Shown here: positions 1-64,000 of the stretch, in pieces
Layout: the number at the start of each line of letters is the position of its first letter
Position numbering within the stretch: the stretch's first letter is position 1
Source: Nitrospirota bacterium
GTDB lineage: Bacteria > Nitrospirota > Thermodesulfovibrionia > UBA6902
DNA: 64,000 bases
Reading direction: 5' to 3'
Assembly (NCBI GenBank): GCA_016214845.1
Contig: JACRMS010000028.1
Span: forward strand, 16,070-80,069
The notes under the pieces: model-generated
Told to the model about the DNA's origin: nothing
Database searches by the model: none
Seen by the model: the letters and a program-made list of their open reading frames with translations, nothing else
Translations under genes and position numbers: made by a program

Positions 1-1185
1 CGGTATACCCGTGATGCTCAATGTGGCTATAACGAATACGGCGTAAGTGACTGGCATGTACTTTTTCAGCCCGCCCATCTTCTGCATGTTCTGTTCATTA
101 CCAAGCGCGTGAATGACGCTTCCTGAACCGAGGAAGAGAAGCGCCTTGAAATACGCGTGCGTGTAGAGATGAAATATCCCGGCGGAATAAGCGCCCACGC
201 CGAGGGCCAGGAACATATAGCCTAACTGGCTTACCGTTGAATAAGCGATGACGCGCTTTATGTCATTTTGCACAAGGCCGATAGAGGCCGCGAATATTGA
301 AGTCACACCGCCTACTATCGCCACAGTGTTCATTGCCGTGTGTGAAAGGCTGAAGAGCGGGTTGCAGCGCGCCACTAAAAATACGCCCGCCGTGACCATT
401 GTCGCAGCGTGTATCAACGCGGAGACAGGCGTGGGGCCTTCCATCGCGTCAGGCAGCCAGACGTGAAGCGGCATCTGCGCGGATTTTCCGACAGCGCCGC
501 AGAAAAGCAGGAGGCATATTAATGTTATAAGATCAACGTCGCTGCCGAAGATATTTATTGTCTGCCCCGCAATGCTGCCCGCATCGCTGAAGACCTGTGT
601 GTACTCAAGGCTCCCGTATGTAAGGAAGACGAGTATCACGCCAAGCCCGAACCCGAAGTCTCCGAACCTGTTTACGATGAACGCCTTTTTGCCCGCGTTG
701 GCAGCGGACTTTTTCTCATACCAGAAGCCTATCAGGAAATACGAACACAGTCCGACCGCCTCCCACCCGAAATAAAGGAGCAGGAAATTGTTCGCCATAA
801 CAAGTATGAGCATGGAGAAGACGAACAGGCTCAAGTACGAGAAGAAACGGTAATATCCTTTGTCGCCGTGCATGTAGCCGATGGAATAAATAAAGATCAA
901 AGTGCTGATCGACGTGACGACAATAAGCATTATCGCCGTCAGTTGATCGATGAGAAAGCCGATTGTCACAGTGAAAGTGCCTGATACTATCCAGTTGTAA
1001 ATATTTATATTGATAACATTCCCGGAAGCCACATCCATAAAGGCACTGAGCGCGAGGATAAAGGAAGCCGCAACAGTCGGCACCGCGATCCAGTGCGCCT
1101 TGTCTTTGATGAAGTTTCTGCCAAACAGGATATTGATAATGAACGCGATCAACGGCAGTAACGGTATCAGTATATATTTCAGCAT
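1..1185 (-). CDS. nuoL: NADH-quinone oxidoreductase subunit L, truncated at the window edge (start ATG at 1185, runs off position 1)
   Basis: Reverse-strand translation from 1185 gives MLKYILIPLLPLIAFIINILFGRNF... with antiporter-like TM helices and motifs matching NuoL (LIGFWY, HAYFKALLFLGSGSVIHA). It sits immediately downstream of nuoK in the canonical nuoK-nuoL order. It is absent from the ORF track because it is open at the window edge. Confidence 0.85.
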   Translation of the reverse strand, partial: MLKYILIPLLPLIAFIINILFGRNFIKDKAHWIAVPTVAASFILALSAFMDVASGNVININIYNWIVSGTFTVTIGFLIDQLTAIMLIVVTSISTLIFIYSIGYMHGDKGYYRFFSYLSLFVFSMLILVMANNFLLLYFGWEAVGLCSYFLIGFWYEKKSAANAGKKAFIVNRFGDFGFGLGVILVFLTYGSLEYTQVFSDAGSIAGQTINIFGSDVDLITLICLLLFCGAVGKSAQMPLHVWLPDAMEGPTPVSALIHAATMVTAGVFLVARCNPLFSLSHTAMNTVAIVGGVTSIFAASIGLVQNDIKRVIAYSTVSQLGYMFLALGVGAYSAGIFHLYTHAYFKALLFLGSGSVIHALGNEQNMQKMGGLKKYMPVTYAVFVIATLSITGIP

Positions 1186-1223
1186 ATGTCTCTTTGCCTC
1201 ATTTTAATGTTCATGCTGTTTCA

Positions 1224-1287
1224 TGTCATGTTTCACTTGTTTCAGCATCTCTTTGTTGATAGACCCTGAAACGAGTTCAGGGTGACA
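1224..1287. repeat. Intergenic palindromic element, family A copy 1 (TGTCATG..CTTGTTTC.GCATCTCT..AGACCCTGAAAC.AGTTCAGGGTGACA)
   Basis: Near-identical to the copy at 2805-2866 and, inverted, to the copy at 3896-3956. It has a GTCA...TGAC outer frame around two short hairpins and lies in the nuoK-nuoL gap. Confidence 0.7.
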
Positions 1288-1325
1288 GTCCGCCAGTCTG
1301 TCCTCTTTGTTCTGTGTTCTGTCAT

Positions 1326-1628
1326 TTACCCTTTCATCAAATTGATCTCATCCACCTTGATAGTGGGGTTGTTCCTGTAAAACGCGATCAGTATCGCCAG
1401 CCCGATCGCGGCCTCGGCAGCCGCGACGGTTATGATGAAAAACACGAGTATCTGCCCTCTCATGGACTGAAGATAATGACTGAACGCCACAAGGCTGATG
1501 TTCACGGAATTCAGCATCAGTTCCAGGGACAGAAATATAAGTATCAAATTACGCCTTGAAAGAAAACCGAACACGCCGATGCTGAACATCACCGCGCTAA
1601 GTAATATGTACCAGCTTAACGGGACCAA
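1326..1628 (-). CDS. nuoK: NADH-quinone oxidoreductase subunit K
   Basis: 100-aa protein with three TM helices and a typical NuoK sequence ([27 protein letters not shown]...). It sits in operon position between nuoJ and nuoL. Confidence 0.9.
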
Positions 1629-1650
1629 TTAAAACCTCCTCATAAAAAAG

Positions 1651-1725
1651 GTAGTCAGTAGTCAGTAGCTGGTAGTCAGGGAAAAAACCGGCCTCCCCCT
1701 TAACTACTAACTACTGACTACTATC
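1651..1725. repeat. Heptamer-tandem hairpin (GTAGTCA x4 / TAACTAC-TGACTAC complement) in the nuoJ-nuoK gap
   Basis: gtagtcagtagtcagtagctggtagtcagg...ttaactactaactactgactactatc. The arms are tandem 7-mers and their reverse complements around an A-rich loop. It may act as a terminator or attenuator. Confidence 0.6.
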
Positions 1726-1731
1726 TACATA

Positions 1732-2247
1732 TTATTCCAGTTTCCTCTTTGCCAAAACTACCGCGCCCACTACTGCTATCAATAAGATCAACGACGCTAT
1801 CTCAAAGGGCAGCAAAAATTCAGAGTATAAGACCTTGCCGACGGTCATCATATGGCCGTCCGATCTTACCGCGTCTATACTGTATGGTCCTAACGGCGGG
1901 ACCACGGTAATCTTGCCGACTATCATAATTAAGAACACCACAAGGACTACGCCGATGCCTATTCCAACAGGCCACTGCTTCTGGAACCTCTTCTCCGTCT
2001 CTTCCTTCCGCAAATTAAGCATCATGATGACAAACAGGAACAGGACAAGTATCGCTCCGGCGTATATTATTATCTGTATGGCGGCCAGAAATTCAGCGTT
2101 CAGGAAAAGGTAAAGCGCCGCGATGTGGGCAAAGAGTATAAGCATATACAAAACGCTGTGGACCGGGTTCTTCCTCGTCACCACCATGAGTGACAATCCT
2201 GTCATCATGACCGCAAAATATACAAAGAACAACTGCGGTGTGCTCAT
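1732..2247 (-). CDS. nuoJ: NADH-quinone oxidoreductase subunit J
   Basis: 171-aa polytopic membrane protein in NuoJ position. Its stop overlaps the nuoI start by 4 nt. Confidence 0.85.
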   Translation of the reverse strand: MSTPQLFFVYFAVMMTGLSLMVVTRKNPVHSVLYMLILFAHIAALYLFLNAEFLAAIQIIIYAGAILVLFLFVIMMLNLRKEETEKRFQKQWPVGIGIGVVLVVFLIMIVGKITVVPPLGPYSIDAVRSDGHMMTVGKVLYSEFLLPFEIASLILLIAVVGAVVLAKRKLE

Positions 2248-2810
2248 TGCCGTGTCCTCTCTTCCTCTTTAATTACCTGCTGAGCTCCGAAGTCCACTGC
2301 TTTCGGCCTCCAGAATTTCTCCAGGTACATTTTCCCCTTATCACCTGCCATGTATTTGTCCCAGTTTTCCAAGAGGCGTTCCTTTGTATAATAAAATTCC
2401 TTCCTGGTGTAGCCGGAATATTCAAAGTGGTCGGTAAGCGCGATCGCCCCGAACGGACAGGCCTCCACGCAATACGCGCAGTAAACACATCTCAGTACTT
2501 CTATCTCATATCTGTCCACAACTTTTTTGTGGTTTTCGTCTTCGCTTGTATAAATATGTATGCACTGCGAAGGGCATATTGCAGCGCAGAGGCCGCAGCC
2601 CACGCATTTCTCCTTGCCCGTCTCAGGGTCCTTCACAAGCGCGTGGAGCCCCCTTGAACCGGGGAAAGGCTCCCTCTTCTCCTTTGGATACTGCCTCGTG
2701 ACCGCGGGTGTCACCATATGCTTAAAGGTGAGGGCAAGCCCCTGGAGGATCTCAATGAAAAATACTTTTTTAATGAGTTCGTTGGCTGTCATAATTCTTT
2801 TTATTGTCAT
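2244..2810 (-). CDS. nuoI: NADH-quinone oxidoreductase subunit I (2x[4Fe-4S] ferredoxin-type)
   Basis: Two CxxCxxCxxxCP motifs (CVGCGLCAAICP and CVYCAYCVEACP) and the NuoI-like N-terminus. Confidence 0.9.
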   Translation of the reverse strand: MTIKRIMTANELIKKVFFIEILQGLALTFKHMVTPAVTRQYPKEKREPFPGSRGLHALVKDPETGKEKCVGCGLCAAICPSQCIHIYTSEDENHKKVVDRYEIEVLRCVYCAYCVEACPFGAIALTDHFEYSGYTRKEFYYTKERLLENWDKYMAGDKGKMYLEKFWRPKAVDFGAQQVIKEEERTRQ

Positions 2811-2866
2811 GCCGAACTTGTTTCGGCATCTCTCTTTTAAGACCCTGAAACAAGTTCAGGGTGACA
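2805..2866. repeat. Intergenic palindromic element, family A copy 2
   Basis: tgtcatgccgaacttgtttcggcatctctcttttaagaccctgaaacaagttcagggtgaca, near-identical to the copy at 1224-1287. It lies in the nuoH-nuoI gap. Confidence 0.7.
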
Positions 2867-2889
2867 TCATTAAATTTTGTTGCACCTTC

Positions 2890-3870
2890 CTATTTCCATA
2901 AAATTTTTATCAACCCCGTCACCACTACGTTCGCCAATGCCAGAGGTATAAATAACTTCCACCCGAGGCTCATTAGCTGGTCATATCTGTATCTTGGCAA
3001 GGTAGCCCTTATCCAGAAATAGATAAATATACAGCCGTAGATCTTCAGCAAAAGCCAGACGATCTTCGGGACACCGGCGAATATTCCAGAATCAGGGCCG
3101 TTCCATCCGCCCAAAAAGCAGATGGTGCCCAGCGCCGACATAATGAACATCCCCGCGTATTCAGCCATAAAGAACAGGCCGAAGCGCATCCCGCTGTATT
3201 CCGTGGCATAGCCCGCAACAAGCTCGGTCTCTGCCTCCGGCAGGTCAAAGGGCGCCCTGTTCGTCTCGGCAATTGCCGACATGACGAATATTAAACATGC
3301 AACCGGCTGTGAAAAGATAAACCAGTGCCCGCCGGACTGCGCACTGACTATATCCGAAAGGTTCGCGCTGCTCGACATCATCATGATGCCGACGAGGCTC
3401 AACCCCATAGAAATTTCGTAGCTGATGACCTGCGCCGATGAGCGCAAACCGCCAAGGAACGAATACTTTGAATTGGACGCCCATCCGGCAAGTATGACGC
3501 TGTAGGCGCCGATAGATGAAAGCGCCAGCATATATAAAATTCCGATATTAAGATTGGCAATTGAAAAATTCTTCCATAACGGTATGACCGCAAGCGAAGA
3601 CACTGCGGAAATCACTCCGATGACAGGGGCTATATAGAATATCGGCTTGTCCGCGTTTGCGGGAATGATGTCTTCCTTAAAGAACAGTTTCAGAAAGTCC
3701 GCAATCGGCTGAAGCAGCCCGTGCCAGCCTACCCTCATGGGCCCGAGCCGGGCCTGCATATGGCCGATGACCTTCCTCTCGAAATACACAACATACGCCA
3801 CATGAAGCAAAAGCACATTGACCGCTATAAATGTCTTCAGGAATATCCAGAACATGTCCGTCATTGTCAT
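2890..3870 (-). CDS. nuoH: NADH-quinone oxidoreductase subunit H
   Basis: 326-aa polytopic membrane protein with NuoH/ND1-like motifs (GPMRVGWHGLLQPIADFLKL, ETNRAPFDLPEAE). Confidence 0.9.
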   Translation of the reverse strand: MTMTDMFWIFLKTFIAVNVLLLHVAYVVYFERKVIGHMQARLGPMRVGWHGLLQPIADFLKLFFKEDIIPANADKPIFYIAPVIGVISAVSSLAVIPLWKNFSIANLNIGILYMLALSSIGAYSVILAGWASNSKYSFLGGLRSSAQVISYEISMGLSLVGIMMMSSSANLSDIVSAQSGGHWFIFSQPVACLIFVMSAIAETNRAPFDLPEAETELVAGYATEYSGMRFGLFFMAEYAGMFIMSALGTICFLGGWNGPDSGIFAGVPKIVWLLLKIYGCIFIYFWIRATLPRYRYDQLMSLGWKLFIPLALANVVVTGLIKILWK

Positions 3871-3895
3871 AGTTTTTTACCTAATTTCTGTTTTC

Positions 3896-3956
3896 TGTCA
3901 CCCTGAACCTTGTGCTGAACTTGATTCAGTATTGTTTCAGGGTCTCATGATTAACT
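3896..3956. repeat. Intergenic palindromic element, family A copy 3 (inverted orientation, longer internal loop)
   Basis: tgtcaccctgaacc...gtttcagggtct. Its reverse complement matches agaccctgaaac...gttcagggtgaca of copies 1 and 2. It lies in the nuoG-nuoH gap. Confidence 0.6.
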
Positions 3957-4025
3957 TCTTCTGCATAGATGCTGAAATAAATTCAGCATGACATTTTGCA
4001 TCCATTATAACTTTTAAAAAAACTT

Positions 4026-6590
4026 TTACAATTTTTTTATCTTTACCTCGCAGCCCTCGATGCCGGGGGCCTTTGTTACTTTATCAATATTGCAGGTCAT
4101 TAAACTGAAAACTCCGCCGCCCTGAAAATTGTTGCTGAAATAAACCCTGTTGTCCTTAATTGAGTCATCAATGGAAACGGCCGCCTCCCTGCTTCCTGTC
4201 TGGGTGAAGAACTGCACCCTGTCACCTTCATTCAAACCCAGCCTTTCGGCGCTCTTCGCTCCGACCTTCAGGGCCGGCTCTGGATATATTTTCAGAAGTG
4301 CCGGCGACCTTCTTGAAAGCGTGCCTGAATGATACAGCGGTTTTTCAACCGACAGGTAGAAGTCTTCTTTATATTGATTTGAGGCATAGGACGCCTCAGG
4401 CACTTCACTTGTCTCTCCTCTGAGAGGCTCTCCGAGATAAGGCCATAAAGAGTTTCCCAGGCTTATTTCACGGTATGTCAGATCGCGGTAAAGAGGAGAG
4501 ACCTTTGCCATCTCATCCATGATGTCCTTTGGTTCCAAGTATTCCATTTTGTATCCCATTTTATTAGATACCTCGGAGACGATCCTCCAGTCTTCCATGC
4601 CGTGCGATACCTCCACCGCTTTTTTCTGCAACTGGATCCTGCGTTCGAGGTTTGTGTATGTGCCTGTCTTCTCCGTCCATCCCAGGGCGGGTAAAACCAC
4701 ATCGGCGATCTCCGCGGTCTCGGTAAGAAAGATGTCCTGCACCACAAGGAAATCGAGCGCCTTCAGGGAATCTTTTATAGAAGACCTGCCCGGAAGATTG
4801 AACACGGGATTCTCTCCCATGATATATAAGGCTTTTATTTTCTTGTCCCTCGCGCCTGCGATGATCTCAAAGAGGGTCATGCCGTCATCAGCAGGGACAG
4901 CTCCGTTCCATGCGTCTTCAAATTTTCTCTTGAAGTCATGGATACTGAGCGGCCTTCCGCCGGGGAGCATGTCGGGAACACATCCCGCGTCAATGAGTCC
5001 CTGCTCGTTGGGTTTTTCAGAGAGAAGATACAGCCTCGCCTCAAGTAAATATGTAAGTCCGGCAATGGCGAAAAGCGCCCTGTGCCCGTCTGTGCGCTGC
5101 ATAATATCCATACCCAGGACAATGGATGTGGAAGGGCTGTTCAGAAGTATGTTTTTAAGTTCATCGAAGCCCTGAACGTTTTTATTCCCGGCTGACTTTT
5201 CAGAAAGCATCCTGATCCCTTTGTCTACGGCTGAGATCTCGCCGCGCACACCCTTGGCATGAGAGAGCTCAACTAAGAGGGCGTCAAGCACATCGGCTTC
5301 CTTAAACACATCTGGGACCAATTGAAGGGTCTTGAATCTCTCAAGCCCTTTTGCGTTGCCGAGTACGATAATCTTCGCGCCTCTCCTTGCAGCCTCCCTG
5401 ATGGAAAGGCCGAGTATCGGATTGACAGCGGTAGGATCGCCACCGAGCACTAAGATGGTCTCTGAATTTTTCAGTCCCTCTATGATATTGGCTGTTATGC
5501 CCTGGCCTAACACGTCTTCAAAATATTTCTGCGCTGCCGCGAATCCCGTCCTTGATATCGAATCGATATTGTTTGTGCCGCAAGCCATGCGCATGAATTT
5601 CTGGAACACATAGTTGTCTTCATTTGAGCATCTCGGCGAGGCGATGCCCGCGATGGCAGTACCGCCGTCCGCTTGTTTGATCTTTGTCAGTCTGTCGGCG
5701 ATAAGGGACAATGCCTCGCTCCAGGTGCTTTCCTCAAGCTTGCCGTTCTTTCTGACAAGAGGGGTCTTAAGCCTGTCAGGGCTGTTTATGTATTCGTAGC
5801 CGAACCTGCCCCTTGAGCAGAGAAGGCCCTTGTTTAATCCAAAACCGATTTTGGGTATCACGCGCTTAATGGATTCATCTCTCACCTGCACCACAAGGGA
5901 GCACCCGACGCCGCAGTATGAACAGACCGTCTCCACTTCCCTGTCCACCTGCCACGGCCTGAAGCTGTGAATGTAGAGGCGGCTGAGTATCGCGCCAACG
6001 GGACAGACCGTCAGGCAGTTGCCGCAGTATTCGCAGTTAAATGAGGCCGAAGAAAAAGGCTCCATCCTCGAATGTCCGGCCCTCCCCATAATTGAAATAG
6101 CGGAAGCGCCCTGAACGTCGCTGCACATCCTGACGCATCGTGTGCAGACAACGCACCTCTCCATGTTCCTGGCGAGTATCTGGTCCTTGTGGCTTTCCGG
6201 GACCCTCCGTTTTTCTTCCTTGAACCTGCCCACCGTAGGCCCGTATTTTTTCACGAGGTCCTGCAGCTCGCACTCTCCAGCCTTGTCGCAGTAAGGGCAG
6301 TCCAGCGGATGATTGATGAGCAGAAATTCCAGTATCCCGCGCCTCACCCTGGAGATTGTCTCGGACTCCGTCCTTACGATCATGCCGTCAGCAGCGGTCA
6401 GGGTGCACGCGGTCTGAAGCCTCGGCATCCTCTCAACCTCCACCACGCAAAGCCTGCACCCTCCGAAGGGTTTCACAGCCTCGTGGTAGCAGAGGGTGGG
6501 GATCTTTATCCCCGCCTGCTTCGCCGCTTCAAGCACGGTCACCGGTTTTTCCAGTGTGATCTCTTTGTCGTTTATGGTCAGTGTTATCAT
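4026..6590 (-). CDS. nuoG: NADH-quinone oxidoreductase subunit G (75 kDa). N-terminal 2Fe-2S, 4Fe-4S clusters, then a molybdopterin-oxidoreductase-like domain
   Basis: N-terminus CYHEAVKPFGGCRLCVVEV plus HPLDCPYCDKAGECELQD and CxxCxxC motifs. The NuoG-type SPRCSNEDNYVFQKFMR...NNIDSISRTGF motif has no catalytic Cys/SeCys. Operon position supports the call. Confidence 0.9.
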   Translation of the reverse strand: MITLTINDKEITLEKPVTVLEAAKQAGIKIPTLCYHEAVKPFGGCRLCVVEVERMPRLQTACTLTAADGMIVRTESETISRVRRGILEFLLINHPLDCPYCDKAGECELQDLVKKYGPTVGRFKEEKRRVPESHKDQILARNMERCVVCTRCVRMCSDVQGASAISIMGRAGHSRMEPFSSASFNCEYCGNCLTVCPVGAILSRLYIHSFRPWQVDREVETVCSYCGVGCSLVVQVRDESIKRVIPKIGFGLNKGLLCSRGRFGYEYINSPDRLKTPLVRKNGKLEESTWSEALSLIADRLTKIKQADGGTAIAGIASPRCSNEDNYVFQKFMRMACGTNNIDSISRTGFAAAQKYFEDVLGQGITANIIEGLKNSETILVLGGDPTAVNPILGLSIREAARRGAKIIVLGNAKGLERFKTLQLVPDVFKEADVLDALLVELSHAKGVRGEISAVDKGIRMLSEKSAGNKNVQGFDELKNILLNSPSTSIVLGMDIMQRTDGHRALFAIAGLTYLLEARLYLLSEKPNEQGLIDAGCVPDMLPGGRPLSIHDFKRKFEDAWNGAVPADDGMTLFEIIAGARDKKIKALYIMGENPVFNLPGRSSIKDSLKALDFLVVQDIFLTETAEIADVVLPALGWTEKTGTYTNLERRIQLQKKAVEVSHGMEDWRIVSEVSNKMGYKMEYLEPKDIMDEMAKVSPLYRDLTYREISLGNSLWPYLGEPLRGETSEVPEASYASNQYKEDFYLSVEKPLYHSGTLSRRSPALLKIYPEPALKVGAKSAERLGLNEGDRVQFFTQTGSREAAVSIDDSIKDNRVYFSNNFQGGGVFSLMTCNIDKVTKAPGIEGCEVKIKKL

Positions 6591-6616
6591 AATTAGTTTA
6601 TAAATTCCATTTTGTC

Positions 6617-6692
6617 TGTCATTCCGGCAGTCCTTAAGCCGGAATCTATTTTTTATTCTCTGGATTCCCGCTCAACAGACTGCGGGAATGAC
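6617..6692. repeat. Intergenic palindromic element, family A subtype with attccggc/attcccgc stems (copy 4)
   Basis: tgtcattccggcagtccttaagccggaat...ggattcccgctcaacagactgcgggaatgac. It shares the GTCA...TGAC outer frame and double-hairpin plan with the copy at 22276-22344. It lies in the nuoF-nuoG gap. Confidence 0.65.
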
Positions 6693-6706
6693 GCAAAGAA
6701 TAAATT

Positions 6707-7969
6707 CTAACTGACAAATTCACATTTCCCGTTTTTTATATGTTCCTCAAATTCATTCCTGAAATATTTCAACATGCCTGTAACAACTCCCGCGGCCCCG
6801 TCTCCAAGGGGACAAAAGGTCTTGCCTGACATTATCCATGTGACATCGGTCAGCAGTTCAATGTCCCCTTCCCTTCCCTGCCCGTTCTCTATACGGTGAA
6901 GAATTTTTCTGAGCCATTCTGTTCCTTCCCTGCAAGGGACGCATTTGCCGCATGATTCATGTTCAAAGAATTTCAGCGCCCTGTATGTAACCTTGACCAT
7001 GCACACGGACTCATCAAGGACAATTACCGCGCCTGAGCCAAGCATACTCCCGGCCTTTTGCATCGCGACAAAGTCCATCGCGCAATCTATGTTTGCGGCG
7101 GGCAGCACCGGCGTGGAAATTCCGCCCGGTATCACGGCCTTCAATTTCTTTCCGTTCCTGATTCCCCCGGCGTGTTTGTAAATAATGTCCTTCAGGCTTG
7201 TGCCCATCGGAAGTTCGTATACCCCCGGTTTCTCAACGCAGCCGCTTACACTGTATAACTTTGGCCCCGGGCAGTCTTTGCTTCCTATCTTTGAATAGGC
7301 TTCCCCGCCTATCTCAAGAACGTATGGAAGATTGGAGAGCGTCTCAACATTATTGACGATTGTCGGCATGTTCCACGCGCCGACATTCACCGGAAACGGA
7401 GGCTTGTTCCTCGGCTGTCCTTTCCTGCCCTCGATGGATTCAATCAGCGCGGTCTCTTCTCCGCAGATATACGCGCCTGCCCCCTGGTAAACGCCAAGGT
7501 GGAACCTCTTTCCTTTACCGAGGATGTTGTCGCCTAAATAATTCTTTTCATATGCCTGCTGTATCGCTTTTTTGAGGACGTCTTTCGCGTAAGGGTACTC
7601 GCCCCTGATATATATATATCCGTATTCAGAGCCGAGCGTGTATCCTGAGATCGTCATGCCCTCTATCAGGAGGTGCGGATTTTTTTCGAGTATCGGACGG
7701 TCCTTGAATGTGCCCGGTTCGCCCTCGTCGGCATTGCATAAAAGATATTTCGGGAATTTCGGGTCCGCCATTGCGAAACTCCATTTCATGCCGGTCGGGA
7801 AACCTGCGCCGCCCCTTCCCCTGAGCCCCGCCTTCTTTACTTCTTCGAGTATGTCCTTTGGCTGCATATAAAGGGCCTTGGATAAATTCCTGTATCCGCC
7901 GACCTTGACGTATTCGTCCACGTCGGCTGAGTTGGGGTTTTCAATGTTCTTTAATAAAAATTTTTCCAT
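6707..7969 (-). CDS. nuoF: NADH-quinone oxidoreductase subunit F (51 kDa; NADH/FMN-binding, 4Fe-4S)
   Basis: GRGGAGFPTGMKW FMN/NADH motif and ESCGKCVPCREG cluster N3 motif. Length 420 aa. Confidence 0.9.
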   Translation of the reverse strand: MEKFLLKNIENPNSADVDEYVKVGGYRNLSKALYMQPKDILEEVKKAGLRGRGGAGFPTGMKWSFAMADPKFPKYLLCNADEGEPGTFKDRPILEKNPHLLIEGMTISGYTLGSEYGYIYIRGEYPYAKDVLKKAIQQAYEKNYLGDNILGKGKRFHLGVYQGAGAYICGEETALIESIEGRKGQPRNKPPFPVNVGAWNMPTIVNNVETLSNLPYVLEIGGEAYSKIGSKDCPGPKLYSVSGCVEKPGVYELPMGTSLKDIIYKHAGGIRNGKKLKAVIPGGISTPVLPAANIDCAMDFVAMQKAGSMLGSGAVIVLDESVCMVKVTYRALKFFEHESCGKCVPCREGTEWLRKILHRIENGQGREGDIELLTDVTWIMSGKTFCPLGDGAAGVVTGMLKYFRNEFEEHIKNGKCEFVS

Positions 7970-7974
7970 TGTCC

Positions 7975-8439
7975 CTATTTATATTTCCCTAAGACTTCTT
8001 CTATCCTCTGTTCAGAGAGGTTGTCGTAGAAATCAGTGTCGACAAGCATCGCAGGCGCGGTGCCGCAGGCGCCTATGCATTCCATTATCACAAGTGAAAA
8101 CCTGCCGTCCTGGCTTATGCCGCCCGGCTGGACACCGTATTTATTGCCGATGAAATCCACCAGTTTTTCCGCGCCCAGGACCATGCACGAAATGTTTGTG
8201 CAGAGCTGTATCACGTGGCGTCCCACCGGCTTGTTCTTGAACATCGCGTAAAAGGACGCTGTCCCTCTGACCTCAGCCTCAGGCAGGTTCAGTGCCTTTG
8301 AAACGCACAGCATGGCCTCATGGCTGAGCCATCCGAATTCCCTCTGCGCGATATAAAGCGACGGCAGGAGCGCGCTCCTCCGGTCAGGATATTTCACCCT
8401 TATATCGTTGATCTCTTTTAAAACAGTTTCGTTAAACAT
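7975..8439 (-). CDS. nuoE: NADH-quinone oxidoreductase subunit E (24 kDa; thioredoxin-like 2Fe-2S)
   Basis: CxxxxC...CxxxC ligand pattern (CTNISCM ... CIGACGTAPAM). Length 154 aa, in operon position. Confidence 0.9.
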   Translation of the reverse strand: MFNETVLKEINDIRVKYPDRRSALLPSLYIAQREFGWLSHEAMLCVSKALNLPEAEVRGTASFYAMFKNKPVGRHVIQLCTNISCMVLGAEKLVDFIGNKYGVQPGGISQDGRFSLVIMECIGACGTAPAMLVDTDFYDNLSEQRIEEVLGKYK

Positions 8440-8449
8440 AGTTAAAAAT

Positions 8450-8516
8450 GGGGTTGGGGGTTAGGGATCGGGGATTAGTTTTTTTAACTAACCCCTAATC
8501 CCCAGTCCCTGATCCC
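8450..8516. repeat. G-rich heptamer hairpin, family B copy 1 (GGGGTTG GGGGTTA GGGATCG GGGATTA / complement)
   Basis: ggggttgggggttagggatcggggattag-ttttttt-aactaacccctaatccccagtccctgatccc. It lies in the nuoD-nuoE gap and resembles the copies at 22805-22869 and 59638-59667. Confidence 0.65.
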
Positions 8517-8521
8517 TTCCT

Positions 8522-9739
8522 TTACCTGTCACACTCTCCGAGCACTATATCTATGCTCCCGATATTCGCTATTATGTCCGCGATAAGCTCTCCTTCACAG
8601 AGCTTGGGCAATGCCGAAACATGCACAAAGGAAGGGGACCTTACCCTCATGCGGTATGGTTTACCCGTGCCGTCGCTTACAAAATAAAATCCGAGTTCAC
8701 CCTTCGGGACTTCTGTAGCGACGTAAATCTCTCCCTCAGGCGCTGTCTGCGGCCCTTTTGTTATAAGCACAAAATGGTGAATAAGATGTTCCATGTCTGT
8801 AAGGACCTTGTCCTTCGCAGGCAAAATAAATTTCGGGGCGTCAGCCATGATAGGCCCTTCAGGCAGCATCTCTATGCACTGCCGTATGATCGAATTTGAC
8901 TGGCGGAACTCGTCCATCCTTACCCGGTAACGGTCGTAGATGTCGCCGTTCTTGCCCACGGGCACTTCCCATTTCACCTTGTCATACGCCCCGTAAGGCA
9001 TTACTTTTCTAATATCGTAGGGGACACCGGAACCTCTTAAAGCAGGCCCGCTCAAGCCCCAGTTAATTGCCTCCTCAGCGGAGATAACTCCGACTCCTTT
9101 TGTGCGGCGCAGCCATATGCGGTTTTTGTTAATAAGGGTCTCGTACTGGTCCACCCTCATGGGAAACTCGGCGGTAAATTTATAAAGGTCGTCAAGCCAT
9201 TGGGGATCGACATCGTTCTTCAGCCCGCCGATCCTTGGATAGCTAACCGTGAGCCTCGCGCCGCAAAGCCTTTCAAACAGATCGAGTATCTTTTCTCTTT
9301 CTCTGAAACAGTAGAGGAATACCGTCATCGCGCCGATGTCAAGGGCGTGGGTGGCAAGCCACAGGAGATGGTTTGCGATACGGCTCATCTCGCCCACAAT
9401 AGTCCTTATGAATTTTGTCCTCTCCGTCAGTTCAATGCCGAACAATTTTTCCACCGCCTCGCAGTAACCGATGTTGTTTGACATTGAAGATATGTAATCA
9501 AGGCGGTCGGTGAGCGGCATTATCTGGAGGTAATTTCTGTGCTCCGCGAGTTTCTCAACGCCCCTGTGAAGATACCCGACATACGGAGTGCACTTGACGA
9601 TGGTCTCTCCGTCAAGGTCCAGAACAATCCTCAAAACGCCGTGAGTGGCCGGGTGTTGGGGCCCTAATTGCAGGGTCAGCTCCTTCGTAGCCAGCCGGAC
9701 GCTTTCTGTGTTGTTTAAAACTTCGCTATTGTTTTTCAT
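8522..9739 (-). CDS. nuoD: NADH-quinone oxidoreductase subunit D (49 kDa)
   Basis: 405 aa with conserved NuoD/NiFe-large-subunit-like blocks ([13 protein letters not shown]..., C-terminal VLGECDR). Confidence 0.9.
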
Positions 9740-9811
9740 GGCACAGATTGAGTATCAAATTATAATTTTAAAATTAAGAAACCCGTTTAATTCAGTTTAA
9801 GAAACTGTGTA

Positions 9812-10342
9812 TTACGAAATACTCCACTCTTTGTCATGAGTGTGCAACTCTTTCAGCTCTTCAAATCCCCTGTACTCCACGCCTTCTTTCCCCTTCAAAG
9901 GATAATCTTTCCTGAGAGGGAACCCTTCCCAGTCATCAGGCATCAGTATGCGCCGCAGATCAGGGTGCCCGTTAAAAATAATCCCGAACATGTCGCAGGC
10001 CTCTCTCTCATGCCAGTTGGCGCCGTTCCAGATCGGCACAACGCTGTCAACGGTTGGGTTGTCTTCCGGTATCAGGGCCTTCAGAATGATCCTGTGATTA
10101 TGTTTTATGGAATAAAGGTTGTAAATCACTTCAAAACGAAATTTCTTGTCCGGGTAATCAACGCCGCACAGGTCAGCTAAAAAATTCATACTGACATCAG
10201 GGTCTTCATAAAGGTAGCGGCATATGTCAGTGGTCCTTTCCGACTTTACGCTTACAAAGACCTGGTCCCTGAAGCTCGTGATGTCCACGACATCAAGCGG
10301 GAATTTTTCTCTGATCTTATTTGCTATATCTAATGGTTCCAT
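9812..10342 (-). CDS. nuoC: NADH-quinone oxidoreductase subunit C (30 kDa)
   Basis: 176-aa protein with a NuoC-like core (HPDLRRILMPDDWEGFPLRKDYPL). Confidence 0.85.
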   Translation of the reverse strand: MEPLDIANKIREKFPLDVVDITSFRDQVFVSVKSERTTDICRYLYEDPDVSMNFLADLCGVDYPDKKFRFEVIYNLYSIKHNHRIILKALIPEDNPTVDSVVPIWNGANWHEREACDMFGIIFNGHPDLRRILMPDDWEGFPLRKDYPLKGKEGVEYRGFEELKELHTHDKEWSIS

Positions 10343-10348
10343 TTTATT

Positions 10349-10380
10349 AGCTATAAGCTGATAGCTGTAAGCTATGAGCT
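10349..10380. repeat. Tandem AGCTNTN heptamers (AGCTATA AGCTGAT AGCTGTA AGCTATG) in the nuoB-nuoC gap
   Basis: Read directly from the sequence. A related AGCT-heptamer tract occurs at 60672-60712. Confidence 0.55.
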
Positions 10381-10382
10381 TT

Positions 10383-10901
10383 TCATCTCCACGGGCTCCA
10401 TCTGAAATATTCCTTTTCCATTTTGTCCTGAAGCTTTATTAACCCCTCCATCAGGGCTTCGGGCCTTGGCGGACATCCGGGGATATAAACATCTACCGGC
10501 AGAAAGGCGTCGCATCCCTGAACGACCGAGTAGGTATTGAATATCCCGCCTGAACAAGCGCAGCTGCCCATTGCGATCACGTAGCGGGGCTCAGGCATCT
10601 GGTCGTAAACCCTTCTGACAACAGGGGCCATTTTCTTTGTTACCGTACCTGCGATAATAATAACGTCGGCCTGTCTTGGAGAGGCGCGGAACACTATCCC
10701 GAAACGGTCAAGGTCGTAATGGCTTGCGCCGGTTGCCATCATTTCAATGGCGCAGCAGGCAAGGCCGAAGGTCATGGGCCAGAGAGAGTTTTTCCTTCCC
10801 CAGTTAATGACCTTATCGAGGGAGGTAATGATGGTGTTGCCTCCCGGTATGATCTTTGTGCCTTCTTCGACTTCTATTAAATCCGTTCCCGGTATTATCA
10901 T
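10383..10901 (-). CDS. nuoB: NADH-quinone oxidoreductase subunit B (20 kDa; 4Fe-4S N2)
   Basis: Motifs [18 protein letters not shown] and IPGCPPRPE. Confidence 0.9.
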
Positions 10902-10912
10902 TTAATGGACCT

Positions 10913-10990
10913 TCGTAATTCGTGATGCGTAATGAGTAATGTGTAATGGATATTTTGTTCAAACACTTTACGCATTACGCTTAACGCTTC
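10913..10990. repeat. Imperfect palindrome built from CGTAATG-type heptamers in the nuoA-nuoB gap
   Basis: gtaattcgtgatgcgtaatgagtaatgtgtaatgga ... ttacgcattacgcttaacgcttcacgg. Confidence 0.55.
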
Positions 10991-10998
10991 ACGGTTTT

Positions 10999-11370
10999 TC
11001 ATTCCCACTCGAACGCGCCCTTCTTCCAGACATATATATAGCCGACTAAGAGGATGAACATGAACAGCATCATTTCTACAAAGCCGAATATTCCGAGTTT
11101 ATCATAAGCGACCGCCCACGGATACAGGAAAACCGCTTCAACGTCAAACACGACAAAGAGCATTGCTACGATGTAAAACTTAACGGAAAATTTGTATCGC
11201 GGTTCGCCGACCGGGGGGTTTCCTGATTCATAAGGGAAGAGCTTTTGCGTATATGGCCTCCTGGGCCTGACAAGGATTCCGATTACCAGGGAGCCGAGCC
11301 CGATGAATAACGCAATCAGCACAATGATTACAACCGGGAAATAATCTGATGGAATAAATGTTCCTGGCAT
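10999..11370 (-). CDS. nuoA: NADH-quinone oxidoreductase subunit A
   Basis: 123-aa membrane protein with three TM helices, the first gene of the operon (nuoA to nuoL, all minus strand). Confidence 0.85.
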   Translation of the reverse strand: MPGTFIPSDYFPVVIIVLIALFIGLGSLVIGILVRPRRPYTQKLFPYESGNPPVGEPRYKFSVKFYIVAMLFVVFDVEAVFLYPWAVAYDKLGIFGFVEMMLFMFILLVGYIYVWKKGAFEWE

Positions 11371-11477
11371 AACGCTGTTTTTTATACAAAAAAACAGACA
11401 CCCTTGTCAAATTAATCTTGTTTATCGTTCTATAACGCTTACAGGAAATGGACCGCGCGATACCTGTTAAAGCCGTC

Positions 11478-11540
11478 ATGAGTAATGCGTTATAAGTTGT
11501 TCTTTGCACCCATTACGCGTTACGCATCACGCGTTACGAT
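11478..11540. repeat. GTAATG/CATTAC heptamer palindrome upstream of nuoA, in the divergent promoter region shared with the kinase gene
   Basis: atgagtaatgcgttataag...cccattacgcgttacgcatcacgcgttacg. It uses the same oligo family as the element at 10913-10990. Confidence 0.5.
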
Positions 11541-11624
11541 TTTTAAAGGCGCTTTATAAGAAAATGAAATCCTTTCATTTTGTCCTTTTAAAAATTTCAA
11601 AAGCATCCTATAATACTCCCCATT

Positions 11625-13226
11625 ATGAAGACCATCTTCAATTTCAGAAACCCCGAAAAATCCATTGCGACAAAACTCGTCATTGCAATCGGCCTGCTGA
11701 TCAGCATCGTAAGCTTTATTTTCTGGTATGCCATCCTGAAGAAACAGGAAGTGGACATCAGGTCCATAGCCGTAAAATACGGCGGGTCCTTCGTGAATTT
11801 TACAAAAGAGAGCATTCATCACAGCCTGCTGACATTCCAGCGCGAAGAGACACAGCGGGTGCTTGAAACTCTCGCCACACCTGAGGGCGTCAGGAGAGTA
11901 AGAATCTATAATCATCAAGGCACCATACTCTTCTGCTCGCACAAACAAAGCGTAGGGCAGATCATCGATAAGAACTCTGTCGCTTGCAAGGGCTGCCATG
12001 TTGAACCCGCTAAGTCTCCGGCGCTCCTGCAGACGCCTCAGGTATGGTCTGTTTACAAGGACAAAGGCGCCACTCACCTTAAAATTGTCGGGCCGATACC
12101 GAATGAACCGGGCTGTTCTACTGCAAGTTGTCACGCGCATCCCGAAGGGCAGAAGATCCTCGGATTTGTCGAGGCGGACCTGTCCCTGGCATTTCTTGAC
12201 GAGGCGCTTTTCAAGCAGGGTCTTGCCCTTACAGCCTACGTTGTAATATTCGTTATTGCCGTGTCGGTGTTCCTCGGAATAATTATCTACAAGATCGTTT
12301 CCAAGCCTGTCAGAGACTTAGTCAGCGGCATGGAGGAGGTCGCTGGCGGCAATCTCAATTACTCCGTCTCAATAAAATCCGCGGACGAGATGGGTGTGCT
12401 GGCCCAGACATTTAACTCTATGATCAAAGACCTGAAGGCGGCACGCGACCAGAGTGAGAAATTTACCCAGACACTTGAAGCGGAGGTAGCAAAGAAGACG
12501 GAGGAGATCCAAAAGACCCACACGAACCTCATGCAGACTGAAAAACTCGCCTCTCTCGGCAGGATGGCCGCAGGCGTGGCCCATGAAATCAACAACCCGC
12601 TGACAGGCGTTGTAACTTTTGCATATCTTTTAAAGAAGCGTTTTCCGGCAAACAGCTCTGAGTCGGAAGACCTGAATGTCATCATCGAACAGGCGGAGAG
12701 GTGTTCAAAGATAATAAAAAACCTTCTGACCTTTGCGCGCGCCACGCCCTCTGAAAAAGGGAAGGTCAGCATAAACGACATATTGAGCCGGACCATATTC
12801 ATGGTGCAGAACCAGGAGAAGTTCCATCACATCAAGTTCAATATTAACCTGGAGACTTTCCAGTTTATAATTGTCGGCGACCCGTCGCAATTCCAGCAGA
12901 TATTCCTGAATATGTTCATCAACGCGGCTGACGCCATGAACGGCAGGGGCAATATATTTGTTGCAACCCGCAGGATGACTGAAAACAATAAAGCCTATGT
13001 GGAGATAGAATTTACTGACGAGGGGAGCGGTATAAAAGAAGAGGACATGCCGAAGCTCTTTGAACCGTTCTTTACAACGAAGCCTGTTGGGAAAGGCACG
13101 GGGCTTGGACTTTCCGTCAGCCACGGTATCGTTAAACATTTGGGCGGCTATATCAAGGTGCAAAGCGCCGTTGGCAAAGGTACAAGCTTTTTTGTTAGAC
13201 TACCTTTAGCGGAAGAGGGAAAATGA
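11625..13226 (+). CDS. Sensor histidine kinase (2 TM, periplasmic domain with CxxCH motif, HAMP, HisKA, HATPase_c)
   Basis: TM helices at about aa 18-40 and 205-228. The periplasmic segment contains CKGCH (CxxCH) and CSTASCH. HAMP-like linker, H-box AHEINNPL, and G-boxes GSGIKEED and GKGTGLGLS. Confidence 0.8.
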   Translation: MKTIFNFRNPEKSIATKLVIAIGLLISIVSFIFWYAILKKQEVDIRSIAVKYGGSFVNFTKESIHHSLLTFQREETQRVLETLATPEGVRRVRIYNHQGTILFCSHKQSVGQIIDKNSVACKGCHVEPAKSPALLQTPQVWSVYKDKGATHLKIVGPIPNEPGCSTASCHAHPEGQKILGFVEADLSLAFLDEALFKQGLALTAYVVIFVIAVSVFLGIIIYKIVSKPVRDLVSGMEEVAGGNLNYSVSIKSADEMGVLAQTFNSMIKDLKAARDQSEKFTQTLEAEVAKKTEEIQKTHTNLMQTEKLASLGRMAAGVAHEINNPLTGVVTFAYLLKKRFPANSSESEDLNVIIEQAERCSKIIKNLLTFARATPSEKGKVSINDILSRTIFMVQNQEKFHHIKFNINLETFQFIIVGDPSQFQQIFLNMFINAADAMNGRGNIFVATRRMTENNKAYVEIEFTDEGSGIKEEDMPKLFEPFFTTKPVGKGTGLGLSVSHGIVKHLGGYIKVQSAVGKGTSFFVRLPLAEEGK

Positions 13227-13603
13227 AAAAAATACTGGTAATTGACGACGAAGCGATTGTAAGGACAAGCTGCGAAAGGGCCCTTGGACCGGAAGGCTAT
13301 GAAGTGAAAACAGTGGCCAGCGGCAGGGAGGGAGTTGAGCTCCTCAGGAAAGAGACTTTCGGACTGGTCCTGCTTGACCTGAAGATGCCTGACATGGACG
13401 GCATCGAGGTTTTAAACCTGATCAACACAAACTGGCCGAATACCAAGGTCGTTATGGTCACTGGTTACAGCACCGTCGAGACTGCTGTGCAGGCCCTCAG
13501 ACTTGGCGCGTATAATTTTATTGAAAAACCATTTACCCCCGACACGCTGGTTGCTGCTGTCAAAGAGGTTTTTGAAAATTCAGGGGACATTAAAAAGGAT
13601 TAA
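13223..13603 (+). CDS. Stand-alone receiver-domain response regulator (CheY-like)
   Basis: DDE(11-13), D in LLDLKMPDMDG, T in MVTGY and K in EKPFTP. There is no output domain. Its start overlaps the kinase stop (ATGA), suggesting translational coupling. Confidence 0.8.
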   Translation: MKKILVIDDEAIVRTSCERALGPEGYEVKTVASGREGVELLRKETFGLVLLDLKMPDMDGIEVLNLINTNWPNTKVVMVTGYSTVETAVQALRLGAYNFIEKPFTPDTLVAAVKEVFENSGDIKKD

Positions 13604-13654
13604 TGAGGAAGGCATCTTTTTCATCCTTCCGCCTTCATCCTTAATTGAAAAAAA

Positions 13655-14005
13655 ATGACTCTCAAAGAGATAGCAGAGATCCTTGACGCAACAATTATTT
13701 CAGATTCAGATGATTTAAACGTTCAGATTGTAAACGCATGCAGCGCCGACATGATGAGCGCCGTGCTGTATTACCACACCCCGAATTCCCTGCTCATAAC
13801 CGGCCTTACCCAGCCGCATGTTATCAGGACCGCTGAGATCGCCGGCATAAAGACAATAGTGTTCGTCCTGAACAAAAAGCCTGACGCGTTAACTATCGAG
13901 CTGGCCAGGCAAAAGAAGATCCCGCTCCTCAGCACGCCGTGCTGCATGTACACCGCATCAGGAAGACTGTTCAGCGCGGGCCTGCCGGGCTGTCTGACCA
14001 AATAA
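13655..14005 (+). CDS. Small DRTGG-like domain protein
   Basis: 116-aa protein with the LLITGLTQPHVIRTAEIAGIKTIVFV pattern typical of DRTGG-like domains. These accompany GHKL ATPases in NuoEF-type hydrogenase regulatory loci. Assignment by recall only. Confidence 0.4.
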   Translation: MTLKEIAEILDATIISDSDDLNVQIVNACSADMMSAVLYYHTPNSLLITGLTQPHVIRTAEIAGIKTIVFVLNKKPDALTIELARQKKIPLLSTPCCMYTASGRLFSAGLPGCLTK

Positions 14006-14006
14006 G

Positions 14007-14444
14007 ATGGCTTTAAATATAACTGGAAATATAGACGGTATTTTTCAATTGATCGGCGGGAATTTTTCAACCGCCGGTGAGGCCTCCACCCAGTTGAAAC
14101 ATAAACTCGCTGAGATCGGTGTCGATGAGGAAATTATCAGGCGCGCGACCATAGCGACCTTTGAGGCTGAGATGAACGTGATAATATACGCGGCCGCGGG
14201 CTGGCTTCATTACTACATCACCCCTGAAAGCATAAAAATAAGAATAGAAGACATGGGTCCCGGAATCGAGAACATTGAACTGGCAATGCAGGAAGGCTAT
14301 TCCACGGCGCCTGAATGGGTCAGGGAAATGGGCTGGGGCGCGGGCATGGGGCTGCCGAACATGAAAAAAAATTCCGATACATTCACAGTCGACTCGGTTG
14401 TCGGCGAAGGCACAACAGTGGAGATGGTCATAAATTTTCCTTAA
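14007..14444 (+). CDS. GHKL-type ATPase (anti-sigma-factor/Ser-kinase-like HATPase_c)
   Basis: 145 aa with GPGIENIE and GWGAGMGL G-box-like motifs, the size of an RsbW/SpoIIAB-class protein. It is tightly linked to 13655 (1-nt gap). Confidence 0.55.
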   Translation: MALNITGNIDGIFQLIGGNFSTAGEASTQLKHKLAEIGVDEEIIRRATIATFEAEMNVIIYAAAGWLHYYITPESIKIRIEDMGPGIENIELAMQEGYSTAPEWVREMGWGAGMGLPNMKKNSDTFTVDSVVGEGTTVEMVINFP

Positions 14445-14447
14445 CCT

Positions 14448-14610
14448 TTTAGATAACAGATAACCACAGAGGACACGGAGATAAAAATAAAACAATCCAC
14501 AGATCTCTCAGATTGCACAGAGTTAGAAAAAACTCCTATTGAAAATCTGTGCAATCTGCGAAATCTGTGGACAATAAAATTCCTCTGTGACCTCTGTGGT
14601 TAATAGTTAA
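14448..14610. repeat. Cluster of CACAGAG/ATCTGTG heptamer and 9-mer repeats forming a long hairpin in front of ORF 14624
   Basis: tccacagatctctcagattgcacagag (14490-14516) is the reverse complement of tctgtgcaatctgcgaaatctgtgga (14547-14572). The same triple AATCTGYGN motif recurs at 22373-22400. Flanking ccacagaggacacggag resembles 61722-61740. Confidence 0.55.
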
Positions 14611-14623
14611 AAGGAGAACCGAT

Positions 14624-14956
14624 ATGAAAGTCAAAGACCTTGTTGATCAATTGTCTCTGGATGTCAGATCATTTAATGACGGCCTTGGAAATGACATAAC
14701 CGGGGCATATGTCAGCGACCTGCTTTCCGATGTGATGGGAAACAGCAAAAAGGGGAATGTCTGGATAACCCTTCAGACCCATCTGAATATTGTTGCTGTT
14801 GCAAGCATGAAAGACCTCTCCGCTATTATAATCGTCGGAGGCAGGCAGGCGCAGGAAGAGACCATTAAAAAAGCTGAACAGGAAAAGGTCACAATACTGA
14901 CGACCGCGTTGCCTTCATTCGAGGCGTCAGGCAAAATTTATCAGATTCTTAAATAA
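14624..14956 (+). CDS. Small DRTGG-like or CBS-associated domain protein (hypothetical)
   Basis: 110 aa with a strong SD (aaaggag) 8 nt upstream and an IIIVGGRQAQEE motif. Assignment is tentative. Confidence 0.35.
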   Translation: MKVKDLVDQLSLDVRSFNDGLGNDITGAYVSDLLSDVMGNSKKGNVWITLQTHLNIVAVASMKDLSAIIIVGGRQAQEETIKKAEQEKVTILTTALPSFEASGKIYQILK

Positions 14957-15105
14957 CATTTGCCACGAATCACACGAATAATCACGAAATATCAGGCCGC
15001 AGATTTTCGCTGATATACGCGGATAAGCTTATTTTCTTAAATCATGATAATTGCTTCTGGTCTTATTTTTTATTTTCATTCGTGTTTATTCGTGTGATTC
15101 GTGGC
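14953..15105. terminator. Long imperfect inverted repeat (CACGAAT heptamers) between convergent genes, a probable bidirectional terminator
   Basis: gccacgaatcacacgaataatcacgaa (14954-14980) against ttcgtgtttattcgtgtgattcgtggc (15069-15095, reverse complement about 90% identical). About 85 nt of AT-rich sequence lies between the arms. Confidence 0.5.
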
Positions 15106-15118
15106 TAAAAAGTCTTTT

Positions 15119-16516
15119 TTACAGTGGCAAATTAATTAAAAACCGGCTGCCCTTTCCAAATGCGCTTTCCACTTTAATGTTCCCGCCGTGCGCTTCTACA
15201 ATTATCTTTGATATGCTCAAGCCAAGGCCGGTGCCGTCTTCGCTTCTTGAAGTGTCCGCCCTGTAAAACCGTTCAAATATCTTTTCCAGATCGTCCTGCC
15301 CGATGCCGGGGCCTGTGTCTAAGACTGAGATCACTGCGGTATTGTTATTTCTTGCCGTGGTAATTTCCACTGCTCCGTTTTCCTTATTGTAGTTCACGGC
15401 GTTTTCAATTATGTTCAGAAATACCTCGGTGAGCCTGTCTTTATTTCCCGTTATATTAATGTCATCTTTAAGGACCGTATTTATTGTTACGGATTTCTTT
15501 TCTGTCAGCGGCACTGCCATCTGCGCCGCTTCCCGGATGCATTCATTTAAAGATACGATCTTAAAACCATCCGGAGACAGCATCCCCGAATCAAGGCGCG
15601 CCAGGGAAAGCAGGTCTTTTATAAGCCTGCCCATGTTCTCAGAGACGGTCCTGATCGTACTCAACGCTTCAACGTATTCATCCTTTGTCCTGTCCTTTTG
15701 AAGCAGGACGTCGCAGTGGGTCTTTATCACAGTAACAGGTGTCTTAAGCTCATGGGACGCATCAGCGACAAGACGCCGCTCCGTCTCAAACGCCTTCTGG
15801 AGCCGGTCCAGCATCGCATTGAAAGAATCCGCGAGCACGGACAGCTCATTGGTCACTGCCTCAACGTCTATCCTCTTGCTGAGGGTTTTATGGGTGATGT
15901 TTTCGATATCGGAAGAAAATATTTTTAAAGGATCCAAAGAATGATTTGCCGCCCACAGCCCTGCAAAACTGATTATAAGGATACCCACGGAAGCCGCGAT
16001 CAGCAAAAAACGTTTAAACATATTGATCATCTCAAGGCTGTCAGCGATGCTTTCGGCGGCAAATACGCTGACGGGAATGCCGAGGAAGTCAAGGTCATGC
16101 TGTTTTATCCGCACCGGTTCGTTGTCTGGCCCGACGGATGTATAGACCCTTTCACTGAGCGCTTCATCGTAATATTCAAGTTTGGCTGATGTTAAATTAA
16201 TATCCTCATCGGCAAGTGAAGGTGATGCCGCAAGCAGCCTTCCGTTCATCAGCACCTGGTAGTAATGTCCCGAGCGCGGGATGGAATACGCCCCTGCGAT
16301 GATCTCGGAGAGTTCAAGCTCTATCCTGCCGTCTTCTTCGTGAAGTAAACCCGTAATGACCTGAAGCTGCGAATGGAGCGCCCGGTCAACAGAGGCAAAG
16401 ATGATCCGCTCTACCTCATGATAGAGGAACAGACTGACGGTAATAAGCAGAATGGACGTCAAACTGAGGAACCAGAAGAATAACCTGCCCTTGATGGATT
16501 TGGGGAATATCTTCAC
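15119..16516 (-). CDS. Sensor histidine kinase (2 TM, periplasmic sensor, HAMP, HisKA, HATPase_c)
   Basis: H-box SHELKTP and G-boxes DTGPGIGQDD and GTGLGLSISK. Its stop abuts the start of the upstream regulator 16517-17188 (no intergenic gap). Confidence 0.8.
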   Translation of the reverse strand: MKIFPKSIKGRLFFWFLSLTSILLITVSLFLYHEVERIIFASVDRALHSQLQVITGLLHEEDGRIELELSEIIAGAYSIPRSGHYYQVLMNGRLLAASPSLADEDINLTSAKLEYYDEALSERVYTSVGPDNEPVRIKQHDLDFLGIPVSVFAAESIADSLEMINMFKRFLLIAASVGILIISFAGLWAANHSLDPLKIFSSDIENITHKTLSKRIDVEAVTNELSVLADSFNAMLDRLQKAFETERRLVADASHELKTPVTVIKTHCDVLLQKDRTKDEYVEALSTIRTVSENMGRLIKDLLSLARLDSGMLSPDGFKIVSLNECIREAAQMAVPLTEKKSVTINTVLKDDINITGNKDRLTEVFLNIIENAVNYNKENGAVEITTARNNNTAVISVLDTGPGIGQDDLEKIFERFYRADTSRSEDGTGLGLSISKIIVEAHGGNIKVESAFGKGSRFLINLPL

Positions 16517-17188
16517 TTACTCCTTTTCCAGGACATAGCCTGCGCCTCTTACCGTTCGAATAAGCTGTTTGCCGCGTCCCTTGTCAATCTTGTTTCTCAG
16601 ATAGTTGATATAGACGTCTATCACGTTGCTGTCAAGATCAAACTCCGAATCATAAATATGCTCGGTAAGTTCGGTCCTGCTTATTACCTTGCCGGTGTTG
16701 AGCGCGAGATATTCAAGCAGTTTATATTCGGTTGAAGAAAGTTTGATCTCCCTGTTGCCTCTCTTTACGGTCATGGAGTTCATGTCTATTTCGAGGTCGC
16801 CTATACCGATGGTTGACGAGGGTTTGCTCCTGCTTCTTCTTATAACGGCCTTCAGTCTTGCAAGCAGCTCTGAAAAATCAAACGGCTTTGCAATGTAGTC
16901 GTCCGCCCCGGTATTCAACCCCTTTATCCTGTCATCAACTTCCCCTCTCGCCGTTATCATAAGGACCGGCACGGCTACTTGTTTTGCCCTGATCTTTTTC
17001 AGGACTGTAAGCCCGTCCATTTTGGGAAGCATGATATCAAGAAGGATAGCGTCGTAAGAATATGTCTCTGCCATGAAAAGCCCTTCCTCGCCGTCAAAAC
17101 ATAATTCCACAACAAAGCCGTTTTCTTCAAGGCCCTTCTTCAGTATCCCCGCTAATTTCTTCTCATCTTCTACTATAAGTAAACGCAT
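16517..17188 (-). CDS. OmpR-family response regulator (REC plus winged-helix trans_reg_C)
   Basis: MRLLIVEDE...LLDIMLP receiver and a C-terminal winged helix with a GAGYVL-type end motif. Confidence 0.85.
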   Translation of the reverse strand: MRLLIVEDEKKLAGILKKGLEENGFVVELCFDGEEGLFMAETYSYDAILLDIMLPKMDGLTVLKKIRAKQVAVPVLMITARGEVDDRIKGLNTGADDYIAKPFDFSELLARLKAVIRRSRSKPSSTIGIGDLEIDMNSMTVKRGNREIKLSSTEYKLLEYLALNTGKVISRTELTEHIYDSEFDLDSNVIDVYINYLRNKIDKGRGKQLIRTVRGAGYVLEKE

Positions 17189-17253
17189 AGGATTTGGAAC
17201 AAAGTCTGCACAGGCAGTCAGGCATTTTGCCTGGCTGCCTGTGCAGGATGTTT

Positions 17254-18447
17254 TTAGTCCTCAAGCTCTATCTTGATAGCCGCATTGGTGTCGCTGTTGA
17301 TCTTGACCTCCACGATCCATCCTGTCTGAAGGTCGGTAAAACAGGCTTCGCCCTGACCCATCATGCCCTGTGTGTATTTGCACACTGTGTTATCAGTGAC
17401 AGTGATCGGGGCCGGGGCCGTGTCTAATGTGAAATCGGCTGCGCCTTTAGTAGCAACCTTTCCTTTGAGTTCCCTGTTCTGGTGCGTTTCACCTTCATCG
17501 CTGCCGGAATCAGAACCTTCACAATCCGATGATGATGATTTAGCTTCTATCTTGGTTGCAGTGATTGTAGTTGTTGAAGACAGATCATCGGATGTCTTTA
17601 TTTCGAGACAAGTATTGAGGGTGAGGGCATTCAGGCAGTTCGCCGCGCCGGAATAGTTTATATCATTCACTTCGCAGATCGTGCTGCCCGTGAGGTTAAC
17701 CGTAAAATCCGTGCTCATGTGTTTGACGGTTATACTGTCAGCCCCGACATTAGTCAATGTCCCGTGCAGATCAAATTCCGAAGCCTCTATCTCGCTTTCA
17801 GATGTAATCGGCTGCATCTTTACTTCTGTTATACACCACGAAGATGTATCAGCGGGACTTGTACACGAATACTTTTTTACCTCAAACTCTTTAAGGACAA
17901 AATCAACCACGAGCTTATCTGAGCTCAATGGCTGGACCCTGCCGTTAAACCTTATGAAGCATTTATTGCTGCCATCTGCCGGGCACTGCACTGTATCAGG
18001 CTTGTTTGGCTTTTCATCCATGTCGGAAAAGAAAGCGTTATGAGCAACGCCGCTGTTGTCCGTTATGCTTGCCATGTTCCCGATGATGATCTCAAGCCTG
18101 TTAAATGTCCCCGCAGGGAAGGTGGCAGTTGTTATTAACTGGAGAACACCGTTAAGCTTTGCAAGGTCAACTGAAAGCCCCGTTGCATTTATGTAGAGGT
18201 TCTCCTTGGTTGTACAGTCATTGTCAGAACACAGATTGATCTCATAAACAGTTACCGTTATCGCGGGGAACTGGTCTGCCGGGTCATCCGTTAAAAACAC
18301 CCCGACGCTTTTCGCCCCTGCTGAACTGTTTGAGCCTCCGCCTGAACCTGAGCCGCCTCCGCTGCCTCCGCCGCTACAGTACGCAAGTATCAATGCAACA
18401 CTTATTGCCCCTAACAGCAAAAGCATTTTTTTTCCTTTGGTAATCAT
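17254..18447 (-). CDS. Lipoprotein with Gly/Ser linker (DUF4382-like, hypothetical)
   Basis: Signal peptide and lipobox (LILAYC) followed by (GGGS)n low-complexity linker. Beta-rich and Cys-containing. Domain recall is uncertain. Confidence 0.45.
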   Translation of the reverse strand: MITKGKKMLLLLGAISVALILAYCSGGGSGGGSGSGGGSNSSAGAKSVGVFLTDDPADQFPAITVTVYEINLCSDNDCTTKENLYINATGLSVDLAKLNGVLQLITTATFPAGTFNRLEIIIGNMASITDNSGVAHNAFFSDMDEKPNKPDTVQCPADGSNKCFIRFNGRVQPLSSDKLVVDFVLKEFEVKKYSCTSPADTSSWCITEVKMQPITSESEIEASEFDLHGTLTNVGADSITVKHMSTDFTVNLTGSTICEVNDINYSGAANCLNALTLNTCLEIKTSDDLSSTTTITATKIEAKSSSSDCEGSDSGSDEGETHQNRELKGKVATKGAADFTLDTAPAPITVTDNTVCKYTQGMMGQGEACFTDLQTGWIVEVKINSDTNAAIKIELED

Positions 18448-18528
18448 GTTATTAACCTCCTGAATTTTTTCTGCTCAGCATTGAGCATTTTTTATGTGAT
18501 GCATTTCCCGGCGAACAGAGATCACGCC

Positions 18529-18849
18529 TCACTTCCTGGCCTTTTTGATCTCGATCTTATCCGCGGAAAACCCTTTCCCTTCATGTCCGCCCTTCACCTC
18601 AATATATGCGCCTGTCTCAGCCTTTCCGTGGTCCTCCTCAATCAGGGTATCGGATGTGACCAGTATCTCTCTCCCGTTCACTATCCAGGTCCCTATTAAC
18701 CCCTTTGGGAGTTCCTCTATCGTACCGTAGAGCTTGCTTTCATATCTCTTATGATGTTTATGCTCTTCGTCATCATTGCTGCCGAACACAACCCCCGCAG
18801 TCAAAGCAACTATCAATCCGATAGACAGAACAGCTGATAAGACCTTCAA
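18529..18849 (-). CDS. Small secreted protein (DUF5666-like, hypothetical)
   Basis: 106 aa with a signal peptide and a His/Lys-rich N-region. It is adjacent to the lipoprotein and likely co-regulated by the two-component system. Confidence 0.35.
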   Translation of the reverse strand: MKVLSAVLSIGLIVALTAGVVFGSNDDEEHKHHKRYESKLYGTIEELPKGLIGTWIVNGREILVTSDTLIEEDHGKAETGAYIEVKGGHEGKGFSADKIEIKKARK

Positions 18850-19064
18850 AGCATCACCTCCTGTTTCTTGTTCTTATTCTGAACTGCATTCCTTGTCATA
18901 CCTTTTATAAAAATGATTATATCAAACCAAGATTAAAGGAAGATTAAAATCTTACGTCCCGCAGGGAAACAACTTTCCTAACGCATTGTATTTTAGTTTA
19001 AAACGCAGCTATAGAAAACCATAACGGGGTTTACAGAAAAGTCAAAAAAGAAATATGATACAAA

Positions 19065-19808
19065 ATGCTGAAACCGTTTAAGGCCGACCTCCACATCCAC
19101 ACATGCCTCTCCCCGTGCGCCGACCTTGAAATGAGCCCATCCGCTGTAGTAAGAACGGCGCTTGAAAGAGGCATAGACATCATCGCTATCACCGACCATA
19201 ATTCAGCGGAAAATATAATCGCCGCCCGGAAGGCCGCTGAAAATTCAGGACTGACAGTGCTTGCCGGGATGGAGGTAACATCCTCGGAGGAAGCGCACAT
19301 CCTTGCGCTCTTTGATGATGCTGAAGGAATTATGAAATTACAGGATATCGTGTACGACAATCTGCTGCCGGGAGAGAACGACGAAAAACTCTTCGGCGAG
19401 CAGATAGTTGTAAATGAAAAAGACGAGGTCATGGATTTTAATAAACGCCTGCTCATCGGAGCGACATCATTGCCCGCAAAGACAATCGTTGACACGATAC
19501 ACACTTTAGGCGGCATTGCCATCGCTTCGCACATTGACAGGGACGCCTTCAGCATCGTATCACAGTTAGGCTTCATTCCTGAGGATTTAAATTTTGACGC
19601 GCTTGAGATGTCGCCAAGGACCGACAGGGGGAAAGCTGTGCTTTTATATAATGACTACGCCTCATTTGCTTGGACAACTTCCTCGGATGCACACTGGCTG
19701 AAAGACATCGGAGAAAGAACAACCACCTTCCTCATAAACCGGCCGACACTGGAGGAGATGAGACTGGCCATGAAAAACATTGACGGAAGAAAGGTGGAGT
19801 GGGGGTAA
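19065..19808 (+). CDS. PHP-domain phosphoesterase (HfsC-like putative protein phosphatase)
   Basis: N-terminus LHIHTCLSPCAD and a later ITDHNS metal-binding motif typical of PHP domains. It overlaps the downstream GHKL ATPase by 10 nt. Confidence 0.7.
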   Translation: MLKPFKADLHIHTCLSPCADLEMSPSAVVRTALERGIDIIAITDHNSAENIIAARKAAENSGLTVLAGMEVTSSEEAHILALFDDAEGIMKLQDIVYDNLLPGENDEKLFGEQIVVNEKDEVMDFNKRLLIGATSLPAKTIVDTIHTLGGIAIASHIDRDAFSIVSQLGFIPEDLNFDALEMSPRTDRGKAVLLYNDYASFAWTTSSDAHWLKDIGERTTTFLINRPTLEEMRLAMKNIDGRKVEWG

Positions 19809-20359
19809 TCATGCAAGACCTTTCATTACACATCCTCGACATCGTTGAGAACTCGATAAACGCAAGCGCCACAGAGATCGGGATAAAGATCGTTGAAGAC
19901 ACCAAAGTAAATATTCTCTCCGTTGAAATAAGCGACAACGGCAGGGGCATGGATGAGGAGATGCTGAAAAAGGTCCATGACCCTTTCTTTACCACAAAGT
20001 GCAAGCGGACAGGCCTGGGCATCCCGCTGCTTGCGCAGTCGGCAAAGGAATGTAATGGTGATCTGACTATAAAAACGGGGTCGGGCATAGGCACAACGAT
20101 CAGCGCGCGTTTTCAGTTTGACCATATCGACAGGAAGCCTCTTGGAGATATCTGCAAGACAATGATCGTCCTGATCGCCTCGAATCCTGATGTTGATTTC
20201 ATTTATGAGCACAGGAGAAATGATGAATCTTACGTCCTGAATACCTCTGAAATCAAGAAGGAATTGGATGATGTTCCGATCAATTTACCCGATGTGATAA
20301 AAATTATTAAAGATGATATAAGCGCATGGTTAATTAGTACAAACATTATGATACAATAG
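19799..20359 (+). CDS. GHKL-type ATPase (HfsD-like Ser/Thr-kinase-like HATPase_c)
   Basis: HILDIVENSINA N-box, DNGRGMDEE G1 and GLGIPL/GSGIG G2 motifs. There is no HisKA or H-box. Confidence 0.6.
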   Translation: MGVIMQDLSLHILDIVENSINASATEIGIKIVEDTKVNILSVEISDNGRGMDEEMLKKVHDPFFTTKCKRTGLGIPLLAQSAKECNGDLTIKTGSGIGTTISARFQFDHIDRKPLGDICKTMIVLIASNPDVDFIYEHRRNDESYVLNTSEIKKELDDVPINLPDVIKIIKDDISAWLISTNIMIQ

Positions 20360-20444
20360 GCTCGAACGTACCATTAATTAAATCAGCACATATTATTTTA
20401 CCTATGGAGTCAGGCAAAAAAATATATATGACGAAGGGGGCTGT

Positions 20445-21209
20445 ATGGAAAAAGGCAGAATATTAGTACTCGATGACGATCCTGTTGTGACCCTGAGCTG
20501 CAAGAGAATACTCGGCGCAGAAGGCTACAGCATTTCAACTGTCGAAAAAGGAGAAGACGCCCTCAATAAACTCGCCAAGGAAGATTTCGACCTCCTCATC
20601 TCCGACGTAAGACTGCCTGATATCAGCGGCATGACCGTGCTCAAAGAGGCACGGGTCATCAAGCCGAAGACGGACGTTGTAATAATCACCGGCTATCCCA
20701 CGCTCGAAGACGCAAGGGAATCCACAAGGCTCGGCGCTCATGAGTATATTGAAAAGCCCTTCACGCCTGATTTCATGATCAATGTCGCAAAGAAGATCTT
20801 CGACACAAGGGGCTGGATCCTCAGGCAGGCGTTCATCGACGAGTTCAGGGATTCCGTCACCCCGCTGAGGGACCAGGAAAATCCGGTCATCTTTTATAAG
20901 GAAGGGACCTGGGCAAGGCCCGTCAAGGACGGCATGTGGGAGATCGGCTGCGATCTCAGATACTGGATGTTGGCGGGAAATCTCATGTACGTTGATTTAA
21001 TGAAGGACATAGATAAACTGGAAGCGGGGAGGCCCTTCGCAAGAATTTACTCAAGCGGCGGACAGGGGAGCGAACTGCTTTCTCCGATGAACGGGGAAAT
21101 AACTGAAGTCAATACAAAGGCGAACGATGTAATGGTCGCTCTATTGAAAGACCATTTGTCCGAAGGCTGGCTCCTGTGGCTTGCAAAAGTATTGCCGATA
21201 GGAAGTTAG
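20445..21209 (+). CDS. Receiver domain fused to a GcvH-like (lipoyl-type hybrid-barrel) domain that lacks the lipoyl-Lys
   Basis: REC residues DDD(10-12), D in LISDVRLPD and K in EKPFTPD. The C-terminus aligns to glycine-cleavage H protein (GTWARP..EIGCDLRYWMLAGNLMYVDL...SPMNGEITEVN...EGWLLW). The ESVKA Lys position reads YSSGGQG. Confidence 0.65.
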   Translation: MEKGRILVLDDDPVVTLSCKRILGAEGYSISTVEKGEDALNKLAKEDFDLLISDVRLPDISGMTVLKEARVIKPKTDVVIITGYPTLEDARESTRLGAHEYIEKPFTPDFMINVAKKIFDTRGWILRQAFIDEFRDSVTPLRDQENPVIFYKEGTWARPVKDGMWEIGCDLRYWMLAGNLMYVDLMKDIDKLEAGRPFARIYSSGGQGSELLSPMNGEITEVNTKANDVMVALLKDHLSEGWLLWLAKVLPIGS

Positions 21210-21212
21210 CAA

Positions 21213-21295
21213 CAAGTAACTGAAGTTATGAAGTTGAGAGGGTGTGAAGTTGAGACTTCTTATCTTCTCAATTTCTTAACTTCATAACTTCTATA
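21213..21295. repeat. Heptamer-tandem hairpin (GAAGTTA TGAAGTT GAGAGGG TGTGAAG / complement)
   Basis: caagtaactgaagttatgaagttgagagggtgtgaagttgagac...ctcaatttcttaacttcataacttc, between 20445-21209 and 21329-22201. Confidence 0.55.
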
Positions 21296-21328
21296 ATATT
21301 TCTGTATTCTTGAAAGTTAGGGAGGCTT

Positions 21329-22201
21329 TTGATGGCAGACAATCTGAAAATCCTTGTCGTTGACGATGAGCCTATTGTTATAAAAAGCTGCGTGGCCGTG
21401 CTCAAGGCCGAAGGATATAACATCGAAGGTACGCTGAGCGGAAAAGACGCGATACTCAAGATGGAGCAAAACCCCTACGACCTCGTTTTCACTGACCTGA
21501 AGATGCCTGAAGTTGACGGCATAACCCTTATCAGATGGATCAAGCAAAAAAGACCTGACACGGGGATAGTGATAATCACAGGCTATCCTTCGCAGGACAC
21601 GATCAAAGACGCGCTTGAATTAGGCATTATTGATTACGTTCCGAAACCTTTTACCCCGGCAGTGCTTCTTGACGTGACCCAAAGAGCGGTTGAATGGGTA
21701 AAAGGAAAAGTCCCTGTAACAGAGGAAGTCAAAGAAGAATTCCCGCCTTCCATGATCCAGGAAATAGACAGGGTGATAAAACAGTATAAAAATAAACCCG
21801 GCAGTTCGATACCCGTGCTGCAGCGCTGCCAGCAGATAGTGGGTTATCTCCCTCCTGTTGTGCAGAAACGCATCGCAAGGGGTTTGAATATAACCCCTGC
21901 TGAGATCCACAGCATTGTTACCTTCTATTCCTTTTTCACAATGAAGCCCAGAGGCGACCACAACATCAGGATATGCCTCGGCACTGCGTGTTACGTTAAA
22001 AGGGTTGAAGAAGTCCTGAACAAGATAAAAGAAGATTTGAAACTGGAAGTCGGCGAAGTGACTTCGGACAAAAAATTCTCTCTGGAAACAGTCCGCTGCC
22101 TCGGCGCGTGCGGCCTTGCGCCTGTCATGGTCATTGATGATGAGACCTACGGCGCAATGAGCCCGAAGAAAGTGCCTGAGATCATCGAACAGTATAAATG
22201 A
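21329..22201 (+). CDS. Receiver domain fused to a NuoE/HoxE-like thioredoxin-fold [2Fe-2S] subunit
   Basis: N-terminal REC with DDE(12-14), D in FTDLKMPEVDG and K in VPKPFTPA. The C-terminus has the NuoE ligand pattern CLGTACYVKR...CLGACGLAPVMVIDDETYG. Confidence 0.75.
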   Translation: MMADNLKILVVDDEPIVIKSCVAVLKAEGYNIEGTLSGKDAILKMEQNPYDLVFTDLKMPEVDGITLIRWIKQKRPDTGIVIITGYPSQDTIKDALELGIIDYVPKPFTPAVLLDVTQRAVEWVKGKVPVTEEVKEEFPPSMIQEIDRVIKQYKNKPGSSIPVLQRCQQIVGYLPPVVQKRIARGLNITPAEIHSIVTFYSFFTMKPRGDHNIRICLGTACYVKRVEEVLNKIKEDLKLEVGEVTSDKKFSLETVRCLGACGLAPVMVIDDETYGAMSPKKVPEIIEQYK

Positions 22202-22275
22202 AAAAATATCCGCAGATGACACAGATGAACACAGATTGTTATTTGGATATTGGATAAATGTGAAACACGAATGTA

Positions 22276-22344
22276 TGTCATTCCCGCAAGTGAAGCGCAT
22301 CGGGAATCCTTCTTAAAGAAAGATTCCGGACAAGCCGGAATGAC
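22276..22344. repeat. Intergenic palindromic element, family A subtype (copy 5)
   Basis: tgtcattcccgcaagtgaagcgcatcgggaatcc...gattccggacaagccggaatgac. It has the same frame and stems as the copy at 6617-6692. Confidence 0.65.
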
Positions 22345-22415
22345 TGATACAGTTTGTAAACAATAAATATTTTATCTGTGAAATCTGCGTAATCTGTGGA
22401 CATAAAGGAGTCAAC

Positions 22416-22799
22416 ATGGCGAGATTAACCATTGAGGACCTAAAGAAGATAAAGGAAAAACAGCACGCCACCTTCACTCTCAGGGAAGGCGGATACAGGG
22501 CGAAGGTCACAGTCCACATGGGCACATGCGGGATCGCCGCCGGAGCGAGAGAGATCATGGCGGCCCTGCTTGATGAAATAGCCCAGTCAAAGGCTGAAGA
22601 CATAATTACAACAACCTCAGGCTGCGCTGGGCTTTGCGCGCGCGAGCCGATGATAACCGTTGAGGTGCTGAACAAACCGCCGGTGAAATACGGCGACCTG
22701 ACAGCAGAAAAGCTGAGAGAGATATTTAAAGAGCACGTTCTGGGCGGCAACCCTGTAGAAAAATACGCGCTGGTTGCAGGAAGTGAAACAACGTATTAA
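22416..22799 (+). CDS. Thioredoxin-like [2Fe-2S] ferredoxin subunit (HndB-like)
   Basis: 127 aa with CGIAAG...SGCAGLCAREP Cys pattern. The SD aaaggag lies inside the conserved ATCTGYG leader motif. Confidence 0.6.
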   Translation: MARLTIEDLKKIKEKQHATFTLREGGYRAKVTVHMGTCGIAAGAREIMAALLDEIAQSKAEDIITTTSGCAGLCAREPMITVEVLNKPPVKYGDLTAEKLREIFKEHVLGGNPVEKYALVAGSETTY

Positions 22800-22804
22800 A
22801 AGCA

Positions 22805-22869
22805 GGGCTTAGGGGTCAGGGATTGGGGATTGGTTTTTCACTAACCCCTAAGCCCTAACCCCCAACCCC
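22805..22869. repeat. G-rich heptamer hairpin, family B copy 2
   Basis: gggcttaggggtcagggattggggattgg-ttttt-cactaacccctaagccctaacccccaacccc. It could act as a terminator between 22416 and 22890. Confidence 0.6.
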
Positions 22870-22889
22870 TATTCTCAGAGGAGATTGTA

Positions 22890-24761
22890 ATGGAAAAGTA
22901 TCGTGCAAACTTACTAATGTGTGCGGGAACAGGCTGCGTAGCAAGCGGGACCCCCAAGGTAAAAGCTGCCTTGCAGGAAGAGCTGCAGAAGAGGGGGCTT
23001 GCCGATGAGATAAAGATCGTACTCACCGGGTGTAACGGGTTCTGCGCTGAGGGGCCTGTCATGCTCGTTTATCCTGATGAGATTTTTTACCAGAAGCTCA
23101 CCGTTGAAGATATTCCAAAGCTTGTTGAAGAACATTTTCTTAAAGGGCGTCCTTATGAAAAATTGATGTTCAGGGAGCCGGAGAAAAAGTCGGCGATCCC
23201 CCTGATGAAGGACATACCGTTCTTCAAACACCAGGTGCTGAGGGTCCTGAGAAACAAAGGTTTGATAGACCCTGAAAGCCTTGACGAATACATTGCAAGG
23301 GACGGCTACATGGCTGCCGCAAAGGCCCTCCATGAAATGACGTCAGCGGACATAATAAAGGTCATGAAAGACTCAGGGATCAGGGGGCGCGGCGGCGCGG
23401 GATTTCCAACGGGAATGAAATGGGATTTCGCATCAAAGTCGGTTGCGGACCAGAAATTCATGCTATGTAACGGAGACGAAGGAGACCCCGGCGCGTTCAT
23501 GGACAGGTCGGTCATGGAGGCAGACCCGCATTCGGTAATAGAGGGAATGATGATAGGCGCAAAGGCCATTGGCGCGAGCAAGGGCGTTATTTATGTAAGA
23601 GCTGAATATCCGCTGGCGGTAAAGCGCCTGCAATTGGCAATAGACAAATGCCGCGAGGCGGGACTGTTAGGAGAAAATATTCTCGGCAGCGGCTTTAACT
23701 TCGACCTTGAAATATATCTTGGCGCCGGTGCGTTCGTATGCGGTGAGGAGACCGCGCTCATGCGCTCAATTGAAGGCAAGCGCGGGATGCCGAGACCAAG
23801 ACCGCCCTTCCCTGCCCACAAAGGTTTATGGGACAAGCCTTCGGTCCTGAACAATGTCGAAACCCTCGCCCAGGTAGCGCCGATCATTCTGAACGGGGCT
23901 GATTGGTATAAAACCCTGGGCACTGAAAAAAGCACCGGCACAAAAGTATTCGCCCTCACCGGCGACATCAGGAACGTGGGCCTTGTCGAGGTCCCGATGG
24001 GGATCCCGCTGAGGACCATAATTTATGACATCGGCGGCGGGATGAAGAACAAGAAAAAGAAATTCAAGTCAGTGCAGATGGGAGGGCCTTCAGGAGGCTG
24101 CATCCCTGAAAGCCATATTGATATCCCGGTCACATATGAAGACGTTGTCAAGACCGGCGCCATCATGGGTTCAGGCGGCATGGTCGTCATGGACGAAGAC
24201 ACCTGCATGGTGAGCACTGCAAAATTTTTCCTTGAATTCACCGCTGACGAATCCTGCGGCAAATGTACGCCGTGCAGAGTCGGCACGAGGGTAATGCTTG
24301 ATATGCTCACCGACATCACGGAGGGCAGGGGAAAAGACGGTGACATTGAAACGCTTCAGGACCTGAGCAGGGACATTATTTTAACGTCTCTTTGCGGTCT
24401 CGGGCAGACAGCCCCAAACCCTGTCCTTTCGACGATCAGATATTTTAAAAATGAATATGAATCACACATCATTGACAACTGGTGCAAGACGGGCATATGC
24501 AGGAACCTCTGTTCCTTCCATATATTTGAAGACCTCTGCAAAGGATGCGGCGCATGTTTAAGAGGATGCCCACAGCAGGCGATCGTCGGCGAGAAGAAAC
24601 AGCCCCACCGGATCATCCAGGAGCTCTGCATACAATGCAGGAACTGTTACGACACATGTAAGTTCGGATCAATAAAGATAGGCCCGAAAGGGTGCAAAGA
24701 CATAAAAGCCATGCGCGAGCTTTTGGAGAAGGTTGAGAAAGTTGAGGAGGTCAAGGGATGA
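22890..24761 (+). CDS. NuoF-like NAD(H)-binding flavoprotein subunit with an extra N-terminal 2Fe-2S domain and C-terminal 2x[4Fe-4S] ferredoxin domain (HndC/HydB/FdhB-type)
   Basis: N-terminal CAGTGC...CNGFCAEGP, central GRGGAGFPTGMKW and ESCGKCTPCR, C-terminal CKGCGACLRGCP and CIQCRNCYDTC. 623 aa against the 420-aa true NuoF at 6707-7969. Confidence 0.85.
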   Translation: MEKYRANLLMCAGTGCVASGTPKVKAALQEELQKRGLADEIKIVLTGCNGFCAEGPVMLVYPDEIFYQKLTVEDIPKLVEEHFLKGRPYEKLMFREPEKKSAIPLMKDIPFFKHQVLRVLRNKGLIDPESLDEYIARDGYMAAAKALHEMTSADIIKVMKDSGIRGRGGAGFPTGMKWDFASKSVADQKFMLCNGDEGDPGAFMDRSVMEADPHSVIEGMMIGAKAIGASKGVIYVRAEYPLAVKRLQLAIDKCREAGLLGENILGSGFNFDLEIYLGAGAFVCGEETALMRSIEGKRGMPRPRPPFPAHKGLWDKPSVLNNVETLAQVAPIILNGADWYKTLGTEKSTGTKVFALTGDIRNVGLVEVPMGIPLRTIIYDIGGGMKNKKKKFKSVQMGGPSGGCIPESHIDIPVTYEDVVKTGAIMGSGGMVVMDEDTCMVSTAKFFLEFTADESCGKCTPCRVGTRVMLDMLTDITEGRGKDGDIETLQDLSRDIILTSLCGLGQTAPNPVLSTIRYFKNEYESHIIDNWCKTGICRNLCSFHIFEDLCKGCGACLRGCPQQAIVGEKKQPHRIIQELCIQCRNCYDTCKFGSIKIGPKGCKDIKAMRELLEKVEKVEEVKG

Positions 24762-27223
24762 TTAATCTGACCATTAACGGTAAAAAAATTACTGCTGAAG
24801 ACGGAGCGACAATACTGCAGGCCGCGCTGAAAAACAATATTCATATACCCAACCTCTGCTACGACAAAAGGCTCAGGCCCTACGGCGGATGCAGGCTGTG
24901 CATAGTTGAGGTCGAGGGACAGGCGAGGCTCTTTGCGGCCTGTTCGTCCCCTGCTGAAAACGGCATGGTCGTCACCACGGACACGCCCAAACTCAGGAAG
25001 CTGCGCCAGACGGTCATCGAGCTGCTTTTAGTCCACCATCCGCTCGATTGTCCTGAATGCGACAAGGCGGGTGAATGCCAGCTGCAGGACCTTGCTTATG
25101 AATGCGGCAAGCCCGAAGCGCGTTTTTTAAGACACAGGAAAGAGGCCACGGCAGACGTCAGGGGGCCGTTGATCGAGTTGACCTCAAGAAGATGCATACT
25201 CTGCGGAAAGTGCGTGAGGATATGCGCTGAACACCAGGGAAGAGGCGCGCTCGGTTTGATCGGAAGAGGTTTTCCCACAGTCGTTCAGCCCGCCTTCGGT
25301 GAGATACTTGAATGCGATTACTGCGGGCAGTGCCTCGACATCTGTCCCACGGGGGCGATACTGAGCAAGCCTTATAAATTCACTTCGCGCTCGTGGTTCC
25401 TTGAAGAGAAGGACACCATCTGCCCGTTCTGCGGCGTCGGCTGCACCCTCACCATCGGCATCAGGGAAGGAAAGATACTGAGGTCCAGGGGAGAGGAAGG
25501 CAAAGGCGTCAATGACGGAAACCTCTGCGGAAGGGGCAGGTTCGGCATTGATTATATCTACAACGAAAAGCGCCTGAAAAAACCGTTAATTAAAAAGGGC
25601 GACGAACTGGTCCCTGTCTCATGGGAAGAGGCCTTGTCCTATATTTCAAACAAACTGAACGCTGTGATAAAAAATCACGGAGCGGCTTCAATAGGAGCCA
25701 TCGGCTCTCCGAGATGCACCAACGAAGATAATTATGTCCTGCAAAAATTCATGAGGAAGGTAATCGGAACAAACAATATTGATTCCTCCGCCGCATTCGG
25801 CTACAACAAAGTGCAGAAGGCATGGGAAATGTCCTTCGGCGGGAAAAACCATCCCATAGACCTGAGATATCCTCTGGGCAAAGAGGCCATCCTTATAATC
25901 GAATCAAACATCAGCGTCACACACCCGGTGTACGGGCTTAACATCCTCCAGGCAAAAAGAGAAGGCGCTAAACTCATTGTCGCTGACTCAAGAGAGACAA
26001 AGCTGACAAAACACAGCACGCAGTGGCTCAGTATCAAGGACGGCACAGGCGTCGCCTTTTTAAACGGATTAATGAAAGTCATCATCGACAGGGAACTTTA
26101 TGATAAAGACGCCGCGTCAAAGATATCAGGTTTCTCGTCTCTAAAATCAGCCTTGGCAAATTACACCCTTAAAAACGTCTCAGATATTACAGGCATCCCG
26201 GAAGATGAAATCATCTCTGCCGCAGAAACATTTGCAAAGGCAAAGAGCAGGATGGTCTCACTTACTGTCAGCGCGTCTGAAAACACAAAAGGCATGGACA
26301 CAGTGCTTGCCGCCGCGAACCTCGTCAATCTTTTAGGTGACAGCCCTGAGGCCCTGCAAATTCCCGCGAACTACTCAAACAGCTACGGTCTCTACCAGAT
26401 GGGCGTAAGGCCCTTCCAGCAGCCGCTGAACATGGGCGTCTTCGAGATGCTTTACAGTGAAGAGAGCTCGCTCAAGTCGCTGTATATCATGGGAGAAGAC
26501 CCGGCAGTCACATTCCCCGACAGCGCAAAGATAATAAAGAGATTGAAGTCCCTTGATTTCCTCGTGGTGCAGGATATCTTCCTCACTGAAACCGCAAAGC
26601 TTGCAAACGTGGTGCTGCCCGCGTCAAGCTGGGCCGAAAAAGACGGGACCTTCATGAATGCAGAAGGCGTCCTGCAAAAAGTTTACAAACTGACAGACCC
26701 CGCAGGCGAATCATATCCGGACTGGATGATACTGAAAAATCTCGCCCTGACCATGGGCAAAGACGCGGGAGTCAAAAACCTGCAGGGTATCCAGGAGGAA
26801 ATAAAATCTCTTATCTCAGCCCACGACCCGGCAGGGGAGAAAAAGACGTTCAACCCTGTAGAGTATAAACCTGGAGAGGACCCGAATCCTGATTATCCGC
26901 TGAAGCTTGTGATAAGGGATGTCCTTCAGCACTCAGGCAGCATGTCCACAAGCTCCAAATCACTCGACCTCGTTATCTCCGAGGCATTGCTTGAAATAAA
27001 TGAGGAAGACGCAAAGAGGCACGGCATACTCGATAACAGTCATGTGAAGCTGGTCTCAAAACGCGGGTCCGTGTACCTGAAGGCCCAATATTCAGATGAA
27101 ATTCCAGAAGGCACGGTCTTTGTGCCCACGCACTTCCCTTACGCAAAGATAAACGCTCTCACTCAGGCCTCCTCAAACGGCGAGCCGCCGATCATTGCGG
27201 TGAATGTCGAGGCTACGAAGTAG
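24758..27223 (+). CDS. NuoG-like 2Fe-2S/4Fe-4S subunit with a non-catalytic molybdopterin-oxidoreductase-like domain (paralog of nuoG)
   Basis: N-terminus CYDKRLRPYGGCRLCIVEV, HPLDCPECDKAGECQLQD and CxxCxxC. The motif SPRCTNEDNYVLQKFMRKVIGTNNIDSSAAFGY has no Cys/SeCys-His pair at the formate dehydrogenase active-site position. Confidence 0.8.
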   Translation: MINLTINGKKITAEDGATILQAALKNNIHIPNLCYDKRLRPYGGCRLCIVEVEGQARLFAACSSPAENGMVVTTDTPKLRKLRQTVIELLLVHHPLDCPECDKAGECQLQDLAYECGKPEARFLRHRKEATADVRGPLIELTSRRCILCGKCVRICAEHQGRGALGLIGRGFPTVVQPAFGEILECDYCGQCLDICPTGAILSKPYKFTSRSWFLEEKDTICPFCGVGCTLTIGIREGKILRSRGEEGKGVNDGNLCGRGRFGIDYIYNEKRLKKPLIKKGDELVPVSWEEALSYISNKLNAVIKNHGAASIGAIGSPRCTNEDNYVLQKFMRKVIGTNNIDSSAAFGYNKVQKAWEMSFGGKNHPIDLRYPLGKEAILIIESNISVTHPVYGLNILQAKREGAKLIVADSRETKLTKHSTQWLSIKDGTGVAFLNGLMKVIIDRELYDKDAASKISGFSSLKSALANYTLKNVSDITGIPEDEIISAAETFAKAKSRMVSLTVSASENTKGMDTVLAAANLVNLLGDSPEALQIPANYSNSYGLYQMGVRPFQQPLNMGVFEMLYSEESSLKSLYIMGEDPAVTFPDSAKIIKRLKSLDFLVVQDIFLTETAKLANVVLPASSWAEKDGTFMNAEGVLQKVYKLTDPAGESYPDWMILKNLALTMGKDAGVKNLQGIQEEIKSLISAHDPAGEKKTFNPVEYKPGEDPNPDYPLKLVIRDVLQHSGSMSTSSKSLDLVISEALLEINEEDAKRHGILDNSHVKLVSKRGSVYLKAQYSDEIPEGTVFVPTHFPYAKINALTQASSNGEPPIIAVNVEATK

Positions 27224-27287
27224 AGACTGCCGGACATCTTTCCAATGGTTGCAGAGGGCAAGGGCAGAGAGCATAGAGTTGAAAGCT

Positions 27288-27650
27288 CTACTCATCCCTG
27301 TGAACAGTTTCAGGTGAGAATGCAGGGCGACATACTGCGATATATTCCGCTCCTTCACTGCCTGGGGTGCTGTACTGCACCCATTCTCCACGGTGAACGA
27401 TTACAGCCTCACCCGCATTTACATCTATGATTTTGTCTTTTGTTGTGACCCGAAGCATACCTCTGAGTACGAGTGTATATTCATCAAACTCAGGCTGCTG
27501 GCCGGGCTCGATCCAGCCGCCTGGGCTTTTCATCCTGGCGATGCTCAGGTCTTCTGTTCTGGAATTCACCCTTCCGAGATACTCTTCTATGATCTTCGGC
27601 TTGTTTCCCGCGGCAGTGATGACGGATGGTTTCCTGATCAATGTCGGCAT
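27288..27650 (-). CDS. Cupin-domain protein (hypothetical)
   Basis: 120 aa with a beta-rich cupin-like core (GEAVIVHRGEWVQYSTPGSEGAEYIAVC). Confidence 0.45.
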   Translation of the reverse strand: MPTLIRKPSVITAAGNKPKIIEEYLGRVNSRTEDLSIARMKSPGGWIEPGQQPEFDEYTLVLRGMLRVTTKDKIIDVNAGEAVIVHRGEWVQYSTPGSEGAEYIAVCRPAFSPETVHRDE

Positions 27651-27665
27651 CTGAAAATCCCTATG

Positions 27666-29807
27666 CTATTTGAGCTCAAAGTTTTCTATTGAAAGTATTC
27701 CGTTAGTGATATTCATGTTCCCGCTCAAAGCCGTGCTGCCGGTATTTGATGAATAATCGCAATTAAAACCGCCGACTAATATTACCGATTTATTAAGATT
27801 TAAGTTCGGGCTTTCCGTCAAGCTCACCGCCCTGCTCTGGACAGTCTCTCCGTCAGCGGCGGCATCATAAGCAGCCTGGAGGGTTGAATAATACGCGGGG
27901 ATTATACGAAGTATCCTCACGGGCTGGTTTGGACAGGTCAGAGAATTTAAGGCGTTAAATGCATTCAACCTCCCGCCGGTCAGGACCTTGCCGGACAGAG
28001 ATGTTTTAACATCAACATTATTCAGGACGGCATTCTTTATATCAATACCCGTAAGAGCAGGATTGAATGCCTTTATCAGTCCAGCAACACCCGATACATG
28101 AGGCGAGGCCATTGATGTCCCCTGGTAACTTGAATAACCATAGCCGCTGATACTGATCGATCTCCTGTCAAGTGTTACGTCATCAATATAAACCCCGTCG
28201 TTGTGATTGATAGGATCGGCAGACAATCCAAAGCCGAAATAAAAACTGCCGGACATGTCTGCCGCCGAAGTCAATCCGGTAGTCGAATCCGAAATAAAAC
28301 TCCCGCTGGTGGTCCCGGTCCTGTAATCCACCCAGCCCCAGTTAATTCCATCCAGGGAATAATTGATGTCCAGATAATCAAAATTATTCTCAAGCACGCC
28401 CTTCCATTTAAATGAAAGCGTGTACAGGTTATCTTTTACTGATGCTATCGGGGTCATATAGCCGGCCCATGAACTTGTATTGCCACGATAGTTTTTGCCC
28501 GGACTGTCTTCAAGACTGTTAGTGCCGCCATAGCCTGTCCCGGTTGTTATTGCCCAGGTGGAATTCGTGCCTCCCCTGCTCCATCCAAGACGAGGAAGAT
28601 TTCCGGACGTGCTATTAAAATTCTGGCTGAAGATCGTTAGAGGAGCGCCGTAGCTGAAAACAGGCACTGTGCTGTAAATGTTTACCCCGGGCGCTGCCAG
28701 GTCAACGGTGGAGGCCCCGTAATTTGAAAAATATGCAAGCGCGTCGTTGTGGTCGGTTGCCGCCACGGATATTATATTGGGGCTTGTGTAGCTTGCAGGA
28801 TAAAAAAGGGTTGCATCATTATTTGTGCCGCTGTTTCCTGCTGCGCACACAACGACCGCGGGGGATGCGTCAATGGCGTCTTTCAACGCCTGGCTGTAAC
28901 CCGTGCCGCCCCAGCTGTTGTTTATTACGTGGGCGCCTTTTGCATTTGCGTAAAGAATTGCAGAGACAGCATCCGCTGTAGTGCCGCTGCCGCCAACGCC
29001 AAGAAATCTCAGAGGCATAATCTTCGCATGCCACATGACGCCTGTTATTCCCAGGGCGTTATTTCCGGCTGCCGCTATTGTGCCCGCCACATGAGTGCCG
29101 TGAGCAGCGTAATCAGCAGGGTCATTGTCGTCGCCGATAAAATCCCATCCCCGGCAATCATCTATATAGCCATTGCCGTCGTTATCAATTCCATCGACGC
29201 AGCTTGTCTCCCCGGTGTTGGTCCAGATATTTGCGCTTAGATCAGGATGGTTATACGCAACGCCGGAGTCAACCACAGCTATCACAACACTGTTTGAACC
29301 CGTGGTAATGTCCCACGCCTCCGGGGCATCGATATCCGCATCTGAAGTCCCGCCCGTCTGCCCCGTATTATCAAGCCCCCACAGGTTGGTGAAATAAACA
29401 TCATCGGGCATAACATCAGCGTGAACAATATAGTTCGGTTCAGCATATTCTATTTGCGGCTCAAGAAGATAATCTCTTAGCGCCTGCCTCAAAGAAACAT
29501 TGCCAGGCGTCTTAACAAGCTGGAGCCCTCTTAAACCCCCGAATTCTTTTTTTATCATCACGCCGGTCCTTGAATGGACAAGGGAAGAGGCCTGCTTCAA
29601 TACCAGGTTATCGGCGGCAACTTCGCCTTTAAACTTAATAATCATTTCCCCTTTAACATGTTCGGGGGACAAGAGGCGGTCAACTGCGGCATCAACATCA
29701 GCGGCATTGATATTTGCAGCCTCCGCTTTATTAAGCAAAAGAAAACAGGAATATATCAGGAAAGTGAAAATAAGTATAATAGGAGCGAGCTTTATTGCTT
29801 TTGTCAT
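27666..29807 (-). CDS. Secreted subtilisin-like serine protease (peptidase S8) with a long C-terminal extension
   Basis: Signal peptide, then catalytic-triad motifs VAVVDSGVAYNHPDL (Asp), HGTHVAGTIAA (His) and GTSMASPHVSGVAGL (Ser). About 300 aa follow the Ser motif. Confidence 0.8.
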   Translation of the reverse strand: MTKAIKLAPIILIFTFLIYSCFLLLNKAEAANINAADVDAAVDRLLSPEHVKGEMIIKFKGEVAADNLVLKQASSLVHSRTGVMIKKEFGGLRGLQLVKTPGNVSLRQALRDYLLEPQIEYAEPNYIVHADVMPDDVYFTNLWGLDNTGQTGGTSDADIDAPEAWDITTGSNSVVIAVVDSGVAYNHPDLSANIWTNTGETSCVDGIDNDGNGYIDDCRGWDFIGDDNDPADYAAHGTHVAGTIAAAGNNALGITGVMWHAKIMPLRFLGVGGSGTTADAVSAILYANAKGAHVINNSWGGTGYSQALKDAIDASPAVVVCAAGNSGTNNDATLFYPASYTSPNIISVAATDHNDALAYFSNYGASTVDLAAPGVNIYSTVPVFSYGAPLTIFSQNFNSTSGNLPRLGWSRGGTNSTWAITTGTGYGGTNSLEDSPGKNYRGNTSSWAGYMTPIASVKDNLYTLSFKWKGVLENNFDYLDINYSLDGINWGWVDYRTGTTSGSFISDSTTGLTSAADMSGSFYFGFGLSADPINHNDGVYIDDVTLDRRSISISGYGYSSYQGTSMASPHVSGVAGLIKAFNPALTGIDIKNAVLNNVDVKTSLSGKVLTGGRLNAFNALNSLTCPNQPVRILRIIPAYYSTLQAAYDAAADGETVQSRAVSLTESPNLNLNKSVILVGGFNCDYSSNTGSTALSGNMNITNGILSIENFELK

Positions 29808-29875
29808 CGTGACTTTCCCGGCTCTATTGATGAATGAAACAAGAAATTGCGATAGTTTTATTATAAACCTTTCTT

Positions 29876-30301
29876 TTGAAAATCAACATGAAAAAATACG
29901 AACCTATTGATATCTCAGGAGACGCAGGCCTCAGGATATGGGGCGATGGGCTGCCTGAGCTTTTTGCGAATGCCGCGGAAGGGATGTTTAATCTCATTAC
30001 AGATGTCTTAAATGTAACAGGACCGGAAGAAAGGGAAGTTGCCGTCCGCGCTGAAAGTATTGAAGATTTGCTCATCAAATGGCTCAACGAGCTTGTCTTC
30101 CTCTTTGATACATTCGGCCTTGTTGGAAAGTCATTTGATATAAGGATTGAAAACACCTCGCTGAAGGCAAAGATCTCAGGCGGGATCTTTAATCCTCAGG
30201 CCAATGAAAGCAGGCTGCTTATCAAGGCCGCCACATATCACAACCTGTCGGTAAGAAAGATCAATTCAAAGTGGGAGGCTGTGGTAATATTTGATATATA
30301 G
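29876..30301 (+). CDS. Archease (RtcB activator)
   Basis: 141 aa with blocks SLKAKISGGIFNPQ and KAATYHNLSVRK and a C-terminal VVIFDI matching the archease fold. It lies directly upstream of rtcB. Confidence 0.7.
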   Translation: MKINMKKYEPIDISGDAGLRIWGDGLPELFANAAEGMFNLITDVLNVTGPEEREVAVRAESIEDLLIKWLNELVFLFDTFGLVGKSFDIRIENTSLKAKISGGIFNPQANESRLLIKAATYHNLSVRKINSKWEAVVIFDI

Positions 30302-30328
30302 TCAAAGAGAAATGAAGGAAGTGAGATC

Positions 30329-31774
30329 ATGACCATTGAGGGATTACATAGAATTGACGCCACGAGGCTTGAGGTGCCGAAGGGCTACAAGGCCGGAATG
30401 AGGACGAACGGAATTATTTATATTGATGAGGTCCTTGAGAAAGAACTTGAGAAAGAGGCCATTGAGCAGGTCGCAAACGTTTCCACACTCCCGGGGATTG
30501 TCGGTTCATCGCTCGCAATGCCTGATATTCATACAGGGTACGGTTTTACCATAGGAGGCGTTGCCGCGTTCGATCTGAAAGAGGGGATCATTTCTCCGGG
30601 TGGAGTTGGTTATGACATCAATTGCGGGGTCAGGCTTTTGAGGACCAATCTTGCCAGAGAAGAGGTCGCTCCGAAGATCAAAGAGCTTATCGAGGGCTTT
30701 TACAGGGACATCCCGACAGGCGTAGGGTCGAAAGGGAAACTGCGTTTGAATTCCGAAGAACACAGAAAGGTCCTTCTGCAAGGAGCGCGCTGGGTAGTGG
30801 AGCAGGGTTTCGGAGAAAAGGAAGACCTCATTCACGCGGAGTCTGGGGGATGCATCGACGGGGCGGACCCCGGCCTGATCAGCGACAAGGCTTATGAGCG
30901 CGGCAGGTCGCAGCTCGGAACTCTCGGCTCAGGCAACCACTTTACGGAGATCCAGTACGTTGACGAGATTTACGATGAGAAGATCGCCAATGCCCTCGGT
31001 TTGTTTAAGACCCAGATCACAGTTATGATCCATACAGGCTCGCGCGGTTTCGGCCACCAGGTGTGCACGGACTTTCTTGAAGTAATGCAGAGGTCGGCGG
31101 CAAAATACAAGATTGAGCTGCCGGACAGGGAGCTTGCCTGCGCGCCCTTTGACAGCCCTGAGGCAAGGGACTACTTAGCGTCAATGAGGGCTGCCGCGAA
31201 TTTCGCATGGGCCAACAGGCAGTTCATTATGTACTGGGTGAAGGAGTCCTTCATGAATGTCTTTGGCACAGGGCCGAAAATGATCGGCATGAGCCTGATA
31301 TATGATGTTGCGCACAACATTGCAAAGGTGGAGGAGCACATTGTCAACGGGCAAAAGAGAAAACTTGTGATACACCGCAAAGGCGCAACAAGGGCCTTCC
31401 CTCCGGGGCATCCTGAACTTCCCGATGCATACAAACATATCGGCCAGCCTGTTATAATACCGGGCGATATGGGCAGGGCGTCTTATGTCCTCATAGGGAC
31501 TGAAAGAGGAATGGCGGAAGCCTTCGGCTCCACATGCCACGGCGCAGGCAGGCTGATGTCAAGGCATCAGGCGATAAGAAGGGCGAAAGGGCGCTCTATC
31601 CGCAGAGAGATGGAAGACATGGGCATAGTCGTAAGGTCTGCCGGGAGGGAGACGCTTGCGGAGGAAATGCCGGAGGCTTACAAGAACGTTTCAAATGTTG
31701 TGGACGTAGTGCATAACGCTGGACTTTCAAAAAAGGTCGCGAGGCTCAGGCCGCTCGGTGTGATAAAGGGATAA
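30329..31774 (+). CDS. rtcB: RNA-splicing ligase RtcB
   Basis: 481 aa with RtcB metal and active-site blocks (GYDINCGVRL, GSGNHF, YDVAHNIAKVEEH, STCHGAGR). Confidence 0.85.
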   Translation: MTIEGLHRIDATRLEVPKGYKAGMRTNGIIYIDEVLEKELEKEAIEQVANVSTLPGIVGSSLAMPDIHTGYGFTIGGVAAFDLKEGIISPGGVGYDINCGVRLLRTNLAREEVAPKIKELIEGFYRDIPTGVGSKGKLRLNSEEHRKVLLQGARWVVEQGFGEKEDLIHAESGGCIDGADPGLISDKAYERGRSQLGTLGSGNHFTEIQYVDEIYDEKIANALGLFKTQITVMIHTGSRGFGHQVCTDFLEVMQRSAAKYKIELPDRELACAPFDSPEARDYLASMRAAANFAWANRQFIMYWVKESFMNVFGTGPKMIGMSLIYDVAHNIAKVEEHIVNGQKRKLVIHRKGATRAFPPGHPELPDAYKHIGQPVIIPGDMGRASYVLIGTERGMAEAFGSTCHGAGRLMSRHQAIRRAKGRSIRREMEDMGIVVRSAGRETLAEEMPEAYKNVSNVVDVVHNAGLSKKVARLRPLGVIKG

Positions 31775-31779
31775 AGTTA

Positions 31780-32664
31780 ATGAAAAAATTGAAACTCAGG
31801 ATCGGCAGGATCCCGTACGCAAACCTTTTCCCGATATTCTACTATCTCGAAAAGCAATGCAATCATTCAGCGTACAGATTTGTCAAAGGCGTTCCTTCAA
31901 AGGTGAATAAAATGCTGCGCGAGGGCAAACTCGACATCAGCCCTTCATCTTCCATTGAATACCTGCGGAACAAGAACAAATACCTTATCGTGCCCTACTC
32001 TTCCATAAGCTCCTCCGGGCCCATCAAAAGCATCCTCCTGTTTTCGAAATACCCGTTAAATGAACTAGGCGGTAAGGCCATTGCGCTGTCATCAGCGTCT
32101 GAAACATCCACCGCGCTCTTGAAAATAATCCTGAAAGAATTCCTCTCGCTAAAATGCAAATTCAAACCCACGGACCACCGCAGCGTCAAAAATATCCTGT
32201 CGACTTTTTCCGCTGTCCTTCACATAGGCGACACGGCGATGCAGGAAGCGAAGAAGACAGAAAACAGAAGACAGAAGACAGAAGACAGAAAAAAGAAAAC
32301 AAATAATAGTCTGGCATCTGAGGTCTGTCTTCTGGGTTCTGAGCCGCTTTTCATCTACGACCTTGGAGAGCTGTGGTTTAAATACACGGGACTTCCATTT
32401 GTGTTTGCCCTGTGGGTTGTAACGAAAGATGCTGTTGAGGAGAAAAAAGAGCTTATCAAAAAACTCTCCTCGGAATTAAGGAACGCAAAAAAGTACGCAG
32501 GTAAAAAATTCCCGCTGATAGCAAAAGACGCCCCTCAAAATAAATGGCTGACGGAAAAAGAACTTATTGACTACTGGAAGACCATCTCCTATGACTTCAC
32601 TGAAAAACACCTTGAGGGCCTGCGGCTGTTCGAGAAGTACGCATTGAAATTATCCGGCAAGTAA
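31780..32664 (+). CDS. MqnA/MqnD-family protein (futalosine-pathway menaquinone biosynthesis, chorismate dehydratase-like) with a low-complexity insertion
   Basis: N-terminus LRIGRIPYANLFPIFYYL...GKLDISPSSSIEYL is typical of the VitK2_biosynth family. It contains the insertion KKTENRRQKTEDRKKKTNNS, encoded by a heptamer repeat. Confidence 0.55.
   Translation: MKKLKLRIGRIPYANLFPIFYYLEKQCNHSAYRFVKGVPSKVNKMLREGKLDISPSSSIEYLRNKNKYLIVPYSSISSSGPIKSILLFSKYPLNELGGKAIALSSASETSTALLKIILKEFLSLKCKFKPTDHRSVKNILSTFSAVLHIGDTAMQEAKKTENRRQKTEDRKKKTNNSLASEVCLLGSEPLFIYDLGELWFKYTGLPFVFALWVVTKDAVEEKKELIKKLSSELRNAKKYAGKKFPLIAKDAPQNKWLTEKELIDYWKTISYDFTEKHLEGLRLFEKYALKLSGK
32258..32292. repeat. (CAGAARA)5 tandem heptamer microsatellite inside the MqnA-like ORF, in frame together with flanking copies
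   Basis: cagaaaa cagaaga cagaaga cagaaga cagaaaa, with c at 32258, 32265, 32272, 32279 and 32286. Confidence 0.8.
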
Positions 32665-32808
32665 CCCAGTTAAACATTCTCCCTCCTATTCTTTACAAAC
32701 TTAGGGAACTCACTTGAAATGCCGATAAGAGCTTAGGTTTGTCCTTAGGGCTGACTAAGGGTGAGCATATTTACTTGATGAAATATCTCGTAAAAAAATG
32801 AGAGAAAG

Positions 32809-35601
32809 ATGAAGTTAGCTCATAAATTGACTATTGGGTTCCTGGCGGTCGCCTTGCTGATATGGACTACCGGTTATTTGATCATTGATATCAGCAGAAA
32901 GACACTGGAAGAGCTTTTCGTTGATAACGCCGAATCCCTGTCTAAAGAGATCCTCTCAGCCCTTGAAAAAGAAATTTATAACAAGGTCGAGGTATTCCGC
33001 GAATATTCCAGGGACATATTTGTTCCCCGGACGTTGATAAAATCAAACCGCGAGTTTGAGAAGCTCGGAAACATTCAACAATTCCTCGAACAAAAAAATG
33101 CGGAGTGGAAAAACACTCCTGAAAATGCTGAAACTCCGTTTATGCGCAGTCTCACAGAAAACGATCTATCGGAGGAATTAAAAGAGAAAACGGAATACTA
33201 CAGGGAGAGATACGGCCACAATATCTTCAGCGAAGTATTTTTTACGAATAAATACGGGGCTGTTGTCGCCATGACCAATAGAACAGAGGACTACAGGCAG
33301 GATGATGAAGAATGGTGGCAGGCCGCAAAGAAGAACGGGCTATATGTTGAAGACGTTAAATATGATAAAAGCGCTAATGATTATTGCATAAGTGTCGGCT
33401 TGAGGATTGACGATGAAGACGGCAATTTCCTCGGAGCAATGAAATTCCTGCTGAGCGCCAAACAGATCACAGCCACATTAAATAATTTAAAAACCTATAT
33501 ACAAAATGAGCAGGACAGGCATAATGTGAAAGTCAGGCTTATCACTCATGACAAGAAATTAATTTACTCCTCAGAAAAAGGCGACAGGCTTTTTCAGGAT
33601 TTTTTTCATTCCTTTAAACCGGGCCTGTTTCAGGAAATACAAAAGACCAGGGCCTTAAGCGCCGAACACGACGGGAGACTGTCCGTGTATATTCAGGCAC
33701 AGGACTACAAAGACATTAAAGGCCTGGGATGGATATTAATTACGGACTATGACGCGGAGGAAGTATTTGCTCCTGTCATCGAATTGCGGAACAAGATCTC
33801 ATTTATCTCCCTGAGCATCACACTGTTTGCAGTTGTCCTGGGCGTTTTCATGTCCTCACGCATTACAAAATCAATCCTGAAGCTGCGGGACACCGCGATC
33901 AAATTCGGCAAGGGCGAACAGGATGTGAAAATTGACATTAACTCTCACGACGAGATCGGCGAGCTGGCGGACGCCTTCAACCAGATGAGGGAGGACCTGA
34001 AGATGACGGCAATGGTGCGGGACAAACTGACTGAAGACCTGCAGGAAGGCGAGGAGAGGCTGCGCTCGGTAATAGAAACTGCCAACGACGCCATCGCGTC
34101 TTTTGACAGCGAAGGCAGGGTCATTTTCTGGAATGCGACCGCTGAAAGGATTTTCGGGTACACCACCGATGAGGCCGTGGGCAGGCATATCACAGGCTTC
34201 ATGTCAAAGCAGTTCCACGACTTCTGTCAAAAAGAACTGGCCCCGGCAGTTGTATTGGAAAACGAGGACATTATCGGCAAGACAGTCGAGATTACCGGTC
34301 AAAAAAAAGACGGCCGGGAATTCCCCGCCGAACTCTCCATTGCGATATGGAGGAAGAAAGGGGAAACTTTTTTTACCGCAATATTCAGGGACATAACAGA
34401 CCGCAAGCATTCGGAAGAATTAATCGGGCTTCAGCTTAACCGCCTCAATGTGCTGCATTCAATTGAGAAAGCGGTCAACTCCAGTATCGACCTGCATTCA
34501 ACTCTCGACATCCTTACAGACCAGATCACAACGCAATTAGGCATTGACGCCGTTTCGGTTTTACTGCTGAACAAACACACTCAATCGCTTGACCATGTCA
34601 TCAACAAAGGTTTCCGCTCAAGCGCGCTTAAACACACACATCTCAGACTGGGAGAGGGCAATGCGGGCCGGGCCGCTGTTGAACAGCGCATCATCGGCAT
34701 CGCAAATCTCGTGCAGGAACCCGACGGCTTTGTGCGGTCAAGGTTGTTTCCCGATGAGAAATTTGTCTCATATTTCGCCGTCCCTCTTATTGCCAAGGGC
34801 GATGTAAAAGGCGTATTGGAGTTGTTTTACCGCAGCCAGTTCGATGCCAATCCTGATTGGCTGGATTTTCTCGACACCATTGCCGACCAGGCTGCCATCG
34901 CCATTGACCATGCCTCGCTGTTCAATGACCTCCAGCATTCACGCAATGAACTTATACTCGCTTATGACAGCACCATTGTGGGATGGTCCACCGCGCTTGA
35001 TATGAGGGACAAAGAGACAGAAGGTCATTCACTCAGAGTGACCGATCTGACCACTCGCATAGCTATGGAAATAGGGATAAGCGGAGACGAGCTCGTGCAT
35101 ATCAGAAGGGGAGCCCTCCTGCATGATATCGGGAAGATGGGAATTCCCGACAACATCCTTCTTAAGCCCGGTAAATTAACGGATGAGGAATGGGTAATAA
35201 TGAAACGCCATCCTCTTTACGCCTATGACATGCTTAGCGGAACAGACTACTTAAGACCGGCCCTCGACATCCCATTATATCATCATGAGAAATGGGACGG
35301 ATCGGGATACCCCAAGGGCCTGGAAGGCAAGGCCATCCCCCTTGCGGCAAGGATATTCGCGGTAGTTGATGTGTGGGACGCGTTAACGTCAAACCGTCCT
35401 TACCGGCCTGCGTGGGCCAAAGAGAAAACCCTCGCATACATCCGCTCACAGGCAGGCACACACTTTGACCCTGAAGTAGTGGAAGTCTTTATGAAAATGG
35501 CGTACAATAATTACCCGCAGGAAGAACCGCAGCTTGGGCCGCATGACGGCTTGCTGCCTCCGGCAAGCACAAAGCCTTCTTTATCGCCTTCAACAATATA
35601 A
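32809..35601 (+). CDS. Multidomain membrane sensor ending in an HD-GYP (c-di-GMP phosphodiesterase-type) domain
   Basis: N-terminal TM, a ~300-aa periplasmic region, second TM, HAMP, a PAS-like and a GAF-like region. The C-terminus carries HDIGKMGIPD...HHEKWDGSGYPKGL (HD plus GYP motifs). Confidence 0.75.
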   Translation: MKLAHKLTIGFLAVALLIWTTGYLIIDISRKTLEELFVDNAESLSKEILSALEKEIYNKVEVFREYSRDIFVPRTLIKSNREFEKLGNIQQFLEQKNAEWKNTPENAETPFMRSLTENDLSEELKEKTEYYRERYGHNIFSEVFFTNKYGAVVAMTNRTEDYRQDDEEWWQAAKKNGLYVEDVKYDKSANDYCISVGLRIDDEDGNFLGAMKFLLSAKQITATLNNLKTYIQNEQDRHNVKVRLITHDKKLIYSSEKGDRLFQDFFHSFKPGLFQEIQKTRALSAEHDGRLSVYIQAQDYKDIKGLGWILITDYDAEEVFAPVIELRNKISFISLSITLFAVVLGVFMSSRITKSILKLRDTAIKFGKGEQDVKIDINSHDEIGELADAFNQMREDLKMTAMVRDKLTEDLQEGEERLRSVIETANDAIASFDSEGRVIFWNATAERIFGYTTDEAVGRHITGFMSKQFHDFCQKELAPAVVLENEDIIGKTVEITGQKKDGREFPAELSIAIWRKKGETFFTAIFRDITDRKHSEELIGLQLNRLNVLHSIEKAVNSSIDLHSTLDILTDQITTQLGIDAVSVLLLNKHTQSLDHVINKGFRSSALKHTHLRLGEGNAGRAAVEQRIIGIANLVQEPDGFVRSRLFPDEKFVSYFAVPLIAKGDVKGVLELFYRSQFDANPDWLDFLDTIADQAAIAIDHASLFNDLQHSRNELILAYDSTIVGWSTALDMRDKETEGHSLRVTDLTTRIAMEIGISGDELVHIRRGALLHDIGKMGIPDNILLKPGKLTDEEWVIMKRHPLYAYDMLSGTDYLRPALDIPLYHHEKWDGSGYPKGLEGKAIPLAARIFAVVDVWDALTSNRPYRPAWAKEKTLAYIRSQAGTHFDPEVVEVFMKMAYNNYPQEEPQLGPHDGLLPPASTKPSLSPSTI

Positions 35602-35834
35602 TCGAATTTCATACCCTCAAGTTTTTCATATGTCTCGGCATCCATAAAAATCTTGAGGCCGTTCTGCTCCACAACCTTATCGCCGCTTTCAGGCGCCTCG
35701 ACAATATCAATCCCGTATGAGGGGCCGCAGCAGCTGCTGCCTGCCATAAAAAACTTGAGTCCCCAGGTAGCCTTTCCTTCTGTAATCAGAATCTCCTTTG
35801 CCTTCTCTGCGGCTGCATCTGTAATTGTAACCAT
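35511..35834 (-). CDS. A-type Fe-S cluster carrier (IscA/ErpA/HesB family)
   Basis: 107 aa with the three conserved Cys (SSCCGPS...CGPSCGSSCG C-terminus). It overlaps the 3' end of the convergent ORF 32809-35601 by 91 nt. Confidence 0.7.
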   Translation of the reverse strand: MVTITDAAAEKAKEILITEGKATWGLKFFMAGSSCCGPSYGIDIVEAPESGDKVVEQNGLKIFMDAETYEKLEGMKFDYIVEGDKEGFVLAGGSKPSCGPSCGSSCG

Positions 35835-35950
35835 TTAAAAAAATCCTCCTTATTTCCTGCCCCTCAAAAAACGGACATTCTTGAGACGCTGTTTCATTTC
35901 TTTTTAGAGTAAAGGAAATGCACCTGAAAAATCAAACTGCCTGAATCACC

Positions 35951-35980
35951 AGTAGGGGCGAACGGCCGTTCGCCCCTACT
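35951..35980. promoter_or_regulatory. Perfect 30-nt palindrome AGTAGGGGCGAACGGCCGTTCGCCCCTACT in the erpA-like/dus divergent intergenic region
   Basis: Self-complementary over its full length. A variant (agtaggggcgtattgccatacgcccctact) occurs at 53023-53052 just upstream of the cgs-like gene. Confidence 0.4.
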
Positions 35981-36099
35981 GCAAAATCGTTGTCACATTC
36001 CGGGCAGCATTGCCGAACCGCCGGTTTTCCTGTTAACATGTCAAATCGCAAAATTACTTAATTCATAGCTCCGAGGCAAGAGAAAAAGAGATAGGAAAT

Positions 36100-37110
36100 G
36101 TGTCGATAAAAGCTGAAACGAACGTGCAAACACAGCCGCAAGCGATACAGATCCGCGATCTGCTTATCGGTCCGCCGCTTCTCCTTGCGCCGATGGCAGG
36201 CCTTACCCACAGCGCCATCCGGCGGATAATGATCGGCTTCGGCGGGGTCGGCCTTTTGTCGACCGAAATGCTCTCGGTTAAAAGCGTACCCGTGGAAAAT
36301 CCCCGCATCTCTCCGTATCTGATCAGGACCGAAAGGGAAAGCCCGCTTTCCTATCAGCTCCTGACTTCCAATCACCAGGAGATAGGCCGGGCCATTGATG
36401 CCCTTCACAAATTAAAGGCTGACGCTGTTGATTTAAACATGGGCTGCCCATCTACAGCGGTCGGCAAGTTCGGCGCTGGCGTAATTCTGATGGAGCGGCC
36501 GGATGAGGCCCGCCGAATAGTGGCCGAGGCCAGAAAACGCACCGCCTTGCCCCTGAGTGTGAAGATCCGTCTGGGCAGAGAGGCCGACAGCGGGAAATTA
36601 AAGACGTTCTGCTCTATGCTCGAAGGTGAGGGCATTGATATGCTTACGGTGCATGCCCGGTTCAAGCATGAACCCTTTGCAAGAAATCCGCGGTGGGAGT
36701 ATATAGCCGAAATAAAAGACTACATTAAGATACCCGTTATCGCCAATGGAGGAATTTTCTCGGTAGAGGATGCGGAAAAATGTCTGAGGGTATCACGAGC
36801 CGACGGATTGATGCTCGGACAGGGGGCGGTGATAAGGCCCTGGCTCTTCTCGGAAATTGCCGGGGCTGTATACGGCGTCGATATCCCGAAGCCGATTGTT
36901 TCGTTGCCCGATATTTACACGGCCTTTATCGAAGCCTTGAACGCCGATTATCGCCCGATATACCGCCTGGGCAGGCTGAAGGCATTTACCCACTACTTCG
37001 CCAGGAATTATAAATTCGGACACTCTCTGGCTTGCAAAGTCCAGTCAAGCAGCAGTATGGATGAAGCAAGGGAACGGGCCGGGACGTTCTTTGCGAACAG
37101 CAAAGAGTAG
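36100..37110 (+). CDS. dus: tRNA-dihydrouridine synthase (Dus family)
   Basis: LLAPMAGLTHSAIRRI and DLNMGCP active-site blocks in a TIM-barrel flavoenzyme. Confidence 0.8.
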   Translation: MSIKAETNVQTQPQAIQIRDLLIGPPLLLAPMAGLTHSAIRRIMIGFGGVGLLSTEMLSVKSVPVENPRISPYLIRTERESPLSYQLLTSNHQEIGRAIDALHKLKADAVDLNMGCPSTAVGKFGAGVILMERPDEARRIVAEARKRTALPLSVKIRLGREADSGKLKTFCSMLEGEGIDMLTVHARFKHEPFARNPRWEYIAEIKDYIKIPVIANGGIFSVEDAEKCLRVSRADGLMLGQGAVIRPWLFSEIAGAVYGVDIPKPIVSLPDIYTAFIEALNADYRPIYRLGRLKAFTHYFARNYKFGHSLACKVQSSSSMDEARERAGTFFANSKE

Positions 37111-37138
37111 ACCTGACACCACCCAAACCTTGGGTGGG

Positions 37139-37369
37139 TTACTCACTGATCTCATCCTTGTGCCTCAGATATAAGGCTTCGACTTTATTCCTGGCCCAGG
37201 GGGTCCTTCTCAAGAAGTGCAGACTGGATTTGATGCTCGGATCATTATTGAAACATCTGATGCGGATAAGTCTTCCCATTTTCTCCCAGCCAAGAAGTTC
37301 TACCAGCCGGGTCAGCATCATTTCTAAAGTGATGCCGTGAAGAGGATCGTTGGATTGTTGCTTAGTCAT
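37139..37369 (-). CDS. DUF2132/VF530-family small protein
   Basis: 76 aa. [19 protein letters not shown]...[32 protein letters not shown] matches the conserved VF530 pattern. Confidence 0.55.
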
Positions 37370-37636
37370 GTTTCAGCCCTAATAGATCATTTCAGTTTTC
37401 AATAACGTTTCTAAAAGTATACACTTAGCAGCTCTAAAATCTCGACGCGCATATGCCCAAGGGGAGATATAGGGCATCGATCGTAGACACCCCTCTGTGA
37501 AACGCTAAAATTAAAGACCTGAACCTCCAATACCTCGTATGTTATAATCAACCGTTATTACGGGGACTCAGGCTGTAGTTTTTTCTAAAAAGCCATTTGA
37601 ACATTCAAGCGTTTAATATCTTTTTATGAATGGGGC

Positions 37637-38029
37637 ATGCAAATGAAAAAAGCTGATGTTTCAAAAACGGGCTCGGTAGATGCAGTTTACTCAGGCATAA
37701 AGAAAATACTCGAAGAAGCACGCAGCACGGCATATCGGGCTGTAAACATTGCCATGGTTCAGGCGTACTGGAATATCGGCCGGGTAGTTGTAGAGGAAGA
37801 GCAGAAGGGGAAAACAAAGGCAGACTACGGGGAATACCTTATCAAGGAACTCGCGAAACGCCTGACAGTTGAGTTCGGAAAAGGCTTCACTGAGACTAAT
37901 CTGCGTTATATGAGGCTTTTTTATCTTTTGTTTAAAATTGCTAACGCAGAGAGTTCATTATTTCCGCTGAAAGGAATTCATCACGCAGTGCGTGATGAAT
38001 TGCCCGTTGTCAGGCCGGATCTGTCCTGA
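37637..38029 (+). pseudogene. N-terminal fragment of a DUF1016 (YhcG-like PD-(D/E)xK nuclease-related) gene; the C-terminal domain is missing
   Basis: EEARSTAYRAVNIAMVQAYWNIGRVVVEEEQKG..ADYGEYLIKELAKRL...GFTETNLRYMRLFYLLF matches the DUF1016 N-region. The ORF stops after 130 aa and about 1 kb with no coding capacity follows. Confidence 0.5.
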
Positions 38030-39021
38030 CCCATTATCGGCTATTATTGAAGGTGGAGAACGAGAATGCCCGTAATTTTTATCTGAATGAAGCTATCGTA
38101 TTAATAATAATGGGGCTCTGCCCCAAACCCCGGTTCATTTTCTTGCGCGGCCAAGAAAACGGAACCAAAAGAAGGCCGCCCGGTGATTGTTTTTTCACGG
38201 TATGCTTCATACCTGCCCGCTAAATTAAAAAAACTCGCTTCGCTCAAACAGTTTTTAATTCTTAACGCGTTCAGCCATGAACCATCCCTAAAACAATCGA
38301 AGGGGGATAAAGAAAAAAACAACTGCTCTGAAAAGAATGAGACGATAGTTAAGTACAGCGTGCTTAATGAAAACAAACAGATGTTCGCCTCCGGTACAAA
38401 CTTTACCTGCCGACAGAAGAGGAACTGGCGAAAGAGTTACGGCATGAGATTGAGTTGATAAGGGGGGAGAAGAAATTAATGTGATTTTATTAACCGAGTT
38501 ATTCACTTGAGTTGTTAAACTGTTCAAGCGGTTGAAACTTTTTCAGGAATGTATTTGATGCTATTTTTTATGATTCTGAAAATCGTATACCTGACTCCCG
38601 CCTTGCTACCGGCAGTACAATTTCAAGGGCAGCCCCCTTGTCTTTCTTTAAAATTGTCCTCGTTATAAACCTCTACACTACAAAGGCATATGGACTAGGC
38701 TTACATATTGAGATATTGAATTCAATTTTTAAGCCTGGCCCTGTTCTTCCCCCGTTGTAACCTCCTATAACCTCGTAGCCTACTAATATCGGGTATGCTT
38801 TTGCGTAGTGATCTACCTATCTACCAATGTCGCATATGTTTCGTAACTTTTTCAGGGTTACTTCCGATATTTTGTTCTTCCGAACTTCCGCGCTTCTATG
38901 CTATTGTACTGTTGTCAGGTTGTATATCGAAGAGCTGTCGTATTTCACGAGGGACAAATTGGGATAACGGCGTCAGATAGGTGCTTAAGGTATGTTAATG
39001 ATATAAGGGGGGTGGTTATCA

Positions 39022-42000
39022 GTGGTCGACGAATATATTCTATCTTGGCTTCATATATCTGATATTCATTTTGGTCACGGTTTTGCATCCGATAAATGGG
39101 ATCAAAAACTTGTCCTGAATAAATTGCTCGAAGATGTAGCCAATGCAAAAACGCGACAAATTCCAAAACCAGACTTTATTTTCGTCACCGGAGATATTGC
39201 AAATACTGGTCACGAATATGATGAGGCAACGGAATGGCTCATCCAGTTAGCTAATTCTATAGCGCTAGATGAAAATCACATATTTGTAATTCCCGGTAAT
39301 CATGATATTCAGAGAAACGTGGCAGGCTATGATCGTAATTTGCAAAGGTTGCTACATAATTTACGGTCTGGTGAAGAAAAAATAGACGACACATTTGCTC
39401 ATGATGAAGATAAATTTTTGTTGACTCAACGTCTCAGCAATTATTTGTCTTTTGCTCGTTCGTTTGCTCCTTTTCGATACATTCATAACCACGATGATTT
39501 GTTCTGGCATTATAGAATTACGCATAAATCGAATCTAATGATTTCATTGCTCGGATTAAATACAGCTTTGCTTGCCGAAGATCAATATGATAAAGGCAAG
39601 TTGCAACTTGGGCTTAAGCAATTAGAGGGTTTTTTGTTAGCTGATAAATCGGCTATGAATGAATTAAAAGTTGTGCTCAGTCATCATCCTTTTGATTGGT
39701 TATCGGATTATGAGACTGCGAGTCGATGGGTAAGAAATAATGCTCATATCCATCTTTATGGGCATATACACGGGACAGAATTTGAGAGTTTACGAGCTGG
39801 GAGCGGTAGCGAGTATATAAAGATTATATCCGGAGCAACTCATTCCCATTCTGACGAACCAGTTAGCCATGGTTATAACATAGCAGCCTTAGTTCATAAT
39901 CAGAAGGACAGCGAATATGGAGTTAGAGTTTGGCCTAGGTTATGGGTTGATCCTGCTAAAGAGTTTCGCGTTGATGTCAACAATGTGCCAGATGGATTGC
40001 ATTACGCTCAGCATAATTTGAAAGTTAGTTTTAACTCTGGTAGCCTATCTGCTGACACCTCATCGGACGAAAGCCCAATCCCCGTTATAATTAAGGTAGC
40101 CTCGTTTGGAAGTACACGATTATGGTCAAATTGTGATTCACCTCCGATTACTCCCTCGTGGGTTGGAAGACACGCTGAATTAGAATTGTTAAGTGATCCC
40201 TCAATTAAAGTATTGGCGATTACAGGCATTGGTGGACAGGGTAAATCTGCCTTGGCTGCTCGTTACATTGAACACAACGTGAATACTGAACAATTTTGGG
40301 ATTGGCGTGACTGTCGTGAGCAAGGCGATACATTACAAACGCATCTTATCAGGATTATTGAAAGAATAAGCAAGGGTCGAATTGCTTGCTCTGCCTTTAT
40401 TGATGAAGGAATTGTAGCTGTTATAGAGTTCTTTTTTGAAATATTAGATGACAAGAAGGGGTTTTTTGTTTTTGATAATATTGACCACTACATTGATGTG
40501 TCAGCTAATAAACCGGTGGAAGGAATAAAACTTTTAATAGATAATGCACTAAGGAAGAGGCATAATTCACAATTTATCTTCACTTGTCGTCCCACTGTTG
40601 CATATGACAATCATCCGGCATTTGTCCAAATTTCTTTGTTTGGCCTTTCAGAGCCTGAAACCCTTGAGTTATTCAAGTTGAGCGGAGTAGATGTTAAAAA
40701 GGGAAATACTCAACAAGGCATTGTCGAAGCTCAAAATCTCACTCAAGGGCATCCGTTGTGGTTAAATCTGATTGCAAAACAAGTTGCTAAGAATCAAAGA
40801 AATCTTGATGACATTTTAACGGACATGAGGCAGGGCAAGGACTTGGATCTTCCATCCGTCATGTTAAATGCAATATGGAAAACTCTAAATGATAAACAGC
40901 GCAAAATTCTTAGATATATGGCGGAAGCTGTTAGACCGGAAACAGAGGAACGTTTAGAAGAGTATATCTGTAATGAATTGAATTGGAATCAATTTAGCAA
41001 AGCGCTTCGAGTTTTGAAAGCCCTAAATCTAATAGTTATCAAGACAGCGCCAAACACTAAAAAAACCTTGGAATTGCATCCTTTAATTCGAAGTTTCATC
41101 AGAACAGAGTTTCCGATTAAAGAGCGTGAAAAATTTATTAATAAGATAGCATCTTTTTTTGATTTGCTAATTTCAAAAATGAGGGGAAGTATAGACAAGG
41201 GAGCCTCCTTTTCAATCTTAGAGCACTGGATATTTCGTGCAGAGCTGGCATTAAATGCTAATAATTACAAGATCGCTTTAAATATCCTCAATGAGGTTAA
41301 AAATGCTTTGCGAGCAACAGGGCATCCTGAAGAATTTGTTCGAGTAGCTAACCTTCTTTTTAAAGAACTCCTTTTTGCTGATGCTATTTTGAATGAATAT
41401 GCTCATTTTGACGATGTATTCAGTTCCTTTATTGATGTGCTATCTCACCTTGGGCAATACGAGCGCGCAGACACATTTTTAAGAAGGTATGAGGATGCGA
41501 TTGAGGGTAAAAGTGCGAGGTACGTTAATTTGTGTAATCTTCGTTGCTACATGTATTGGTGTAAAGGGGCTTATGAACCGGCAGTTGAATGGGGCAACCG
41601 AGGAGTTGAACTCAAGAAAAAGGCCAATATTGATACGCGATTTGAGTGTGAGCATAATCTCGCCTTGGCACAAAGAGATTCTGGAGATATAGCGTCAGCA
41701 TTAATCTTTTTTTTGAAAGGCCATGCTTTAGAAGAGGTGCTTGATCGAGAAAAAGTCGATGAAGACAGAGGTGGTCATTTTTATGGGAATATTGGACGTT
41801 GCCTCTGGTTTCAAGATAATATTGACGGAGCCTTAATATGCTACCAAAAAGCGATAGACTTGTTGGAGAAAGACGATCATGAGCCCAATATAATTGTTAA
41901 TAGAGGATGGGGAAATTTTTGGATTGGAGAAGCGTTAGAGAAAAAAGAAGATTTTCATGCGGCATATTGCTTTTATAAAAAAGCATTTAATTTATGGAAA

Positions 42001-42129
42001 TCTATTTTTCCAATAAAAGCTGCGACGGCGAATAGTAAAATCATAACAATTGCCAAAGATAATCCTGACTTTAATAATATTAATGATTACCAACTTGAGG
42101 CAGTCTGTAGTAGATGGTCGTGCAAGTGA
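39022..42129 (+). CDS. Calcineurin-like metallophosphoesterase fused to a STAND NTPase (NB-ARC-type P-loop) and C-terminal TPR-like helical repeats; candidate Avs-like defence protein
   Basis: The phosphoesterase motifs are LHISDIHFG (DxH), FVTGDIANTG (GD), VIPGNHD (GNHD/E) and LSHHP/GHIHG. Walker A is ITGIGGQGKSALAARY, Walker B-like is FFVFDNIDH, and a TTR-like FIFTCRP and GLPL-like QGHPLWL follow. The C-terminal ~400 aa are alpha-helical and TPR-like. GC is about 38%. Confidence 0.7.
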   Translation: MVDEYILSWLHISDIHFGHGFASDKWDQKLVLNKLLEDVANAKTRQIPKPDFIFVTGDIANTGHEYDEATEWLIQLANSIALDENHIFVIPGNHDIQRNVAGYDRNLQRLLHNLRSGEEKIDDTFAHDEDKFLLTQRLSNYLSFARSFAPFRYIHNHDDLFWHYRITHKSNLMISLLGLNTALLAEDQYDKGKLQLGLKQLEGFLLADKSAMNELKVVLSHHPFDWLSDYETASRWVRNNAHIHLYGHIHGTEFESLRAGSGSEYIKIISGATHSHSDEPVSHGYNIAALVHNQKDSEYGVRVWPRLWVDPAKEFRVDVNNVPDGLHYAQHNLKVSFNSGSLSADTSSDESPIPVIIKVASFGSTRLWSNCDSPPITPSWVGRHAELELLSDPSIKVLAITGIGGQGKSALAARYIEHNVNTEQFWDWRDCREQGDTLQTHLIRIIERISKGRIACSAFIDEGIVAVIEFFFEILDDKKGFFVFDNIDHYIDVSANKPVEGIKLLIDNALRKRHNSQFIFTCRPTVAYDNHPAFVQISLFGLSEPETLELFKLSGVDVKKGNTQQGIVEAQNLTQGHPLWLNLIAKQVAKNQRNLDDILTDMRQGKDLDLPSVMLNAIWKTLNDKQRKILRYMAEAVRPETEERLEEYICNELNWNQFSKALRVLKALNLIVIKTAPNTKKTLELHPLIRSFIRTEFPIKEREKFINKIASFFDLLISKMRGSIDKGASFSILEHWIFRAELALNANNYKIALNILNEVKNALRATGHPEEFVRVANLLFKELLFADAILNEYAHFDDVFSSFIDVLSHLGQYERADTFLRRYEDAIEGKSARYVNLCNLRCYMYWCKGAYEPAVEWGNRGVELKKKANIDTRFECEHNLALAQRDSGDIASALIFFLKGHALEEVLDREKVDEDRGGHFYGNIGRCLWFQDNIDGALICYQKAIDLLEKDDHEPNIIVNRGWGNFWIGEALEKKEDFHAAYCFYKKAFNLWKSIFPIKAATANSKIITIAKDNPDFNNINDYQLEAVCSRWSCK

Positions 42130-42270
42130 AGACGAATTAGTAGTAAATTCTTGGTGCCATGAACACGCAGGACAAGCGGTGTCAAAGACTTGAACGGGGG
42201 TGGGGGTCACAAAACTTTTTACAGGTGACGGCATTTACCTCTAATCTCAGCAGAGCGCATCGTTCAACGC

Positions 42271-42468
42271 CTACTTCCTTTTCCCCAGAACATCAATCAT
42301 CAGGGGGATTGTACTGACTGCTCCAATAATCAGGAGCGTCCACCCTATCTTCTTTCTCTGATCATCTTTGAGCCTGTCTGCCAATAACAGACCTGCGCCT
42401 GCTCCTAGCATTGCGCGTGTGCCGGCTATGAGGGCGATTTCCGGTAAAGTCAAATCCGATTTCTTCAT
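42271..42468 (-). CDS. Small membrane protein (hypothetical)
   Basis: 65 aa with two predicted TM segments (GxGxG-rich). No recognisable family. Confidence 0.3.
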   Translation of the reverse strand: MKKSDLTLPEIALIAGTRAMLGAGAGLLLADRLKDDQRKKIGWTLLIIGAVSTIPLMIDVLGKRK

Positions 42469-42548
42469 AGGTCCTCCTTCGATAACTTAAAGTTTATCTT
42501 CTGACATTTCCTGTTTTAATGTGTTACTGACTTCCGTTTTTTCTGAGG

Positions 42549-42650
42549 GTATCCTCACCTCTACCGCATGTTCCTGCCGATCATCAACAAGCGGAATAGC
42601 ATTATCCGACTGCTCAACTCCATTGATGGTCACACTCGTTTCTCCGCTGC
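42549..42650. repeat. Degenerate direct-repeat copy (~82% identical) of the last ~100 bp (3' coding end) of the cgs-like gene at 44376-44477
   Basis: gtatcctcacctctaccgcatgttcctgccgatcatcaacaagcggaatagcattatccgactgctcaac... aligns to 44376-44477 with 18 mismatches in 102 nt. The copy carries stop codons in the corresponding frame. Confidence 0.65.
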
Positions 42651-42715
42651 TTTAAATAATCTTTCTTTGATCTGACGAAAGACTGTAGGATTCTGACGTA
42701 AATCTGACGAATAAA

Positions 42716-44233
42716 CTATTCCTTAAGAACATAGTGGGTTGCCCTCCCGGCCCCCTTCTGTCTGATAAGTTCTAACGCCATGAGTCTCTTGAAGTCTCTA
42801 TTTGCCGTATCTCTTGTAATCCCAAAGGTCTTTGTACATTCCTCGCTGTTTATCCTTGCGTGACCGAGGATGTACTTGAGGATGTCTCTTTGTCTCGTTG
42901 TTAACTGGTTTAGTTTATCGGCGGGGACTTCAAAAACAACATTCAGCTTGCCAGGGTTAACCTTAAGAATATCCTCTGGCCCATGGAATGTGACTGTGAA
43001 ATAACCTGCGTCATAATCAAACATCGGAGGCTTAAGGCCGTAGTTAACCATCATATCGTGCATCCTTTTGAATCCGCCGCCCCTTTCTTCCATGAGTTTC
43101 ACGTCAAACAGGGCTCTGGCTATTATTGGATTCCGGGATACAGGGCGGTACTTAAATGATTTCACCATTTCAAGAGTCAATGGTTGAGGGAGTAGACCAG
43201 GGCTTGCTATCACTATCCTGTTACTAAAAATCTGGATCATCACTGTTGCGCCTGATATTCCATAATCCCTGTGAGCGAGGGCATTTATAACGGCCTCCCG
43301 CAATGCCTCAATAGGATACTCAGAAATCTGCACACGTGAAAAACCCTCAATTCTTGCGGCGGTCTTCATGTTCTTGAGGAAGAATGCCTCAGCATCTTTG
43401 ACCATATTAAAAATAGTGCCTTCCATCTCTTTTTGATCTATTGTGTTTGCCGGTCCAATGCCCTGAAAGGCATCTGCCTTTATCTTACTTTGAGGTAGAT
43501 AGTATTCAGGATGCTTGCCGAATAGAAGCAATCCGGCAACGGTTGGAACTAACAGTTTCTTACTGGGCAAATAATGAAGCATGTTCCTCTTTCTGAGGTG
43601 TTCTGTAATTTCGGCTTTACTTTTTAGTTGGAAGCCAGCCGTCTTAAAAAAGAATTCAGCATCTTTCAAGTAAATGTCATCCAGCAATGCATTCATTATG
43701 GGTTTTTTATCAATATTGAGTGAAGTCTTATCAATATCTGAAATACTTTTTCCAACCGGAAGGTCGACTCCGTGCTCTTTCTTGAGATAATGAACCAGTC
43801 CTTTGCGAATCCAATCCTTCAGCTCTCTGTAATTCTCAAATCTCTTGTAACTATATCCTTTATGTCCCTTGAATTCTTTCAATAACTTTTTGAGATTATC
43901 ATCCCTTTCAGTGTCTGTTTTTCCTTTGAGGAAAACGAGAATATATTTCCCGTCGGCCATTGCCTTTCTATATTCTCTTTCCGTCGGTGAAAGGCCGTCT
44001 TCATCGAGTGTGCCATATTCATTTCCGAATAGGCCGATGTACACATCGCACTCTTTCAGTTTTTCAAGATATGCCGCTCTTGAGGGTACCGCCATAGGAG
44101 GAAACCCTTCCCACATCTCGACATCAAAATAACGGCTGAGAAACTCATTCTCCATAATCGCCTCTTCAACGGCAAGGCGTTCATTCATGAGTTCTTTTAG
44201 GACAGAGCTGATGAATATCTTGATTTTCTTCAT
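42716..44233 (-). CDS. DUF4062 N-terminal domain fused to AlbA_2 (Schlafen-like divergent AAA_4), HATPase_c_4 and C-terminal wHTH
   Basis: N-terminus MKKIKIFISSVLKELMNERLAVEEA...CDVYIGLFGNEYG (DUF4062 pattern). The middle has LLFGKHPEYYLP (AlbA_2). It continues EAVINALAHRDY...IASPGLLP...RNPIIA (HATPase_c_4). The C-terminus is a DNA-binding HTH. Confidence 0.7.
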   Translation of the reverse strand: MKKIKIFISSVLKELMNERLAVEEAIMENEFLSRYFDVEMWEGFPPMAVPSRAAYLEKLKECDVYIGLFGNEYGTLDEDGLSPTEREYRKAMADGKYILVFLKGKTDTERDDNLKKLLKEFKGHKGYSYKRFENYRELKDWIRKGLVHYLKKEHGVDLPVGKSISDIDKTSLNIDKKPIMNALLDDIYLKDAEFFFKTAGFQLKSKAEITEHLRKRNMLHYLPSKKLLVPTVAGLLLFGKHPEYYLPQSKIKADAFQGIGPANTIDQKEMEGTIFNMVKDAEAFFLKNMKTAARIEGFSRVQISEYPIEALREAVINALAHRDYGISGATVMIQIFSNRIVIASPGLLPQPLTLEMVKSFKYRPVSRNPIIARALFDVKLMEERGGGFKRMHDMMVNYGLKPPMFDYDAGYFTVTFHGPEDILKVNPGKLNVVFEVPADKLNQLTTRQRDILKYILGHARINSEECTKTFGITRDTANRDFKRLMALELIRQKGAGRATHYVLKE

Positions 44234-44358
44234 GTTATCGTTTGTAAAATGTAACAGATTTCAGCAGGAGTTTACAATTACAATAAATCTAAAACTCAGG
44301 GGGCTATGGTGTTGCGGTACCTGCGTAGTTCTGGGCCGTAGAGCAGCCGCATCAAAAG

Positions 44359-47300
44359 TTATCCTTCTGCAACATGTATCCTCACCTCAACCATATGTTC
44401 CTGTTGGTCATCAACAAGCGGAATAGAATTATCAGGCTGCTCAACGCCATCGACCGTCACACCCGATCCCACGCTGCCATTGTGGGTTTGCAACACGGTG
44501 ATATGGTAGAGAGTCTCCCTGTACCGGTAGTGCACTTTGAACGACTCCCATTCAGCAGGAATGCATGGCGCAAAACGCAGTTTGTCCACTTCAAGCTTCA
44601 ACCCTAAAAGTGATTCCATGATAAGCCGGTACAGCCAGCCGGCCGAACCCGTATACCACGTCCATCCACCGCGGCCTGTGTGCGGTGAGACGGCATATAC
44701 ATCGGCTGCGACAACGTACGGTTCTACTTTGTAAATCTCTACCTCTTCCCGTGATCTCGAATGCCCCACCGGGTTGATCATTGTCAGCAGTTCCCACGCC
44801 CGGCGGCTGTCGCCTGACTTTGCGAACGCCATTGCCGCCCAGATCGCGGCATGAGTGTACTGCCCGCCATTTTCCCTGACCCCGGGGACATACCCTTTTA
44901 TATAGCCCGGATTCAAATCCGATTTATCAAACGGCGGGTCCAGAAGCTGTATCAGTCTATGCTCACGCCGGACAAGGCGTTTATCCAACGCCTCCATTGC
45001 CATGGCTGAGCGTTTGGCATCACCGGCTCCTGAGAGAACAGACCAGCTTTGCGCGATGGAATCGATCTGGCACTCGGAATTACCCGCTGAACCAAGCGGC
45101 GAGCCGTCATCGAAGAAAGCGCGGAGGTACCACTCACCGTCCCAGCCGTTCTGTTCGATATTACTGCGCAGATGGGCCGCTTCCTTCAAGCAGAGTTCGG
45201 CAACGGGCAGGTCTTCACGCAGGCGTGCGATCTCAGTGAACTGCATGAGCACTTTATAAAGAAAGAACCCCAGCCAAATGCTTTCGCCTTTGCCGTGTTC
45301 GCCCACCATGTTCATGCCGTCGTTCCAGTCGCCCGATCCGATGAGCGGCAGGCCGCGTTCACCAAAATTAAGGCCCTTCATGATCGCCTGCACACAATGA
45401 TCGTACAAACTTGCAGTTTGTTCAGACCGGATGGGAAGATCATAATACGAGTCCTCATCGGCGTTAACCTGGCGGCCCTCGATGAAGTGGATGAGTTCAT
45501 CCAGTACCCCGGTGTCTCCTGTGCTCATAACGTAGCGGGATGCAGCCAGCGGCAGCCAGAGGAAATCGTCTGAACAGCGGGTGCGCACGCCCCTTCCAGA
45601 TGGAGGATGCCACCAATGCTGGACATCACCTTCCTTGAACTGATGGGCCGCGCAAAGGAGCAGATGCTGACGCAGGAGGCCCGGTTCCGCGTGGATGAGC
45701 GACATCATGTCCTGTAACTGGTCGCGGAAACCGAAGGCGCCCCCTGACTGATAGTATCCGCTGCGCGCCCAAATGCGGCATGCAAGAGTCTGGTATAAGA
45801 GCCATCCATTGGTCAGGATATTGACTGACTGGTCGGGCGTTTCCACCTGCACTGCGCCAAGTGTGTGGTTCCAGTACTGCCACACTGCGTCAAGAGCGCC
45901 GCGCGCGGCAGCAGGACCCCGGAAACGAAACACCAGGTTAGCGGCGTCATCGGTATCTCGTCCTAACCCGAGCCTGAAGATGATCTCGCGCTCTTGTCCT
46001 TCAGCCAGATCGAACGGGACTTGAATGGCCGCACAGGGATCAAGTGCAGCGCCTACCTTGCCGGAAAGCCTCATCCTGGTCATAGCCGCAGGATTCCTAA
46101 GAGTGCCGTTACGTCCAAGGAATTCGGTCCGGTCGCTGCTTACAGTTCGGGTAAAATCATCTACGTCGAAGAATGCAACCCTGCCGGGGAATTCCATATT
46201 GTAAGGGTTTCGGGCGAAGAGTGCGCCGCTATTAGAATTGATCTCTGTGATGACATGCATTGCTGTTTTGGGGCGCAGATCTCCCAGCACCCATTCCACA
46301 TATCCTGTAGCGGAAAGCCGCCGGGGCCGGCCTGACTCGTTTCGCACCTTGATCACCGTGAACTTGACCGATGCGTCAATGGCCGAGTAAACCCAAACCT
46401 CCGAGTGTATACCGCGCTCTGTGTGCTCAAATACACTGTAGCCGAATCCGTGCCGTGTGACATAGGGCGTTGTCCCGCGGCAGGGCAGCGGAGCTGGAGA
46501 CCAGTAATGTCCGCGCTCTTCGTCACGGAGATAGAAGGCTTCACCGCTCGTGTCGCCCACCGGATCATTGCACCATGGAGTAAGGCGGAACTCATGTGCA
46601 TTCTCACCCCATGTGTAGGAAAGTCCGCTCTCTGAGATGACCGTTCCGAAGTGCGGATTCGCAAGCATATTCACCCATGGCGCAGGTGTCACCTGACCGG
46701 GAGTTGTCGTGATGATGTACTCGCGCCCGTCAGGCGTGAATCCGCCCAGCCCGTTGAAGAACGACAGGTCTTTGCGGGGCATAGCTGCGGCAGCCGGAGG
46801 TTCGGAGCGGTGGGTCCGTGTCGGAGTTAGGAGAGGCATTGTTATTTCCGCGGGACCGCGGCGGTTGATCTGGTCCGTTAATGACCCGCGGCTGTCGGTG
46901 ATGATGGCGCGCGCAACTGTTTGAAACAGTATCCGGTCCTCGTTGGATATCTGGTCCGCGGGCCTGACAAAAATGCCTCCGGGCTTATCTGTCACATTGG
47001 CTTCGATGCCCGCGGCAATGAGGCCCATGATCTGGTCGTTCAGCAGCTGCCGGTAACCGGCGTGGTCTTCGTTCCAGATCACCAGATCAACTACAAGTCC
47101 TTTTAAACGCCAGTAGGCATGTGCCTGCACGAGTTGGCGCACCAGGTTGATATTGGCAATATTTTCGATCTGCAGCAGTACGATCGGCAGATCGCCTGAG
47201 ATGGCGTATCCCCAGAGGCCGGATTGTCCCCGATGGTTCTTGATGAGGATGCTCGCGTCGGCCCGCAGGGAGGAATTGGCATAGATTATCGATCCGGCAA

Positions 47301-50300
47301 GACGCTCGTAGAGTTGCGCGTCGGCCTCCGAGGCATTGAATTGCCGCAGAAGCACCTGGCCATGTGTCCATGCAAGATCAAAGACGCGGTCCGCGAGGCG
47401 ACGATCATGGTATTTCTGCACAAGGCTTAAAGCTGAATCGCGGGATCCGCCTATGCCGGAGACAATGTCTATTGTGACCGATTCTTCCGGTTCCAGCGTT
47501 ATCCGATACCGGATAGAGACGATCGGATCGAGCACTGAGCCCTCACTGCCCGAGAGAGCACCGGTAAAAAAACCTCCCGCGCCGATCATCGCCTGCGGGC
47601 TGGCGACCGTGTTACCGCGGCCGATGAACTGCATGCGGTCCGTCTCGTAGGAGACTTCTCCTATCTCCGCGCCATGAACGGCCATCAGGTGAAACATCCA
47701 TGGTACGTGCTCTCCCTCAGAGCGTGGACGGCGTGTGCAAAGGATCGCACGCTGCATGCTTATGATCTCTGTCTGAACAAAGAGATTGCTGAATGCCGGA
47801 TGCAGTGCGTCAGCGGCTGGCGGCGCAAGGACCACTTCGGCGTAACTCGTAACATCAAGCGCCCTGCGCGTCCGCGCCCGGTTGGTAATGCGGACCCTGC
47901 GCAGTTCAATATCATCCTCAGGTGAAACAGCGATCTCGGTATGTGTGTCATAGTCGTGGTCCCTGCAGCGGAACTCCGCTTTAGACTCTGAGAAGATCGC
48001 TTCGTAAATGTCCGATTTATTGTCCGGCCGTTTCAGCGCAGGCTGATACGCGGTGGACCAGAACTCTCCGCTCGCAACGTCCCGGAGGTAACAGAACGTC
48101 CCCCAGTTGTCGCGGGTACTGTCTTCGCGCCAGCGTGTAACTGCGAGGTCCTTCCAGCGGCTGTAGCCGCCCCCGGCGTTCGTGATCATTACGTGGTATC
48201 TGCCGTTGGAGAGCAGCTGCACTTCCGGGTTTGAGGTATCAGGAGTGTTAAAAACGCGCACGGGCATTTCCGGCCCGATAAAGGCCGCCTGTATTTCGGA
48301 GAGCTCGGAAGTGTGCGAATAGAAAGCCGTGGCCTTCGGCACCCGCTCCTGAAGCAGCAGCATGGTTGCCTGGAACACCGGGTCCGCCTCGAAACGCTTC
48401 TGCATCGGACGGTCAAGCAGCAGATAGGCCAGAGATAGGAGGCTCATTCCCTGGTGATGCGCCATGAAAGACCGGACCAGCGTGTTTGAATGCCCGCGTC
48501 GTTGGCGTGAAGAAGTGTAGTCGATCGCTTCATAGAAGCCGTACCTCCCTTCAAAACCATCAGCGGCGAGACGCTGCAGGTTCAAGCACGCCTCCTCGGG
48601 CGCGATCATCAGCGCGAGAGTCGAGGCATATGGTGCAATGACGAGGTCCTCGGCGAGTCCGCGTTTCAACCCCAGGCCGGGCACGCCAAACGCGCGATAC
48701 TGGTAGTTGAGATGAACGTCGATCATATTGTAGCTGGATTCCGATATGCCCCACGGAACGCCGCGCTGACTTCCATACTCGATCTGCCTGTTTACCGCGG
48801 CCTTATAGGTCTGGTCCAGCAGCGTGTGTTCGTACGTCGGCATCACCAGAAGCGGCATAAGGTACTCGAACATCGAACCGCTCCACGAAAGGAGGATCGG
48901 CTCTCCGCTCGTAGTGGTGAGCAGGCGTCCAAGGGCGAACCAGTTTTCCTGCGGCAGTTGTCCTTGCGCGATCGCTACGAAACTGCACAATCTCGCTTCC
49001 GAGGCCAGCAGATCATAATAACTTGAATCTCTCCTGCGCTCATCAACGTTGTACCCGATGGTCAGCAGATGACGCGTTTCATCATACAGGAAATCATATT
49101 CCATGCGGGAGAGTTCGCCGCACTGCATTGCAAGCCGTTCAATGGACTGAATTCTTGATTTGGCGCGTTCGCTTGCCTCTGCGTCACGATTTGCCAGTTC
49201 GCGCAGCGTCGGTATCTCATCGATACCTTGAACTGTCGTCGGTACAAGGAACGTCAGCTCATCAAGAGCATTCCGGCATTGATCTGCAAAGGCGCGTGCC
49301 CACCAGTTCATTTCGCTGTCTGGAGAGTTGTCGATGCTGCCGATCAGCTCTTCGGCGGACAATGCCAGCCGCTCAAGGGATGACCGCGCTGCCATAAGCG
49401 ATGCAGACGGAAAATTATACAGGGATTCCATATCCTTCTGAAGTTGTGCGAGCCTGGACGGAACAGCTTTTGCTGTAACGTCCGCGAGAATTCTCAGTGT
49501 GTCGTTGAGTCCGTCAAATAATTTTTCTCCCAATATCTTTTGATCGGGAAGTGTGAGCAGTCCTGTCCGTAATGTCAGAAGGTGAGCGGCGAGGTTCCCG
49601 CTGTCTACCGTTGAAATGTAGGTGGGCGGCAGCGGTTTCAGAGACTGAGTGTCATACCAGTTGTAGAAGTGTCCCCGGTGACGTTCCATGCCTTTCATGG
49701 TGCGCAGCGCATTGTCAGTGCGCTCTATGAGTTGTCCGGCTGAAATGTAACCGAAGTCATACGCGGACAAATTCGCGAGCAATGCGAGTCCCATGTTGGT
49801 CGGCGATGTACGATGAGCGACTGAAGCAATGCGATACTCCTGATAGTTATCGGGAGGCAGCCAGTTATCTTCCGGGCCTACGAAGGTCTCGAAGAACGCC
49901 CATGTCTTTCTGGAAAGCTTCCGGAGAAAGATCGTCTGGTCCTCTGTCAGCCTTGCCCGGCTGCGGGCGAGCGGCTGGCTGATCCACCACGCGGTAACAG
50001 GGGAGGAAAACCAGAGACATAATACAGGCACGGCCACTGGTAGAGCGGCCGGATTCGAAAGCGCCAGATAGATCACCGCTGCAAAGGCAACAAGCGGAGC
50101 GGACCACATCGTCCGGCAGAATGCAGCGATATCTCCCGCATTGCTATCATTGCGGTCCCGGCCGCTGTGCGGATTCCACTCCAAAAGCCGTTTGCGCGTG
50201 ATCAGCATTCTCCCGGTTGAACGAACGATCGCATCCAGCGTGAAGAATGCCTCGTAGGGGAGACACACGAGAGTAAATGCGGCCTGAGCAAAGCGCCAGC

Positions 50301-53001
50301 CGGCGGAGCGCACTGCGGCAGTGAGGTGCTGGACCAGAAGTACATCGTCCGGCTTCTGAAGAAGGTCCATGATGGAGGTGATCAAAGAAGGCATCAGTAT
50401 GATGCCGAGTGCCGACAACGTCCAGAACCATGCAGATGGAAGAACAGTCCAGCCCAGCAGCAACAGAAGTGTTAATGCTGAGGGCTCGAGACTGCGCCGG
50501 AGGTTGTCGAATATCTTCCATCGGGAAAGCAGCGAGAGAGGGTTCTTCTGAAAGTTGGTCCTGAGGCCGGGAACTCCCGGCAGCAGCCAGCGAACGATCT
50601 GCCAATCCCCGCGGATCCAGCGGTGACGGCGGCTTACGTCTTCGCTGTAGCAGGAAGGATATTCCTCATATAACTGCACATCGCTCAACAGCCCTGCCCG
50701 CGCATAGCAACCTTCGATCAGATCGTGACTGAGCATAAGGTTCTCAGGGAGACGTCCGCCCAGCGCCTGCTCGAATGAGGCCACGTCATAGATCCCCTTG
50801 CCGATAAATGAGCCTTCCTGGAAGAGGTCCTGGTAAATATCAGATACGACGCGTGTATACGGATCAATGCCCGGATCACTACCGTACATTCTCGCATACC
50901 TGGATAAGTTCGTGCCGGGCAGGCTCACTGCCACGCGCGGCTGAATTATGCTGTACCCGGCAACGGCCCGCTGCCTGCCTTCGTCGTATTGAGGACGATT
51001 CAGCGGGTGGGCCATTGCTCCCACAAGTTCCCACGCTGAATCGCGCGGCAGCAGTGTATCAGTGTCAAGGGTGATCATATATTTCACATCAGACAGGACC
51101 GCAGTATCACCGACTATGAGCGAAAAGCGTTCTTTTGAGACACCCTGTGCTCCGGCATGCAGAAAGGAATTTAATTCCGCGATCTTCCCCCGCTTGCGCT
51201 CGTAACCCATCCAGACCCGCTCCCGGGGATTCCATCGGCGGGGACGATGAAAGAGGAAGAACGTATCGCTTTTTGCATTCCAGTATTTTTTATTGAGCTC
51301 TTCGGTCCTCTTCCGGGCAAGCTGCAGCAGCGGCCCGTCCTCCGGCAGGGTTTCTTCGTCAGCGTCACGGAAATCAGTTAACAGGCAGAAGTGCAGGTTT
51401 TCGTCCCGGTTTGCCAGGAACCTGACCTCAAGCGCCTCGACCAGGGCCTCGATGTTCTTGGCGCTTGTGAGCAGGGTGGGGACTACTGCCAGTGTGCGCA
51501 ATTCCGGGGGGATACCTTTGGAGAAGTCCATTCGCGGCAGAGGATGCGGTGTCAATATCAACGTGGCGATCCAGTTCACCAGCGCAACCGCTAACTGGCT
51601 CGAGCACAGCAAAGCGAGGATACCGGTCAGCGCAAGCAGCCAGTCATGCAGCCCATCGGCATACGCCTTTGCCAGTAAGCTCCCGGTGAAGATCAATGTG
51701 ATCAGAGTGATAGAGCCAAGATATAGGAACAAAGGAAAACGCGAGATAGATTTTCGAAGGGTCTTAAAGACAGATAAGCGCATTTCTGCCCTCTGCTCAA
51801 GCTGTATCAGTCCCTTGTCTATAAGGTAAAAACCGACGTGCGACGTCCGGTCGCCACTGCCTTTCCCGGCCGCGGCCTCGTGCGCCAATTGAATCGCTTT
51901 ACGTGCCACCTCGCTCTCGGACAACCGGCTGTCCTTCGCGATCTTCTCTACAACGTGGCGGTAACGGTCACGAGTAAAAAAATCCATCCTGCCGTAACCA
52001 CCGGCCGGGTCTTCACGAAGTATCCGGTCAACAACGCTCATCGTCTCGACAAACTCGCGCCAGTCCATCGCACCCAGAAAACGGAGGCTGCCGATGCTGT
52101 TGCTTATGGAGACCTGGTCGGCGGCCTGCTGCTGGTTCTCCGACTGCACCAGCTGCTCAACCGTCTGGCCGTATTCGGAGAGCCGCTGCTCGATCCAGGT
52201 AAGCGGTAATGCGAGGGCAGGCCCCTGTCCCTTCAGCCGCCGCGTAAGTTCCGCGACGAACGAACTCACCATCGGCAGGTCTGAGCGCGCCATATCCGCA
52301 ATCACCAGGATCAGGCTCTTCGGGTCTTTCTCCGCGGTCTCCGTCATCCGGTCCGCCCAATGATCAGCGTTGTTCCGGTCGATCCTGTCAGCGGCGATCC
52401 GGGTTGCAACGCGCCGGAGATTCTCGATCAGCGCCAGACGCAGCATGATGGGTATCGCCCACAATTCACCTAACTTCAGGATAGAGACTGTCTGGTAAGC
52501 GTTCACGAAACTGCTGAGGCTCTCCGGATCTACCCGTCCATCGCCATGTGAGATCGTCTCCAGCGCAATGTCATACACGCGCGGAAGACCGGACGACGGA
52601 CCATTAAGCAGCCGGGGCAGTTCCCGGCTGTAGCCCTTCGGCAAATGCCTCCTGGCCGTGCGGATCTGCTCTTCGATCAGATAGAAGTTGTCGAGCAGCC
52701 ATTCACCTGCCGGTGTGATCCTTCGACCGGCCTTTACCGCTTCTGTAAGCAGATTGCGTACATTAAGCAGGACGCTTTCATTCTCATCCAGCCGTGTCAG
52801 GAGATGCTCCGGTGCATGGTCCGTGCTCAACTTATGAGAGCCCGCGAGAAACTTGCCATGCTGCTCCATCTGATCGCTGCTGAACAGTTCCGCGCGAAGC
52901 GGCGGCTCAGTGTCAGGACACTTTTGTGTACGGCTGTTTCCCTGCAGCCTGGCCCGTAAACTGGACAGGTTTTCAAGAACGCTTTTGCTGCTTAGCTTCA
53001 A
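44359..53001 (-). CDS. cgs: Cyclic beta-1,2-glucan synthase-like giant protein (membrane GT84 glycosyltransferase plus GH94 phosphorylase-like domains)
   Basis: About 2900 aa with TM clusters near aa 440-500 and 830-1000. A GT84-like block (ITLDTDTLLPRDSAWELVGAMAHPLNRPQYD...RAVAGYSIIQPRV) is followed by GH94/glycoamylase-like alpha-alpha-barrel regions. The ORF track extends to an ATG at 53070, but a TTG at 53001 is preceded by a perfect SD (AAGGAG at 53012-53017) and lies downstream of the 53023-53052 palindrome. GC is about 60% against about 50% for flanking genes. Confidence 0.75.
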   Translation of the reverse strand: MKLSSKSVLENLSSLRARLQGNSRTQKCPDTEPPLRAELFSSDQMEQHGKFLAGSHKLSTDHAPEHLLTRLDENESVLLNVRNLLTEAVKAGRRITPAGEWLLDNFYLIEEQIRTARRHLPKGYSRELPRLLNGPSSGLPRVYDIALETISHGDGRVDPESLSSFVNAYQTVSILKLGELWAIPIMLRLALIENLRRVATRIAADRIDRNNADHWADRMTETAEKDPKSLILVIADMARSDLPMVSSFVAELTRRLKGQGPALALPLTWIEQRLSEYGQTVEQLVQSENQQQAADQVSISNSIGSLRFLGAMDWREFVETMSVVDRILREDPAGGYGRMDFFTRDRYRHVVEKIAKDSRLSESEVARKAIQLAHEAAAGKGSGDRTSHVGFYLIDKGLIQLEQRAEMRLSVFKTLRKSISRFPLFLYLGSITLITLIFTGSLLAKAYADGLHDWLLALTGILALLCSSQLAVALVNWIATLILTPHPLPRMDFSKGIPPELRTLAVVPTLLTSAKNIEALVEALEVRFLANRDENLHFCLLTDFRDADEETLPEDGPLLQLARKRTEELNKKYWNAKSDTFFLFHRPRRWNPRERVWMGYERKRGKIAELNSFLHAGAQGVSKERFSLIVGDTAVLSDVKYMITLDTDTLLPRDSAWELVGAMAHPLNRPQYDEGRQRAVAGYSIIQPRVAVSLPGTNLSRYARMYGSDPGIDPYTRVVSDIYQDLFQEGSFIGKGIYDVASFEQALGGRLPENLMLSHDLIEGCYARAGLLSDVQLYEEYPSCYSEDVSRRHRWIRGDWQIVRWLLPGVPGLRTNFQKNPLSLLSRWKIFDNLRRSLEPSALTLLLLLGWTVLPSAWFWTLSALGIILMPSLITSIMDLLQKPDDVLLVQHLTAAVRSAGWRFAQAAFTLVCLPYEAFFTLDAIVRSTGRMLITRKRLLEWNPHSGRDRNDSNAGDIAAFCRTMWSAPLVAFAAVIYLALSNPAALPVAVPVLCLWFSSPVTAWWISQPLARSRARLTEDQTIFLRKLSRKTWAFFETFVGPEDNWLPPDNYQEYRIASVAHRTSPTNMGLALLANLSAYDFGYISAGQLIERTDNALRTMKGMERHRGHFYNWYDTQSLKPLPPTYISTVDSGNLAAHLLTLRTGLLTLPDQKILGEKLFDGLNDTLRILADVTAKAVPSRLAQLQKDMESLYNFPSASLMAARSSLERLALSAEELIGSIDNSPDSEMNWWARAFADQCRNALDELTFLVPTTVQGIDEIPTLRELANRDAEASERAKSRIQSIERLAMQCGELSRMEYDFLYDETRHLLTIGYNVDERRRDSSYYDLLASEARLCSFVAIAQGQLPQENWFALGRLLTTTSGEPILLSWSGSMFEYLMPLLVMPTYEHTLLDQTYKAAVNRQIEYGSQRGVPWGISESSYNMIDVHLNYQYRAFGVPGLGLKRGLAEDLVIAPYASTLALMIAPEEACLNLQRLAADGFEGRYGFYEAIDYTSSRQRRGHSNTLVRSFMAHHQGMSLLSLAYLLLDRPMQKRFEADPVFQATMLLLQERVPKATAFYSHTSELSEIQAAFIGPEMPVRVFNTPDTSNPEVQLLSNGRYHVMITNAGGGYSRWKDLAVTRWREDSTRDNWGTFCYLRDVASGEFWSTAYQPALKRPDNKSDIYEAIFSESKAEFRCRDHDYDTHTEIAVSPEDDIELRRVRITNRARTRRALDVTSYAEVVLAPPAADALHPAFSNLFVQTEIISMQRAILCTRRPRSEGEHVPWMFHLMAVHGAEIGEVSYETDRMQFIGRGNTVASPQAMIGAGGFFTGALSGSEGSVLDPIVSIRYRITLEPEESVTIDIVSGIGGSRDSALSLVQKYHDRRLADRVFDLAWTHGQVLLRQFNASEADAQLYERLAGSIIYANSSLRADASILIKNHRGQSGLWGYAISGDLPIVLLQIENIANINLVRQLVQAHAYWRLKGLVVDLVIWNEDHAGYRQLLNDQIMGLIAAGIEANVTDKPGGIFVRPADQISNEDRILFQTVARAIITDSRGSLTDQINRRGPAEITMPLLTPTRTHRSEPPAAAAMPRKDLSFFNGLGGFTPDGREYIITTTPGQVTPAPWVNMLANPHFGTVISESGLSYTWGENAHEFRLTPWCNDPVGDTSGEAFYLRDEERGHYWSPAPLPCRGTTPYVTRHGFGYSVFEHTERGIHSEVWVYSAIDASVKFTVIKVRNESGRPRRLSATGYVEWVLGDLRPKTAMHVITEINSNSGALFARNPYNMEFPGRVAFFDVDDFTRTVSSDRTEFLGRNGTLRNPAAMTRMRLSGKVGAALDPCAAIQVPFDLAEGQEREIIFRLGLGRDTDDAANLVFRFRGPAAARGALDAVWQYWNHTLGAVQVETPDQSVNILTNGWLLYQTLACRIWARSGYYQSGGAFGFRDQLQDMMSLIHAEPGLLRQHLLLCAAHQFKEGDVQHWWHPPSGRGVRTRCSDDFLWLPLAASRYVMSTGDTGVLDELIHFIEGRQVNADEDSYYDLPIRSEQTASLYDHCVQAIMKGLNFGERGLPLIGSGDWNDGMNMVGEHGKGESIWLGFFLYKVLMQFTEIARLREDLPVAELCLKEAAHLRSNIEQNGWDGEWYLRAFFDDGSPLGSAGNSECQIDSIAQSWSVLSGAGDAKRSAMAMEALDKRLVRREHRLIQLLDPPFDKSDLNPGYIKGYVPGVRENGGQYTHAAIWAAMAFAKSGDSRRAWELLTMINPVGHSRSREEVEIYKVEPYVVAADVYAVSPHTGRGGWTWYTGSAGWLYRLIMESLLGLKLEVDKLRFAPCIPAEWESFKVHYRYRETLYHITVLQTHNGSVGSGVTVDGVEQPDNSIPLVDDQQEHMVEVRIHVAEG

Positions 53002-53022
53002 GTTTAAGGTCTCCTTATGAGA

Positions 53023-53052
53023 AGTAGGGGCGTATTGCCATACGCCCCTACT
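53023..53052. promoter_or_regulatory. AGTAGGGGCG...CGCCCCTACT palindrome (variant of 35951-35980) immediately upstream of the cgs-like start
   Basis: agtaggggcgtattgccatacgcccctact. It lies in the 5' leader if the start is TTG 53001, or in codons 7-16 if the start is ATG 53070. Confidence 0.4.
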
Positions 53053-53371
53053 CATTAAATGGAATAGCAATCAGGGTGGTGTTTGACTGTTCCTCCATGG
53101 TGGCCGGTGTTATGTTGTAGTGTTATCATTATAGCAGAATAGCAGATTGCTATCTTGAAAGCTGCGGTCCGAAGGGGCGAACAGCCCGTCCGGCGCTGGT
53201 AGTGGGTCAGTTTGAAATTTGAGGGGAAATTAAAAAGTTATTTACATTCTTCAAGATATTTAAAATAGTCAGAACGACTCATTTTTGCTGTATGCATCAA
53301 GTTAATAATAATATCTTCATCCCGGCGCTGCCCTCTTTGAAATTTCTCGCAATAGAGTTTAATCTATCCTG

Positions 53372-53704
53372 ATGGCAAAACCTGAATTTGAACAGTTCGG
53401 AATAACGAAAGAACAGTTTGATTCCATTTACGCAAAAAAAGAAAAAATTCGGAATTACACTTTCGGGATTAGTTCAGCAGCCGGCATCCTTGCGGGATGT
53501 ATGTACGGCATATACCTGTCGTATGGTGTTTATGAAACTATATTGTTTATTCTCTTCTTCGGCTGCTTCCTCGGCAGTATCTTCGGAGGGGTCTTCACCA
53601 TGATCGTAATTGCGCTGTATGTCTTTCTCCTCTATATCTTCTCCCCGGCCTACAGAAGATGCAGACAATATCTCGCCGCAAAATCCAAAGCGAGGCCAGC
53701 TTAA
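53372..53704 (+). CDS. Small membrane protein (hypothetical)
   Basis: 110 aa with two or three TM helices after a soluble N-terminus. No recognisable family. Confidence 0.3.
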   Translation: MAKPEFEQFGITKEQFDSIYAKKEKIRNYTFGISSAAGILAGCMYGIYLSYGVYETILFILFFGCFLGSIFGGVFTMIVIALYVFLLYIFSPAYRRCRQYLAAKSKARPA

Positions 53705-53860
53705 CATCAGACAATTGCAAGGTTAGCCCCTCTATCTTTTTTTCTTCTTGAAAAGTAAACGGTTACATAGTTATGATATTGCATAACCTAATTTAAACTT
53801 TTTAATCAGAGGGGACTGTTGAATTCAATACTTGCCATGCATATTTTTAATATTAATTAA

Positions 53861-53914
53861 AGTTCCCAAATAGTGAACTTTTAACTTGACATGATAATGG
53901 GAACTTTATTATAT
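53861..53914 (+). promoter_or_regulatory. Putative sigma70-type promoter (TTGACA-17-TTATAT) with two AAGTTCCC-type operator half-sites upstream of higB
   Basis: TTGACA at 53886-53891, then 17 nt, then ttatat at 53909-53914. Inverted repeat agttcccaaatagtgaact at 53861-53879 and gggaacttt at 53898-53906 overlap the -35 to -10 spacer. This is the expected layout for HigA autorepression. Confidence 0.35.
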
Positions 53915-53958
53915 TATTTACATGGAAGGTAGATTTCACAAGTTAATAAGGAAACTGA

Positions 53959-54243
53959 ATGACGTTAGTAGGCCGGGAAAAACTATACCAGTTCATTACC
54001 AAGCATCCAGATACTCGTAGTTTGATAGAGAATTGGATAGCAGATGTTCAAAACGCTAACTGGCAAAACACACAGGATGTCAAGGATCGATATTCAAGCG
54101 CCAGTTTCTTGGCTGATAGAATAGTGATCTTTAATGTAAGAGGTAATAGTTATAGGCTTGAGGTCCAAATTGCTTATAAAACCAAAAAGGTCATTGTGAA
54201 ATGGGCAGGGACACATGCTGAGTATTCAAAAAGATTTAAGTAG
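53959..54243 (+). CDS. higB: HigB-family (YgjN-like) RelE/ParE-superfamily toxin
   Basis: IFNVRGNSYRLEVQIAYKTKKVIVKWAGTHAEYS aligns to E. coli HigB VFNVGGNELRVVAMVFFESQKCYIREVMTHKEYD. Length 94 aa. Confidence 0.75.
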   Translation: MTLVGREKLYQFITKHPDTRSLIENWIADVQNANWQNTQDVKDRYSSASFLADRIVIFNVRGNSYRLEVQIAYKTKKVIVKWAGTHAEYSKRFK

Positions 54244-54258
54244 CTCTAACCAGGACAA

Positions 54259-55464
54259 ATGAAAATGGAACCGAAAATTATTAAAACAGAAATAAATTAC
54301 AAACAAACGCTCGCCGAAGTCGAACGCTTAATCGCGCTCGATCCTGAACCAGGAACTCCGGAAGCGGACCGTTTGGATTTATTTTCATTGCTTGTAGAAA
54401 ATTATGAAAAAGAACATTTCCTCTTCAATTTACCAAGCCCTATAGATGCAATCAACTTTAGAATTGAAGAGCAGGGATTGAAACAAAAAGACTTGATTCC
54501 ATATATTGGCAGCAAAAGCAAGGTTTCTGAAGTATTATCCGGGAAACGGCCTCTGACTATTCAAATGATTAGAGAGCTTCATAAAGGTTTAGACATACCC
54601 GCTGAAGTTTTACTGCAAGATATCCATAAGCCAAAAACAAACAAGTCGTTTGAAAAAGATTGGAATAAATTTCCAGTTAAAGAAATGGTTAAGCGTGGCT
54701 GGATTACCACAAAATATCGTGATTTGGATGCTCATGCAGAAGAGTTAATGAAGCAGTTTTTCGCTCCTCTGGGGGGTGAAATTCCGAGCGTTGCAATTTG
54801 CCGGCGTACAATACACAAAAGGGCTAAGCAAGAGACAGATATGAATGCTCTTTTAGTATGGACCGCCCGCGTAATGATCAGGGCACATGAAGAATGTTGC
54901 CCGTCAGAATTTTTTCCTGGGACTGTGACAAAAGATTTCTTGAGAGAGGTTGCTCGGTTAAGTTGTTTTGATAAAGGCCCATTATTAGCCAAAGAATTTT
55001 TAGAGAAACATGGCATAGCCCTCATTATCGAGCCACATTTACCCAAGACATTACTTGATGGTGGTTCAATGCTAACAGATGCTGGCGGGCCAGTAATAGG
55101 GCTTACTATCCGACATGATCGGATCGATAATTTCTGGTATACACTTGTTCATGAGTTATTGCATGTGGCTAAACACCTGAAGAATGCGGAGGAAATATTT
55201 ATTGATGATCTTTATTCCGAATCCGGGGAAGATCCTAAAGAAAAGGAAGCAGATAGATTAACAAAAGAAACATTCATTCCACGCTCAATATGGATTAGGA
55301 GCGATGCTTATCTTAAAAGAAGTCCTGGCGCGATCATACAACTTGCAAAAGAATTGCGAATTCACCCTGCGATCGTTGCAGGCAGAATTCGTTGGGATAC
55401 AGGGAATTATACGCTTTTCAATCAATTAATTGGACAAGGTGAAGTCAAGAAATTATTCATATAA
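54259..55464 (+). CDS. higA: HigA-type HTH antitoxin fused to an ImmA/IrrE-family (COG2856) zinc metallopeptidase domain
   Basis: N-terminal IGSKSKVSEVLSGKRPLTIQMIRELHKGLDIPAEVLL matches E. coli HigA (IGSKSMVSRVLSGKRKLTLEHAKKLATRFGISPALF). The C-terminal 280 aa carry HEXXH (VHELLHVAKH) and a downstream EADRLTKE, typical of ImmA/IrrE peptidases. Confidence 0.7.
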   Translation: MKMEPKIIKTEINYKQTLAEVERLIALDPEPGTPEADRLDLFSLLVENYEKEHFLFNLPSPIDAINFRIEEQGLKQKDLIPYIGSKSKVSEVLSGKRPLTIQMIRELHKGLDIPAEVLLQDIHKPKTNKSFEKDWNKFPVKEMVKRGWITTKYRDLDAHAEELMKQFFAPLGGEIPSVAICRRTIHKRAKQETDMNALLVWTARVMIRAHEECCPSEFFPGTVTKDFLREVARLSCFDKGPLLAKEFLEKHGIALIIEPHLPKTLLDGGSMLTDAGGPVIGLTIRHDRIDNFWYTLVHELLHVAKHLKNAEEIFIDDLYSESGEDPKEKEADRLTKETFIPRSIWIRSDAYLKRSPGAIIQLAKELRIHPAIVAGRIRWDTGNYTLFNQLIGQGEVKKLFI

Positions 55465-55490
55465 GGATTTAAGAATTTTGGTGAATTAAA

Positions 55491-55853
55491 ATGTTTGACT
55501 ATAATCATTATGTTCCAATACTAAAAGCAAAAGATGGTGAATTCGGTGCGTTATTAGAACTTCCGGAAGAAATCAAGAGCAGAATAACTCCATTAATTGA
55601 TATCTTTAATTCTGAATCCGAAATTTCATTAGAAAAGCGTCTGATTAAAATTGCACATAAAATAGAAACTTCATGGGGAAATACTCGCCCTATTTTTATA
55701 GACCCATTCGGGATTAACTTGAAAGAACGAGTTTTGGGAGGCAAACATCCTTTAACCTTTATTTTTGACCTCTTGAGAAAGCTTAATATCAAGGCTATTC
55801 CATTAACGGGATTTGAGAGAGATGAGGCTCTTATACCTAAAGACTGGCTCTAA
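55491..55853 (+). CDS. Hypothetical protein in the AT-rich islet with higBA
   Basis: 120-aa ORF with a plausible RBS and no recognisable family. Confidence 0.3.
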   Translation: MFDYNHYVPILKAKDGEFGALLELPEEIKSRITPLIDIFNSESEISLEKRLIKIAHKIETSWGNTRPIFIDPFGINLKERVLGGKHPLTFIFDLLRKLNIKAIPLTGFERDEALIPKDWL

Positions 55854-55968
55854 GCTATTGCTGACATCCTCCTCAAAAACCTACTAATACATATCTTGAA
55901 CAACAAGGAGTCTTGCATCTTGAATTCTAAAAAAGATCAAACATATGGAAGCGTGAAAGAGCCATGCT

Positions 55969-56826
55969 TTATATCTTTTCAAGCTCCTGGTTCCTGATCC
56001 ACCCGCTCTTGCCGTCGAATCTCTCTACTTTGCTCCAGTCGTGTTTTGATTCGAGGATGAAGATCTTCATGCCTTCATAGAGGGTGAAATGTGTGGTGGC
56101 GTTATCCAGCGGTTCAAATTTTGCCTCCGCGTTTTTTGAAACGACAATCGCCTCGCTGTCAAGCACCATCACCCTGCTGTACAAAGAGAACGTGCTTAAC
56201 AGAAAAATTACCGATAGAACGCCAAGCATTATCAGCAAATATCTTTTGACAGCAGGGAAGAAAATGATCGCGATAAAGATCGCCAAGATCAAAACGTACA
56301 CAGCGGATACGAATATGGTCAACCCGTTTATTGTTAGACCGCTGAATATGCCCGATATCTTTTCTGTCATTGACGCGGAGGACTGCTGCCCGGTATTTTC
56401 CGTTCTCGACAGGGCGTAATTATAATTTGATCTCAGGTCGCTGTCGTCCGGCATAAGTCTCTTTGCCCTTTCATAATTTAAGATGGCCCTGCCCGTCTCA
56501 CCTTTTTTGAAATAACTGTTTCCGAGATTGAAATATAGATTTCCGCTTTCAACCCCCTGAGCAAGCAGTCTGGAGTACTCCCTTATAGCCTCATCATATT
56601 TGCCGCTCTCATAAAGCTGGTTGCCGTTTTTAAAGATGGATGACGGGTCGTTATCCGCGAAAGCACCTGAGACAAGAGACGCTATGAAAGCAAGCAGAGC
56701 AAGGAAAATTATTACCCGCAAAGTCCCCCTCTCCCTGACCCTCTCCCGAAAGAGGCGAGGGAATTTAACTTCCACGCTTTTGAACTTTTGCTCTTTAGCT
56801 CTTTTGTGCTTCTGCACTTCTCTCAC
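55969..56826 (-). CDS. batE: BatE-like TPR membrane protein with C-terminal SH3-like domain
   Basis: TM, TPR repeats (NLGNSYFKKGETGRA...), a second TM and a C-terminal beta-rich tail. It is the last gene of the Bat operon. Confidence 0.6.
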   Translation of the reverse strand: MREVQKHKRAKEQKFKSVEVKFPRLFRERVRERGTLRVIIFLALLAFIASLVSGAFADNDPSSIFKNGNQLYESGKYDEAIREYSRLLAQGVESGNLYFNLGNSYFKKGETGRAILNYERAKRLMPDDSDLRSNYNYALSRTENTGQQSSASMTEKISGIFSGLTINGLTIFVSAVYVLILAIFIAIIFFPAVKRYLLIMLGVLSVIFLLSTFSLYSRVMVLDSEAIVVSKNAEAKFEPLDNATTHFTLYEGMKIFILESKHDWSKVERFDGKSGWIRNQELEKI

Positions 56827-58697
56827 TCCTTATGCCTTTCGAGGTAATCAATCACTTCTCTCAAGTCCTTCAGTGTCTCATCCATTTTCATTGCGCCGAG
56901 TTCGGCAGGGGCATACCGCGCCATGTCGCATGACGCGAATATGTTTTTCATTTTACTTAAAAGGCCTGAGTCTATATTTTTCTCCTTCAGCGCGTTCTCA
57001 ACAACATCCGCTGTTATGCCTCCGGCAGGGATGTGGAAACGGTTGCCGAGATATTCCCTTATAGTCCTGAACACGGAATCATAAAATTCCTGCGGCATTT
57101 TTCTGCTGAGGAAATCCTCCGCCTCCTGGATTCCCTTCTTCGCCTTTTTGGGAGCGGACAGCCGCCGCGCGTAACCGATGTCTGTGCTGAGCTTCGCCTT
57201 GCGCTTTTGTAAGATCCACGCGGACACAAGCGCCAGAAGCGGCACGATCTGAAGGAGAAGGAAGAACGGATTTTTATAAAGGTAGCCGCCTTTCTTTTTC
57301 AATTCACCGGGAGCTTCTTTTATGTAAATAATGTCCCTGCCGAACACCTCTTTTCTCACCAGTCCTCCACCTGTCTGAGGCGCTTCCATGATCGTTGAAT
57401 TTTCCCGCTCTGCTTTTATGACCTGCAGCGGAATGGCGTTTTTTGCAAGTGTCTGGTATTGGCCCTTGTCCGGGTTGAAGAAACTGAACGAAGCTTCAGG
57501 AAGATTCCTTACAGTATCGGTTATTGGTATCAATACCTGCTCGAATATTTTCTTGTCCCCTTCCTGTTTGACCTGCGGCTCATAGGTTTTGAATCCCTCC
57601 TGCTGCTTCATGACGGGGCCGGTCACAGTATTGAAATTGCCTTTACCGGAGACGATCATCTTCACGGTGACCGGGTCTCCAACCTTTACCGCTGATGGAG
57701 AGGCTTCCATGTTGAATTTAAAATCCCCGACCGCGCCCTTAAAATTATCAGGCCTGTTCCTGTCAGGAAAAGGGAGCACGTTGATCGTCAGCTCGTTGGA
57801 CTTAAGCTCAATAGGGGTCACTTCATAGCCTCCGAAAAAATCATCATCAAAAAAATTATCAAATTGAGACGAAGGCGCCCTCCTGTTCTTTTTTGAGAGG
57901 AGATTGGCCTTGATCTTCGCCGGGCCCAGCCTGAAATCCCCTGCCTTCGTGGCGAATATCTGCGTCTTGAATTCAACGACATCAAAGTTTACCCCGCCCC
58001 TTGTTTCCTGATACTGGACCGGTTTTTCAAACTCGCTTGCTGAGAGGTGCTCATGTTTTAATTCAGGATACTGGACGTCCCGCAAGCCGACCCTGTTGAT
58101 ATAAAGTTTTATGCTCAGGGGGACCATTTCGTTTAAATATACCTTCGTCTTTTCAGCCTGCATTTTTACTGTCACCCTGTACTGCAGATTTATCTCCGGC
58201 CTTCTCTGTTCACGCGATGTCGCGGGCCCGCCCCCCTTAGACGCGCTGTCTGAAACTTCAAGCGTAAGCGCGGCGGAAGTATAGGTCTCGCCTTTATGCT
58301 GGACAGTGATCGGAGGTATCTGAAATTTTCCGGTCTTTAAAGGGACAAGCACGTAGATGTGTGTGATCGAAGAAGTCATCCTGGTATTCACTATCGACAT
58401 CATTGTGGAAGGGCCGGCATAACGCGACTGTATGCCGTCGATATTCGGAAGCTCAGGCGCGGGTATGTCTGTCGTGCCTTCAAACCGGAGATTAAGCTGA
58501 ACGTTCTCCCCCATATAAATGGCATTACGGTCCAACAACGCCTCAAAGGTGATGTCTTTGGCAAAGGCAGCGCCCGGCAGCAAGAATAACCCTGCCGTCA
58601 GATAAAAAATAATTGCCATAACGCACACTTTTTTCGATACCTCGACGTGCTTTTTGTCAAAGCAGGCGTGCATTTCTTTGTTCAAAGTCATATGCAT
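56823..58697 (-). CDS. batD: BatD-like membrane protein
   Basis: 624 aa with a signal peptide, large beta-rich extracytoplasmic domains, a TM near aa 470 and a cytoplasmic tail, as in BatD of Bacteroides-type aerotolerance operons. Its stop overlaps the batE start. Confidence 0.65.
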   Translation of the reverse strand: MHMTLNKEMHACFDKKHVEVSKKVCVMAIIFYLTAGLFLLPGAAFAKDITFEALLDRNAIYMGENVQLNLRFEGTTDIPAPELPNIDGIQSRYAGPSTMMSIVNTRMTSSITHIYVLVPLKTGKFQIPPITVQHKGETYTSAALTLEVSDSASKGGGPATSREQRRPEINLQYRVTVKMQAEKTKVYLNEMVPLSIKLYINRVGLRDVQYPELKHEHLSASEFEKPVQYQETRGGVNFDVVEFKTQIFATKAGDFRLGPAKIKANLLSKKNRRAPSSQFDNFFDDDFFGGYEVTPIELKSNELTINVLPFPDRNRPDNFKGAVGDFKFNMEASPSAVKVGDPVTVKMIVSGKGNFNTVTGPVMKQQEGFKTYEPQVKQEGDKKIFEQVLIPITDTVRNLPEASFSFFNPDKGQYQTLAKNAIPLQVIKAERENSTIMEAPQTGGGLVRKEVFGRDIIYIKEAPGELKKKGGYLYKNPFFLLLQIVPLLALVSAWILQKRKAKLSTDIGYARRLSAPKKAKKGIQEAEDFLSRKMPQEFYDSVFRTIREYLGNRFHIPAGGITADVVENALKEKNIDSGLLSKMKNIFASCDMARYAPAELGAMKMDETLKDLREVIDYLERHKE

Positions 58698-58784
58698 AAT
58701 TTAATTAAAATCCTATCGGGTGAAACAAATTTATTAGCAATGTCTGCATTTCTGCGGATGCAGCGTCTCTTTCACGGCCTCCCA

Positions 58785-59627
58785 TTACCAATCCTTCTGC
58801 ACCTCTTCTGAATGCCCTCTTCTCTCGCGGTTAAAAACATCTCCAGACTCTTCCTCGCCATAGGCGTCAAGCAGCATCCTTGCCTCCTCCGGTGACATCT
58901 CCTGTGTCTTCTGTCCGGCTTTGTCGTGGGCCTTGGCTTCTTTACCTTTTTCTGCCGCAGACTTTTTGTCCTTGTCGTCGGTTGTCCCTGTCTGTTCGTT
59001 CCCGGACTTTTGCTGCTGCTTGTCCCCCTGCTTATCCTTGTCTGACTTTGCCTCCGGTCCCTTGCCTTCCTTATCTTTCTTGTCCTGCCCTTTGTTCTGC
59101 TGCTGTTGAGGCTGGTTTTTCATTTTTTCCTGTAGGGCCTTTATTTTCTTTTCCACAAGCTCACGGTTATATTCTGCGTCCTTATCGCTCTTATCCATTT
59201 CCAATGCCCGCTTGTAATAGTCAAGAGACTCCTGATATAAATTGATCGCTCCATTGGCATCGGAGTTTTCCATGAGGCTGCCGAGTTTGTACTTGCTGTT
59301 GGCCATATTATACAATGCGCCTTCCTCAATTTTTTTATCTCCGGCGCTCATTGCCTTTGTAAATGCTTCAACAGCCTCTTGATACCTGCCCTTTTTATAA
59401 AGCGCTGTGCCGAGGTCGAAATTTACAATGTCCGAGTCAGGCGCTTCCGCCTTTGCCTCATTGTATTTTTCCATCGCCCCGTCGTATCTATCCTGATGAT
59501 ATAATTTATTCCCCTCCCTGACCGCCTTCGCAGGAGAGGCAAAGACAGGAGAAGTGAAGATTAAACAGAGTAATATGAACAAAAGAAATTTTCTCATAAT
59601 TTTTTTGTTGTCGCGATCTTTAGTCAT
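58785..59627 (-). CDS. batC: BatC-like TPR protein with Lys/Gln/Asp-rich low-complexity tail
   Basis: Signal peptide, three or four TPRs, then KDKEGKGPEAKSDKDKQGDKQQQ low-complexity region. Confidence 0.6.
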   Translation of the reverse strand: MTKDRDNKKIMRKFLLFILLCLIFTSPVFASPAKAVREGNKLYHQDRYDGAMEKYNEAKAEAPDSDIVNFDLGTALYKKGRYQEAVEAFTKAMSAGDKKIEEGALYNMANSKYKLGSLMENSDANGAINLYQESLDYYKRALEMDKSDKDAEYNRELVEKKIKALQEKMKNQPQQQQNKGQDKKDKEGKGPEAKSDKDKQGDKQQQKSGNEQTGTTDDKDKKSAAEKGKEAKAHDKAGQKTQEMSPEEARMLLDAYGEEESGDVFNRERRGHSEEVQKDW

Positions 59628-60667
59628 GCTTTCTTAGCCAATCCCTGATCCCTAACCCCTGATCCCTTATTCTTTCTCCTCTCCCTGATAAACGGTTCGA
59701 TACAGAGCAGCAGTAGCGCCAGCGCAAGAGGAATCTGAAATTTCTCATTATACCTTTTTACCATTTTGTTCTCGATGTCCCTTCTCTCCATCTTCGACAG
59801 TTTCTCATCATAGATCAGGTCCAGGCCGAATTCGGTGTTCGTCGCCCTGATATAACTGCCGCCTGTTGTTAATGCGATCTTCTGTAAGGTGTCCTCATCC
59901 AGGCGTGACTTGACCACATTCCCGCTGCTGTCTTTTAAAAATTCCCTGTGGCCGGCCTCATCGGTAACGGGGATAAGTTCGCCTTCTCTTGTGCCTATTC
60001 CGATGGTGAAAATTTTAATGCCGTCTTCCTTTGCCTTTTCAGCCCATTTGACAGCGTCACCCTCAAGGTCTTCTCCGTCGGAGATGATCACCAGCGTCTT
60101 ATATTTTTTCTTGCCGCCCTCGTAACTATCAAGCGCCACCCTGATCGCGTTTGAAATTGATGTGCCGCCTTTTGGTATTGTGTAGACGTTGATGTCGTCG
60201 AGAGAGAGCATGAACCCGGTGTAATCCGAGGTCAGCGGGCATTGTAAAAACGCGTTCCCCGCAAAGGCGATAAGCCCAAGCCTGTCGCCCTGCAGTTTCT
60301 TTATCAGGTCCTTGACAGCAAGCTTTGAACGCTCCAGCCTGTTTGGCTTTACGTCTTCGGCCAACATGCTCTTTGAGGTGTCAAGCGCGATCAATATATC
60401 AAGCCCGCTTCTCTTTACCTCTTTCCATTCAAAACCCCACTGCGGCCTCATGAGTGAAATTATAATTAAAAAAATTGAAATCATTATGAAAGCCGCCTTA
60501 AGCCTCTGCGTCCGCTTGTTCAGAGAAGAAGTCAGTTCATCAAGGAGTTCCTTCTGCGCAAACCTCTCCATGTCCCTCTTTCTCTTTCTGTACGCCCAGA
60601 GATAAAAAATGACGAGGCCCGCCAAAAGCCACAGGAAATGCATCGCATGTAAGTTACCGAATTTCAT
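59624..60667 (-). CDS. batB: BatB-like von Willebrand factor A (vWA) domain protein
   Basis: Two N-terminal TM helices and a vWA MIDAS motif (DTSKSM ... the ISDGED block). Its 3' end contains a one-arm G-rich heptamer tract (59638-59667) encoding GSGVRDQGLA. Confidence 0.75.
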   Translation of the reverse strand: MKFGNLHAMHFLWLLAGLVIFYLWAYRKRKRDMERFAQKELLDELTSSLNKRTQRLKAAFIMISIFLIIISLMRPQWGFEWKEVKRSGLDILIALDTSKSMLAEDVKPNRLERSKLAVKDLIKKLQGDRLGLIAFAGNAFLQCPLTSDYTGFMLSLDDINVYTIPKGGTSISNAIRVALDSYEGGKKKYKTLVIISDGEDLEGDAVKWAEKAKEDGIKIFTIGIGTREGELIPVTDEAGHREFLKDSSGNVVKSRLDEDTLQKIALTTGGSYIRATNTEFGLDLIYDEKLSKMERRDIENKMVKRYNEKFQIPLALALLLLCIEPFIRERRKNKGSGVRDQGLAKKA

Positions 60668-60711
60668 ATTCTATACAGCTGTAAGCTATTAGCTGAAAGC
60701 AATCAGCTAAT

Positions 60712-61773
60712 TTACGGTATCCTCCTTAGCACAGTATTATTCAAGACAACCTCAAGGAGCAGCAGGGCCAGGCCGGGAATCAGGAAGAGGTAAAACAGCT
60801 CTTCATATTCGGCATAGCCTTTCTCCTCGATACGCGATTTTTCCAGCTTGTCGATCTCTCCGTAAATATTTCTCAATGAGCCGGTGTCCGTGGCCCTGAA
60901 ATATTTCGCGCGGGTCTTCTCAGCGATACTTTTTAAAAGCTCCTCATCAATCTCTATCTTTACGTTCCTGTAGACCTTATTGCCGAACATGTCTTTCGCG
61001 GGGAAAGGCACAAGCCCTTTTGTGCCCGCGCCGATGGTATAGACTTTTATATTCAGGGCTCCCGCAGCCTCTGCCGCGGTAAGAGGGGAAATCTTTCCGG
61101 CATTGTTTATCCCGTCGGTCAGCAGGATGACGATCTTGCTTTTGGCCTTTGTGTCCTTCAACCTGTTCAGCGCGGAGCTGATGCCTGAGCCGATCGCGGT
61201 GCCGTCCTCGATTACGCCGACCTCTATCCTGTCCAAGTTCTGAAGCAGCCATCCGTGATCAAGCGTAAGCGGCGCCGCTGTATAAGCCCTTCCGGCAAAT
61301 GCCACTATGCCGATCCTGTCGTCAGGACGGTTTTTGATAAACTCTCTCACTACGTCCTTGACCACATCAACCCTGCTCGCGCGCCTGACCCCGAGTTCAA
61401 AATCCTCAGCAAGCATAGTGGTTGATACGTCGATCACCAGAACAATGTCTATTCCTTCTCTCTCGATCTTTGATTCCTGCGATATCAACTGGGGCCTTGC
61501 CAACGCGAAGATTATCAGAAAAAGCGCGGCGGTCCTCAGGATGAAAATGTTGCTGTGCAATTTTATTTTAAAAGTCGCCCGCAGGTTTTTTACAAGTTCT
61601 CCAGTTGAAAATTGTAATGCGGGCTGCGGCTGTCTTCTCCTGATGAAAAAAATGAGAGCGGCAGCAACCGGCAGTAATATCAAAACCCACGGATTCTGAA
61701 AGTGCATAAGCTCCTTATTTTTTAACCACAGAGAACACGGGGAAAAATAGAAGATGAGAAGTTGGGAAATCAA
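60712..61773 (-). CDS. batA: BatA-like vWA domain protein
   Basis: N-terminal TM, vWA domain with MIDAS motif (DVSTTM, LTDGINN) and a C-terminal TM. Confidence 0.75.
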   Translation of the reverse strand: MISQLLIFYFSPCSLWLKNKELMHFQNPWVLILLPVAAALIFFIRRRQPQPALQFSTGELVKNLRATFKIKLHSNIFILRTAALFLIIFALARPQLISQESKIEREGIDIVLVIDVSTTMLAEDFELGVRRASRVDVVKDVVREFIKNRPDDRIGIVAFAGRAYTAAPLTLDHGWLLQNLDRIEVGVIEDGTAIGSGISSALNRLKDTKAKSKIVILLTDGINNAGKISPLTAAEAAGALNIKVYTIGAGTKGLVPFPAKDMFGNKVYRNVKIEIDEELLKSIAEKTRAKYFRATDTGSLRNIYGEIDKLEKSRIEEKGYAEYEELFYLFLIPGLALLLLEVVLNNTVLRRIP

Positions 61774-61827
61774 GAAGATGCGGAAGGACAGTTTTGCTTT
61801 TTCTCAGCTTCATATCTTCTTGTCCTC

Positions 61828-62376
61828 TCAACTTCTTTTAATCTCTGTGCCCTCTGTGGTTGATTTCAGGATTTCCTTTGTCTCGTCAACAAACCTCTTT
61901 GCTGAATCGTAACTGGCCTCAGCCTCTTTTTCTCCAGGCAGATATTTCGCGAACTTCACCATATCGCAGCGCGAGAGAAAATCTTTCAGGAGGCCCTGCT
62001 GTCCGGTTGTTAAAGTCTTTGAATCTTTCAACGTGATCAGAAACTCTTCGGTAGTCATCTCCGGCGCGCGGAGATGAAAACGGTCCTCCACGTAATATCT
62101 AACAATGTTTGAAAGCTCAAAATAAAATTCCCGCACCCTGCCGCTCTTTAAATAATTCTTATTCATAAGTTCTTTCAGCGCCTCATAGGCTGTCTCATGC
62201 GCTGGTTTCAGCGGTATGACCGTTTCTTTCACTTTTCTTTTTTTCTTCCTGAAAAATTTAAAGAGGAGGACCGCGATGATTATGATCGCGAGTATGGCGA
62301 GAAGAATATAAAGATATTCCCAGCCCGGAAAACTCAGAGGCCCTTTGATGTCACGGATGTCTCCTTCGCCGTTCAT
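61828..62376 (-). CDS. DUF4381-like small membrane protein of Bat operons
   Basis: One TM (YLYILLAILAIIIIAVLLF) followed by a KKKRK stop-transfer. It sits between the DUF58 gene and batA, as in canonical Bat operons. Confidence 0.5.
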   Translation of the reverse strand: MNGEGDIRDIKGPLSFPGWEYLYILLAILAIIIIAVLLFKFFRKKKRKVKETVIPLKPAHETAYEALKELMNKNYLKSGRVREFYFELSNIVRYYVEDRFHLRAPEMTTEEFLITLKDSKTLTTGQQGLLKDFLSRCDMVKFAKYLPGEKEAEASYDSAKRFVDETKEILKSTTEGTEIKRS

Positions 62377-62382
62377 GCCTGA

Positions 62383-63258
62383 TTAAATCCTCCGCTCCCT
62401 CATCCTGAAAAATCTGTAAAGCTCCCTGTCATAAGGGACGTCCGTGCGGATGTCTATGTGGTCAACGTTTATCGAGCGCAGGAGTTTCCGCCTTTCCTCA
62501 AACATCTTGACCGCGTTTGCGTGATACTCATTTCTCAATGCGAAACTTGATGTATCAAGCAGGCTACTCTCACCCGTCTCAGCGTCCTCAAGGCGCACAA
62601 TGCCTATGTCCGGCAAGTCAATTTCCCTTGGGTCTGTAACTGAGATGGCAACAACATCATGCCGTTTATTGGCGGTAGACAAAGACATTTTGTAATCCTT
62701 CGCGTAAAAATCCGAGATCACAAAAGTGATCGTGCGGCGTGTTATGACCCTGTTAAGATACTCCAGCGCAGCGGTAATATTTGTGCCCTTTTCCTCCGGC
62801 TCATAATACAGCGCCTCCCTGATTATCCTGAGCACATGGCTCAGCCCTTTCCTTGGAGGCACGAATTTCTCTATCTTATCGGTGAAGATAATAAGCCCGA
62901 CCTTATCGTTATTTTTAACTGCGGAAATTGCTAACAGGGAACACAATTCAGCGGACAGATGCCTCTTGAGTTTCTTGACCGTTCCGAAAAACGAGGACCC
63001 CGACATGTCCAGGAGAAGCATGATGGTCAGCTCTCTCTCTTCCATAAATTTCTTTATGAAAGGATGCCCCATTCGCGCGGTCACATTCCAGTCAATCGAG
63101 CGGATGTCATCGCCGGGCTGGTATTCCCTGACCTCCTCGAACTCCATGCCCCTGCCTTTGAACACACTATGGTACTGCCCGGCAAATACGTCCGTGACCA
63201 TCCGTGAAGTGGTTATCTGTATCCTGCGTATTTTTTTGAGTATTTCCTTAGGGATCAT
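62383..63258 (-). CDS. DUF58-domain protein (MoxR-partner, vWA-like)
   Basis: 291 aa with FKGRGMEFEEVREYQPGDDIRSIDW, the hallmark DUF58 N-terminal motif. Confidence 0.75.
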   Translation of the reverse strand: MIPKEILKKIRRIQITTSRMVTDVFAGQYHSVFKGRGMEFEEVREYQPGDDIRSIDWNVTARMGHPFIKKFMEERELTIMLLLDMSGSSFFGTVKKLKRHLSAELCSLLAISAVKNNDKVGLIIFTDKIEKFVPPRKGLSHVLRIIREALYYEPEEKGTNITAALEYLNRVITRRTITFVISDFYAKDYKMSLSTANKRHDVVAISVTDPREIDLPDIGIVRLEDAETGESSLLDTSSFALRNEYHANAVKMFEERRKLLRSINVDHIDIRTDVPYDRELYRFFRMRERRI

Positions 63259-63271
63259 TTATATATCAAGG

Positions 63272-63342
63272 ATCAAAGGTACAAAGGCACAGAGGCACAA
63301 AGTGTATTAATAGTCTTTGTGCCTTTGCTCCTTTGTGCCTGA
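63272..63342. repeat. Heptamer-tandem hairpin (CAAAGGT ACAAAGG CACAGAG GCACAAA / complement) between moxR and the DUF58 gene
   Basis: tcaaaggtacaaaggcacagaggcacaaag-tgtattaatagt-ctttgtgcctttgctcctttgtgcctga. Confidence 0.55.
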
Positions 63343-63346
63343 TTCG

Positions 63347-64000
63347 TTACGGCACCTCTATTTCCTCAAATATCTTTTTGATAATATCATCGGACGTCTT
63401 CTCTTCGGCCTCGGCTTCGTAGCTGACGATGACCCTGTGCCTCAGGACATCAGGGCCGATGGATTTGACATCCTGCGGCGTGACGTATCCCCTGCCCTGG
63501 ATAAACGCGTAAGCCTTTGACGCGATGTTCAGATATATGCTGGCGCGCGGTGAAGCCCCGTACTGGATCAAGCCGTCGAGTTCATTCAGCCTGTATTTTT
63601 TCGGCTCCCTCGTGGCAAACACAATATCGAGAATATATTTTTCGATTTTCTCGTCCATGTAAATGTCATTCACGACGTTCCGCGCCCGCTGAATGTCCTC
63701 GGGTCCGACCACCGCGTTCACCGCGATGTTCTTGTTGGTAAACGCCATGCGCTTCATTATCCTGTGTTCCTCTTCAATAGTGGGATACGTGACGTTTATC
63801 TTGAGCATGAACCTGTCAACCTGCGCCTCAGGCAGGGGGTAAGTGCCTTCCTGCTCAATGGGGTTCTGCGTGGCAAGCACCATAAACGGCTCATCAAGAG
63901 GGAATGTATCTCCCCCTATGGTGACCTGCCGCTCCTGCATCGCCTCAAGAAGCGCGCTCTGGACTTTCGCGGGCGCCCTGTTGATCTCATCGGCAAGAAT
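63347..64000 (-). CDS. moxR: MoxR-family AAA+ ATPase (C-terminal part; N-terminus beyond the window end)
   Basis: The reading frame stays open to position 64000. The visible part has the sensor-2 and C-terminal MoxR blocks ([31 protein letters not shown]). Confidence 0.8.

Follow-up and report, generated by a model that had tools for sequence, protein, structure and literature searches.

Within the window analysed here, a 64,000-nt stretch of DNA from a Nitrospirota bacterium, a set of four genes (21332-27223) encodes a fusion of a receiver (REC) domain to a NuoE-type subunit, an HndB-like protein, a Bfu-type NuoF and a NuoG-like protein (Table 1). A TTG at 21329 is also a possible start of the REC-NuoE gene, and public records (P0001) use the ATG at 21332. 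The original prediction, which spanned 21329-27223, identified these four genes correctly; however, they are only the last four of a larger conserved unit beginning at 11625, and the upstream genes for a kinase, a REC, a REC-GcvH-like protein and the DRTGG, HATPase and PHP proteins had been overlooked. Across the related loci, all from Thermodesulfovibrionia genomes, the order E-(HndB)-F-G is invariant. The nuo operon of the window encodes canonical NuoE, NuoF and NuoG, as predicted, whereas its supposed completeness is a matter of the DNA beyond the window, since the operon leaves the window start inside nuoL.

Table 1. Genes of the conserved unit and of the divergent nuo operon (positions in the window)
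Feature	Position	Strand	Basis
Divergent nuo operon, nuoA (10999-11370) to nuoK (1326-1628), canonical nuoE/F/G included	1..11370	-	
Canonical nuoG	4026..6590	-	
Canonical nuoF (420 aa, without extra domains)	6707..7969	-	
Canonical nuoE	7975..8439	-	
Sensor histidine kinase, HisKA + HATPase_c	11625..13226	+	Pfam; leads the cluster in relatives
Stand-alone receiver (REC), NtrC-type	13223..13603	+	Pfam, E = 1.9e-33
DRTGG-domain protein 1	13655..14005	+	Pfam; kept in 40 loci
HATPase_c_2 protein, SpoIIAB/RsbW-like Ser-kinase fold	14007..14444	+	Pfam; NCBIfam spIIAB-like, below cut-off
DRTGG-domain protein 2	14624..14956	+	Pfam
PHP-domain phosphoesterase	19065..19808	+	Pfam; metal-binding HxH, DHN and SSDAH motifs kept
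Stand-alone HATPase_c	19799..20359	+	Pfam; N, G1 and G2 boxes kept
REC + GcvH-like domain fusion	20445..21209	+	Pfam; alignment to E. coli GcvH
REC-NuoE (BfuC): receiver, variable ~15-residue linker, NuoE/HoxE-type [2Fe-2S] domain	21332..22201	+	
HndB-like thioredoxin-fold protein, 3 conserved Cys	22416..22799	+	Pfam, NCBIfam, conservation
BfuB (NuoF-like, 623 aa), FMN/NADH site + clusters B1-B5	22890..24761	+	7t2r_B alignment
BfuA (NuoG-like, 821 aa), catalytically dead molybdopterin-type domain	24758..27223	+	Pfam, alignments

Subunits of the predicted bifurcating module

Pfam recognizes two domains in the REC-NuoE protein, a Response_reg domain at residues 8-115 (E = 7e-29, 100.6 bits) and a 2Fe-2S_thioredx/NuoE domain at residues 146-290 (E = 2e-50), and its score for the NCBIfam NuoE model NF005722 is 139.7 against a cut-off of 141. 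Among the 80 species-level genomes that the analysis covered, the fusion extends over residues 1-288, and at least 490 candidate stretches encode a relative of the query. The acidic pocket and phospho-acceptor set (D11, D12, D55, T83 and K105) is present in full: the Asp, Thr and Lys (D55, T83 and K105) are identical in all 81 aligned orthologues, and D11 and D12 in 79, the other two having gaps there. The 24-kDa-like subunit thus carries the canonical phospho-acceptor receiver that had been predicted. Conservation over the 81 orthologues amounts to 80% in the REC domain, 75% in the NuoE domain and 44% in the linker, so the REC domain is conserved at least as well as the NuoE domain. The four cysteines of the C1 [2Fe-2S] cluster (C215, C220, C256 and C260) are also invariant in the 81 sequences, and an AF2 model gives a (beta-alpha)5 fold (five strands, five helices) and a NuoE fold, joined by a linker disordered at 127-135.

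Such REC-NuoE fusions are not confined to this system; they exist in other Bfu clusters as well. Two of these clusters (L083 and L086) have no nuo genes on the available DNA, which makes the REC fusion a feature of Bfu modules rather than of complex I. A literature search found no paper describing a REC-NuoE fusion, and the earlier impression that it is uncharacterised seems justified; the precedent that comes nearest is a response-regulator subunit in mycobacterial complex I.

The HndB-like protein is a weak thioredoxin-like 2Fe-2S match (24.4 bits, against a Pfam cut-off of 24.8), and its gene is missing at about 10 related loci. A Bfu-type B subunit is defined by B1 [4Fe-4S], B2 with the ligands C438, C/T476, H525, C531 and C536 (A. 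mobile numbering), B3/B4 as a C-terminal 2x[4Fe-4S] and B5 as an N-terminal [2Fe-2S] (PMC9304861). In the BfuB of the window, the NuoF core is flanked by Pfam hits to an N-terminal 2Fe-2S and a C-terminal 2x[4Fe-4S] domain, the extra domains that had been predicted. The protein aligns end to end with 7t2r_B (823 bits, E = 1.6e-246) and 7q4v_B (798 bits), and its scores against all the solved Bfu B subunits compared range from 823 to 677 bits. Residue alignment to 7t2r_B revealed that all five B2 ligands (C, T, H, C and C) and all of the cysteine motifs of B1, B3, B4 and B5 are kept. Of two NuoF models, TIGR01959 scores it at 499.1 (cut-off 558.65) and NF010120 is just passed (390.6 vs 389). 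Because BfuB aligns throughout with bifurcating B subunits and keeps all of their ligands, the products of the four genes are, judged by their sequences, a Bfu-type NADH-/ferredoxin-interacting module, predicted to be flavin/FeS electron-bifurcating; the original view of a paralogous NuoE/HndB/NuoF/NuoG-like set of this type is borne out.

BfuA contains the Pfam domains Fer2_4, NADH-G_4Fe-4S_3, Fer4_Nqo3, Molybdop_Fe4S4, Molybdopterin and Molydop_binding. Full-length identity to the NuoG of the same genome is 34%, the two proteins having the same degenerate site, and BfuA scores 450.2 for the NuoG model TIGR01973 (cut-off 470.05), a model that the operon NuoG passes (477.6). Its best PDB match, however, is FdsA of R. 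capsulatus (6tg9_A, 407-417 bits), and this match, the 491 bits scored for the Fdh-alpha model TIGR01591 and JGI names such as 'NADP-reducing hydrogenase subunit HndA' would all agree with an ordinary Hnd/Hyd [FeFe]-hydrogenase or NAD-dependent formate dehydrogenase operon. We consider this identity extremely improbable, and at the sequence level it is refuted. The catalytic CARVCHS of FdsA aligns to SAAFGYN in BfuA; in 60 orthologues, the Cys position is always occupied by Gly (Gly348) and the His position by Tyr or Phe (Tyr349 in BfuA), the Lys that follows the last of the four Cys in the 4Fe-4S motif is always replaced by Arg (Arg259), and the alignment to 6tg9_A shows that BfuA lacks the conserved Arg of RGQNNVQG. 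The Fdh-alpha score is below its cut-off of 666, Pfam found no H-cluster domain (Fe_hyd_lg_C) in any protein of the cluster, and no hydrogenase or Fdh catalytic subunit lies beside the cluster in the window or at the 80 loci. The large subunit is therefore neither a formate dehydrogenase nor a hydrogenase, as originally stated. This matters because automatic annotation as 'NADP-reducing hydrogenase HndA-D' is routine for such genes, and would wrongly give Thermodesulfovibrionia MAGs an [FeFe]-hydrogenase.

Linkage to complex I genes

In the window, the Bfu cluster is adjacent to and divergent from the nuo operon. Among the 80 related genome loci, 56 are informative about linkage, and in 43 of these 56 Thermodesulfovibrionia genomes the cluster is linked to nuo genes, in three arrangements, although linkage inside one bacterial class could come partly from shared ancestry. 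At one locus (L074), the cluster occupies the nuoEFG slot from nuoD to nuoH, and canonical nuoEFG are absent from the operon; all of the genes are contiguous on a single strand, in the order nuoABCD, kinase, REC, REC-NuoE, HndB, BfuB, BfuA, DRTGG, HATPase_c_2, DRTGG, PHP, HATPase_c, nuoHIJK. The cluster sits between nuoE and nuoF at L079 and directly upstream of nuoA at L077, and at L057 it follows another complex-I-like (Ehr-type) membrane module. In most genomes, the Bfu set and canonical NuoEFG coexist. At 13 loci whose upstream flank extends for 8 kb or more, no nuo genes were found within 10 kb, and no conserved candidate partner was found downstream of the cluster at any related locus.

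Because the cluster abuts nuo so frequently and fills the nuoEFG slot at L074, the module is most likely an N-module of the Nuo-Bfu class predicted by Schut et al. (2022); for the full proposal, an alternative N-module of complex I under direct two-component control, we see about an even chance. Its docking site would be the NuoB/CD/I Q-module of the neighbouring operon, and it would couple NADH and reduced ferredoxin to menaquinone, or catalyse the reverse, a docking and a choice of substrates that we infer from the gene content and its arrangement. The earlier description of the module as soluble and without a catalytic partner nearby is not supported, the likely partner, supplying the Q- and P-modules, being the adjacent nuo operon, as the linkage and the arrangements at L074 and L079 indicate.

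A free-standing soluble BfuABC(+HndB) complex, for example an NADH/ferredoxin-linked oxidoreductase, is conceivable but somewhat unlikely. Its third partner would be encoded elsewhere or would be a soluble carrier, the REC would still regulate it post-translationally, and its place beside nuo would reflect descent from a nuoEFG duplication or shared regulation, not docking. Such a complex would be consistent with the intact canonical nuoEFG of the window (with which a second N-module is not strictly needed), the position of the cluster on the strand opposite to nuo, the 13 loci just mentioned and the REC-BfuC fusions in the nuo-less clusters, and in many Bfu clades the third substrate is not known, according to Schut et al. 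(PMC9304861). However, it does not readily explain why the set at L074 lies exactly in the nuoEFG slot of an operon without other E/F/G genes, why the linkage persists through three different rearrangements, or why a conserved downstream partner is absent at every locus. In addition, the NuoG-type C-terminal domain of BfuA is complete although catalytically dead, which suggests a structural or docking role. For the Nuo-Bfu hypothesis, the linkage data constitute the strongest genomic support so far, and they raise the possibility of one membrane arm serving two input modules.

Signalling genes and putative protein-level control

Both in the window and in the relatives, the cluster includes a gene for a HisKA kinase. 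The kinase consists of a TM segment, an extracytoplasmic domain of ~165 aa, a second TM segment, HAMP, HisKA and HATPase_c, and has two haem-c motifs, CxxCH (121-125) and Cx4CH (164-170), kept in 47-49 of 49 orthologues. The stand-alone REC, with the NtrC1 and NtrC4 receivers as its best PDB relatives, has invariant D8, D9, D52 and K102 (66/66) and T80 in 64 of the 66 sequences. In the REC-GcvH-like protein, the REC residues are invariant (74/74) and identity among the best 120 matches is 81-89%, but the lipoyl-lysine of the E-S-V-K-A hairpin is lost: Lys65 of E. coli GcvH has Gly206 as its counterpart. The stand-alone HATPase_c, which overlaps the PHP stop codon, is a kinase catalytic domain without HisKA/DHp. 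Pfam found no DNA-binding output domain in the cluster's kinase or its three REC proteins.

These features suggest that a two-component sensor acts directly on a respiratory enzyme as a protein, and protein-level rather than transcriptional control, as first proposed, is the natural reading of a cluster with its own HisKA kinase, three RECs and no DNA-binding output. The receivers of the free REC, of the REC-GcvH-like protein and of REC-NuoE, in which a flexible linker tethers the receiver to the NuoE part, are paralogous, and all three would be phosphorylated by the membrane kinase, whose extracytoplasmic domain is a putative di-haem sensor. Once phosphorylated, the tethered REC may alter the activity of the module, its oligomeric state or its docking to complex I, possibly via the NuoE/BfuC subunit, the C-terminal domain of which has been proposed to move and thereby gate bifurcation (PMC9304861). 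Both the phosphotransfer and its effect on the module are presumed here from sequence. In a more specific scheme, which we regard as doubtful, the haem-sensing system would switch complex I between the NADH-only NuoEFG and the ferredoxin-using, bifurcating REC-NuoE/BfuB/BfuA, with phosphorylation of the RECs (tethered, free and REC-GcvH-like) controlling docking or gating, not transcription.

It is improbable that REC-NuoE is a signalling protein instead of an enzyme subunit, with its [2Fe-2S] thioredoxin-like domain acting as a redox-sensing or output domain on other targets. Although REC, REC-GcvH-like and REC-NuoE make up a series in one cluster, and the flexible linker of the AF2 model is typical of response-regulator architecture, the invariant gene order and the four invariant cluster cysteines argue for a subunit, the BfuB at L074 has no other E-type subunit, and every characterised Bfu core requires BfuC.

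Anaerobic energy conservation depends centrally on complex I and the Bfu enzymes, whose post-translational control is barely known. A receiver in a core redox subunit, with its own kinase and no transcriptional output, would, if the interpretation is true, be a clear example of two-component control of an electron-transfer machine.

Comparison with known systems

The large subunit of FdsABG (R. capsulatus, 6tg9) has the same domain order as BfuA, but all of the catalytic residues are replaced here, and the flavoprotein, with the B2-B5 clusters that FdsB lacks, belongs to the bifurcating type. HndABCD of Solidesulfovibrio fructosivorans has the same order of NuoE-like, HndB-like, NuoF-like and large subunit, and stand-alone HATPase, PHP and DRTGG genes accompany Bfu clusters, as in the regulatory gene sets of multimeric [FeFe]-hydrogenase operons. 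In the present cluster, however, there is neither an H-cluster in the large subunit nor a HydS gene (a HydS-like gene is present in L083 and L086), and a REC fusion and a HisKA kinase are added. Among the solved Bfu enzymes, namely NiFe-HydABCSL of Acetomicrobium mobile (7t2r) and HydABC of A. woodii, T. kivui and T. maritima (7q4v, 8a6t, 7p5h), BfuB is matched end to end with all ligands, and BfuC and the N-terminal domains of BfuA are homologous; NuoB/NuoD-like subunits form the docking site of the ABC module in NiFe-HydABCSL. The differences are the absence here of hydrogenase domains or subunits, the dead molybdopterin fold as C-terminal domain of BfuA, and the N-terminal REC on BfuC, which the descriptions in their papers do not mention.

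Another close system is Nuo-Bfu, a predicted bifurcating complex I (BfuB clades 38/39, Nitrospirae included) in which BfuABC is described as replacing NuoEFG (Schut et al. 2022, PMC9304861). The likeness, which is one of features and not of tree placement, lies in BfuABC-type E/F/G genes in or beside a nuo cluster, a BfuB with extra Fe-S clusters, a NuoG-like BfuA without a catalytic site and menaquinone as the presumed third substrate, whereas most of the present genomes have both sets. Receiver domains, kinases and PHP/DRTGG genes have no mention in that paper. In mycobacterial complex I, a single-domain response regulator (MSMEG_2064/Rv3143) is a structural subunit; it is a free protein that binds NuoB/A/C/I, no kinase is known for it, and it has been called unique to mycobacteria (PMC10068793, PMC9274095). 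In both systems a REC gene heads the nuo region and acts, or would act, on complex I at the protein level, and the phospho-acceptor Asp of the mycobacterial REC is proposed to control association. In the present cluster, by contrast, a covalent fusion joins the REC to the NuoE-type subunit of a Bfu module, there are genes for a cognate-looking kinase and for two more RECs, and the RECs are NtrC-type without specific similarity to MSMEG_2064. If the proposed control is true, the mycobacterial precedent would be extended to an unrelated phylum and to a different subunit.

The four-gene module and its receiver domain

The set of NuoE-, HndB-, NuoF- and NuoG-like genes that the original prediction described as additional to those of a canonical nuo operon was confirmed by the content of the four co-directional genes and by the separate nuoE, nuoF and nuoG in the nuo operon (see table). 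The NuoF-like protein (BfuB) aligns over its full length with B subunits from solved bifurcating enzymes (7t2r_B, 823 bits; 7q4v_B, 798 bits), and also with Nfn/Stn enzymes. When the cluster and ligand definitions of Schut et al. 2022 (PMC9304861) were applied position by position, all of the B2 ligands (C438, T476, H525, C531 and C536 in A. mobile numbering) were found to be kept, and the B1, B3, B4 and B5 cysteines are likewise present. Judged by these residues, the protein is a genuine B subunit of the flavin/FeS electron-bifurcating (Bfu) family. The large subunit (BfuA) finds its best PDB matches in FdsA chains of NAD-dependent formate dehydrogenase (9wxb_B and 6tg9_A); however, CARVCHS of FdsA is replaced by SAAFGYN, the catalytic Arg is absent and the Lys beside the 4Fe-4S cluster is replaced by Arg. 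These substitutions are fixed across 60 orthologues, and no H-cluster domain was recognized in BfuA by Pfam. Its catalytic residues and domains thus rule out both a formate dehydrogenase and a hydrogenase, as the original prediction had maintained. In sequence, BfuA is NuoG-like: a full-length comparison with the NuoG of the same genome gives 34% identity, with a degenerate site of the same kind in both, and its score against the NuoG equivalog model is 450 bits (cut-off 470).

The receiver residues postulated for the E subunit, REC-NuoE (BfuC), namely Asp11, Asp12, Asp55, Thr83 and Lys105, are present and invariant; the last three are identical in 81 of 81 aligned sequences, and Asp11 and Asp12 in 79, the remaining two being gapped there. 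Mean identity is 80% in the receiver (REC) versus 75% in the NuoE domain, with a variable linker (44%). In the AlphaFold2 model (pLDDT 76.8), residues 127-135 form a disordered linker between a standard (beta-alpha)5 receiver and a NuoE fold, and the mutual orientation of REC and NuoE is not fixed (pTM 0.46). Together, the residues, the domain conservation and the model argue that REC is a functional-looking, flexibly tethered domain and no relic.

In the HndB-like protein, C38, C70 and C74 are the only conserved cysteines, and His35 is conserved as well; the protein may bind a cluster via a non-Cys ligand or carry none. Its gene is absent from about 10 related loci (e.g. L032, L037 and L077). 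Another related locus (L063, 11485-20364) harbors two BfuB-BfuA pairs in tandem downstream of one REC-NuoE/HndB, with 72-77% and 61-67% identity to the window proteins. Public pipelines name REC-NuoE proteins (P0008, P0009 and others) "NADP-reducing hydrogenase subunit HndA", and the cluster is without a hydrogenase subunit; such names probably give rise to false [FeFe]-hydrogenase calls when Thermodesulfovibrionia MAGs are studied.

Features of the window, in order of position
Feature	Position	Strand	Remarks
Canonical nuoE, nuoF (420 aa), nuoG	4026-8439	minus	
nuo operon	nuoA 10999-11370, to past the window start	minus	
HAMP-HisKA-HATPase_c kinase	11625-13226	plus	
Free REC	13223-13603	plus	
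DRTGG, HATPase_c_2, DRTGG proteins	13655-14956	plus	
Inserted four-gene module	15119-18849	minus	HAMP-type sensor kinase, OmpR-type regulator, exported DUF4382/DUF5666 protein, small exported DUF5666 protein
PHP phosphoesterase	19065-19808	plus	
Stand-alone HATPase_c	19799-20359	plus	
REC fused to GcvH-like domain	20445-21209	plus	
REC-NuoE, 289 aa	21332-22201	plus	Response_reg 8-115 (E = 7e-29); NuoE-type thioredoxin-like [2Fe-2S] 146-290 (E = 2e-50)
HndB-like protein, 127 aa	22416-22799	plus	
NuoF homologue, 623 aa	22890-24761	plus	N-terminal [2Fe-2S] and C-terminal 2x[4Fe-4S] domains
NuoG/Fdh-alpha-like protein, 821 aa	24758-27223	plus	
Archease and RtcB RNA-ligase pair, then MqnA-like gene	29876-32664		
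Calcineurin-like phosphoesterase (1035 aa) with TPR repeats; DUF4062/HATPase_c_4 protein	39022-44233		low-GC
Protein resembling cyclic beta-1,2-glucan synthase, 2903 aa	44359-53070	minus	glucoamylase-like and GH94 domains

The regulatory genes upstream

The four genes reported for 21329-27223 stand, but the extent does not: the conserved unit is larger, running on the same strand from 11625. In the complete MAG chromosome CP070632.1 and in many other loci, REC-NuoE is preceded by this set of genes, there lacking the insertion seen in the window. The inserted module is lineage-specific at that position and splits the regulatory cluster, with the DRTGG genes on one side and PHP on the other. Because other insertions of 1-8 kb exist between PHP and HATPase_c in four further loci (L005, L006, L007 and L014), the PHP-side region seems to be an insertion hotspot. 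A promoter/terminator scan gave matches no higher than shuffled expectation.

No Pfam family covers the extracytoplasmic domain of the kinase, which contains CxxCH (residues 121-125) and Cx4CH(xH) (164-172), kept in 47-49 of 49 orthologues, and is probably a di-haem c-type redox sensor. The three RECs (free, GcvH-like-fused and NuoE-fused) are all canonical and paralogous, and no DNA-binding output domain was found among the three proteins. Kinship of the free REC with the mycobacterial complex I subunit was rejected, as it is a generic NtrC-type receiver with no specific similarity. The GcvH-like domain is without the lipoyl-lysine in the alignment. The REC-GcvH-like protein, annotated only as "CheY-like", shows 81-89% identity among its best 120 matches and is also paired with REC-NuoE in a distant cluster (L086); its AlphaFold2 model, from a shallow alignment, has a pLDDT of 42.9.

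Elsewhere in the window, the gene of the glucan synthase-like protein lies in a GC-rich stretch (0.54-0.57) whose flanks are low in GC (38-44 kb, 0.38-0.43; 54-56 kb, 0.38), a mosaic that may represent acquired DNA.

Linkage to complex I

A genome scan gave at least 490 candidate stretches encoding a relative of REC-NuoE. The best 80 of these cover residues 1-288 with 69-99% identity; for nearly all, the title names a Nitrospirota/Thermodesulfovibrionia MAG (Candidatus Sulfobium among them), while a few bear another taxon name or none. The relatives are all MAGs. The window itself has the cluster divergent from nuo and also encodes a complete canonical NuoEFG. When the window proteins were placed on the best 80 loci by tblastn, nuo genes were found beside the cluster in 43, whereas 24 were too short to judge and 13 had an upstream flank of at least 8 kb without visible nuo. 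The cluster is divergent from nuoA in 40 of the 43, as in the window, co-directional and directly upstream of nuoA in one (L077), and within the nuo operon in two (L074 and L079). In L079 it lies between nuoE and nuoF. In L074, nuoA, B, C, D, kinase, REC, REC-NuoE, HndB, BfuB, BfuA, DRTGG, HATPase_c_2, DRTGG, PHP, HATPase_c, nuoH, I, J and K are contiguous on one strand, with no canonical nuoEFG within this nuoA-K run, so that the cluster occupies the nuoEFG slot. The original statement that no catalytic partner is encoded nearby is misleading. Because the linkage outlasts three different rearrangements and the nuoEFG slot is occupied, we argue from gene order that the Q/P part of complex I would be the partner of the Bfu module, although part of the linkage seen within a single class is phylogenetic inertia.

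The 13 loci with no visible nuo often contain insertions. In one of them (L057, a Candidatus Sulfobium MAG), the cluster lies downstream of a complex-I-like membrane module (199-8083) of NuoH-, NuoK- and NuoL/M-like proteins, a fused NuoC-NuoD-like protein and a NuoB-like protein; the NuoCD-like large subunit is without NiFe-binding cysteine motifs, and the module is Ehr-type.

Schut et al. predicted from gene order, Nitrospirae included, a bifurcating complex I (Nuo-Bfu) in which BfuABC replaces NuoEFG (PMC9304861). Linkage to nuo and occupation of the nuoEFG slot match this class, of which we could not find any later study in the literature. The MqnA-like gene of menaquinone (futalosine-pathway) biosynthesis agrees with the use of menaquinone in respiration.

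Distant fusions, proposed mechanism and known systems

In a 50%-identity representative library, at least 12 further clusters have the full REC+NuoE architecture (31-51% identity), with receiver residues intact in most and degenerate in a few. Four contigs (L084, L087, L088 and L089) were too short to give the context of their fusions; those with available context are located in other Bfu-type clusters, and therefore the REC-BfuC fusion is a recurrent feature of Bfu enzymes, recruited in the window's lineage to a NuoG-type variant. L083 encodes BfuB and a ferredoxin-rich BfuA without H-cluster or molybdopterin domain, with CCG-domain (HdrB-like) and HydS-like genes nearby; its reading as a true HydABC operon was dropped because its BfuA-like protein has no H-cluster domain (Pfam). 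The order in L086 is REC-GcvH-like, REC-NuoE, DRTGG, HATPase_c_2, HydS-like, an unannotated 116-aa protein, PHP, HATPase_c, HndB-like and a gene cut by the contig end (no Pfam annotation on record), and in L085 REC-NuoE is preceded by a set of HATPase_c_2, PHP and HATPase_c genes. The HydS-like genes, for putative sensory [FeFe]-hydrogenases (Fer4, Fe_hyd_lg_C, PF04060), lie between HATPase_c_2 and the next gene (L083, 19342-20664; L086, 4688-5950); these flanking genes are also present in the window's lineage, which lacks HydS.

We propose that the kinase would respond to an extracytoplasmic redox signal, sensed by its haems, by phosphorylating all three REC proteins (free, GcvH-like-fused and NuoE-fused). 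In NtrC-type receivers, phosphorylation typically remodels the alpha4-beta5-alpha5 face and alters dimerisation. Movement of the BfuC C-terminal domain has been proposed to gate bifurcation (PMC9304861), and phosphorylation of REC-NuoE could gate electron flow; alternatively, it could change the oligomeric state of the module or govern its docking to complex I. The response regulator bound to mycobacterial complex I has an occluded Asp, and phosphorylation is proposed to block association (PMC10068793), which gives a structural precedent for control by docking. The DRTGG, HATPase_c_2, PHP and HATPase_c proteins may represent a second, older regulatory layer common to other Bfu clusters. Docking, substrates and phosphotransfer of the Bfu module are all what we infer.

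The Bfu core is a familiar type, and Nuo-Bfu has already been predicted by Schut et al. In the literature searched, we found neither a receiver fusion to the E subunit (REC-NuoE/HydC), nor the accompanying kinase and REC proteins of the Bfu module, nor canonical and Bfu-type N-modules coexisting beside one membrane arm; a search for Thermodesulfovibrionia NuoEFG gave no result, and the Thermodesulfovibrionia and Hnd papers found do not discuss these genes. Liang et al. described the response-regulator subunit of complex I as unique to mycobacteria (PMC10068793). If REC-NuoE acts in complex I, the window system would be an independent second case, differing from the mycobacterial one in that REC is covalently attached.

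What the first reader, a model, noticed from the sequence alone, without database searches (positions are those of the whole stretch)
39022..42129. Single-gene candidate antiviral STAND: metallophosphoesterase effector, NB-ARC NTPase and TPR sensor
The 1035-aa protein has the tripartite logic of Avs/bNACHT-type defence proteins: an N-terminal enzymatic effector, a central STAND P-loop NTPase, and a C-terminal helical repeat sensor. The effector here is a calcineurin-like metallophosphoesterase with all canonical metal-binding motifs (DxH, GD, GNHD, and the His-rich blocks). The central module has Walker A GIGGQGKS, an hhhhD Walker B, and TTR/GLPL-like motifs. I do not recognise this effector choice as a described defence architecture. 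The gene is AT-rich (about 38% GC against about 50% for the core). It sits in an island next to a decayed DUF1016 nuclease gene and a DUF4062/Schlafen-like gene, which fits an accessory defence role.
Basis: partly seen in the sequence, partly recalled or inferred. Interest (0 to 1): 0.8.

Follow-up and report, generated by a model that had tools for sequence, protein, structure and literature searches.

The report
Phosphoesterase-armed STAND defence gene, known type
This is an intact single-gene, NLR-like bacterial immune protein whose "warhead" is a calcineurin-like phosphoesterase, an architecture already validated against phage in E. coli (DS-8), so it is a well-supported but not a new kind of defence gene.

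Summary
ORF 39022-42129 (+) encodes 1035 aa. It has an N-terminal metallophosphoesterase with every metal-binding motif intact. Its central STAND NTPase has Walker A and B, sensor-1 Arg, GHPL and an MHD-like LHP motif. The C-terminus is a TPR-like solenoid. The gene sits in a low-GC patch (0.38 against 0.48).

The defence reading is well supported. The NOD-TPR "chassis" is a small, patchily distributed clade. The same chassis carries SIR2 (most often), TIR, Mrr, HD-CE or Schlafen domains in place of the phosphoesterase. There is no conserved synteny, and chassis relatives often sit beside known defence genes.

The novelty claim is not supported. Calcineurin-like effectors on STAND proteins were catalogued in 2021-2022, and a metallophosphatase-NACHT single protein (DS-8) was validated in E. 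coli with catalytic and Walker A mutants. This protein is not a DS-8 family member. Only the effector aligns (115 bits against a cut-off of 790), and no PADLOC v2 or NCBIfam 2026 model covers its chassis.

The likeliest mechanism is that ligand binding drives oligomerisation, which switches on the effector to hydrolyse NAD+ or nucleotides and abort the infection. This is inferred from the homologous MisA / PUA-Cal domain. Verdict: new member of a known kind, modest interest.

The parts
39005..39012 (+). Shine-Dalgarno-like AAGGGGGG, 9 nt upstream of the GTG start
   Evidence: Read directly
39022..42129 (+). Whole gene: 1035-aa MPE-STAND-TPR protein (stop codon at 42127-42129)
   Evidence: An identical protein is annotated 'metallophosphoesterase' in a Nitrospirota MAG.
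39022..40041 (+). N-terminal calcineurin-like metallophosphoesterase effector (aa 1-340). It includes a helical insert at about aa 100-145 and a C-terminal beta subdomain at about aa 282-333.
   Evidence: Pfam Metallophos E 1.6e-12. PADLOC PDC-S60 and 'Effector' at E 1e-28. NCBIfam DS8 N-terminal 274 positions at E 1.9e-33. Domain model pLDDT 90, pTM 0.91. Fold matches.
39061..39069 (+). MPE motif I, D14-I-H16
39190..39195 (+). MPE motif II, G57-D58 (D58 corresponds to DS-8 D52)
   Evidence: Invariant in the family. DS-8 mutant list.
39295..39306 (+). MPE motif III, G92-N93-H94-D95 (N93 corresponds to DS-8 N84)
   Evidence: Invariant
39682..39687 (+). MPE motif IV, H221-H222
   Evidence: Invariant
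39760..39771 (+). MPE motif V, G247-H248-I-H250
   Evidence: Invariant G, H, H
40039..40128 (+). Disordered, poorly conserved linker (aa 340-369) between effector and NOD. It is also the point at which effector-swapped relatives diverge.
   Evidence: pLDDT below 50 over aa 340-369. Relatives with other effectors align from about aa 370.
40129..41115 (+). STAND NTPase module (NBD, helical domain, winged helix; aa 370-698), NB-ARC/AP-ATPase-like
   Evidence: Profile hit to 6mfv at E 4.8e-16. Foldseek hits to 6mfv, Apaf-1, MalT, NRC1 and CED-4. Pfam NB-ARC at 20.9 bits here and 37-40 bits in relatives.
40225..40248 (+). Walker A, GIGGQGKS (K408 corresponds to DS-8 K375)
   Evidence: Invariant
40462..40485 (+). 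Walker B, FFVFD485-N-I-D488
   Evidence: D485, N486 and D488 are invariant
40582..40593 (+). Sensor-1 / RNBS-B-like TCRP (R523)
   Evidence: T521, R523 and P524 are invariant
40747..40758 (+). GxP motif, GHPL (equivalent to GLPL)
   Evidence: G576 and H577 are invariant
41074..41082 (+). MHD-like LHP in the winged-helix domain
   Evidence: L685, H686 and P687 are invariant
41116..42126 (+). C-terminal TPR-like helical solenoid (aa 699-1035), the presumed sensor. It has many invariant residues, including W846, D871, R885, D886, G922, N923, R926, N960 and W992.
   Evidence: All-helical in the model, pLDDT mostly above 90. TPR_8 and TPR_12 hits. Invariant columns. Conserved to the C-terminal end in SIR2-, TIR- and Mrr-bearing relatives.
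37637..38500 (+). Context: decayed DUF1016 (PADLOC PDC-S02) nuclease gene upstream
   Evidence: DUF1016_N E 9e-27. PDC-S02 E 2e-38. Stops and a frame change.
42716..44233 (-). Context: DUF4062 + HATPase_c_4 + wHTH gene, probably a separate defence cassette, bracketed by a 102-nt direct repeat

Best explanation
The gene encodes a stand-alone NLR-like (Avs-like) immune sensor.

Shown here:
- The protein is an intact three-module STAND with a catalytically competent-looking calcineurin-like phosphoesterase at the N-terminus.
- Its NOD-TPR chassis belongs to a small clade in which the N-terminal module is exchanged between phosphoesterase, SIR2, TIR, Mrr, HD-CE and Schlafen domains.
- The gene is horizontally mobile and has no fixed partner gene.

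Inferred from how STAND/Avs/NLR proteins work:
- In the resting state the ADP-bound NOD and the TPR arm keep the protein monomeric and the effector off.
- An infection-derived ligand, most likely a phage protein, binds the conserved TPR surface.
- Binding permits nucleotide exchange at the Walker A/B site and oligomerisation.
- Oligomerisation brings the N-terminal effectors together and activates them.

Inferred from experiments on the homologous Calcineurin-CE domain of MisA / PUA-Cal:
- The activated effector hydrolyses pyrophosphate or phosphodiester bonds in NAD+ (to NMN + AMP) and/or in (d)NDPs.
- This collapses an essential nucleotide pool and aborts the infection.
For: Architecture and motifs.

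Effector homology to validated or candidate defence effectors:
- NCBIfam DS8_antiphage, E 1.9e-33 over its first 274 positions, and DS9_1.
- PADLOC PDC-S60 and 'Effector', E about 1e-28.
- A family member (P0076) matches the Cal domain of DS9_1 almost end to end, at 131 bits.

Precedent: DS-8 shows that a metallophosphatase-STAND single protein defends E. coli and needs both the metal-site residues and the Walker A lysine.

Effector swapping on the same chassis:
- Among 211 relatives the N-termini are SIR2 119, MPE 57, an unknown module 11, Mrr 6, TIR 5, Schlafen 2 and HD-CE 1.
- In reference genomes SIR2 accounts for 55 of 67.
- Effector types are interleaved on a chassis tree.
- Most alternative effectors target NAD+ or nucleotides, which fits the NAD+ cleavage shown for MisA and the dNDP-to-dNMP activity plus NAD+ cleavage shown for PUA-Cal.

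Accessory character:
- GC is 0.38 against 0.48.
- The chassis forms 261 clusters at 50% identity among 1.84 billion representatives.
- Members are scattered over more than 10 phyla.
- There is no conserved synteny.
- Neighbours of chassis relatives include SIR2-HerA, BREX PglX, a type I methyltransferase, DRT4, DRT6, LmuA, MADS genes, integrases and resolvases.

Fold: the effector is closest to small-molecule phosphodiesterases.
Against: - No experiment exists on this protein or on any member of its chassis clade that I could find.
- No PADLOC v2 model (AVAST included) and no NCBIfam model covers the NOD-TPR part.
- Several loci of full-length MPE homologs sit among ordinary metabolic genes with no defence neighbour.
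- The defence-neighbour count comes mostly from SIR2-bearing relatives and has no matched background control.
- The substrate is extrapolated from a domain that this protein matches only partly: DS9_1 at 50 bits over aa 10-104.
- The two studies of that domain disagree on the physiological substrate, NAD+ or dNTP/dNDP. In PUA-Cal the dNTP route needs a HAD partner, which is absent here.
- The trigger is unknown.
Confidence: 0.62

Rival explanations
1. Same STAND switch, but the phosphoesterase acts as a nuclease on DNA or RNA (Mre11/SbcD-like). It would degrade phage or host nucleic acid rather than free nucleotides.
For: - PADLOC labels its matching 561-aa 'Effector' model 'Endonuclease'.
- Weak NCBIfam hits to SbcD and Mre11.
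- An Mrr-type DNase occupies the same position on some chassis relatives.
Against: - SbcD and Mre11 scores are far below their cut-offs: 29.5 against 77.65 bits, and 14.3 against 600.
- The best sequence and fold matches are Lmo2642, Rv0805, GpdQ and SMPDL3A/B.
- There is no Rad50/SbcC partner or Mre11 capping domain.
- The only biochemistry on the homologous conflict-effector domain shows nucleotide and NAD+ substrates.
Confidence: 0.14
2. Same STAND switch, but the effector destroys a cyclic or oligonucleotide signalling molecule. This is what the DS-8 authors propose by analogy with SMPDL3A cleaving cGAMP. The molecule could be a signal the phage needs or a host second messenger.
For: - The DS-8 paper's interpretation.
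- Fold and profile similarity to the cyclic-nucleotide phosphodiesterases Lmo2642 and Rv0805/Icc, and to SMPDL3A/B.
Against: - No cyclase or other signal-producing gene is linked in any of the loci examined.
- The interchangeable effectors on this chassis are pool-depleting or destructive enzymes, not signal erasers.
- The CpdA model scores 15 bits against a cut-off of 225.
Confidence: 0.12
3. Not immunity at all: a housekeeping signal-transduction STAND in which a regulated phosphodiesterase tunes a cellular nucleotide second messenger. This would be analogous to the mycobacterial adenylate cyclase-NB-ARC-TPR proteins (that comparison is from my own knowledge).
For: - STAND-TPR proteins such as MalT and PH0952, the closest solved relatives, are regulators rather than immune proteins.
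- Several homolog loci have only metabolic neighbours.
Against: - Distribution is patchy across phyla and the family is small.
- GC is atypical for the host.
- There is no synteny.
- The effector is exchanged with SIR2, TIR, Mrr, HD-CE and Schlafen domains.
- Chassis relatives have defence and mobile-element neighbours.
- The effector is homologous to validated anti-phage proteins.
Confidence: 0.08

Closest known systems
DS-8 (E. coli WP_032203427.1; DefensePredictor, Science 2026, PMC13092281)
   Same: - A single protein of about 1,000 aa (about 1,014 against 1,035).
- An N-terminal metallophosphatase homologous to this one (E 1.9e-33 to the NCBIfam DS8 model).
- A central STAND P-loop NTPase.
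- The tested residues D52, N84 and K375 correspond in order and spacing to D58, N93 and K408 here.
   Different: - Only the first 274 of 994 model positions align, at 115 bits against the 790-bit cut-off.
- The DS-8 NTPase is described as NACHT. This one scores better as NB-ARC and belongs to a chassis clade that mostly carries SIR2.
- I could not obtain the DS-8 sequence for a direct comparison of the NOD and C-terminal regions.
Calcineurin-CE effector family: MisA of Metis, which is PUA-Cal of PUA-Cal-HAD, which is DS-9A (bioRxiv 2025.11.05.686725; 10.64898/2026.01.15.699771; family defined by Nicastro et al. 2023, which is not held and is cited through those papers)
   Same: - A calcineurin-like phosphoesterase used as the effector of conflict systems.
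- The same metal-binding motifs.
- NCBIfam DS9_1 hits at E 1.7e-13 for this protein and 131 bits over the whole Cal domain for family member P0076.
- The module also travels with TIR, Schlafen, EAD, WD40 and GTPase-associated systems.
   Different: - In those systems the sensor is a PUA-like domain that binds m6dAMP, the assembly is a hexamer or filament, and a HAD partner gene is present.
- Here the sensor and switch is a STAND-TPR module, and no HAD gene is linked.
Avs (AVAST) and bacterial NLR-like antiviral STANDs (Gao et al. 2020 and 2022; Kibby et al. 2023; the first two cited from my own knowledge)
   Same: - A tripartite layout of variable N-terminal effector, STAND NTPase and C-terminal TPR-type sensor.
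- Single-gene systems.
- Effector swapping on a conserved chassis.
- Patchy, island-associated distribution.
   Different: - No PADLOC v2 AVAST model matches this protein or its SIR2, TIR or Mrr relatives at the thresholds used.
- Solved Avs structures are not among the top 50 Foldseek matches. PH0952, Apaf-1 and MalT are closer.
- The trigger is unknown.
PH0952 (PDB 6mfv), Apaf-1 / CED-4 / plant NB-ARC, and MalT
   Same: Closest solved structures for the NOD and TPR arm: profile E 4.8e-16 and Foldseek E 1e-14 to 1e-9. The GxP and MHD-like motifs are typical of this branch.
   Different: Those proteins carry CARD, TIR, CC or DNA-binding outputs or none. None has a phosphoesterase effector. Sequence identity is only 14-18%.
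B. subtilis YydB (PDB-Dev-type integrative model 9a6c_B, YydD-YydB)
   Same: By far the best structural match to the effector domain: TM 0.77, E 1.9e-21, 20% identity.
   Different: The entry is a modelled complex, not an experimental structure. YydB is a separate 481-aa protein paired with YydD rather than fused to a STAND. I found no functional literature on it.

Membership tests
STAND NTPase (NB-ARC / AP-ATPase branch) | P-loop NTPase with Walker A GxxxxGK[ST] and Walker B hhhhD | tested here: met
   GIGGQGKS at 402-409 and FFVFD485, invariant in 46 homologs
STAND NTPase (NB-ARC / AP-ATPase branch) | Sensor-1 Arg, a GxP motif in the helical domain, and a conserved His (MHD-like) in the winged helix | tested here: met
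   R523 (TCRP), GHPL 576-579 and LHP 685-687 are invariant
STAND NTPase (NB-ARC / AP-ATPase branch) | Match to the curated Pfam NB-ARC model at the gathering score | tested here: inconclusive
   20.9 bits against a cut-off of 23.5 for this protein. Chassis relatives reach 37-40 bits. The family profile hits the solved STAND 6mfv at E 4.8e-16. Foldseek hits to Apaf-1, CED-4 and NRC1 have probability 1.0.
Antiviral STAND (Avs / bacterial NLR-like) | Tripartite layout: N-terminal effector, STAND NTPase, C-terminal repeat sensor | tested here: met
Antiviral STAND (Avs / bacterial NLR-like) | N-terminal effector exchanged among close chassis relatives | tested here: met
   SIR2, MPE, TIR, Mrr, HD-CE, Schlafen and an unknown module occur on chassis that are 30-56% identical
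Antiviral STAND (Avs / bacterial NLR-like) | Sequence membership in a described Avs family (PADLOC AVAST models) | tested here: not met
   No AVAST model among the hits at E <= 0.1 for this protein, or at E <= 1e-3 for nine relatives
Antiviral STAND (Avs / bacterial NLR-like) | Protects against phage; activated by a phage-derived ligand | not testable with these tools
   Needs cloning and phage challenge
DS-8 (NCBIfam NF053861, equivalog) | Whole-protein score at or above the curated cut-off (790 bits) | tested here: not met
   115.3 bits; only model positions 1-274 of 994 align
DS-8 (NCBIfam NF053861, equivalog) | Homologous N-terminal metallophosphatase with the residues shown to be essential (D52, N84) | tested here: met
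   E 1.9e-33 to the N-terminal part of the model. D58 and N93 are present and invariant.
DS-8 (NCBIfam NF053861, equivalog) | NACHT-type NTPase | tested here: inconclusive
   Pfam NACHT at 15.3 bits (cut-off 26.7) against NB-ARC at 20.9.
Calcineurin-CE conflict effector | Calcineurin-like fold with a complete dinuclear metal site | tested here: met
Calcineurin-CE conflict effector | Occurs in the effector position of diverse conflict systems | tested here: met
   Relatives at 38-45% identity are fused to TIR, AlbA_2, EAD (PF19955/56/62), HEAT, WD40 and FHA domains. It is the first gene of GASH GTPase-associated operons on plasmids.
Calcineurin-CE conflict effector | Sequence relationship to the experimentally studied Cal domain (MisA / DS-9A) | tested here: inconclusive
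   DS9_1 at 50 bits over aa 10-104 only for this protein. It scores 131 bits over model positions 190-484 for family member P0076. The defining paper (Nicastro 2023) and its profiles were not available.
Calcineurin-CE conflict effector | Hydrolyses NAD+ and/or (d)NDP | not testable with these tools
   Needs biochemistry
Mre11 / SbcD nuclease | Curated family score, and a Rad50/SbcC partner | tested here: not met
   TIGR00619 at 29.5 bits against 77.65. The Mre11 and SbcD equivalogs score 14-19 bits against cut-offs of 450-600. There is no SMC-like neighbour in the window.
Class III cyclic-nucleotide phosphodiesterase (CpdA / Icc / Rv0805) | Curated family score | tested here: not met

The most novel reading that the evidence does not exclude
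The NB-ARC/TPR chassis is a compact clade of about 260 clusters at 50% identity. No PADLOC v2 or NCBIfam 2026 model covers it. It may be an as yet undescribed Avs-like family whose strongly conserved TPR surface recognises one conserved, still unknown trigger. Its phosphoesterase version would then be the first STAND-gated nucleotide or NAD+ pyrophosphatase that works without a HAD partner. It would deplete NAD+ to NMN + AMP, a route that the Metis authors predict phage NAD+-reconstitution pathway 1 cannot reverse.
Probability: 0.3. Interest if true: 0.5.

Novelty: new member of a known kind. Interest (0 to 1): 0.3.

Why it matters
- **Chassis diversity.** If this gene is active, the validated metallophosphatase-STAND design (DS-8, from E. 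coli) extends to a second, unrelated STAND chassis found in Nitrospirota, Myxococcota, Desulfobacterota and other environmental phyla.
- **A natural experiment.** One sensor chassis carries SIR2, TIR, Mrr, HD-CE, Schlafen or phosphoesterase effectors. That could help settle which substrate the Calcineurin-CE domain attacks in cells; the two current studies disagree between NAD+ and dNTP/dNDP.
- **Limits.** It does not open a new category of immune mechanism.

Tried and rejected
- **Papers not held.** Nicastro et al. 2023 (the paper that defines Calcineurin-CE) is not held under its DOI or its PMC id. The DUF4062 'NIR' preprint is not held either, so I could use only its abstract snippet from the search list.
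- **DS-8 sequence.** I identified the accession (WP_032203427.1) but could not fetch the sequence. tblastn against plasmids found GASH GTPase-associated operons and chassis relatives instead.
- **Phage search.** tblastn against phages found nothing.
- **Literature searches.** Searches for YydB and PDC-S60 returned noise or nothing.
- **Single-sequence PDB search.** It gave only marginal hits; the family profile was needed.
- **Island boundaries.** There is no tRNA in the window. No integrase turned up among the ORFs I scanned around the gene.
- **Promoter and terminator scan.** It found fewer sites than in shuffled sequence, so it is uninformative.
- **Readings rejected.** Membership of Mre11/SbcD, CpdA and Avs1-5 was considered and rejected on score.
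- **Caveats on my own analyses.** The chassis tree is neighbour-joining without support values. The defence-neighbour count has no matched background and overlapping model hits. Both are indicative only.

Full report
**1. The observation**

The ORF is at the stated coordinates: 39022..42129, + strand, GTG start, 1035 aa. An AAGGGGGG Shine-Dalgarno sequence lies 9 nt upstream. The N-terminus lines up with homologs.

The gene has GC 0.383 against 0.482 for the window. Its GC3 is 0.32 against 0.64 in the neighbouring 2903-aa gene. The low-GC patch runs from about 37.4 to 44.3 kb.

An identical protein is annotated simply as "metallophosphoesterase" in a Nitrospirota MAG. It occurs on metagenome contigs with the same neighbours.

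**2. Domains**

*Effector (aa 1-340).*
- Pfam Metallophos, E 1.6e-12, above threshold.
- All five metallophosphoesterase motifs are present: DIH 14-16, GD 57-58, GNHD 92-95, HH 221-222 and GHIH 247-250. They are invariant or nearly so in 46 full-length homologs and in 40 effector-only homologs.

*NTPase (aa about 370-698).*
- Walker A is GIGGQGKS and Walker B is FFVFD-N-x-D.
- Sensor-1 is TCRP, the GxP motif is GHPL, and a winged-helix LHP motif is MHD-like.
- All are invariant in the family.
- In this one sequence Pfam NB-ARC is just under threshold (20.9 against 23.5 bits) and NACHT is weaker, so I sought independent support:
  - The family profile hits the solved STAND-TPR protein PH0952 (6mfv) at E 4.8e-16 over positions 376-865.
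  - The AlphaFold2 model (mean pLDDT 85.5) has 6mfv, Apaf-1, MalT, NRC1, CED-4 and RPP1 as top Foldseek matches.
  - Chassis relatives score NB-ARC at 37-40 bits.

*C-terminus (aa about 699-1035).* It is an all-helical solenoid with weak TPR hits and many invariant residues.

*Linker.* A disordered, unconserved stretch (aa 340-369) separates effector and NOD.

**3. What the relatives show**

Full-length homologs at 31-51% identity occur in metagenomes and in genomes such as Nannocystis pusilla and Desulfotalea psychrophila.

The C-terminal 64% (NOD + TPR) is 36-45% identical to proteins whose N-terminus is a different domain. Three tallies agree:
- Among 67 chassis relatives from species-representative genomes, the N-terminal domain is SIR2 in 55, TIR in 5 and Mrr in 2.
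- Among 211 relatives pooled from two searches, the N-termini cluster as follows:

| N-terminal module | Relatives |
|---|---|
| SIR2 | 119 |
| Phosphoesterase (MPE) | 57 |
| Module with no Pfam match | 11 |
| Mrr | 6 |
| TIR | 5 |
| Schlafen/AlbA_2 | 2 |
| HD-CE | 1 |

- On a neighbour-joining tree of the chassis the effector types are interleaved. Some SIR2 chassis (44.9% identity) are closer to this protein than many phosphoesterase chassis (38.9% or less). This suggests more than one exchange, although the tree has no support values.

The chassis is a small and sharply bounded family. An exhaustive HMMER scan of 1.84 billion representatives gives 261 clusters at E <= 1e-30 and only 813 at E <= 1e-3. 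Members are spread over more than ten phyla.

The effector itself is also a mobile module.
- Relatives at 38-45% identity are fused to TIR, AlbA_2, HEAT, WD40, FHA and effector-associated domains, mainly in Myxococcota.
- More distant relatives (26-32% identity) form the first gene of a conserved five-gene GASH "GTPase-associated system" operon. That operon occurs on plasmids of Klebsiella, Pantoea, Aeromonas, Burkholderia and Agrobacterium.

**4. Genomic context**

Seven loci of full-length homologs share no neighbours and have no HAD or cyclase partner.
- Some lie next to an Mrr-type nuclease, a TIR protein, caspase/WD40 genes, toxin-antitoxin pairs or ORF6N genes.
- Others lie among ordinary metabolic genes.

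For chassis relatives in 32 reference genomes I scanned the two nearest ORFs on each side, 128 ORFs in all.
- No Pfam family occurs in more than three of them, so there is no synteny.
- At least about ten are strong full-length matches to known defence proteins: SIR2-HerA, BREX PglX, a type I methyltransferase, DRT4, DRT6, LmuA and MADS mad2/3/8.
- Integrases, resolvases and a phage portal gene are also present.
- This sample is mostly SIR2-type relatives and has no matched control, so it is indicative only.

In the window itself the gene is flanked by two defence-type features:
- A decayed DUF1016/PDC-S02 gene lies upstream.
- A DUF4062 + HATPase_c_4 + wHTH gene lies on the other side.

**5. 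Which substrate?**

Sequence and fold place the effector nearer to small-molecule phosphodiesterases than to Mre11/SbcD.
- Profile hits go to Lmo2642, GpdQ and Rv0805/Icc ahead of SbcD and Mre11.
- Foldseek ranks YydB first (TM 0.77, E 1.9e-21). SMPDL3B/3A, Lmo2642, GpdQ and Rv0805 follow at E about 1e-10 to 1e-9, with Mre11 at about 1e-6.

Two experimental studies address the homologous conflict-effector domain.
- MisA of Metis cleaves NAD+ to NMN + AMP once activated. Its authors predict that this chemistry is common in defence.
- PUA-Cal converts dNDP to dNMP downstream of a HAD phosphatase, and it also cleaves NAD+ in vitro.

Most alternative effectors on this chassis target NAD+ or nucleotides (SIR2, TIR, HD-CE), and no HAD partner is present. 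I therefore favour NAD+/nucleotide hydrolysis. This step is inferred, not shown.

**6. Mechanism proposed**

- Resting state: a monomer held off by the NOD and the TPR arm.
- A phage-derived ligand binds the conserved TPR surface.
- Nucleotide exchange at the Walker site allows oligomerisation.
- Oligomerisation clusters and activates the phosphoesterase.
- NAD+ or nucleotide pools collapse and the infection aborts.

The anatomy, the effector swapping and the accessory distribution are shown here. The switch is inferred from established STAND/Avs/NLR biology. The chemistry is inferred from MisA / PUA-Cal.

**7. Comparison with what is known**

Calcineurin-like phosphoesterases were already listed as effectors on bacterial STAND/NACHT proteins (PMC8195603; bioRxiv 2022.07.19.500537).

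DS-8 from E. coli is a metallophosphatase + NACHT single protein of about 1,014 aa. It defends against phage, and D52A, N84A and K375A abolish defence. Those residues correspond to D58, N93 and K408 here.

PADLOC already holds a candidate, PDC-S60, with the same effector at its N-terminus.

This protein is nevertheless not a DS-8 family member.
- It scores 115 bits against the 790-bit cut-off.
- Only the effector aligns.

No AVAST or other PADLOC v2 model, and no NCBIfam model, covers its NOD-TPR part or that of its SIR2, TIR and Mrr relatives.

It works like DS-8 and Avs proteins and belongs to the same kind of system. It represents a chassis lineage for which I found no experimental work.

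**8. Verdict**

The feature is real and the defence interpretation is well supported, but the architecture is already described and validated elsewhere. It is a new member of a known kind. Interest is about 0.3.

The most novel reading not excluded is that the chassis is an undescribed Avs-like family. Its phosphoesterase form would be a HAD-independent, STAND-gated NAD+/nucleotide pyrophosphatase. I put the probability of this at about 0.3.

Noticed in passing
window 42549-42650 and 44376-44477: A 102-nt direct repeat (about 82% identical) brackets the DUF4062 gene. The right copy is the true 3' end (last ~34 codons) of the 2903-aa gene at 44359-53070 (-), and the left copy is a degenerate duplicate. 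It looks like an insertion scar. If so, the DUF4062 cassette arrived separately from the MPE-STAND gene, at the 3' end of that gene.
   Followed up: partly
window 42716-44233 (-): A 505-aa protein with DUF4062 (E 4e-19), HATPase_c_4 (E 8e-24) and a C-terminal wHTH. Its middle region resembles the PNTD region of SIR2-associated pAgo partner proteins in PADLOC. A 2026 preprint abstract renames DUF4062 'NIR', an NADase of bacterial immunity (the paper is not held). It is probably a second, independent defence gene.
   Followed up: partly
window 53000-56000: A second low-GC patch (0.37-0.39). It holds a 401-aa ORF with weak HTH_3 and Peptidase_M78 (IrrE-like) hits at 54259-55464. It also holds a 120-aa ORF at 55491-55853 that matches only the first third of Pfam 'Beta_protein' (E 1.2e-19), so it looks like a truncated gop-beta-cII-type gene.
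   Followed up: partly
proteins P0320, P0298 and nine others: Eleven chassis relatives share an N-terminal module of 166-222 aa that has no Pfam match. It may be an uncharacterised effector sitting where SIR2, TIR or the phosphoesterase sits in the others.
   Followed up: no
loci L089-L093 (plasmids of Klebsiella, Pantoea, Aeromonas, Burkholderia, Agrobacterium): A conserved five-gene operon recurs on mostly conjugative plasmids. It consists of a 425-450-aa metallophosphoesterase (26-32% identical to this effector), GASH ('GTPase-associated system all-helical protein'), a GTPase-domain protein and two further proteins.
   Followed up: partly
proteins P0127-P0226: Many 500-590-aa proteins, mostly from Sorangium, Byssovorax and other Myxococcota, fuse this phosphoesterase (38-44% identity) directly to a C-terminal TIR domain. 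That puts two NAD+/nucleotide-directed enzymes in one protein without a STAND.
   Followed up: no
PDB entry 9a6c chain B (B. subtilis YydB): The effector's best structural match by far is YydB in a modelled YydD-YydB complex (TM 0.77, E 1.9e-21). No functional literature was found. YydB/YydD may be another system that uses this effector type.
   Followed up: partly
window 42271-42468 (-): A 65-aa ORF with two hydrophobic stretches lies just downstream of the STAND gene on the opposite strand. It is also called as a gene on the independent metagenome contig L001, together with a 48-aa ORF. Its function is unknown.
   Followed up: no

What the first reader, a model, noticed from the sequence alone, without database searches (positions are those of the whole stretch)
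42549..44477. DUF4062-Schlafen/AlbA_2-HATPase_c_4 gene inserted as a single-gene cassette, bounded by ~100-bp direct repeats that copy the 3' end of the cgs-like gene
Positions 42549-42650 are an 82%-identical, frame-broken copy of 44376-44477, the last ~34 codons of the giant minus-strand gene. Exactly one gene with its promoter region lies between the two copies: the DUF4062-AlbA_2-HATPase_c_4-wHTH protein. This is the footprint left when an element carrying a 3'-end copy of its target gene (attP-like) integrates into the 3' end of a protein-coding gene. The intact gene end is regenerated on one side and a diverged partial copy is stranded on the other. No integrase lies between the repeats, so either the recombinase was lost or it is encoded elsewhere. 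DUF4062 is a defence-island-associated domain of unknown function, and AlbA_2/HATPase_c_4 proteins are Schlafen-like nucleic-acid-binding ATPases.
Basis: seen in the sequence. Interest (0 to 1): 0.75.

Follow-up and report, generated by a model that had tools for sequence, protein, structure and literature searches.

The report
Defence-gene cassette recombined into cgs end
A single anti-phage-type gene (a TIR-like NADase domain fused to a DNA-binding sensor) was recombined into the end of a giant glucan-synthase gene in a Nitrospirota bacterium, leaving the gene's original end stranded next to it; the footprint is real, but both the kind of gene and the kind of insertion are already known.

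Summary
Positions 42549-42650 and 44376-44477 are an ungapped 102-nt direct repeat, 84/102 identical, and one gene lies between the copies.

It is a lineage-specific insertion. In four related Nitrospirota contigs the cgs gene is followed 18-28 nt later by a conserved 65-aa membrane-protein gene (42271-42468 here). That is the empty site.

The left copy is in frame, not frame-broken. It continues into the native long C-terminal tail, the ribosome-binding site and that small gene, so it is the stranded original cgs end. The live cgs now ends in a short tail (HVAEG*) typical of other cgs lineages.

Against the closest relative, similarity switches between the two copies beside a 19-nt identical core. 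This suggests one reciprocal (Campbell-type) crossover with a ~1.83-kb circle carrying the cassette and a foreign cgs 3' fragment.

No integrase is present. A cassette whose protein is 83% identical is flanked elsewhere by a 287-nt duplication of an unrelated gene's 3' end. Six other contexts have no repeat. I therefore favour homology-driven recombination over a site-specific attP.

The protein carries DUF4062 (a TIR-like NADase domain; Swarozyc/Evangelion families, 2026 preprints), HATPase_c_4 and a winged helix. Pfam AlbA_2 is not detected. No further repeat copies exist in the window.

The parts
44359..53070 (-). cgs-like cyclic beta-1,2-glucan synthase gene (2903 aa; GH94 supersandwich, GH94 catalytic and glucoamylase domains). 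This is the target gene.
   Evidence: ORF list; Pfam. It is 84-86% nt identical to the cgs genes of relatives along its length, up to 44378.
44376..44477 (-). Right repeat copy: codons -39 to -6 of the live cgs gene. Its 5' part resembles the native allele of the closest relative. Its 3' part leads into a foreign short tail.
   Evidence: Identity to L125: 5' 50 nt 43/50, 3' 52 nt 45/52.
44359..44375 (-). Short C-terminal tail HVAEG plus stop. It is of the short-tail cgs type, not the native long tail.
   Evidence: L058 cgs ends VEVRIHVAGG* with near-identical DNA, and P0243 ends VEVRIPVAEG*. Only 4/17 nt match L125.
44279..44358 (-). 80-nt filler between the cgs stop and the conserved cassette. 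Its origin is unknown; it is presumed to be donor intergenic DNA.
   Evidence: No match in any fetched locus. It is not conserved among the cassette contexts.
44234..44278 (-). Conserved 45-nt upstream flank of the cassette (TTGTAAACT...GAAATCTGTTACATTTTACAAAC). It looks like a promoter (TTGTAA-N18-TACATT) with almost no leader.
   Evidence: Conserved in 6 of 8 independent contexts, with homology starting abruptly at -45. The promoter reading is an inference; the consensus scan did not flag it.
42716..44233 (-). Cargo gene, 505 aa: DUF4062 (TIR-like NADase) at 1-~160, a DIP2311-like middle region with HATPase_c_4 (328-416), and a C-terminal winged HTH (447-503).
42671..42709 (-). Three direct CGTCAGA iterons just after the stop codon (starts 11 nt and then 21 nt apart). 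They are conserved in every context of the cassette and mark its 3' boundary.
   Evidence: The two-iteron 18-mer pattern occurs once in the window, and the full 18-mer matches exactly only downstream of this gene (6 distinct contexts; the other two vary by 1-3 bases).
42651..42665 (-). Short junction filler between the cassette's 3' boundary and the left repeat copy. It ends in an in-frame TAA.
42549..42650 (-). Left repeat copy, in frame. Its 3' 52 nt are 90% identical to the closest relative's cgs end. Its 5' 50 nt are only 70% identical and are presumed to derive from the element.
   Evidence: Fisher p = 0.0015.
42487..42548 (-). Native long C-terminal tail of cgs (PSEKTEVSNTLKQEMSEDKL*), stranded with the left copy.
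   Evidence: 57/62 nt identical to L125. The same tail is present in L086, L089 and P0241.
42271..42468 (-). Conserved 65-aa membrane-protein gene (called mem65 here). In relatives it directly follows cgs.
   Evidence: 732 homologues. The cgs-mem65 adjacency is seen in L085, L086, L089, L125, L087 and L088. 189/198 nt identical to L125.
44408..44426 (.). Longest run of identity between the two copies (19 nt, CTATTCCGCTTGTTGATGA on the coding strand). Its partner lies at 42581-42599. This is the inferred crossover region.
   Evidence: Informative sites switch from R-like to L-like immediately 5' of this run.

Best explanation
A 1.6-kb single-gene defence cassette entered the 3' end of the resident cgs gene by one reciprocal (Campbell-type) crossover. 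The cassette consists of a promoter-like 45-nt flank, the DUF4062-HATPase_c_4-wHTH gene, and three CGTCAGA iterons.

The incoming DNA behaved as a ~1.83-kb circle, or as the equivalent part of a larger circular vehicle. It carried the cassette plus a ~120-nt 3' fragment of a cgs gene from another lineage, the short-tail type.

Recombination occurred at or beside the 19-nt identical stretch encoding IPLVDD. It produced two hybrid copies. The upstream copy joins the native 5' part to the foreign 3' part and short tail, and it now terminates the live gene. The downstream copy joins the foreign 5' part to the native 3' part, native long tail, ribosome-binding site and mem65, and is stranded.

I infer that the event was driven by sequence homology (host recombination), not by a dedicated site-specific integrase.

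The cargo protein most likely acts as a one-protein abortive-infection system. The DIP2311-like/winged-helix region would sense a phage-derived nucleic acid or protein, and the TIR-like DUF4062 domain would then hydrolyse NAD+.

Shown: the insertion, the identity of the stranded end, the foreign tail, the domain content and the conserved catalytic motifs. Inferred: the circular intermediate, the exact crossover point, the dependence on homology, and the NADase/defence activity.
For: Empty site. cgs is followed 18-28 nt later by mem65 in L085, L086, L089 and L125.

Stranded native end. Against L125, the left copy's 3' 52 nt match 47/52, the tail 57/62, the spacer 17/18 and mem65 189/198.

Foreign end on the live gene. 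The tail HVAEG* matches short-tail cgs lineages (L058 VEVRIHVAGG*, P0243 VEVRIPVAEG*) and not the long-tail relatives.

Reciprocal pattern. Among sites where the copies differ and L125 agrees with one of them, the right copy matches L125 at 8 and the left copy at 0 before repeat position 44. After position 50 the counts are 2 and 4 (Fisher p = 0.015). The left copy's 5' 50 nt are only 70% identical to L125, against 91% for the rest (p = 0.0015). The switch abuts the longest identical run, 19 nt.

Recurrence with a different target. In L114 a cassette whose protein is 83% identical lies between 287-nt repeats (93-94% identical) made of the 3' end of an AsmA/DUF748 gene plus about 45 nt downstream. 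These repeats have a ~130-nt perfectly identical centre.

Discrete cassette. Homology among 8 contexts starts at -45 and ends at about +50.

Function. DUF4062 Pfam hit. Profile match to the solved KpSwz DUF4062 structure, E = 6e-13. TIR-like fold. Invariant F7, E42 and E87-Y88 correspond to the aromatic, Q/W/E and catalytic Glu motifs described for Eva01. The domain is reported as an NADase and a phage defence in 10.64898/2026.05.01.722283 and 10.64898/2026.06.25.731849.

Defence context. Here the neighbours are a Metallophos-STAND gene and DUF1016. In relatives the cassette sits beside Wadjet (JetABCD), and in another contig near a methylase and Vsr.
Against: - No circular form, and no empty-site allele in the same population, was observed.
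- The closest relative is still only about 85% identical in cgs, so the recipient's true native allele is unknown.
- L085 and L089, which also carry mem65, have an allele resembling the left copy in its first ~16 nt. The left copy could therefore be wholly native, with the crossover lying further upstream.
- The informative-site test rests on 14 sites.
- Only 2 of 8 distinct cassette contexts show flanking duplications.
- A 19-nt identity is at the low end of what RecA-type recombination uses efficiently (my own knowledge).
- A 1.8-kb circle has no known means of transfer.
- Defence and NADase activity are untested for this architecture.
Confidence: 0.6

Rival explanations
1. Site-specific integration. 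On this view the cassette is a decayed or trans-mobilised integrative element (CIME-like). Its attP contains a cgs 3' copy, and a tyrosine or serine recombinase encoded elsewhere recognises a core inside the repeat. The CGTCAGA iterons could be recombinase arm sites.
For: Direct repeats, an empty site and a reciprocal pattern are all as expected for attL/attR. The conserved iterons lie at one cassette end, spaced by roughly one and two helical turns. A 13-mer, GATAATTCTATTC, lies at the inferred crossover in the right copy and also occurs in the L114 repeat. Only 3 of 3000 randomised sequences (first-order Markov) reach that length. Integrase genes lie within 10 kb in L115 and L123.
Against: No recombinase lies between the repeats or next to them in the window. 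The repeats in the window and in L114 come from unrelated genes and differ in length (102 vs 287 nt). The shared 13-mer is in the opposite orientation relative to the cassette. Six contexts have no repeats. The iterons are internal to the element, 16 to ~140 nt from the repeat junction, and have no inverted partner at the other end.
Confidence: 0.15
2. One-ended homologous recombination plus an illegitimate join (homology-facilitated illegitimate recombination) of linear donor DNA. The donor segment would carry the cgs 3' region, the short tail and the cassette. It would be anchored by homology somewhere in cgs. Its far end would join at the GCAGCG microhomology inside the recipient's cgs end, duplicating that end.
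For: The left junction is abrupt. Six bases (GCAGCG) are shared by both copies exactly at the repeat boundary. L085 and L089 show that an allele like the left copy's first 16 nt exists in mem65-linked lineages. Filler DNA of unknown origin flanks the cassette on both sides.
Against: The left copy's 5' 50 nt match no sampled mem65-linked relative better than 76% (38/50 to L085 and L086), whereas its 3' part matches L125 at 90%. The right copy's 5' part and the 300 nt upstream of it show the same 84-86% identity to L125 as the rest of the gene, with no detectable donor block. This mechanism is rare, yet the footprint recurs in L114.
Confidence: 0.17
3. An in-situ tandem duplication of the cgs end, followed by insertion of the gene between the copies and long divergence. 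This would be an ancient, fixed arrangement.
For: The 18% divergence between the copies could in principle reflect age.
Against: Four related lineages have the empty site. The live gene's tail is homologous to a different (short-tail) cgs lineage and cannot derive from the native long tail. The stranded copy keeps an open frame and 90-92% identity to relatives over its 3' part, so it has not decayed.
Confidence: 0.03
4. A diversity-generating retroelement, with the two copies acting as template repeat and variable repeat at the 3' end of a target gene.
For: A ~100-nt imperfect repeat involving the C-terminal codons of a gene resembles a VR/TR pair in outline.
Against: No reverse transcriptase lies between or beside the copies. 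Only 8 of 18 mismatches have A in the left copy. The left copy is the orthologous native gene end, contiguous with mem65 as in relatives.
Confidence: 0.01

Closest known systems
Swarozyc (KpSwz), Evangelion (Eva01) and NIR-domain proteins: single-gene DUF4062 TIR-like NADase anti-phage systems (bioRxiv 10.64898/2026.05.01.722283 and 10.64898/2026.06.25.731849; for the third, 10.64898/2026.09.04.749371, only the abstract was seen)
   Same: N-terminal DUF4062 domain with the conserved aromatic residue (F7), the W-E motif (W41-E42) and the putative catalytic E87-Y88. TIR-like fold. One-gene system with a C-terminal auxiliary region. Defence-island context and horizontal spread.
   Different: The auxiliary region here is about 350 aa: a DIP2311-like module with HATPase_c_4 plus a winged HTH. 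Eva01 has a short unannotated AUX and KpSwz has a small HTH/winged AUX that binds the phage portal. Close paralogues swap DUF4062 for a cytidine-deaminase domain. No activity data exist for this architecture.
DIP2311 of Corynebacterium diphtheriae (PDB 3lmm) and the 'RecG C-terminal-like / putative transcriptional regulator' AlbA_2-HATPase_c_4-wHTH proteins
   Different: The N-terminal AlbA_2 (Schlafen-like) domain of that family is not detected by Pfam here (0 of 39 members). DUF4062 takes the N-terminal position.
Integrative elements that insert into the 3' end of a protein-coding gene and replace it with their own copy (attL/attR direct repeats), including integrase-less cis-mobilisable remnants (CIMEs). 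This comparison rests on my own knowledge, not on a tool result.
   Same: Direct repeats made of the target gene's 3' end, an empty site in relatives, a displaced native end, and a hybrid pattern consistent with reciprocal crossover.
   Different: No recombinase. The element is only ~1.8 kb with one cargo gene. The same cassette is associated with duplications of unrelated genes and often with none. The native C-terminal tail is not restored.
Campbell-type single-crossover integration of a circular DNA carrying a homologous fragment (as with suicide plasmids), and homology-facilitated illegitimate recombination in transformable bacteria. This comparison rests on my own knowledge.
   Same: Duplication of exactly the homologous segment carried by the incoming DNA. 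The crossover lies in the longest identical stretch. There is no target sequence specificity.
   Different: Natural examples involving a 1.8-kb single defence gene are not something I can cite. The vehicle and the origin of the circle are unknown.
Integron gene cassettes and pdif modules: small single-gene units bounded by recombination sites (my own knowledge)
   Same: A compact one-gene unit with a conserved non-coding element immediately 3' of the gene, found in many genomic contexts.
   Different: No attC-like hairpin or Xer-type site was recognised, no integron integrase is present, and the cassette carries its own promoter-like flank. Rfam finds nothing.

Membership tests
DUF4062 TIR-like NADase defence proteins (Swarozyc/Evangelion/NIR) | DUF4062 (PF13271) domain | tested here: met
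   Pfam E = 4e-19, 69 bits against a cutoff of 24.7, residues 5-91. All 39 aligned homologues match. Profile hit to the solved KpSwz DUF4062, E = 6e-13.
DUF4062 TIR-like NADase defence proteins (Swarozyc/Evangelion/NIR) | Conserved catalytic Glu (E-Y), aromatic motif and Q/W/E motif | tested here: met
   F7, E42 and E87 are invariant in alignment A2; the sequence has W41-E42 and E87-Y88. The motifs are as described for Eva01: F11, W51-E52, E87-Y88. Correspondence is by motif pattern, not by a joint alignment.
DUF4062 TIR-like NADase defence proteins (Swarozyc/Evangelion/NIR) | TIR-like alpha/beta fold | tested here: met
DUF4062 TIR-like NADase defence proteins (Swarozyc/Evangelion/NIR) | NAD+ hydrolysis and protection against phage | not testable with these tools
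   Requires biochemistry and phage challenge.
DUF4062 TIR-like NADase defence proteins (Swarozyc/Evangelion/NIR) | Auxiliary C-terminal region of the Swarozyc or Eva01 type | tested here: not met
   The C-terminal 2/3 is DIP2311-like (HATPase_c_4 plus wHTH). The KpSwz match covers only profile positions 2-163.
AlbA_2 (Schlafen-like)-HATPase_c_4 proteins | HATPase_c_4 (PF13749) domain | tested here: met
   E = 7.8e-24, residues 328-416, full profile length.
AlbA_2 (Schlafen-like)-HATPase_c_4 proteins | AlbA_2 (PF04326) domain | tested here: not met
Site-specific integrative element (attL/attR in the 3' end of a gene) | Direct repeats derived from the target gene's 3' end, and an empty site in relatives | tested here: met
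Site-specific integrative element (attL/attR in the 3' end of a gene) | Integrase or recombinase within or adjacent to the element | tested here: not met
   Only the 505-aa gene lies between the repeats. The neighbours are mem65, a Metallophos-STAND-TPR gene and cgs.
Site-specific integrative element (attL/attR in the 3' end of a gene) | The same att core at independent insertions of the same element | tested here: not met
   The L114 repeats derive from an unrelated AsmA/DUF748 gene. The only shared word is a 13-mer in the opposite orientation. Six contexts lack repeats.
Diversity-generating retroelement | Reverse transcriptase, and adenine-specific TR/VR mismatches | tested here: not met
   No RT in the 505-aa cassette gene or the four other ORFs scanned between Dus and cgs. 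10 of 18 mismatches are not at A in the left copy.

The most novel reading that the evidence does not exclude
The DUF4062-HATPase_c_4-wHTH cassette, with its conserved promoter-like 5' flank and triple CGTCAGA iteron 3' flank, could be a new kind of minimal mobile defence unit. It would spread without its own recombinase by capturing a fragment of the 3' end of whatever gene lies upstream. It would then circularise and re-insert by recombination into the homologous gene of a new host. That would leave gene-end duplications (cgs here, AsmA/DUF748 in L114), with the iterons serving as the site where the circle is made or resolved by a trans-acting factor.
Probability: 0.12. Interest if true: 0.7.

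Novelty: new variant of a known kind. Interest (0 to 1): 0.45.

Why it matters
This locus preserves a cleanly resolved footprint of how one defence gene enters a conserved chromosomal operon. The recipient's stranded gene end, the donor-type replacement end and several empty sites are all available for comparison.

If the recurrence seen in L114 is general, it would point to a recombinase-free, homology-driven route by which single-gene immune cassettes move between related genomes. That route would also rewrite the C-termini of housekeeping genes.

The cargo extends the newly described DUF4062 NADase defence family to a larger DIP2311-like/winged-helix sensor. A sister lineage swaps the NADase for a cytidine deaminase. 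This pairing gives a natural test of effector modularity.

Tried and rejected
- **Further repeat copies.** I searched the whole window by blastn (word size 7) and tblastn for more degenerate copies of the cgs end. There are none beyond the known pair, so tandem accretion marked by this repeat is rejected.
- **Recombination breakpoint in cgs.** Sliding identity of the window's cgs against L085, L086 and L089 was uninformative. The relatives are about 85% identical and mosaic throughout.
- **GTDB genomes.** 80 cgs loci were fetched. None is syntenic, and none carries mem65 or the full-length cassette gene. One, L011, has a DUF4062-only ORF after cgs.
- **JGI metagenome scan with mem65.** It returned 23 loci, none with cgs next to mem65.
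- **Iteron 18-mer in IMG/VR.** Five hits, none next to a homologue of the gene. By my rough estimate that is about what chance would give.
- **RNA and signal scans of 42100-44600.** Rfam found nothing. The promoter/terminator consensus scan was at background level.
- **Filler DNA.** The 80 nt between the cgs stop and the cassette has no match in any locus.
- **Small overlapping ORF.** The ORF MFLRNS(L/F)FVRFTS... runs through the iterons. I rejected it as the reason for their conservation, because within this ORF the first and third iterons are read in different frames, and the iteron spacing varies between contexts.
- **DGR and in-situ duplication.** Both were considered and rejected (see rival explanations).
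- **Plasmid and phage collections.** Only distant homologues at or below about 37% identity were found, for example 'ATP-binding protein' genes on Legionella plasmids. No vehicle for this cassette was found.

Full report
**Observation**

Positions 42549-42650 and 44376-44477 align without gaps at 84/102 identities. blastn gives E of about 1e-20 against the whole window. This is the only long direct repeat in the region.

Between the copies lies one ORF, 42716-44233 on the minus strand, 505 aa. Four independent Logan assemblies reproduce the arrangement exactly.

The right copy covers the 34 codons that precede the last five codons (HVAEG*) of the 2903-aa cgs-like gene at 44359-53070. That gene has GH94 and glucoamylase domains.

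The left copy is not frame-broken. Read on the minus strand it is in frame for 54 codons, from the junction to a stop at 42487-42489. It is followed 18 nt later by AAGGAGG and the ATG of a 65-aa membrane-protein gene, 42271-42468, called mem65 here.

**It is an insertion, and the left copy is the native gene end**

mem65 has 732 homologues, mostly from Nitrospirota and Thermodesulfovibrionales metagenomes. In contigs of the closest homologues (L085, L086, L089), and in the contig of the closest cgs C-terminus (L125), cgs is followed directly by mem65, 18-28 nt downstream.

The cgs genes of L086, L089 and L125 end in a long tail, (P/S)SEKTEISNTLKQ(E/K)MT(E/D)DKL*. That is the tail attached to the window's left copy.

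Against L125 the identities are:
- left copy, 3' 52 nt: 47/52
- tail: 57/62
- spacer: 17/18
- mem65: 189/198

The live gene instead ends VEVRIHVAEG*. This is a short tail native to other cgs lineages. L058, a Nitrospiraceae MAG, ends VEVRIHVAGG* with nearly identical DNA, and P0243 ends VEVRIPVAEG*.

An in-situ duplication cannot produce that tail, so the live gene's distal end is foreign. The body of the window's cgs is closer to the mem65-linked lineage (86-90% aa over the C-terminal 200-300 residues) than to L058 (81% aa over 600 residues).

**Crossover**

L125 serves as a proxy for the native allele. I took the sites where the two copies differ and L125 agrees with one of them.
- Before repeat position 44, the right copy matches L125 at 8 sites and the left copy at 0.
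- After position 50, the counts are 2 and 4 (Fisher p = 0.015).

The left copy's 5' 50 nt are 70% identical to L125, against 91% for its 3' 52 nt plus tail (p = 0.0015). The switch abuts the longest identical run between the copies, 19 nt at 44408-44426 and 42581-42599.

This is the pattern left by one reciprocal crossover between the resident cgs end and an incoming copy. That incoming copy would have consisted of the left copy's 5' part plus the right copy's 3' part plus the short tail, which reads as a coherent short-tail cgs end. The repeat spacing implies an inserted unit of 1827 nt.

Caveats apply. The test rests on few sites. L125 is only about 85% identical in cgs. L085 and L089 carry an allele like the left copy's first 16 nt. 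A one-ended homologous plus illegitimate event therefore cannot be excluded.

**The cassette is a discrete unit found in many contexts**

The protein has 575 homologues. Sixteen full-length ones are 70-93% identical. I read eight distinct genomic contexts.

Nucleotide homology among them begins abruptly about 45 nt upstream of the ATG, at TTGTAAACT...GAAATCTGTTACATTT. This flank is promoter-like, with almost no leader. Homology ends about 50 nt after the stop, after three CGTCAGA iterons whose starts are spaced 11 nt and then about 21 nt apart.

The full 18-mer of the first two iterons matches exactly only after this gene, in six of the eight distinct contexts; the other two differ by one to three bases. 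Its five hits in IMG/VR are unrelated to this gene and, by my rough estimate, about what chance would give.

**Recurrence**

In L114 the protein is 83% identical. The cassette there lies between 287-nt direct repeats, 93-94% identical. These consist of the last ~255 nt of a 1195-aa AsmA/DUF748 gene plus its downstream ~32-45 nt. The downstream copy is called as a 100-aa DUF748 fragment.

Mismatches sit at both ends of the repeat around a ~130-nt perfectly identical centre. This is as expected if recombination used the best stretch of identity.

Six other contexts have no flanking repeat. Because the duplicated segments come from unrelated genes and differ in length, and no recombinase is present, I favour homology-driven recombination over a sequence-specific attP.

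A 13-mer (GATAATTCTATTC) is shared by the window's right copy and the L114 repeat. Only 3 of 3000 randomised sequences (first-order Markov) reach that length. It is in the opposite orientation relative to the cassette and was found post hoc. I leave it unexplained.

**The cargo protein**

- Pfam: DUF4062 (residues 5-91), HATPase_c_4 (328-416) and a DeoR/MarR-type winged HTH (447-503). AlbA_2 is not detected in this protein or in any of 39 homologues.
- A profile of the family matches the solved KpSwz DUF4062 (E = 6e-13) and DIP2311/3lmm (E = 4e-20).

DUF4062 was described in 2026 preprints as a TIR-like NADase that mediates abortive-infection defence. Swarozyc is activated by the phage portal. 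Evangelion proteins pair a DUF4062 core with a variable auxiliary region. The motifs they define are invariant here: an aromatic F, W-E, and the catalytic E-Y (F7, W41-E42, E87-Y88).

Paralogues 52-58% identical over the C-terminal two-thirds carry a cytidine-deaminase domain in place of DUF4062. That is the effector swapping typical of immune proteins.

The neighbours also fit a defence role. In the window they are a Metallophos-STAND-TPR gene (PADLOC PDC-S60-like) and a DUF1016 fragment (PDC-S02). In L115-L120 the cassette sits beside Wadjet (JetABCD). In L122 it lies near a DEAD helicase and, about 2.3 kb downstream, a methylase, MORC-like ATPase and Vsr cluster.

Distant full-length homologues, 30-34% identical, sit on Legionella plasmids annotated 'ATP-binding protein'.

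**Verdict**

It is now backed by empty sites.

Several details need correction:
- The stranded copy is in frame and is the native end.
- The live end is foreign and shorter.
- No attP-type specificity or recombinase is evident.
- No older copies exist.
- AlbA_2 is unsupported.
- DUF4062 already has a described function.

The cargo is a new architectural variant of a known defence family. The insertion is a known type of footprint with an unusual, possibly recurrent, recombinase-free flavour. Interest is moderate.

Noticed in passing
window 38323-38464 vs L085 12993-13135: A 143-nt stretch is 97.9% identical to part of a YhcG_C (DUF1016 C-terminal) gene in relative L085. The surrounding shared DNA is only 81-88% identical. 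In the window the DUF1016 gene seems fragmented: a DUF1016_N ORF at 37637-38029, and no Pfam hit in the ORFs at 38101-38458. This suggests a recently exchanged and then decayed PDC-S02-type defence gene.
   Followed up: partly
window 39022-42129 (+): A 1035-aa calcineurin-like phosphoesterase-STAND (NB-ARC/nSTAND3-like)-TPR protein matches PADLOC PDC-S60 and an 'Effector endonuclease' model over its N-terminal ~300 residues. It converges on mem65. The DNA between Dus (36100-37110) and mem65 is low in GC (37-44%) and differs in every relative, so it is a variable defence island on the other side of mem65.
   Followed up: partly
L011 11815-12423 (deltaproteobacterial MAG CAWAOR010000008.1): A 202-aa DUF4062-only ORF starts 3 nt after the stop of that genome's cgs gene. 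It is 34% identical to the N-terminus of the window protein. This is a second, independent DUF4062 gene immediately downstream of a cgs gene, out of 80 cgs loci examined. It may be coincidence or a preferred site.
   Followed up: partly
L091 (JGI Ga0172371_10052928) 1132-2830: A mem65 gene 92% identical in protein to the window's is preceded by a 391-aa IS-type transposase-like ORF (my reading of its sequence; no domain search was run) and an uncharacterised 298-aa ORF, not by cgs. The cgs-mem65 junction is therefore disrupted in other ways in this clade.
   Followed up: no
homologues P0145-P0162 and others: A sister group shares the DIP2311-like/wHTH C-terminal two-thirds at 52-58% identity but carries a cytidine/deoxycytidylate deaminase domain (PF00383, PF14437) in place of DUF4062. 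I could not check whether these genes also carry the CGTCAGA iterons, because the look-ups were exhausted.
   Followed up: no
window 44421-44433 (right copy) and L114 around 9852-9864 / 11963-11975: The 13-mer GATAATTCTATTC is shared between the window repeat (at the inferred crossover) and the L114 repeat (at the target gene's stop codon), in opposite orientation relative to the cassette. Only 3 of 3000 randomised sequences (first-order Markov) give a shared word this long. It was found post hoc and is unexplained.
   Followed up: partly
Logan contigs L001-L004 vs window ~44847, 42693, 42369-42376: All four independent Logan contigs begin at the same base, about 490 nt inside cgs (window ~44847). 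Three end at window 42693 (within the iteron block) or inside mem65 (42369-42376). These break points do not coincide with the repeat borders. They may reflect strain variation in the samples.
   Followed up: no
cgs C-termini in L005-L089, L125, P0241-P0248: The last residues of cgs after the conserved VEVRI motif are hypervariable between lineages: 0-30 residues, many different tails. In the loci examined, the long SEKTEISNTLKQ...DKL tail occurs only in lineages where mem65 follows, although mem65-linked L085 has a shorter PLEKER tail. The tail is evidently dispensable or fast-evolving, which may be why its replacement was tolerated.
   Followed up: partly
window 42487-42633 (-): Gene callers annotate a 48-aa ORF here (see the Logan contigs). 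It is simply the stranded cgs end, starting at an internal GTG.
   Followed up: yes
L114 +4..+141 and L123 +2..+140 after the cassette stop: These two contexts share about 140 nt of downstream homology (79% identity), beyond the ~50 nt shared by all contexts. Sub-lineages of the cassette therefore carry different amounts of flanking DNA with them.
   Followed up: partly
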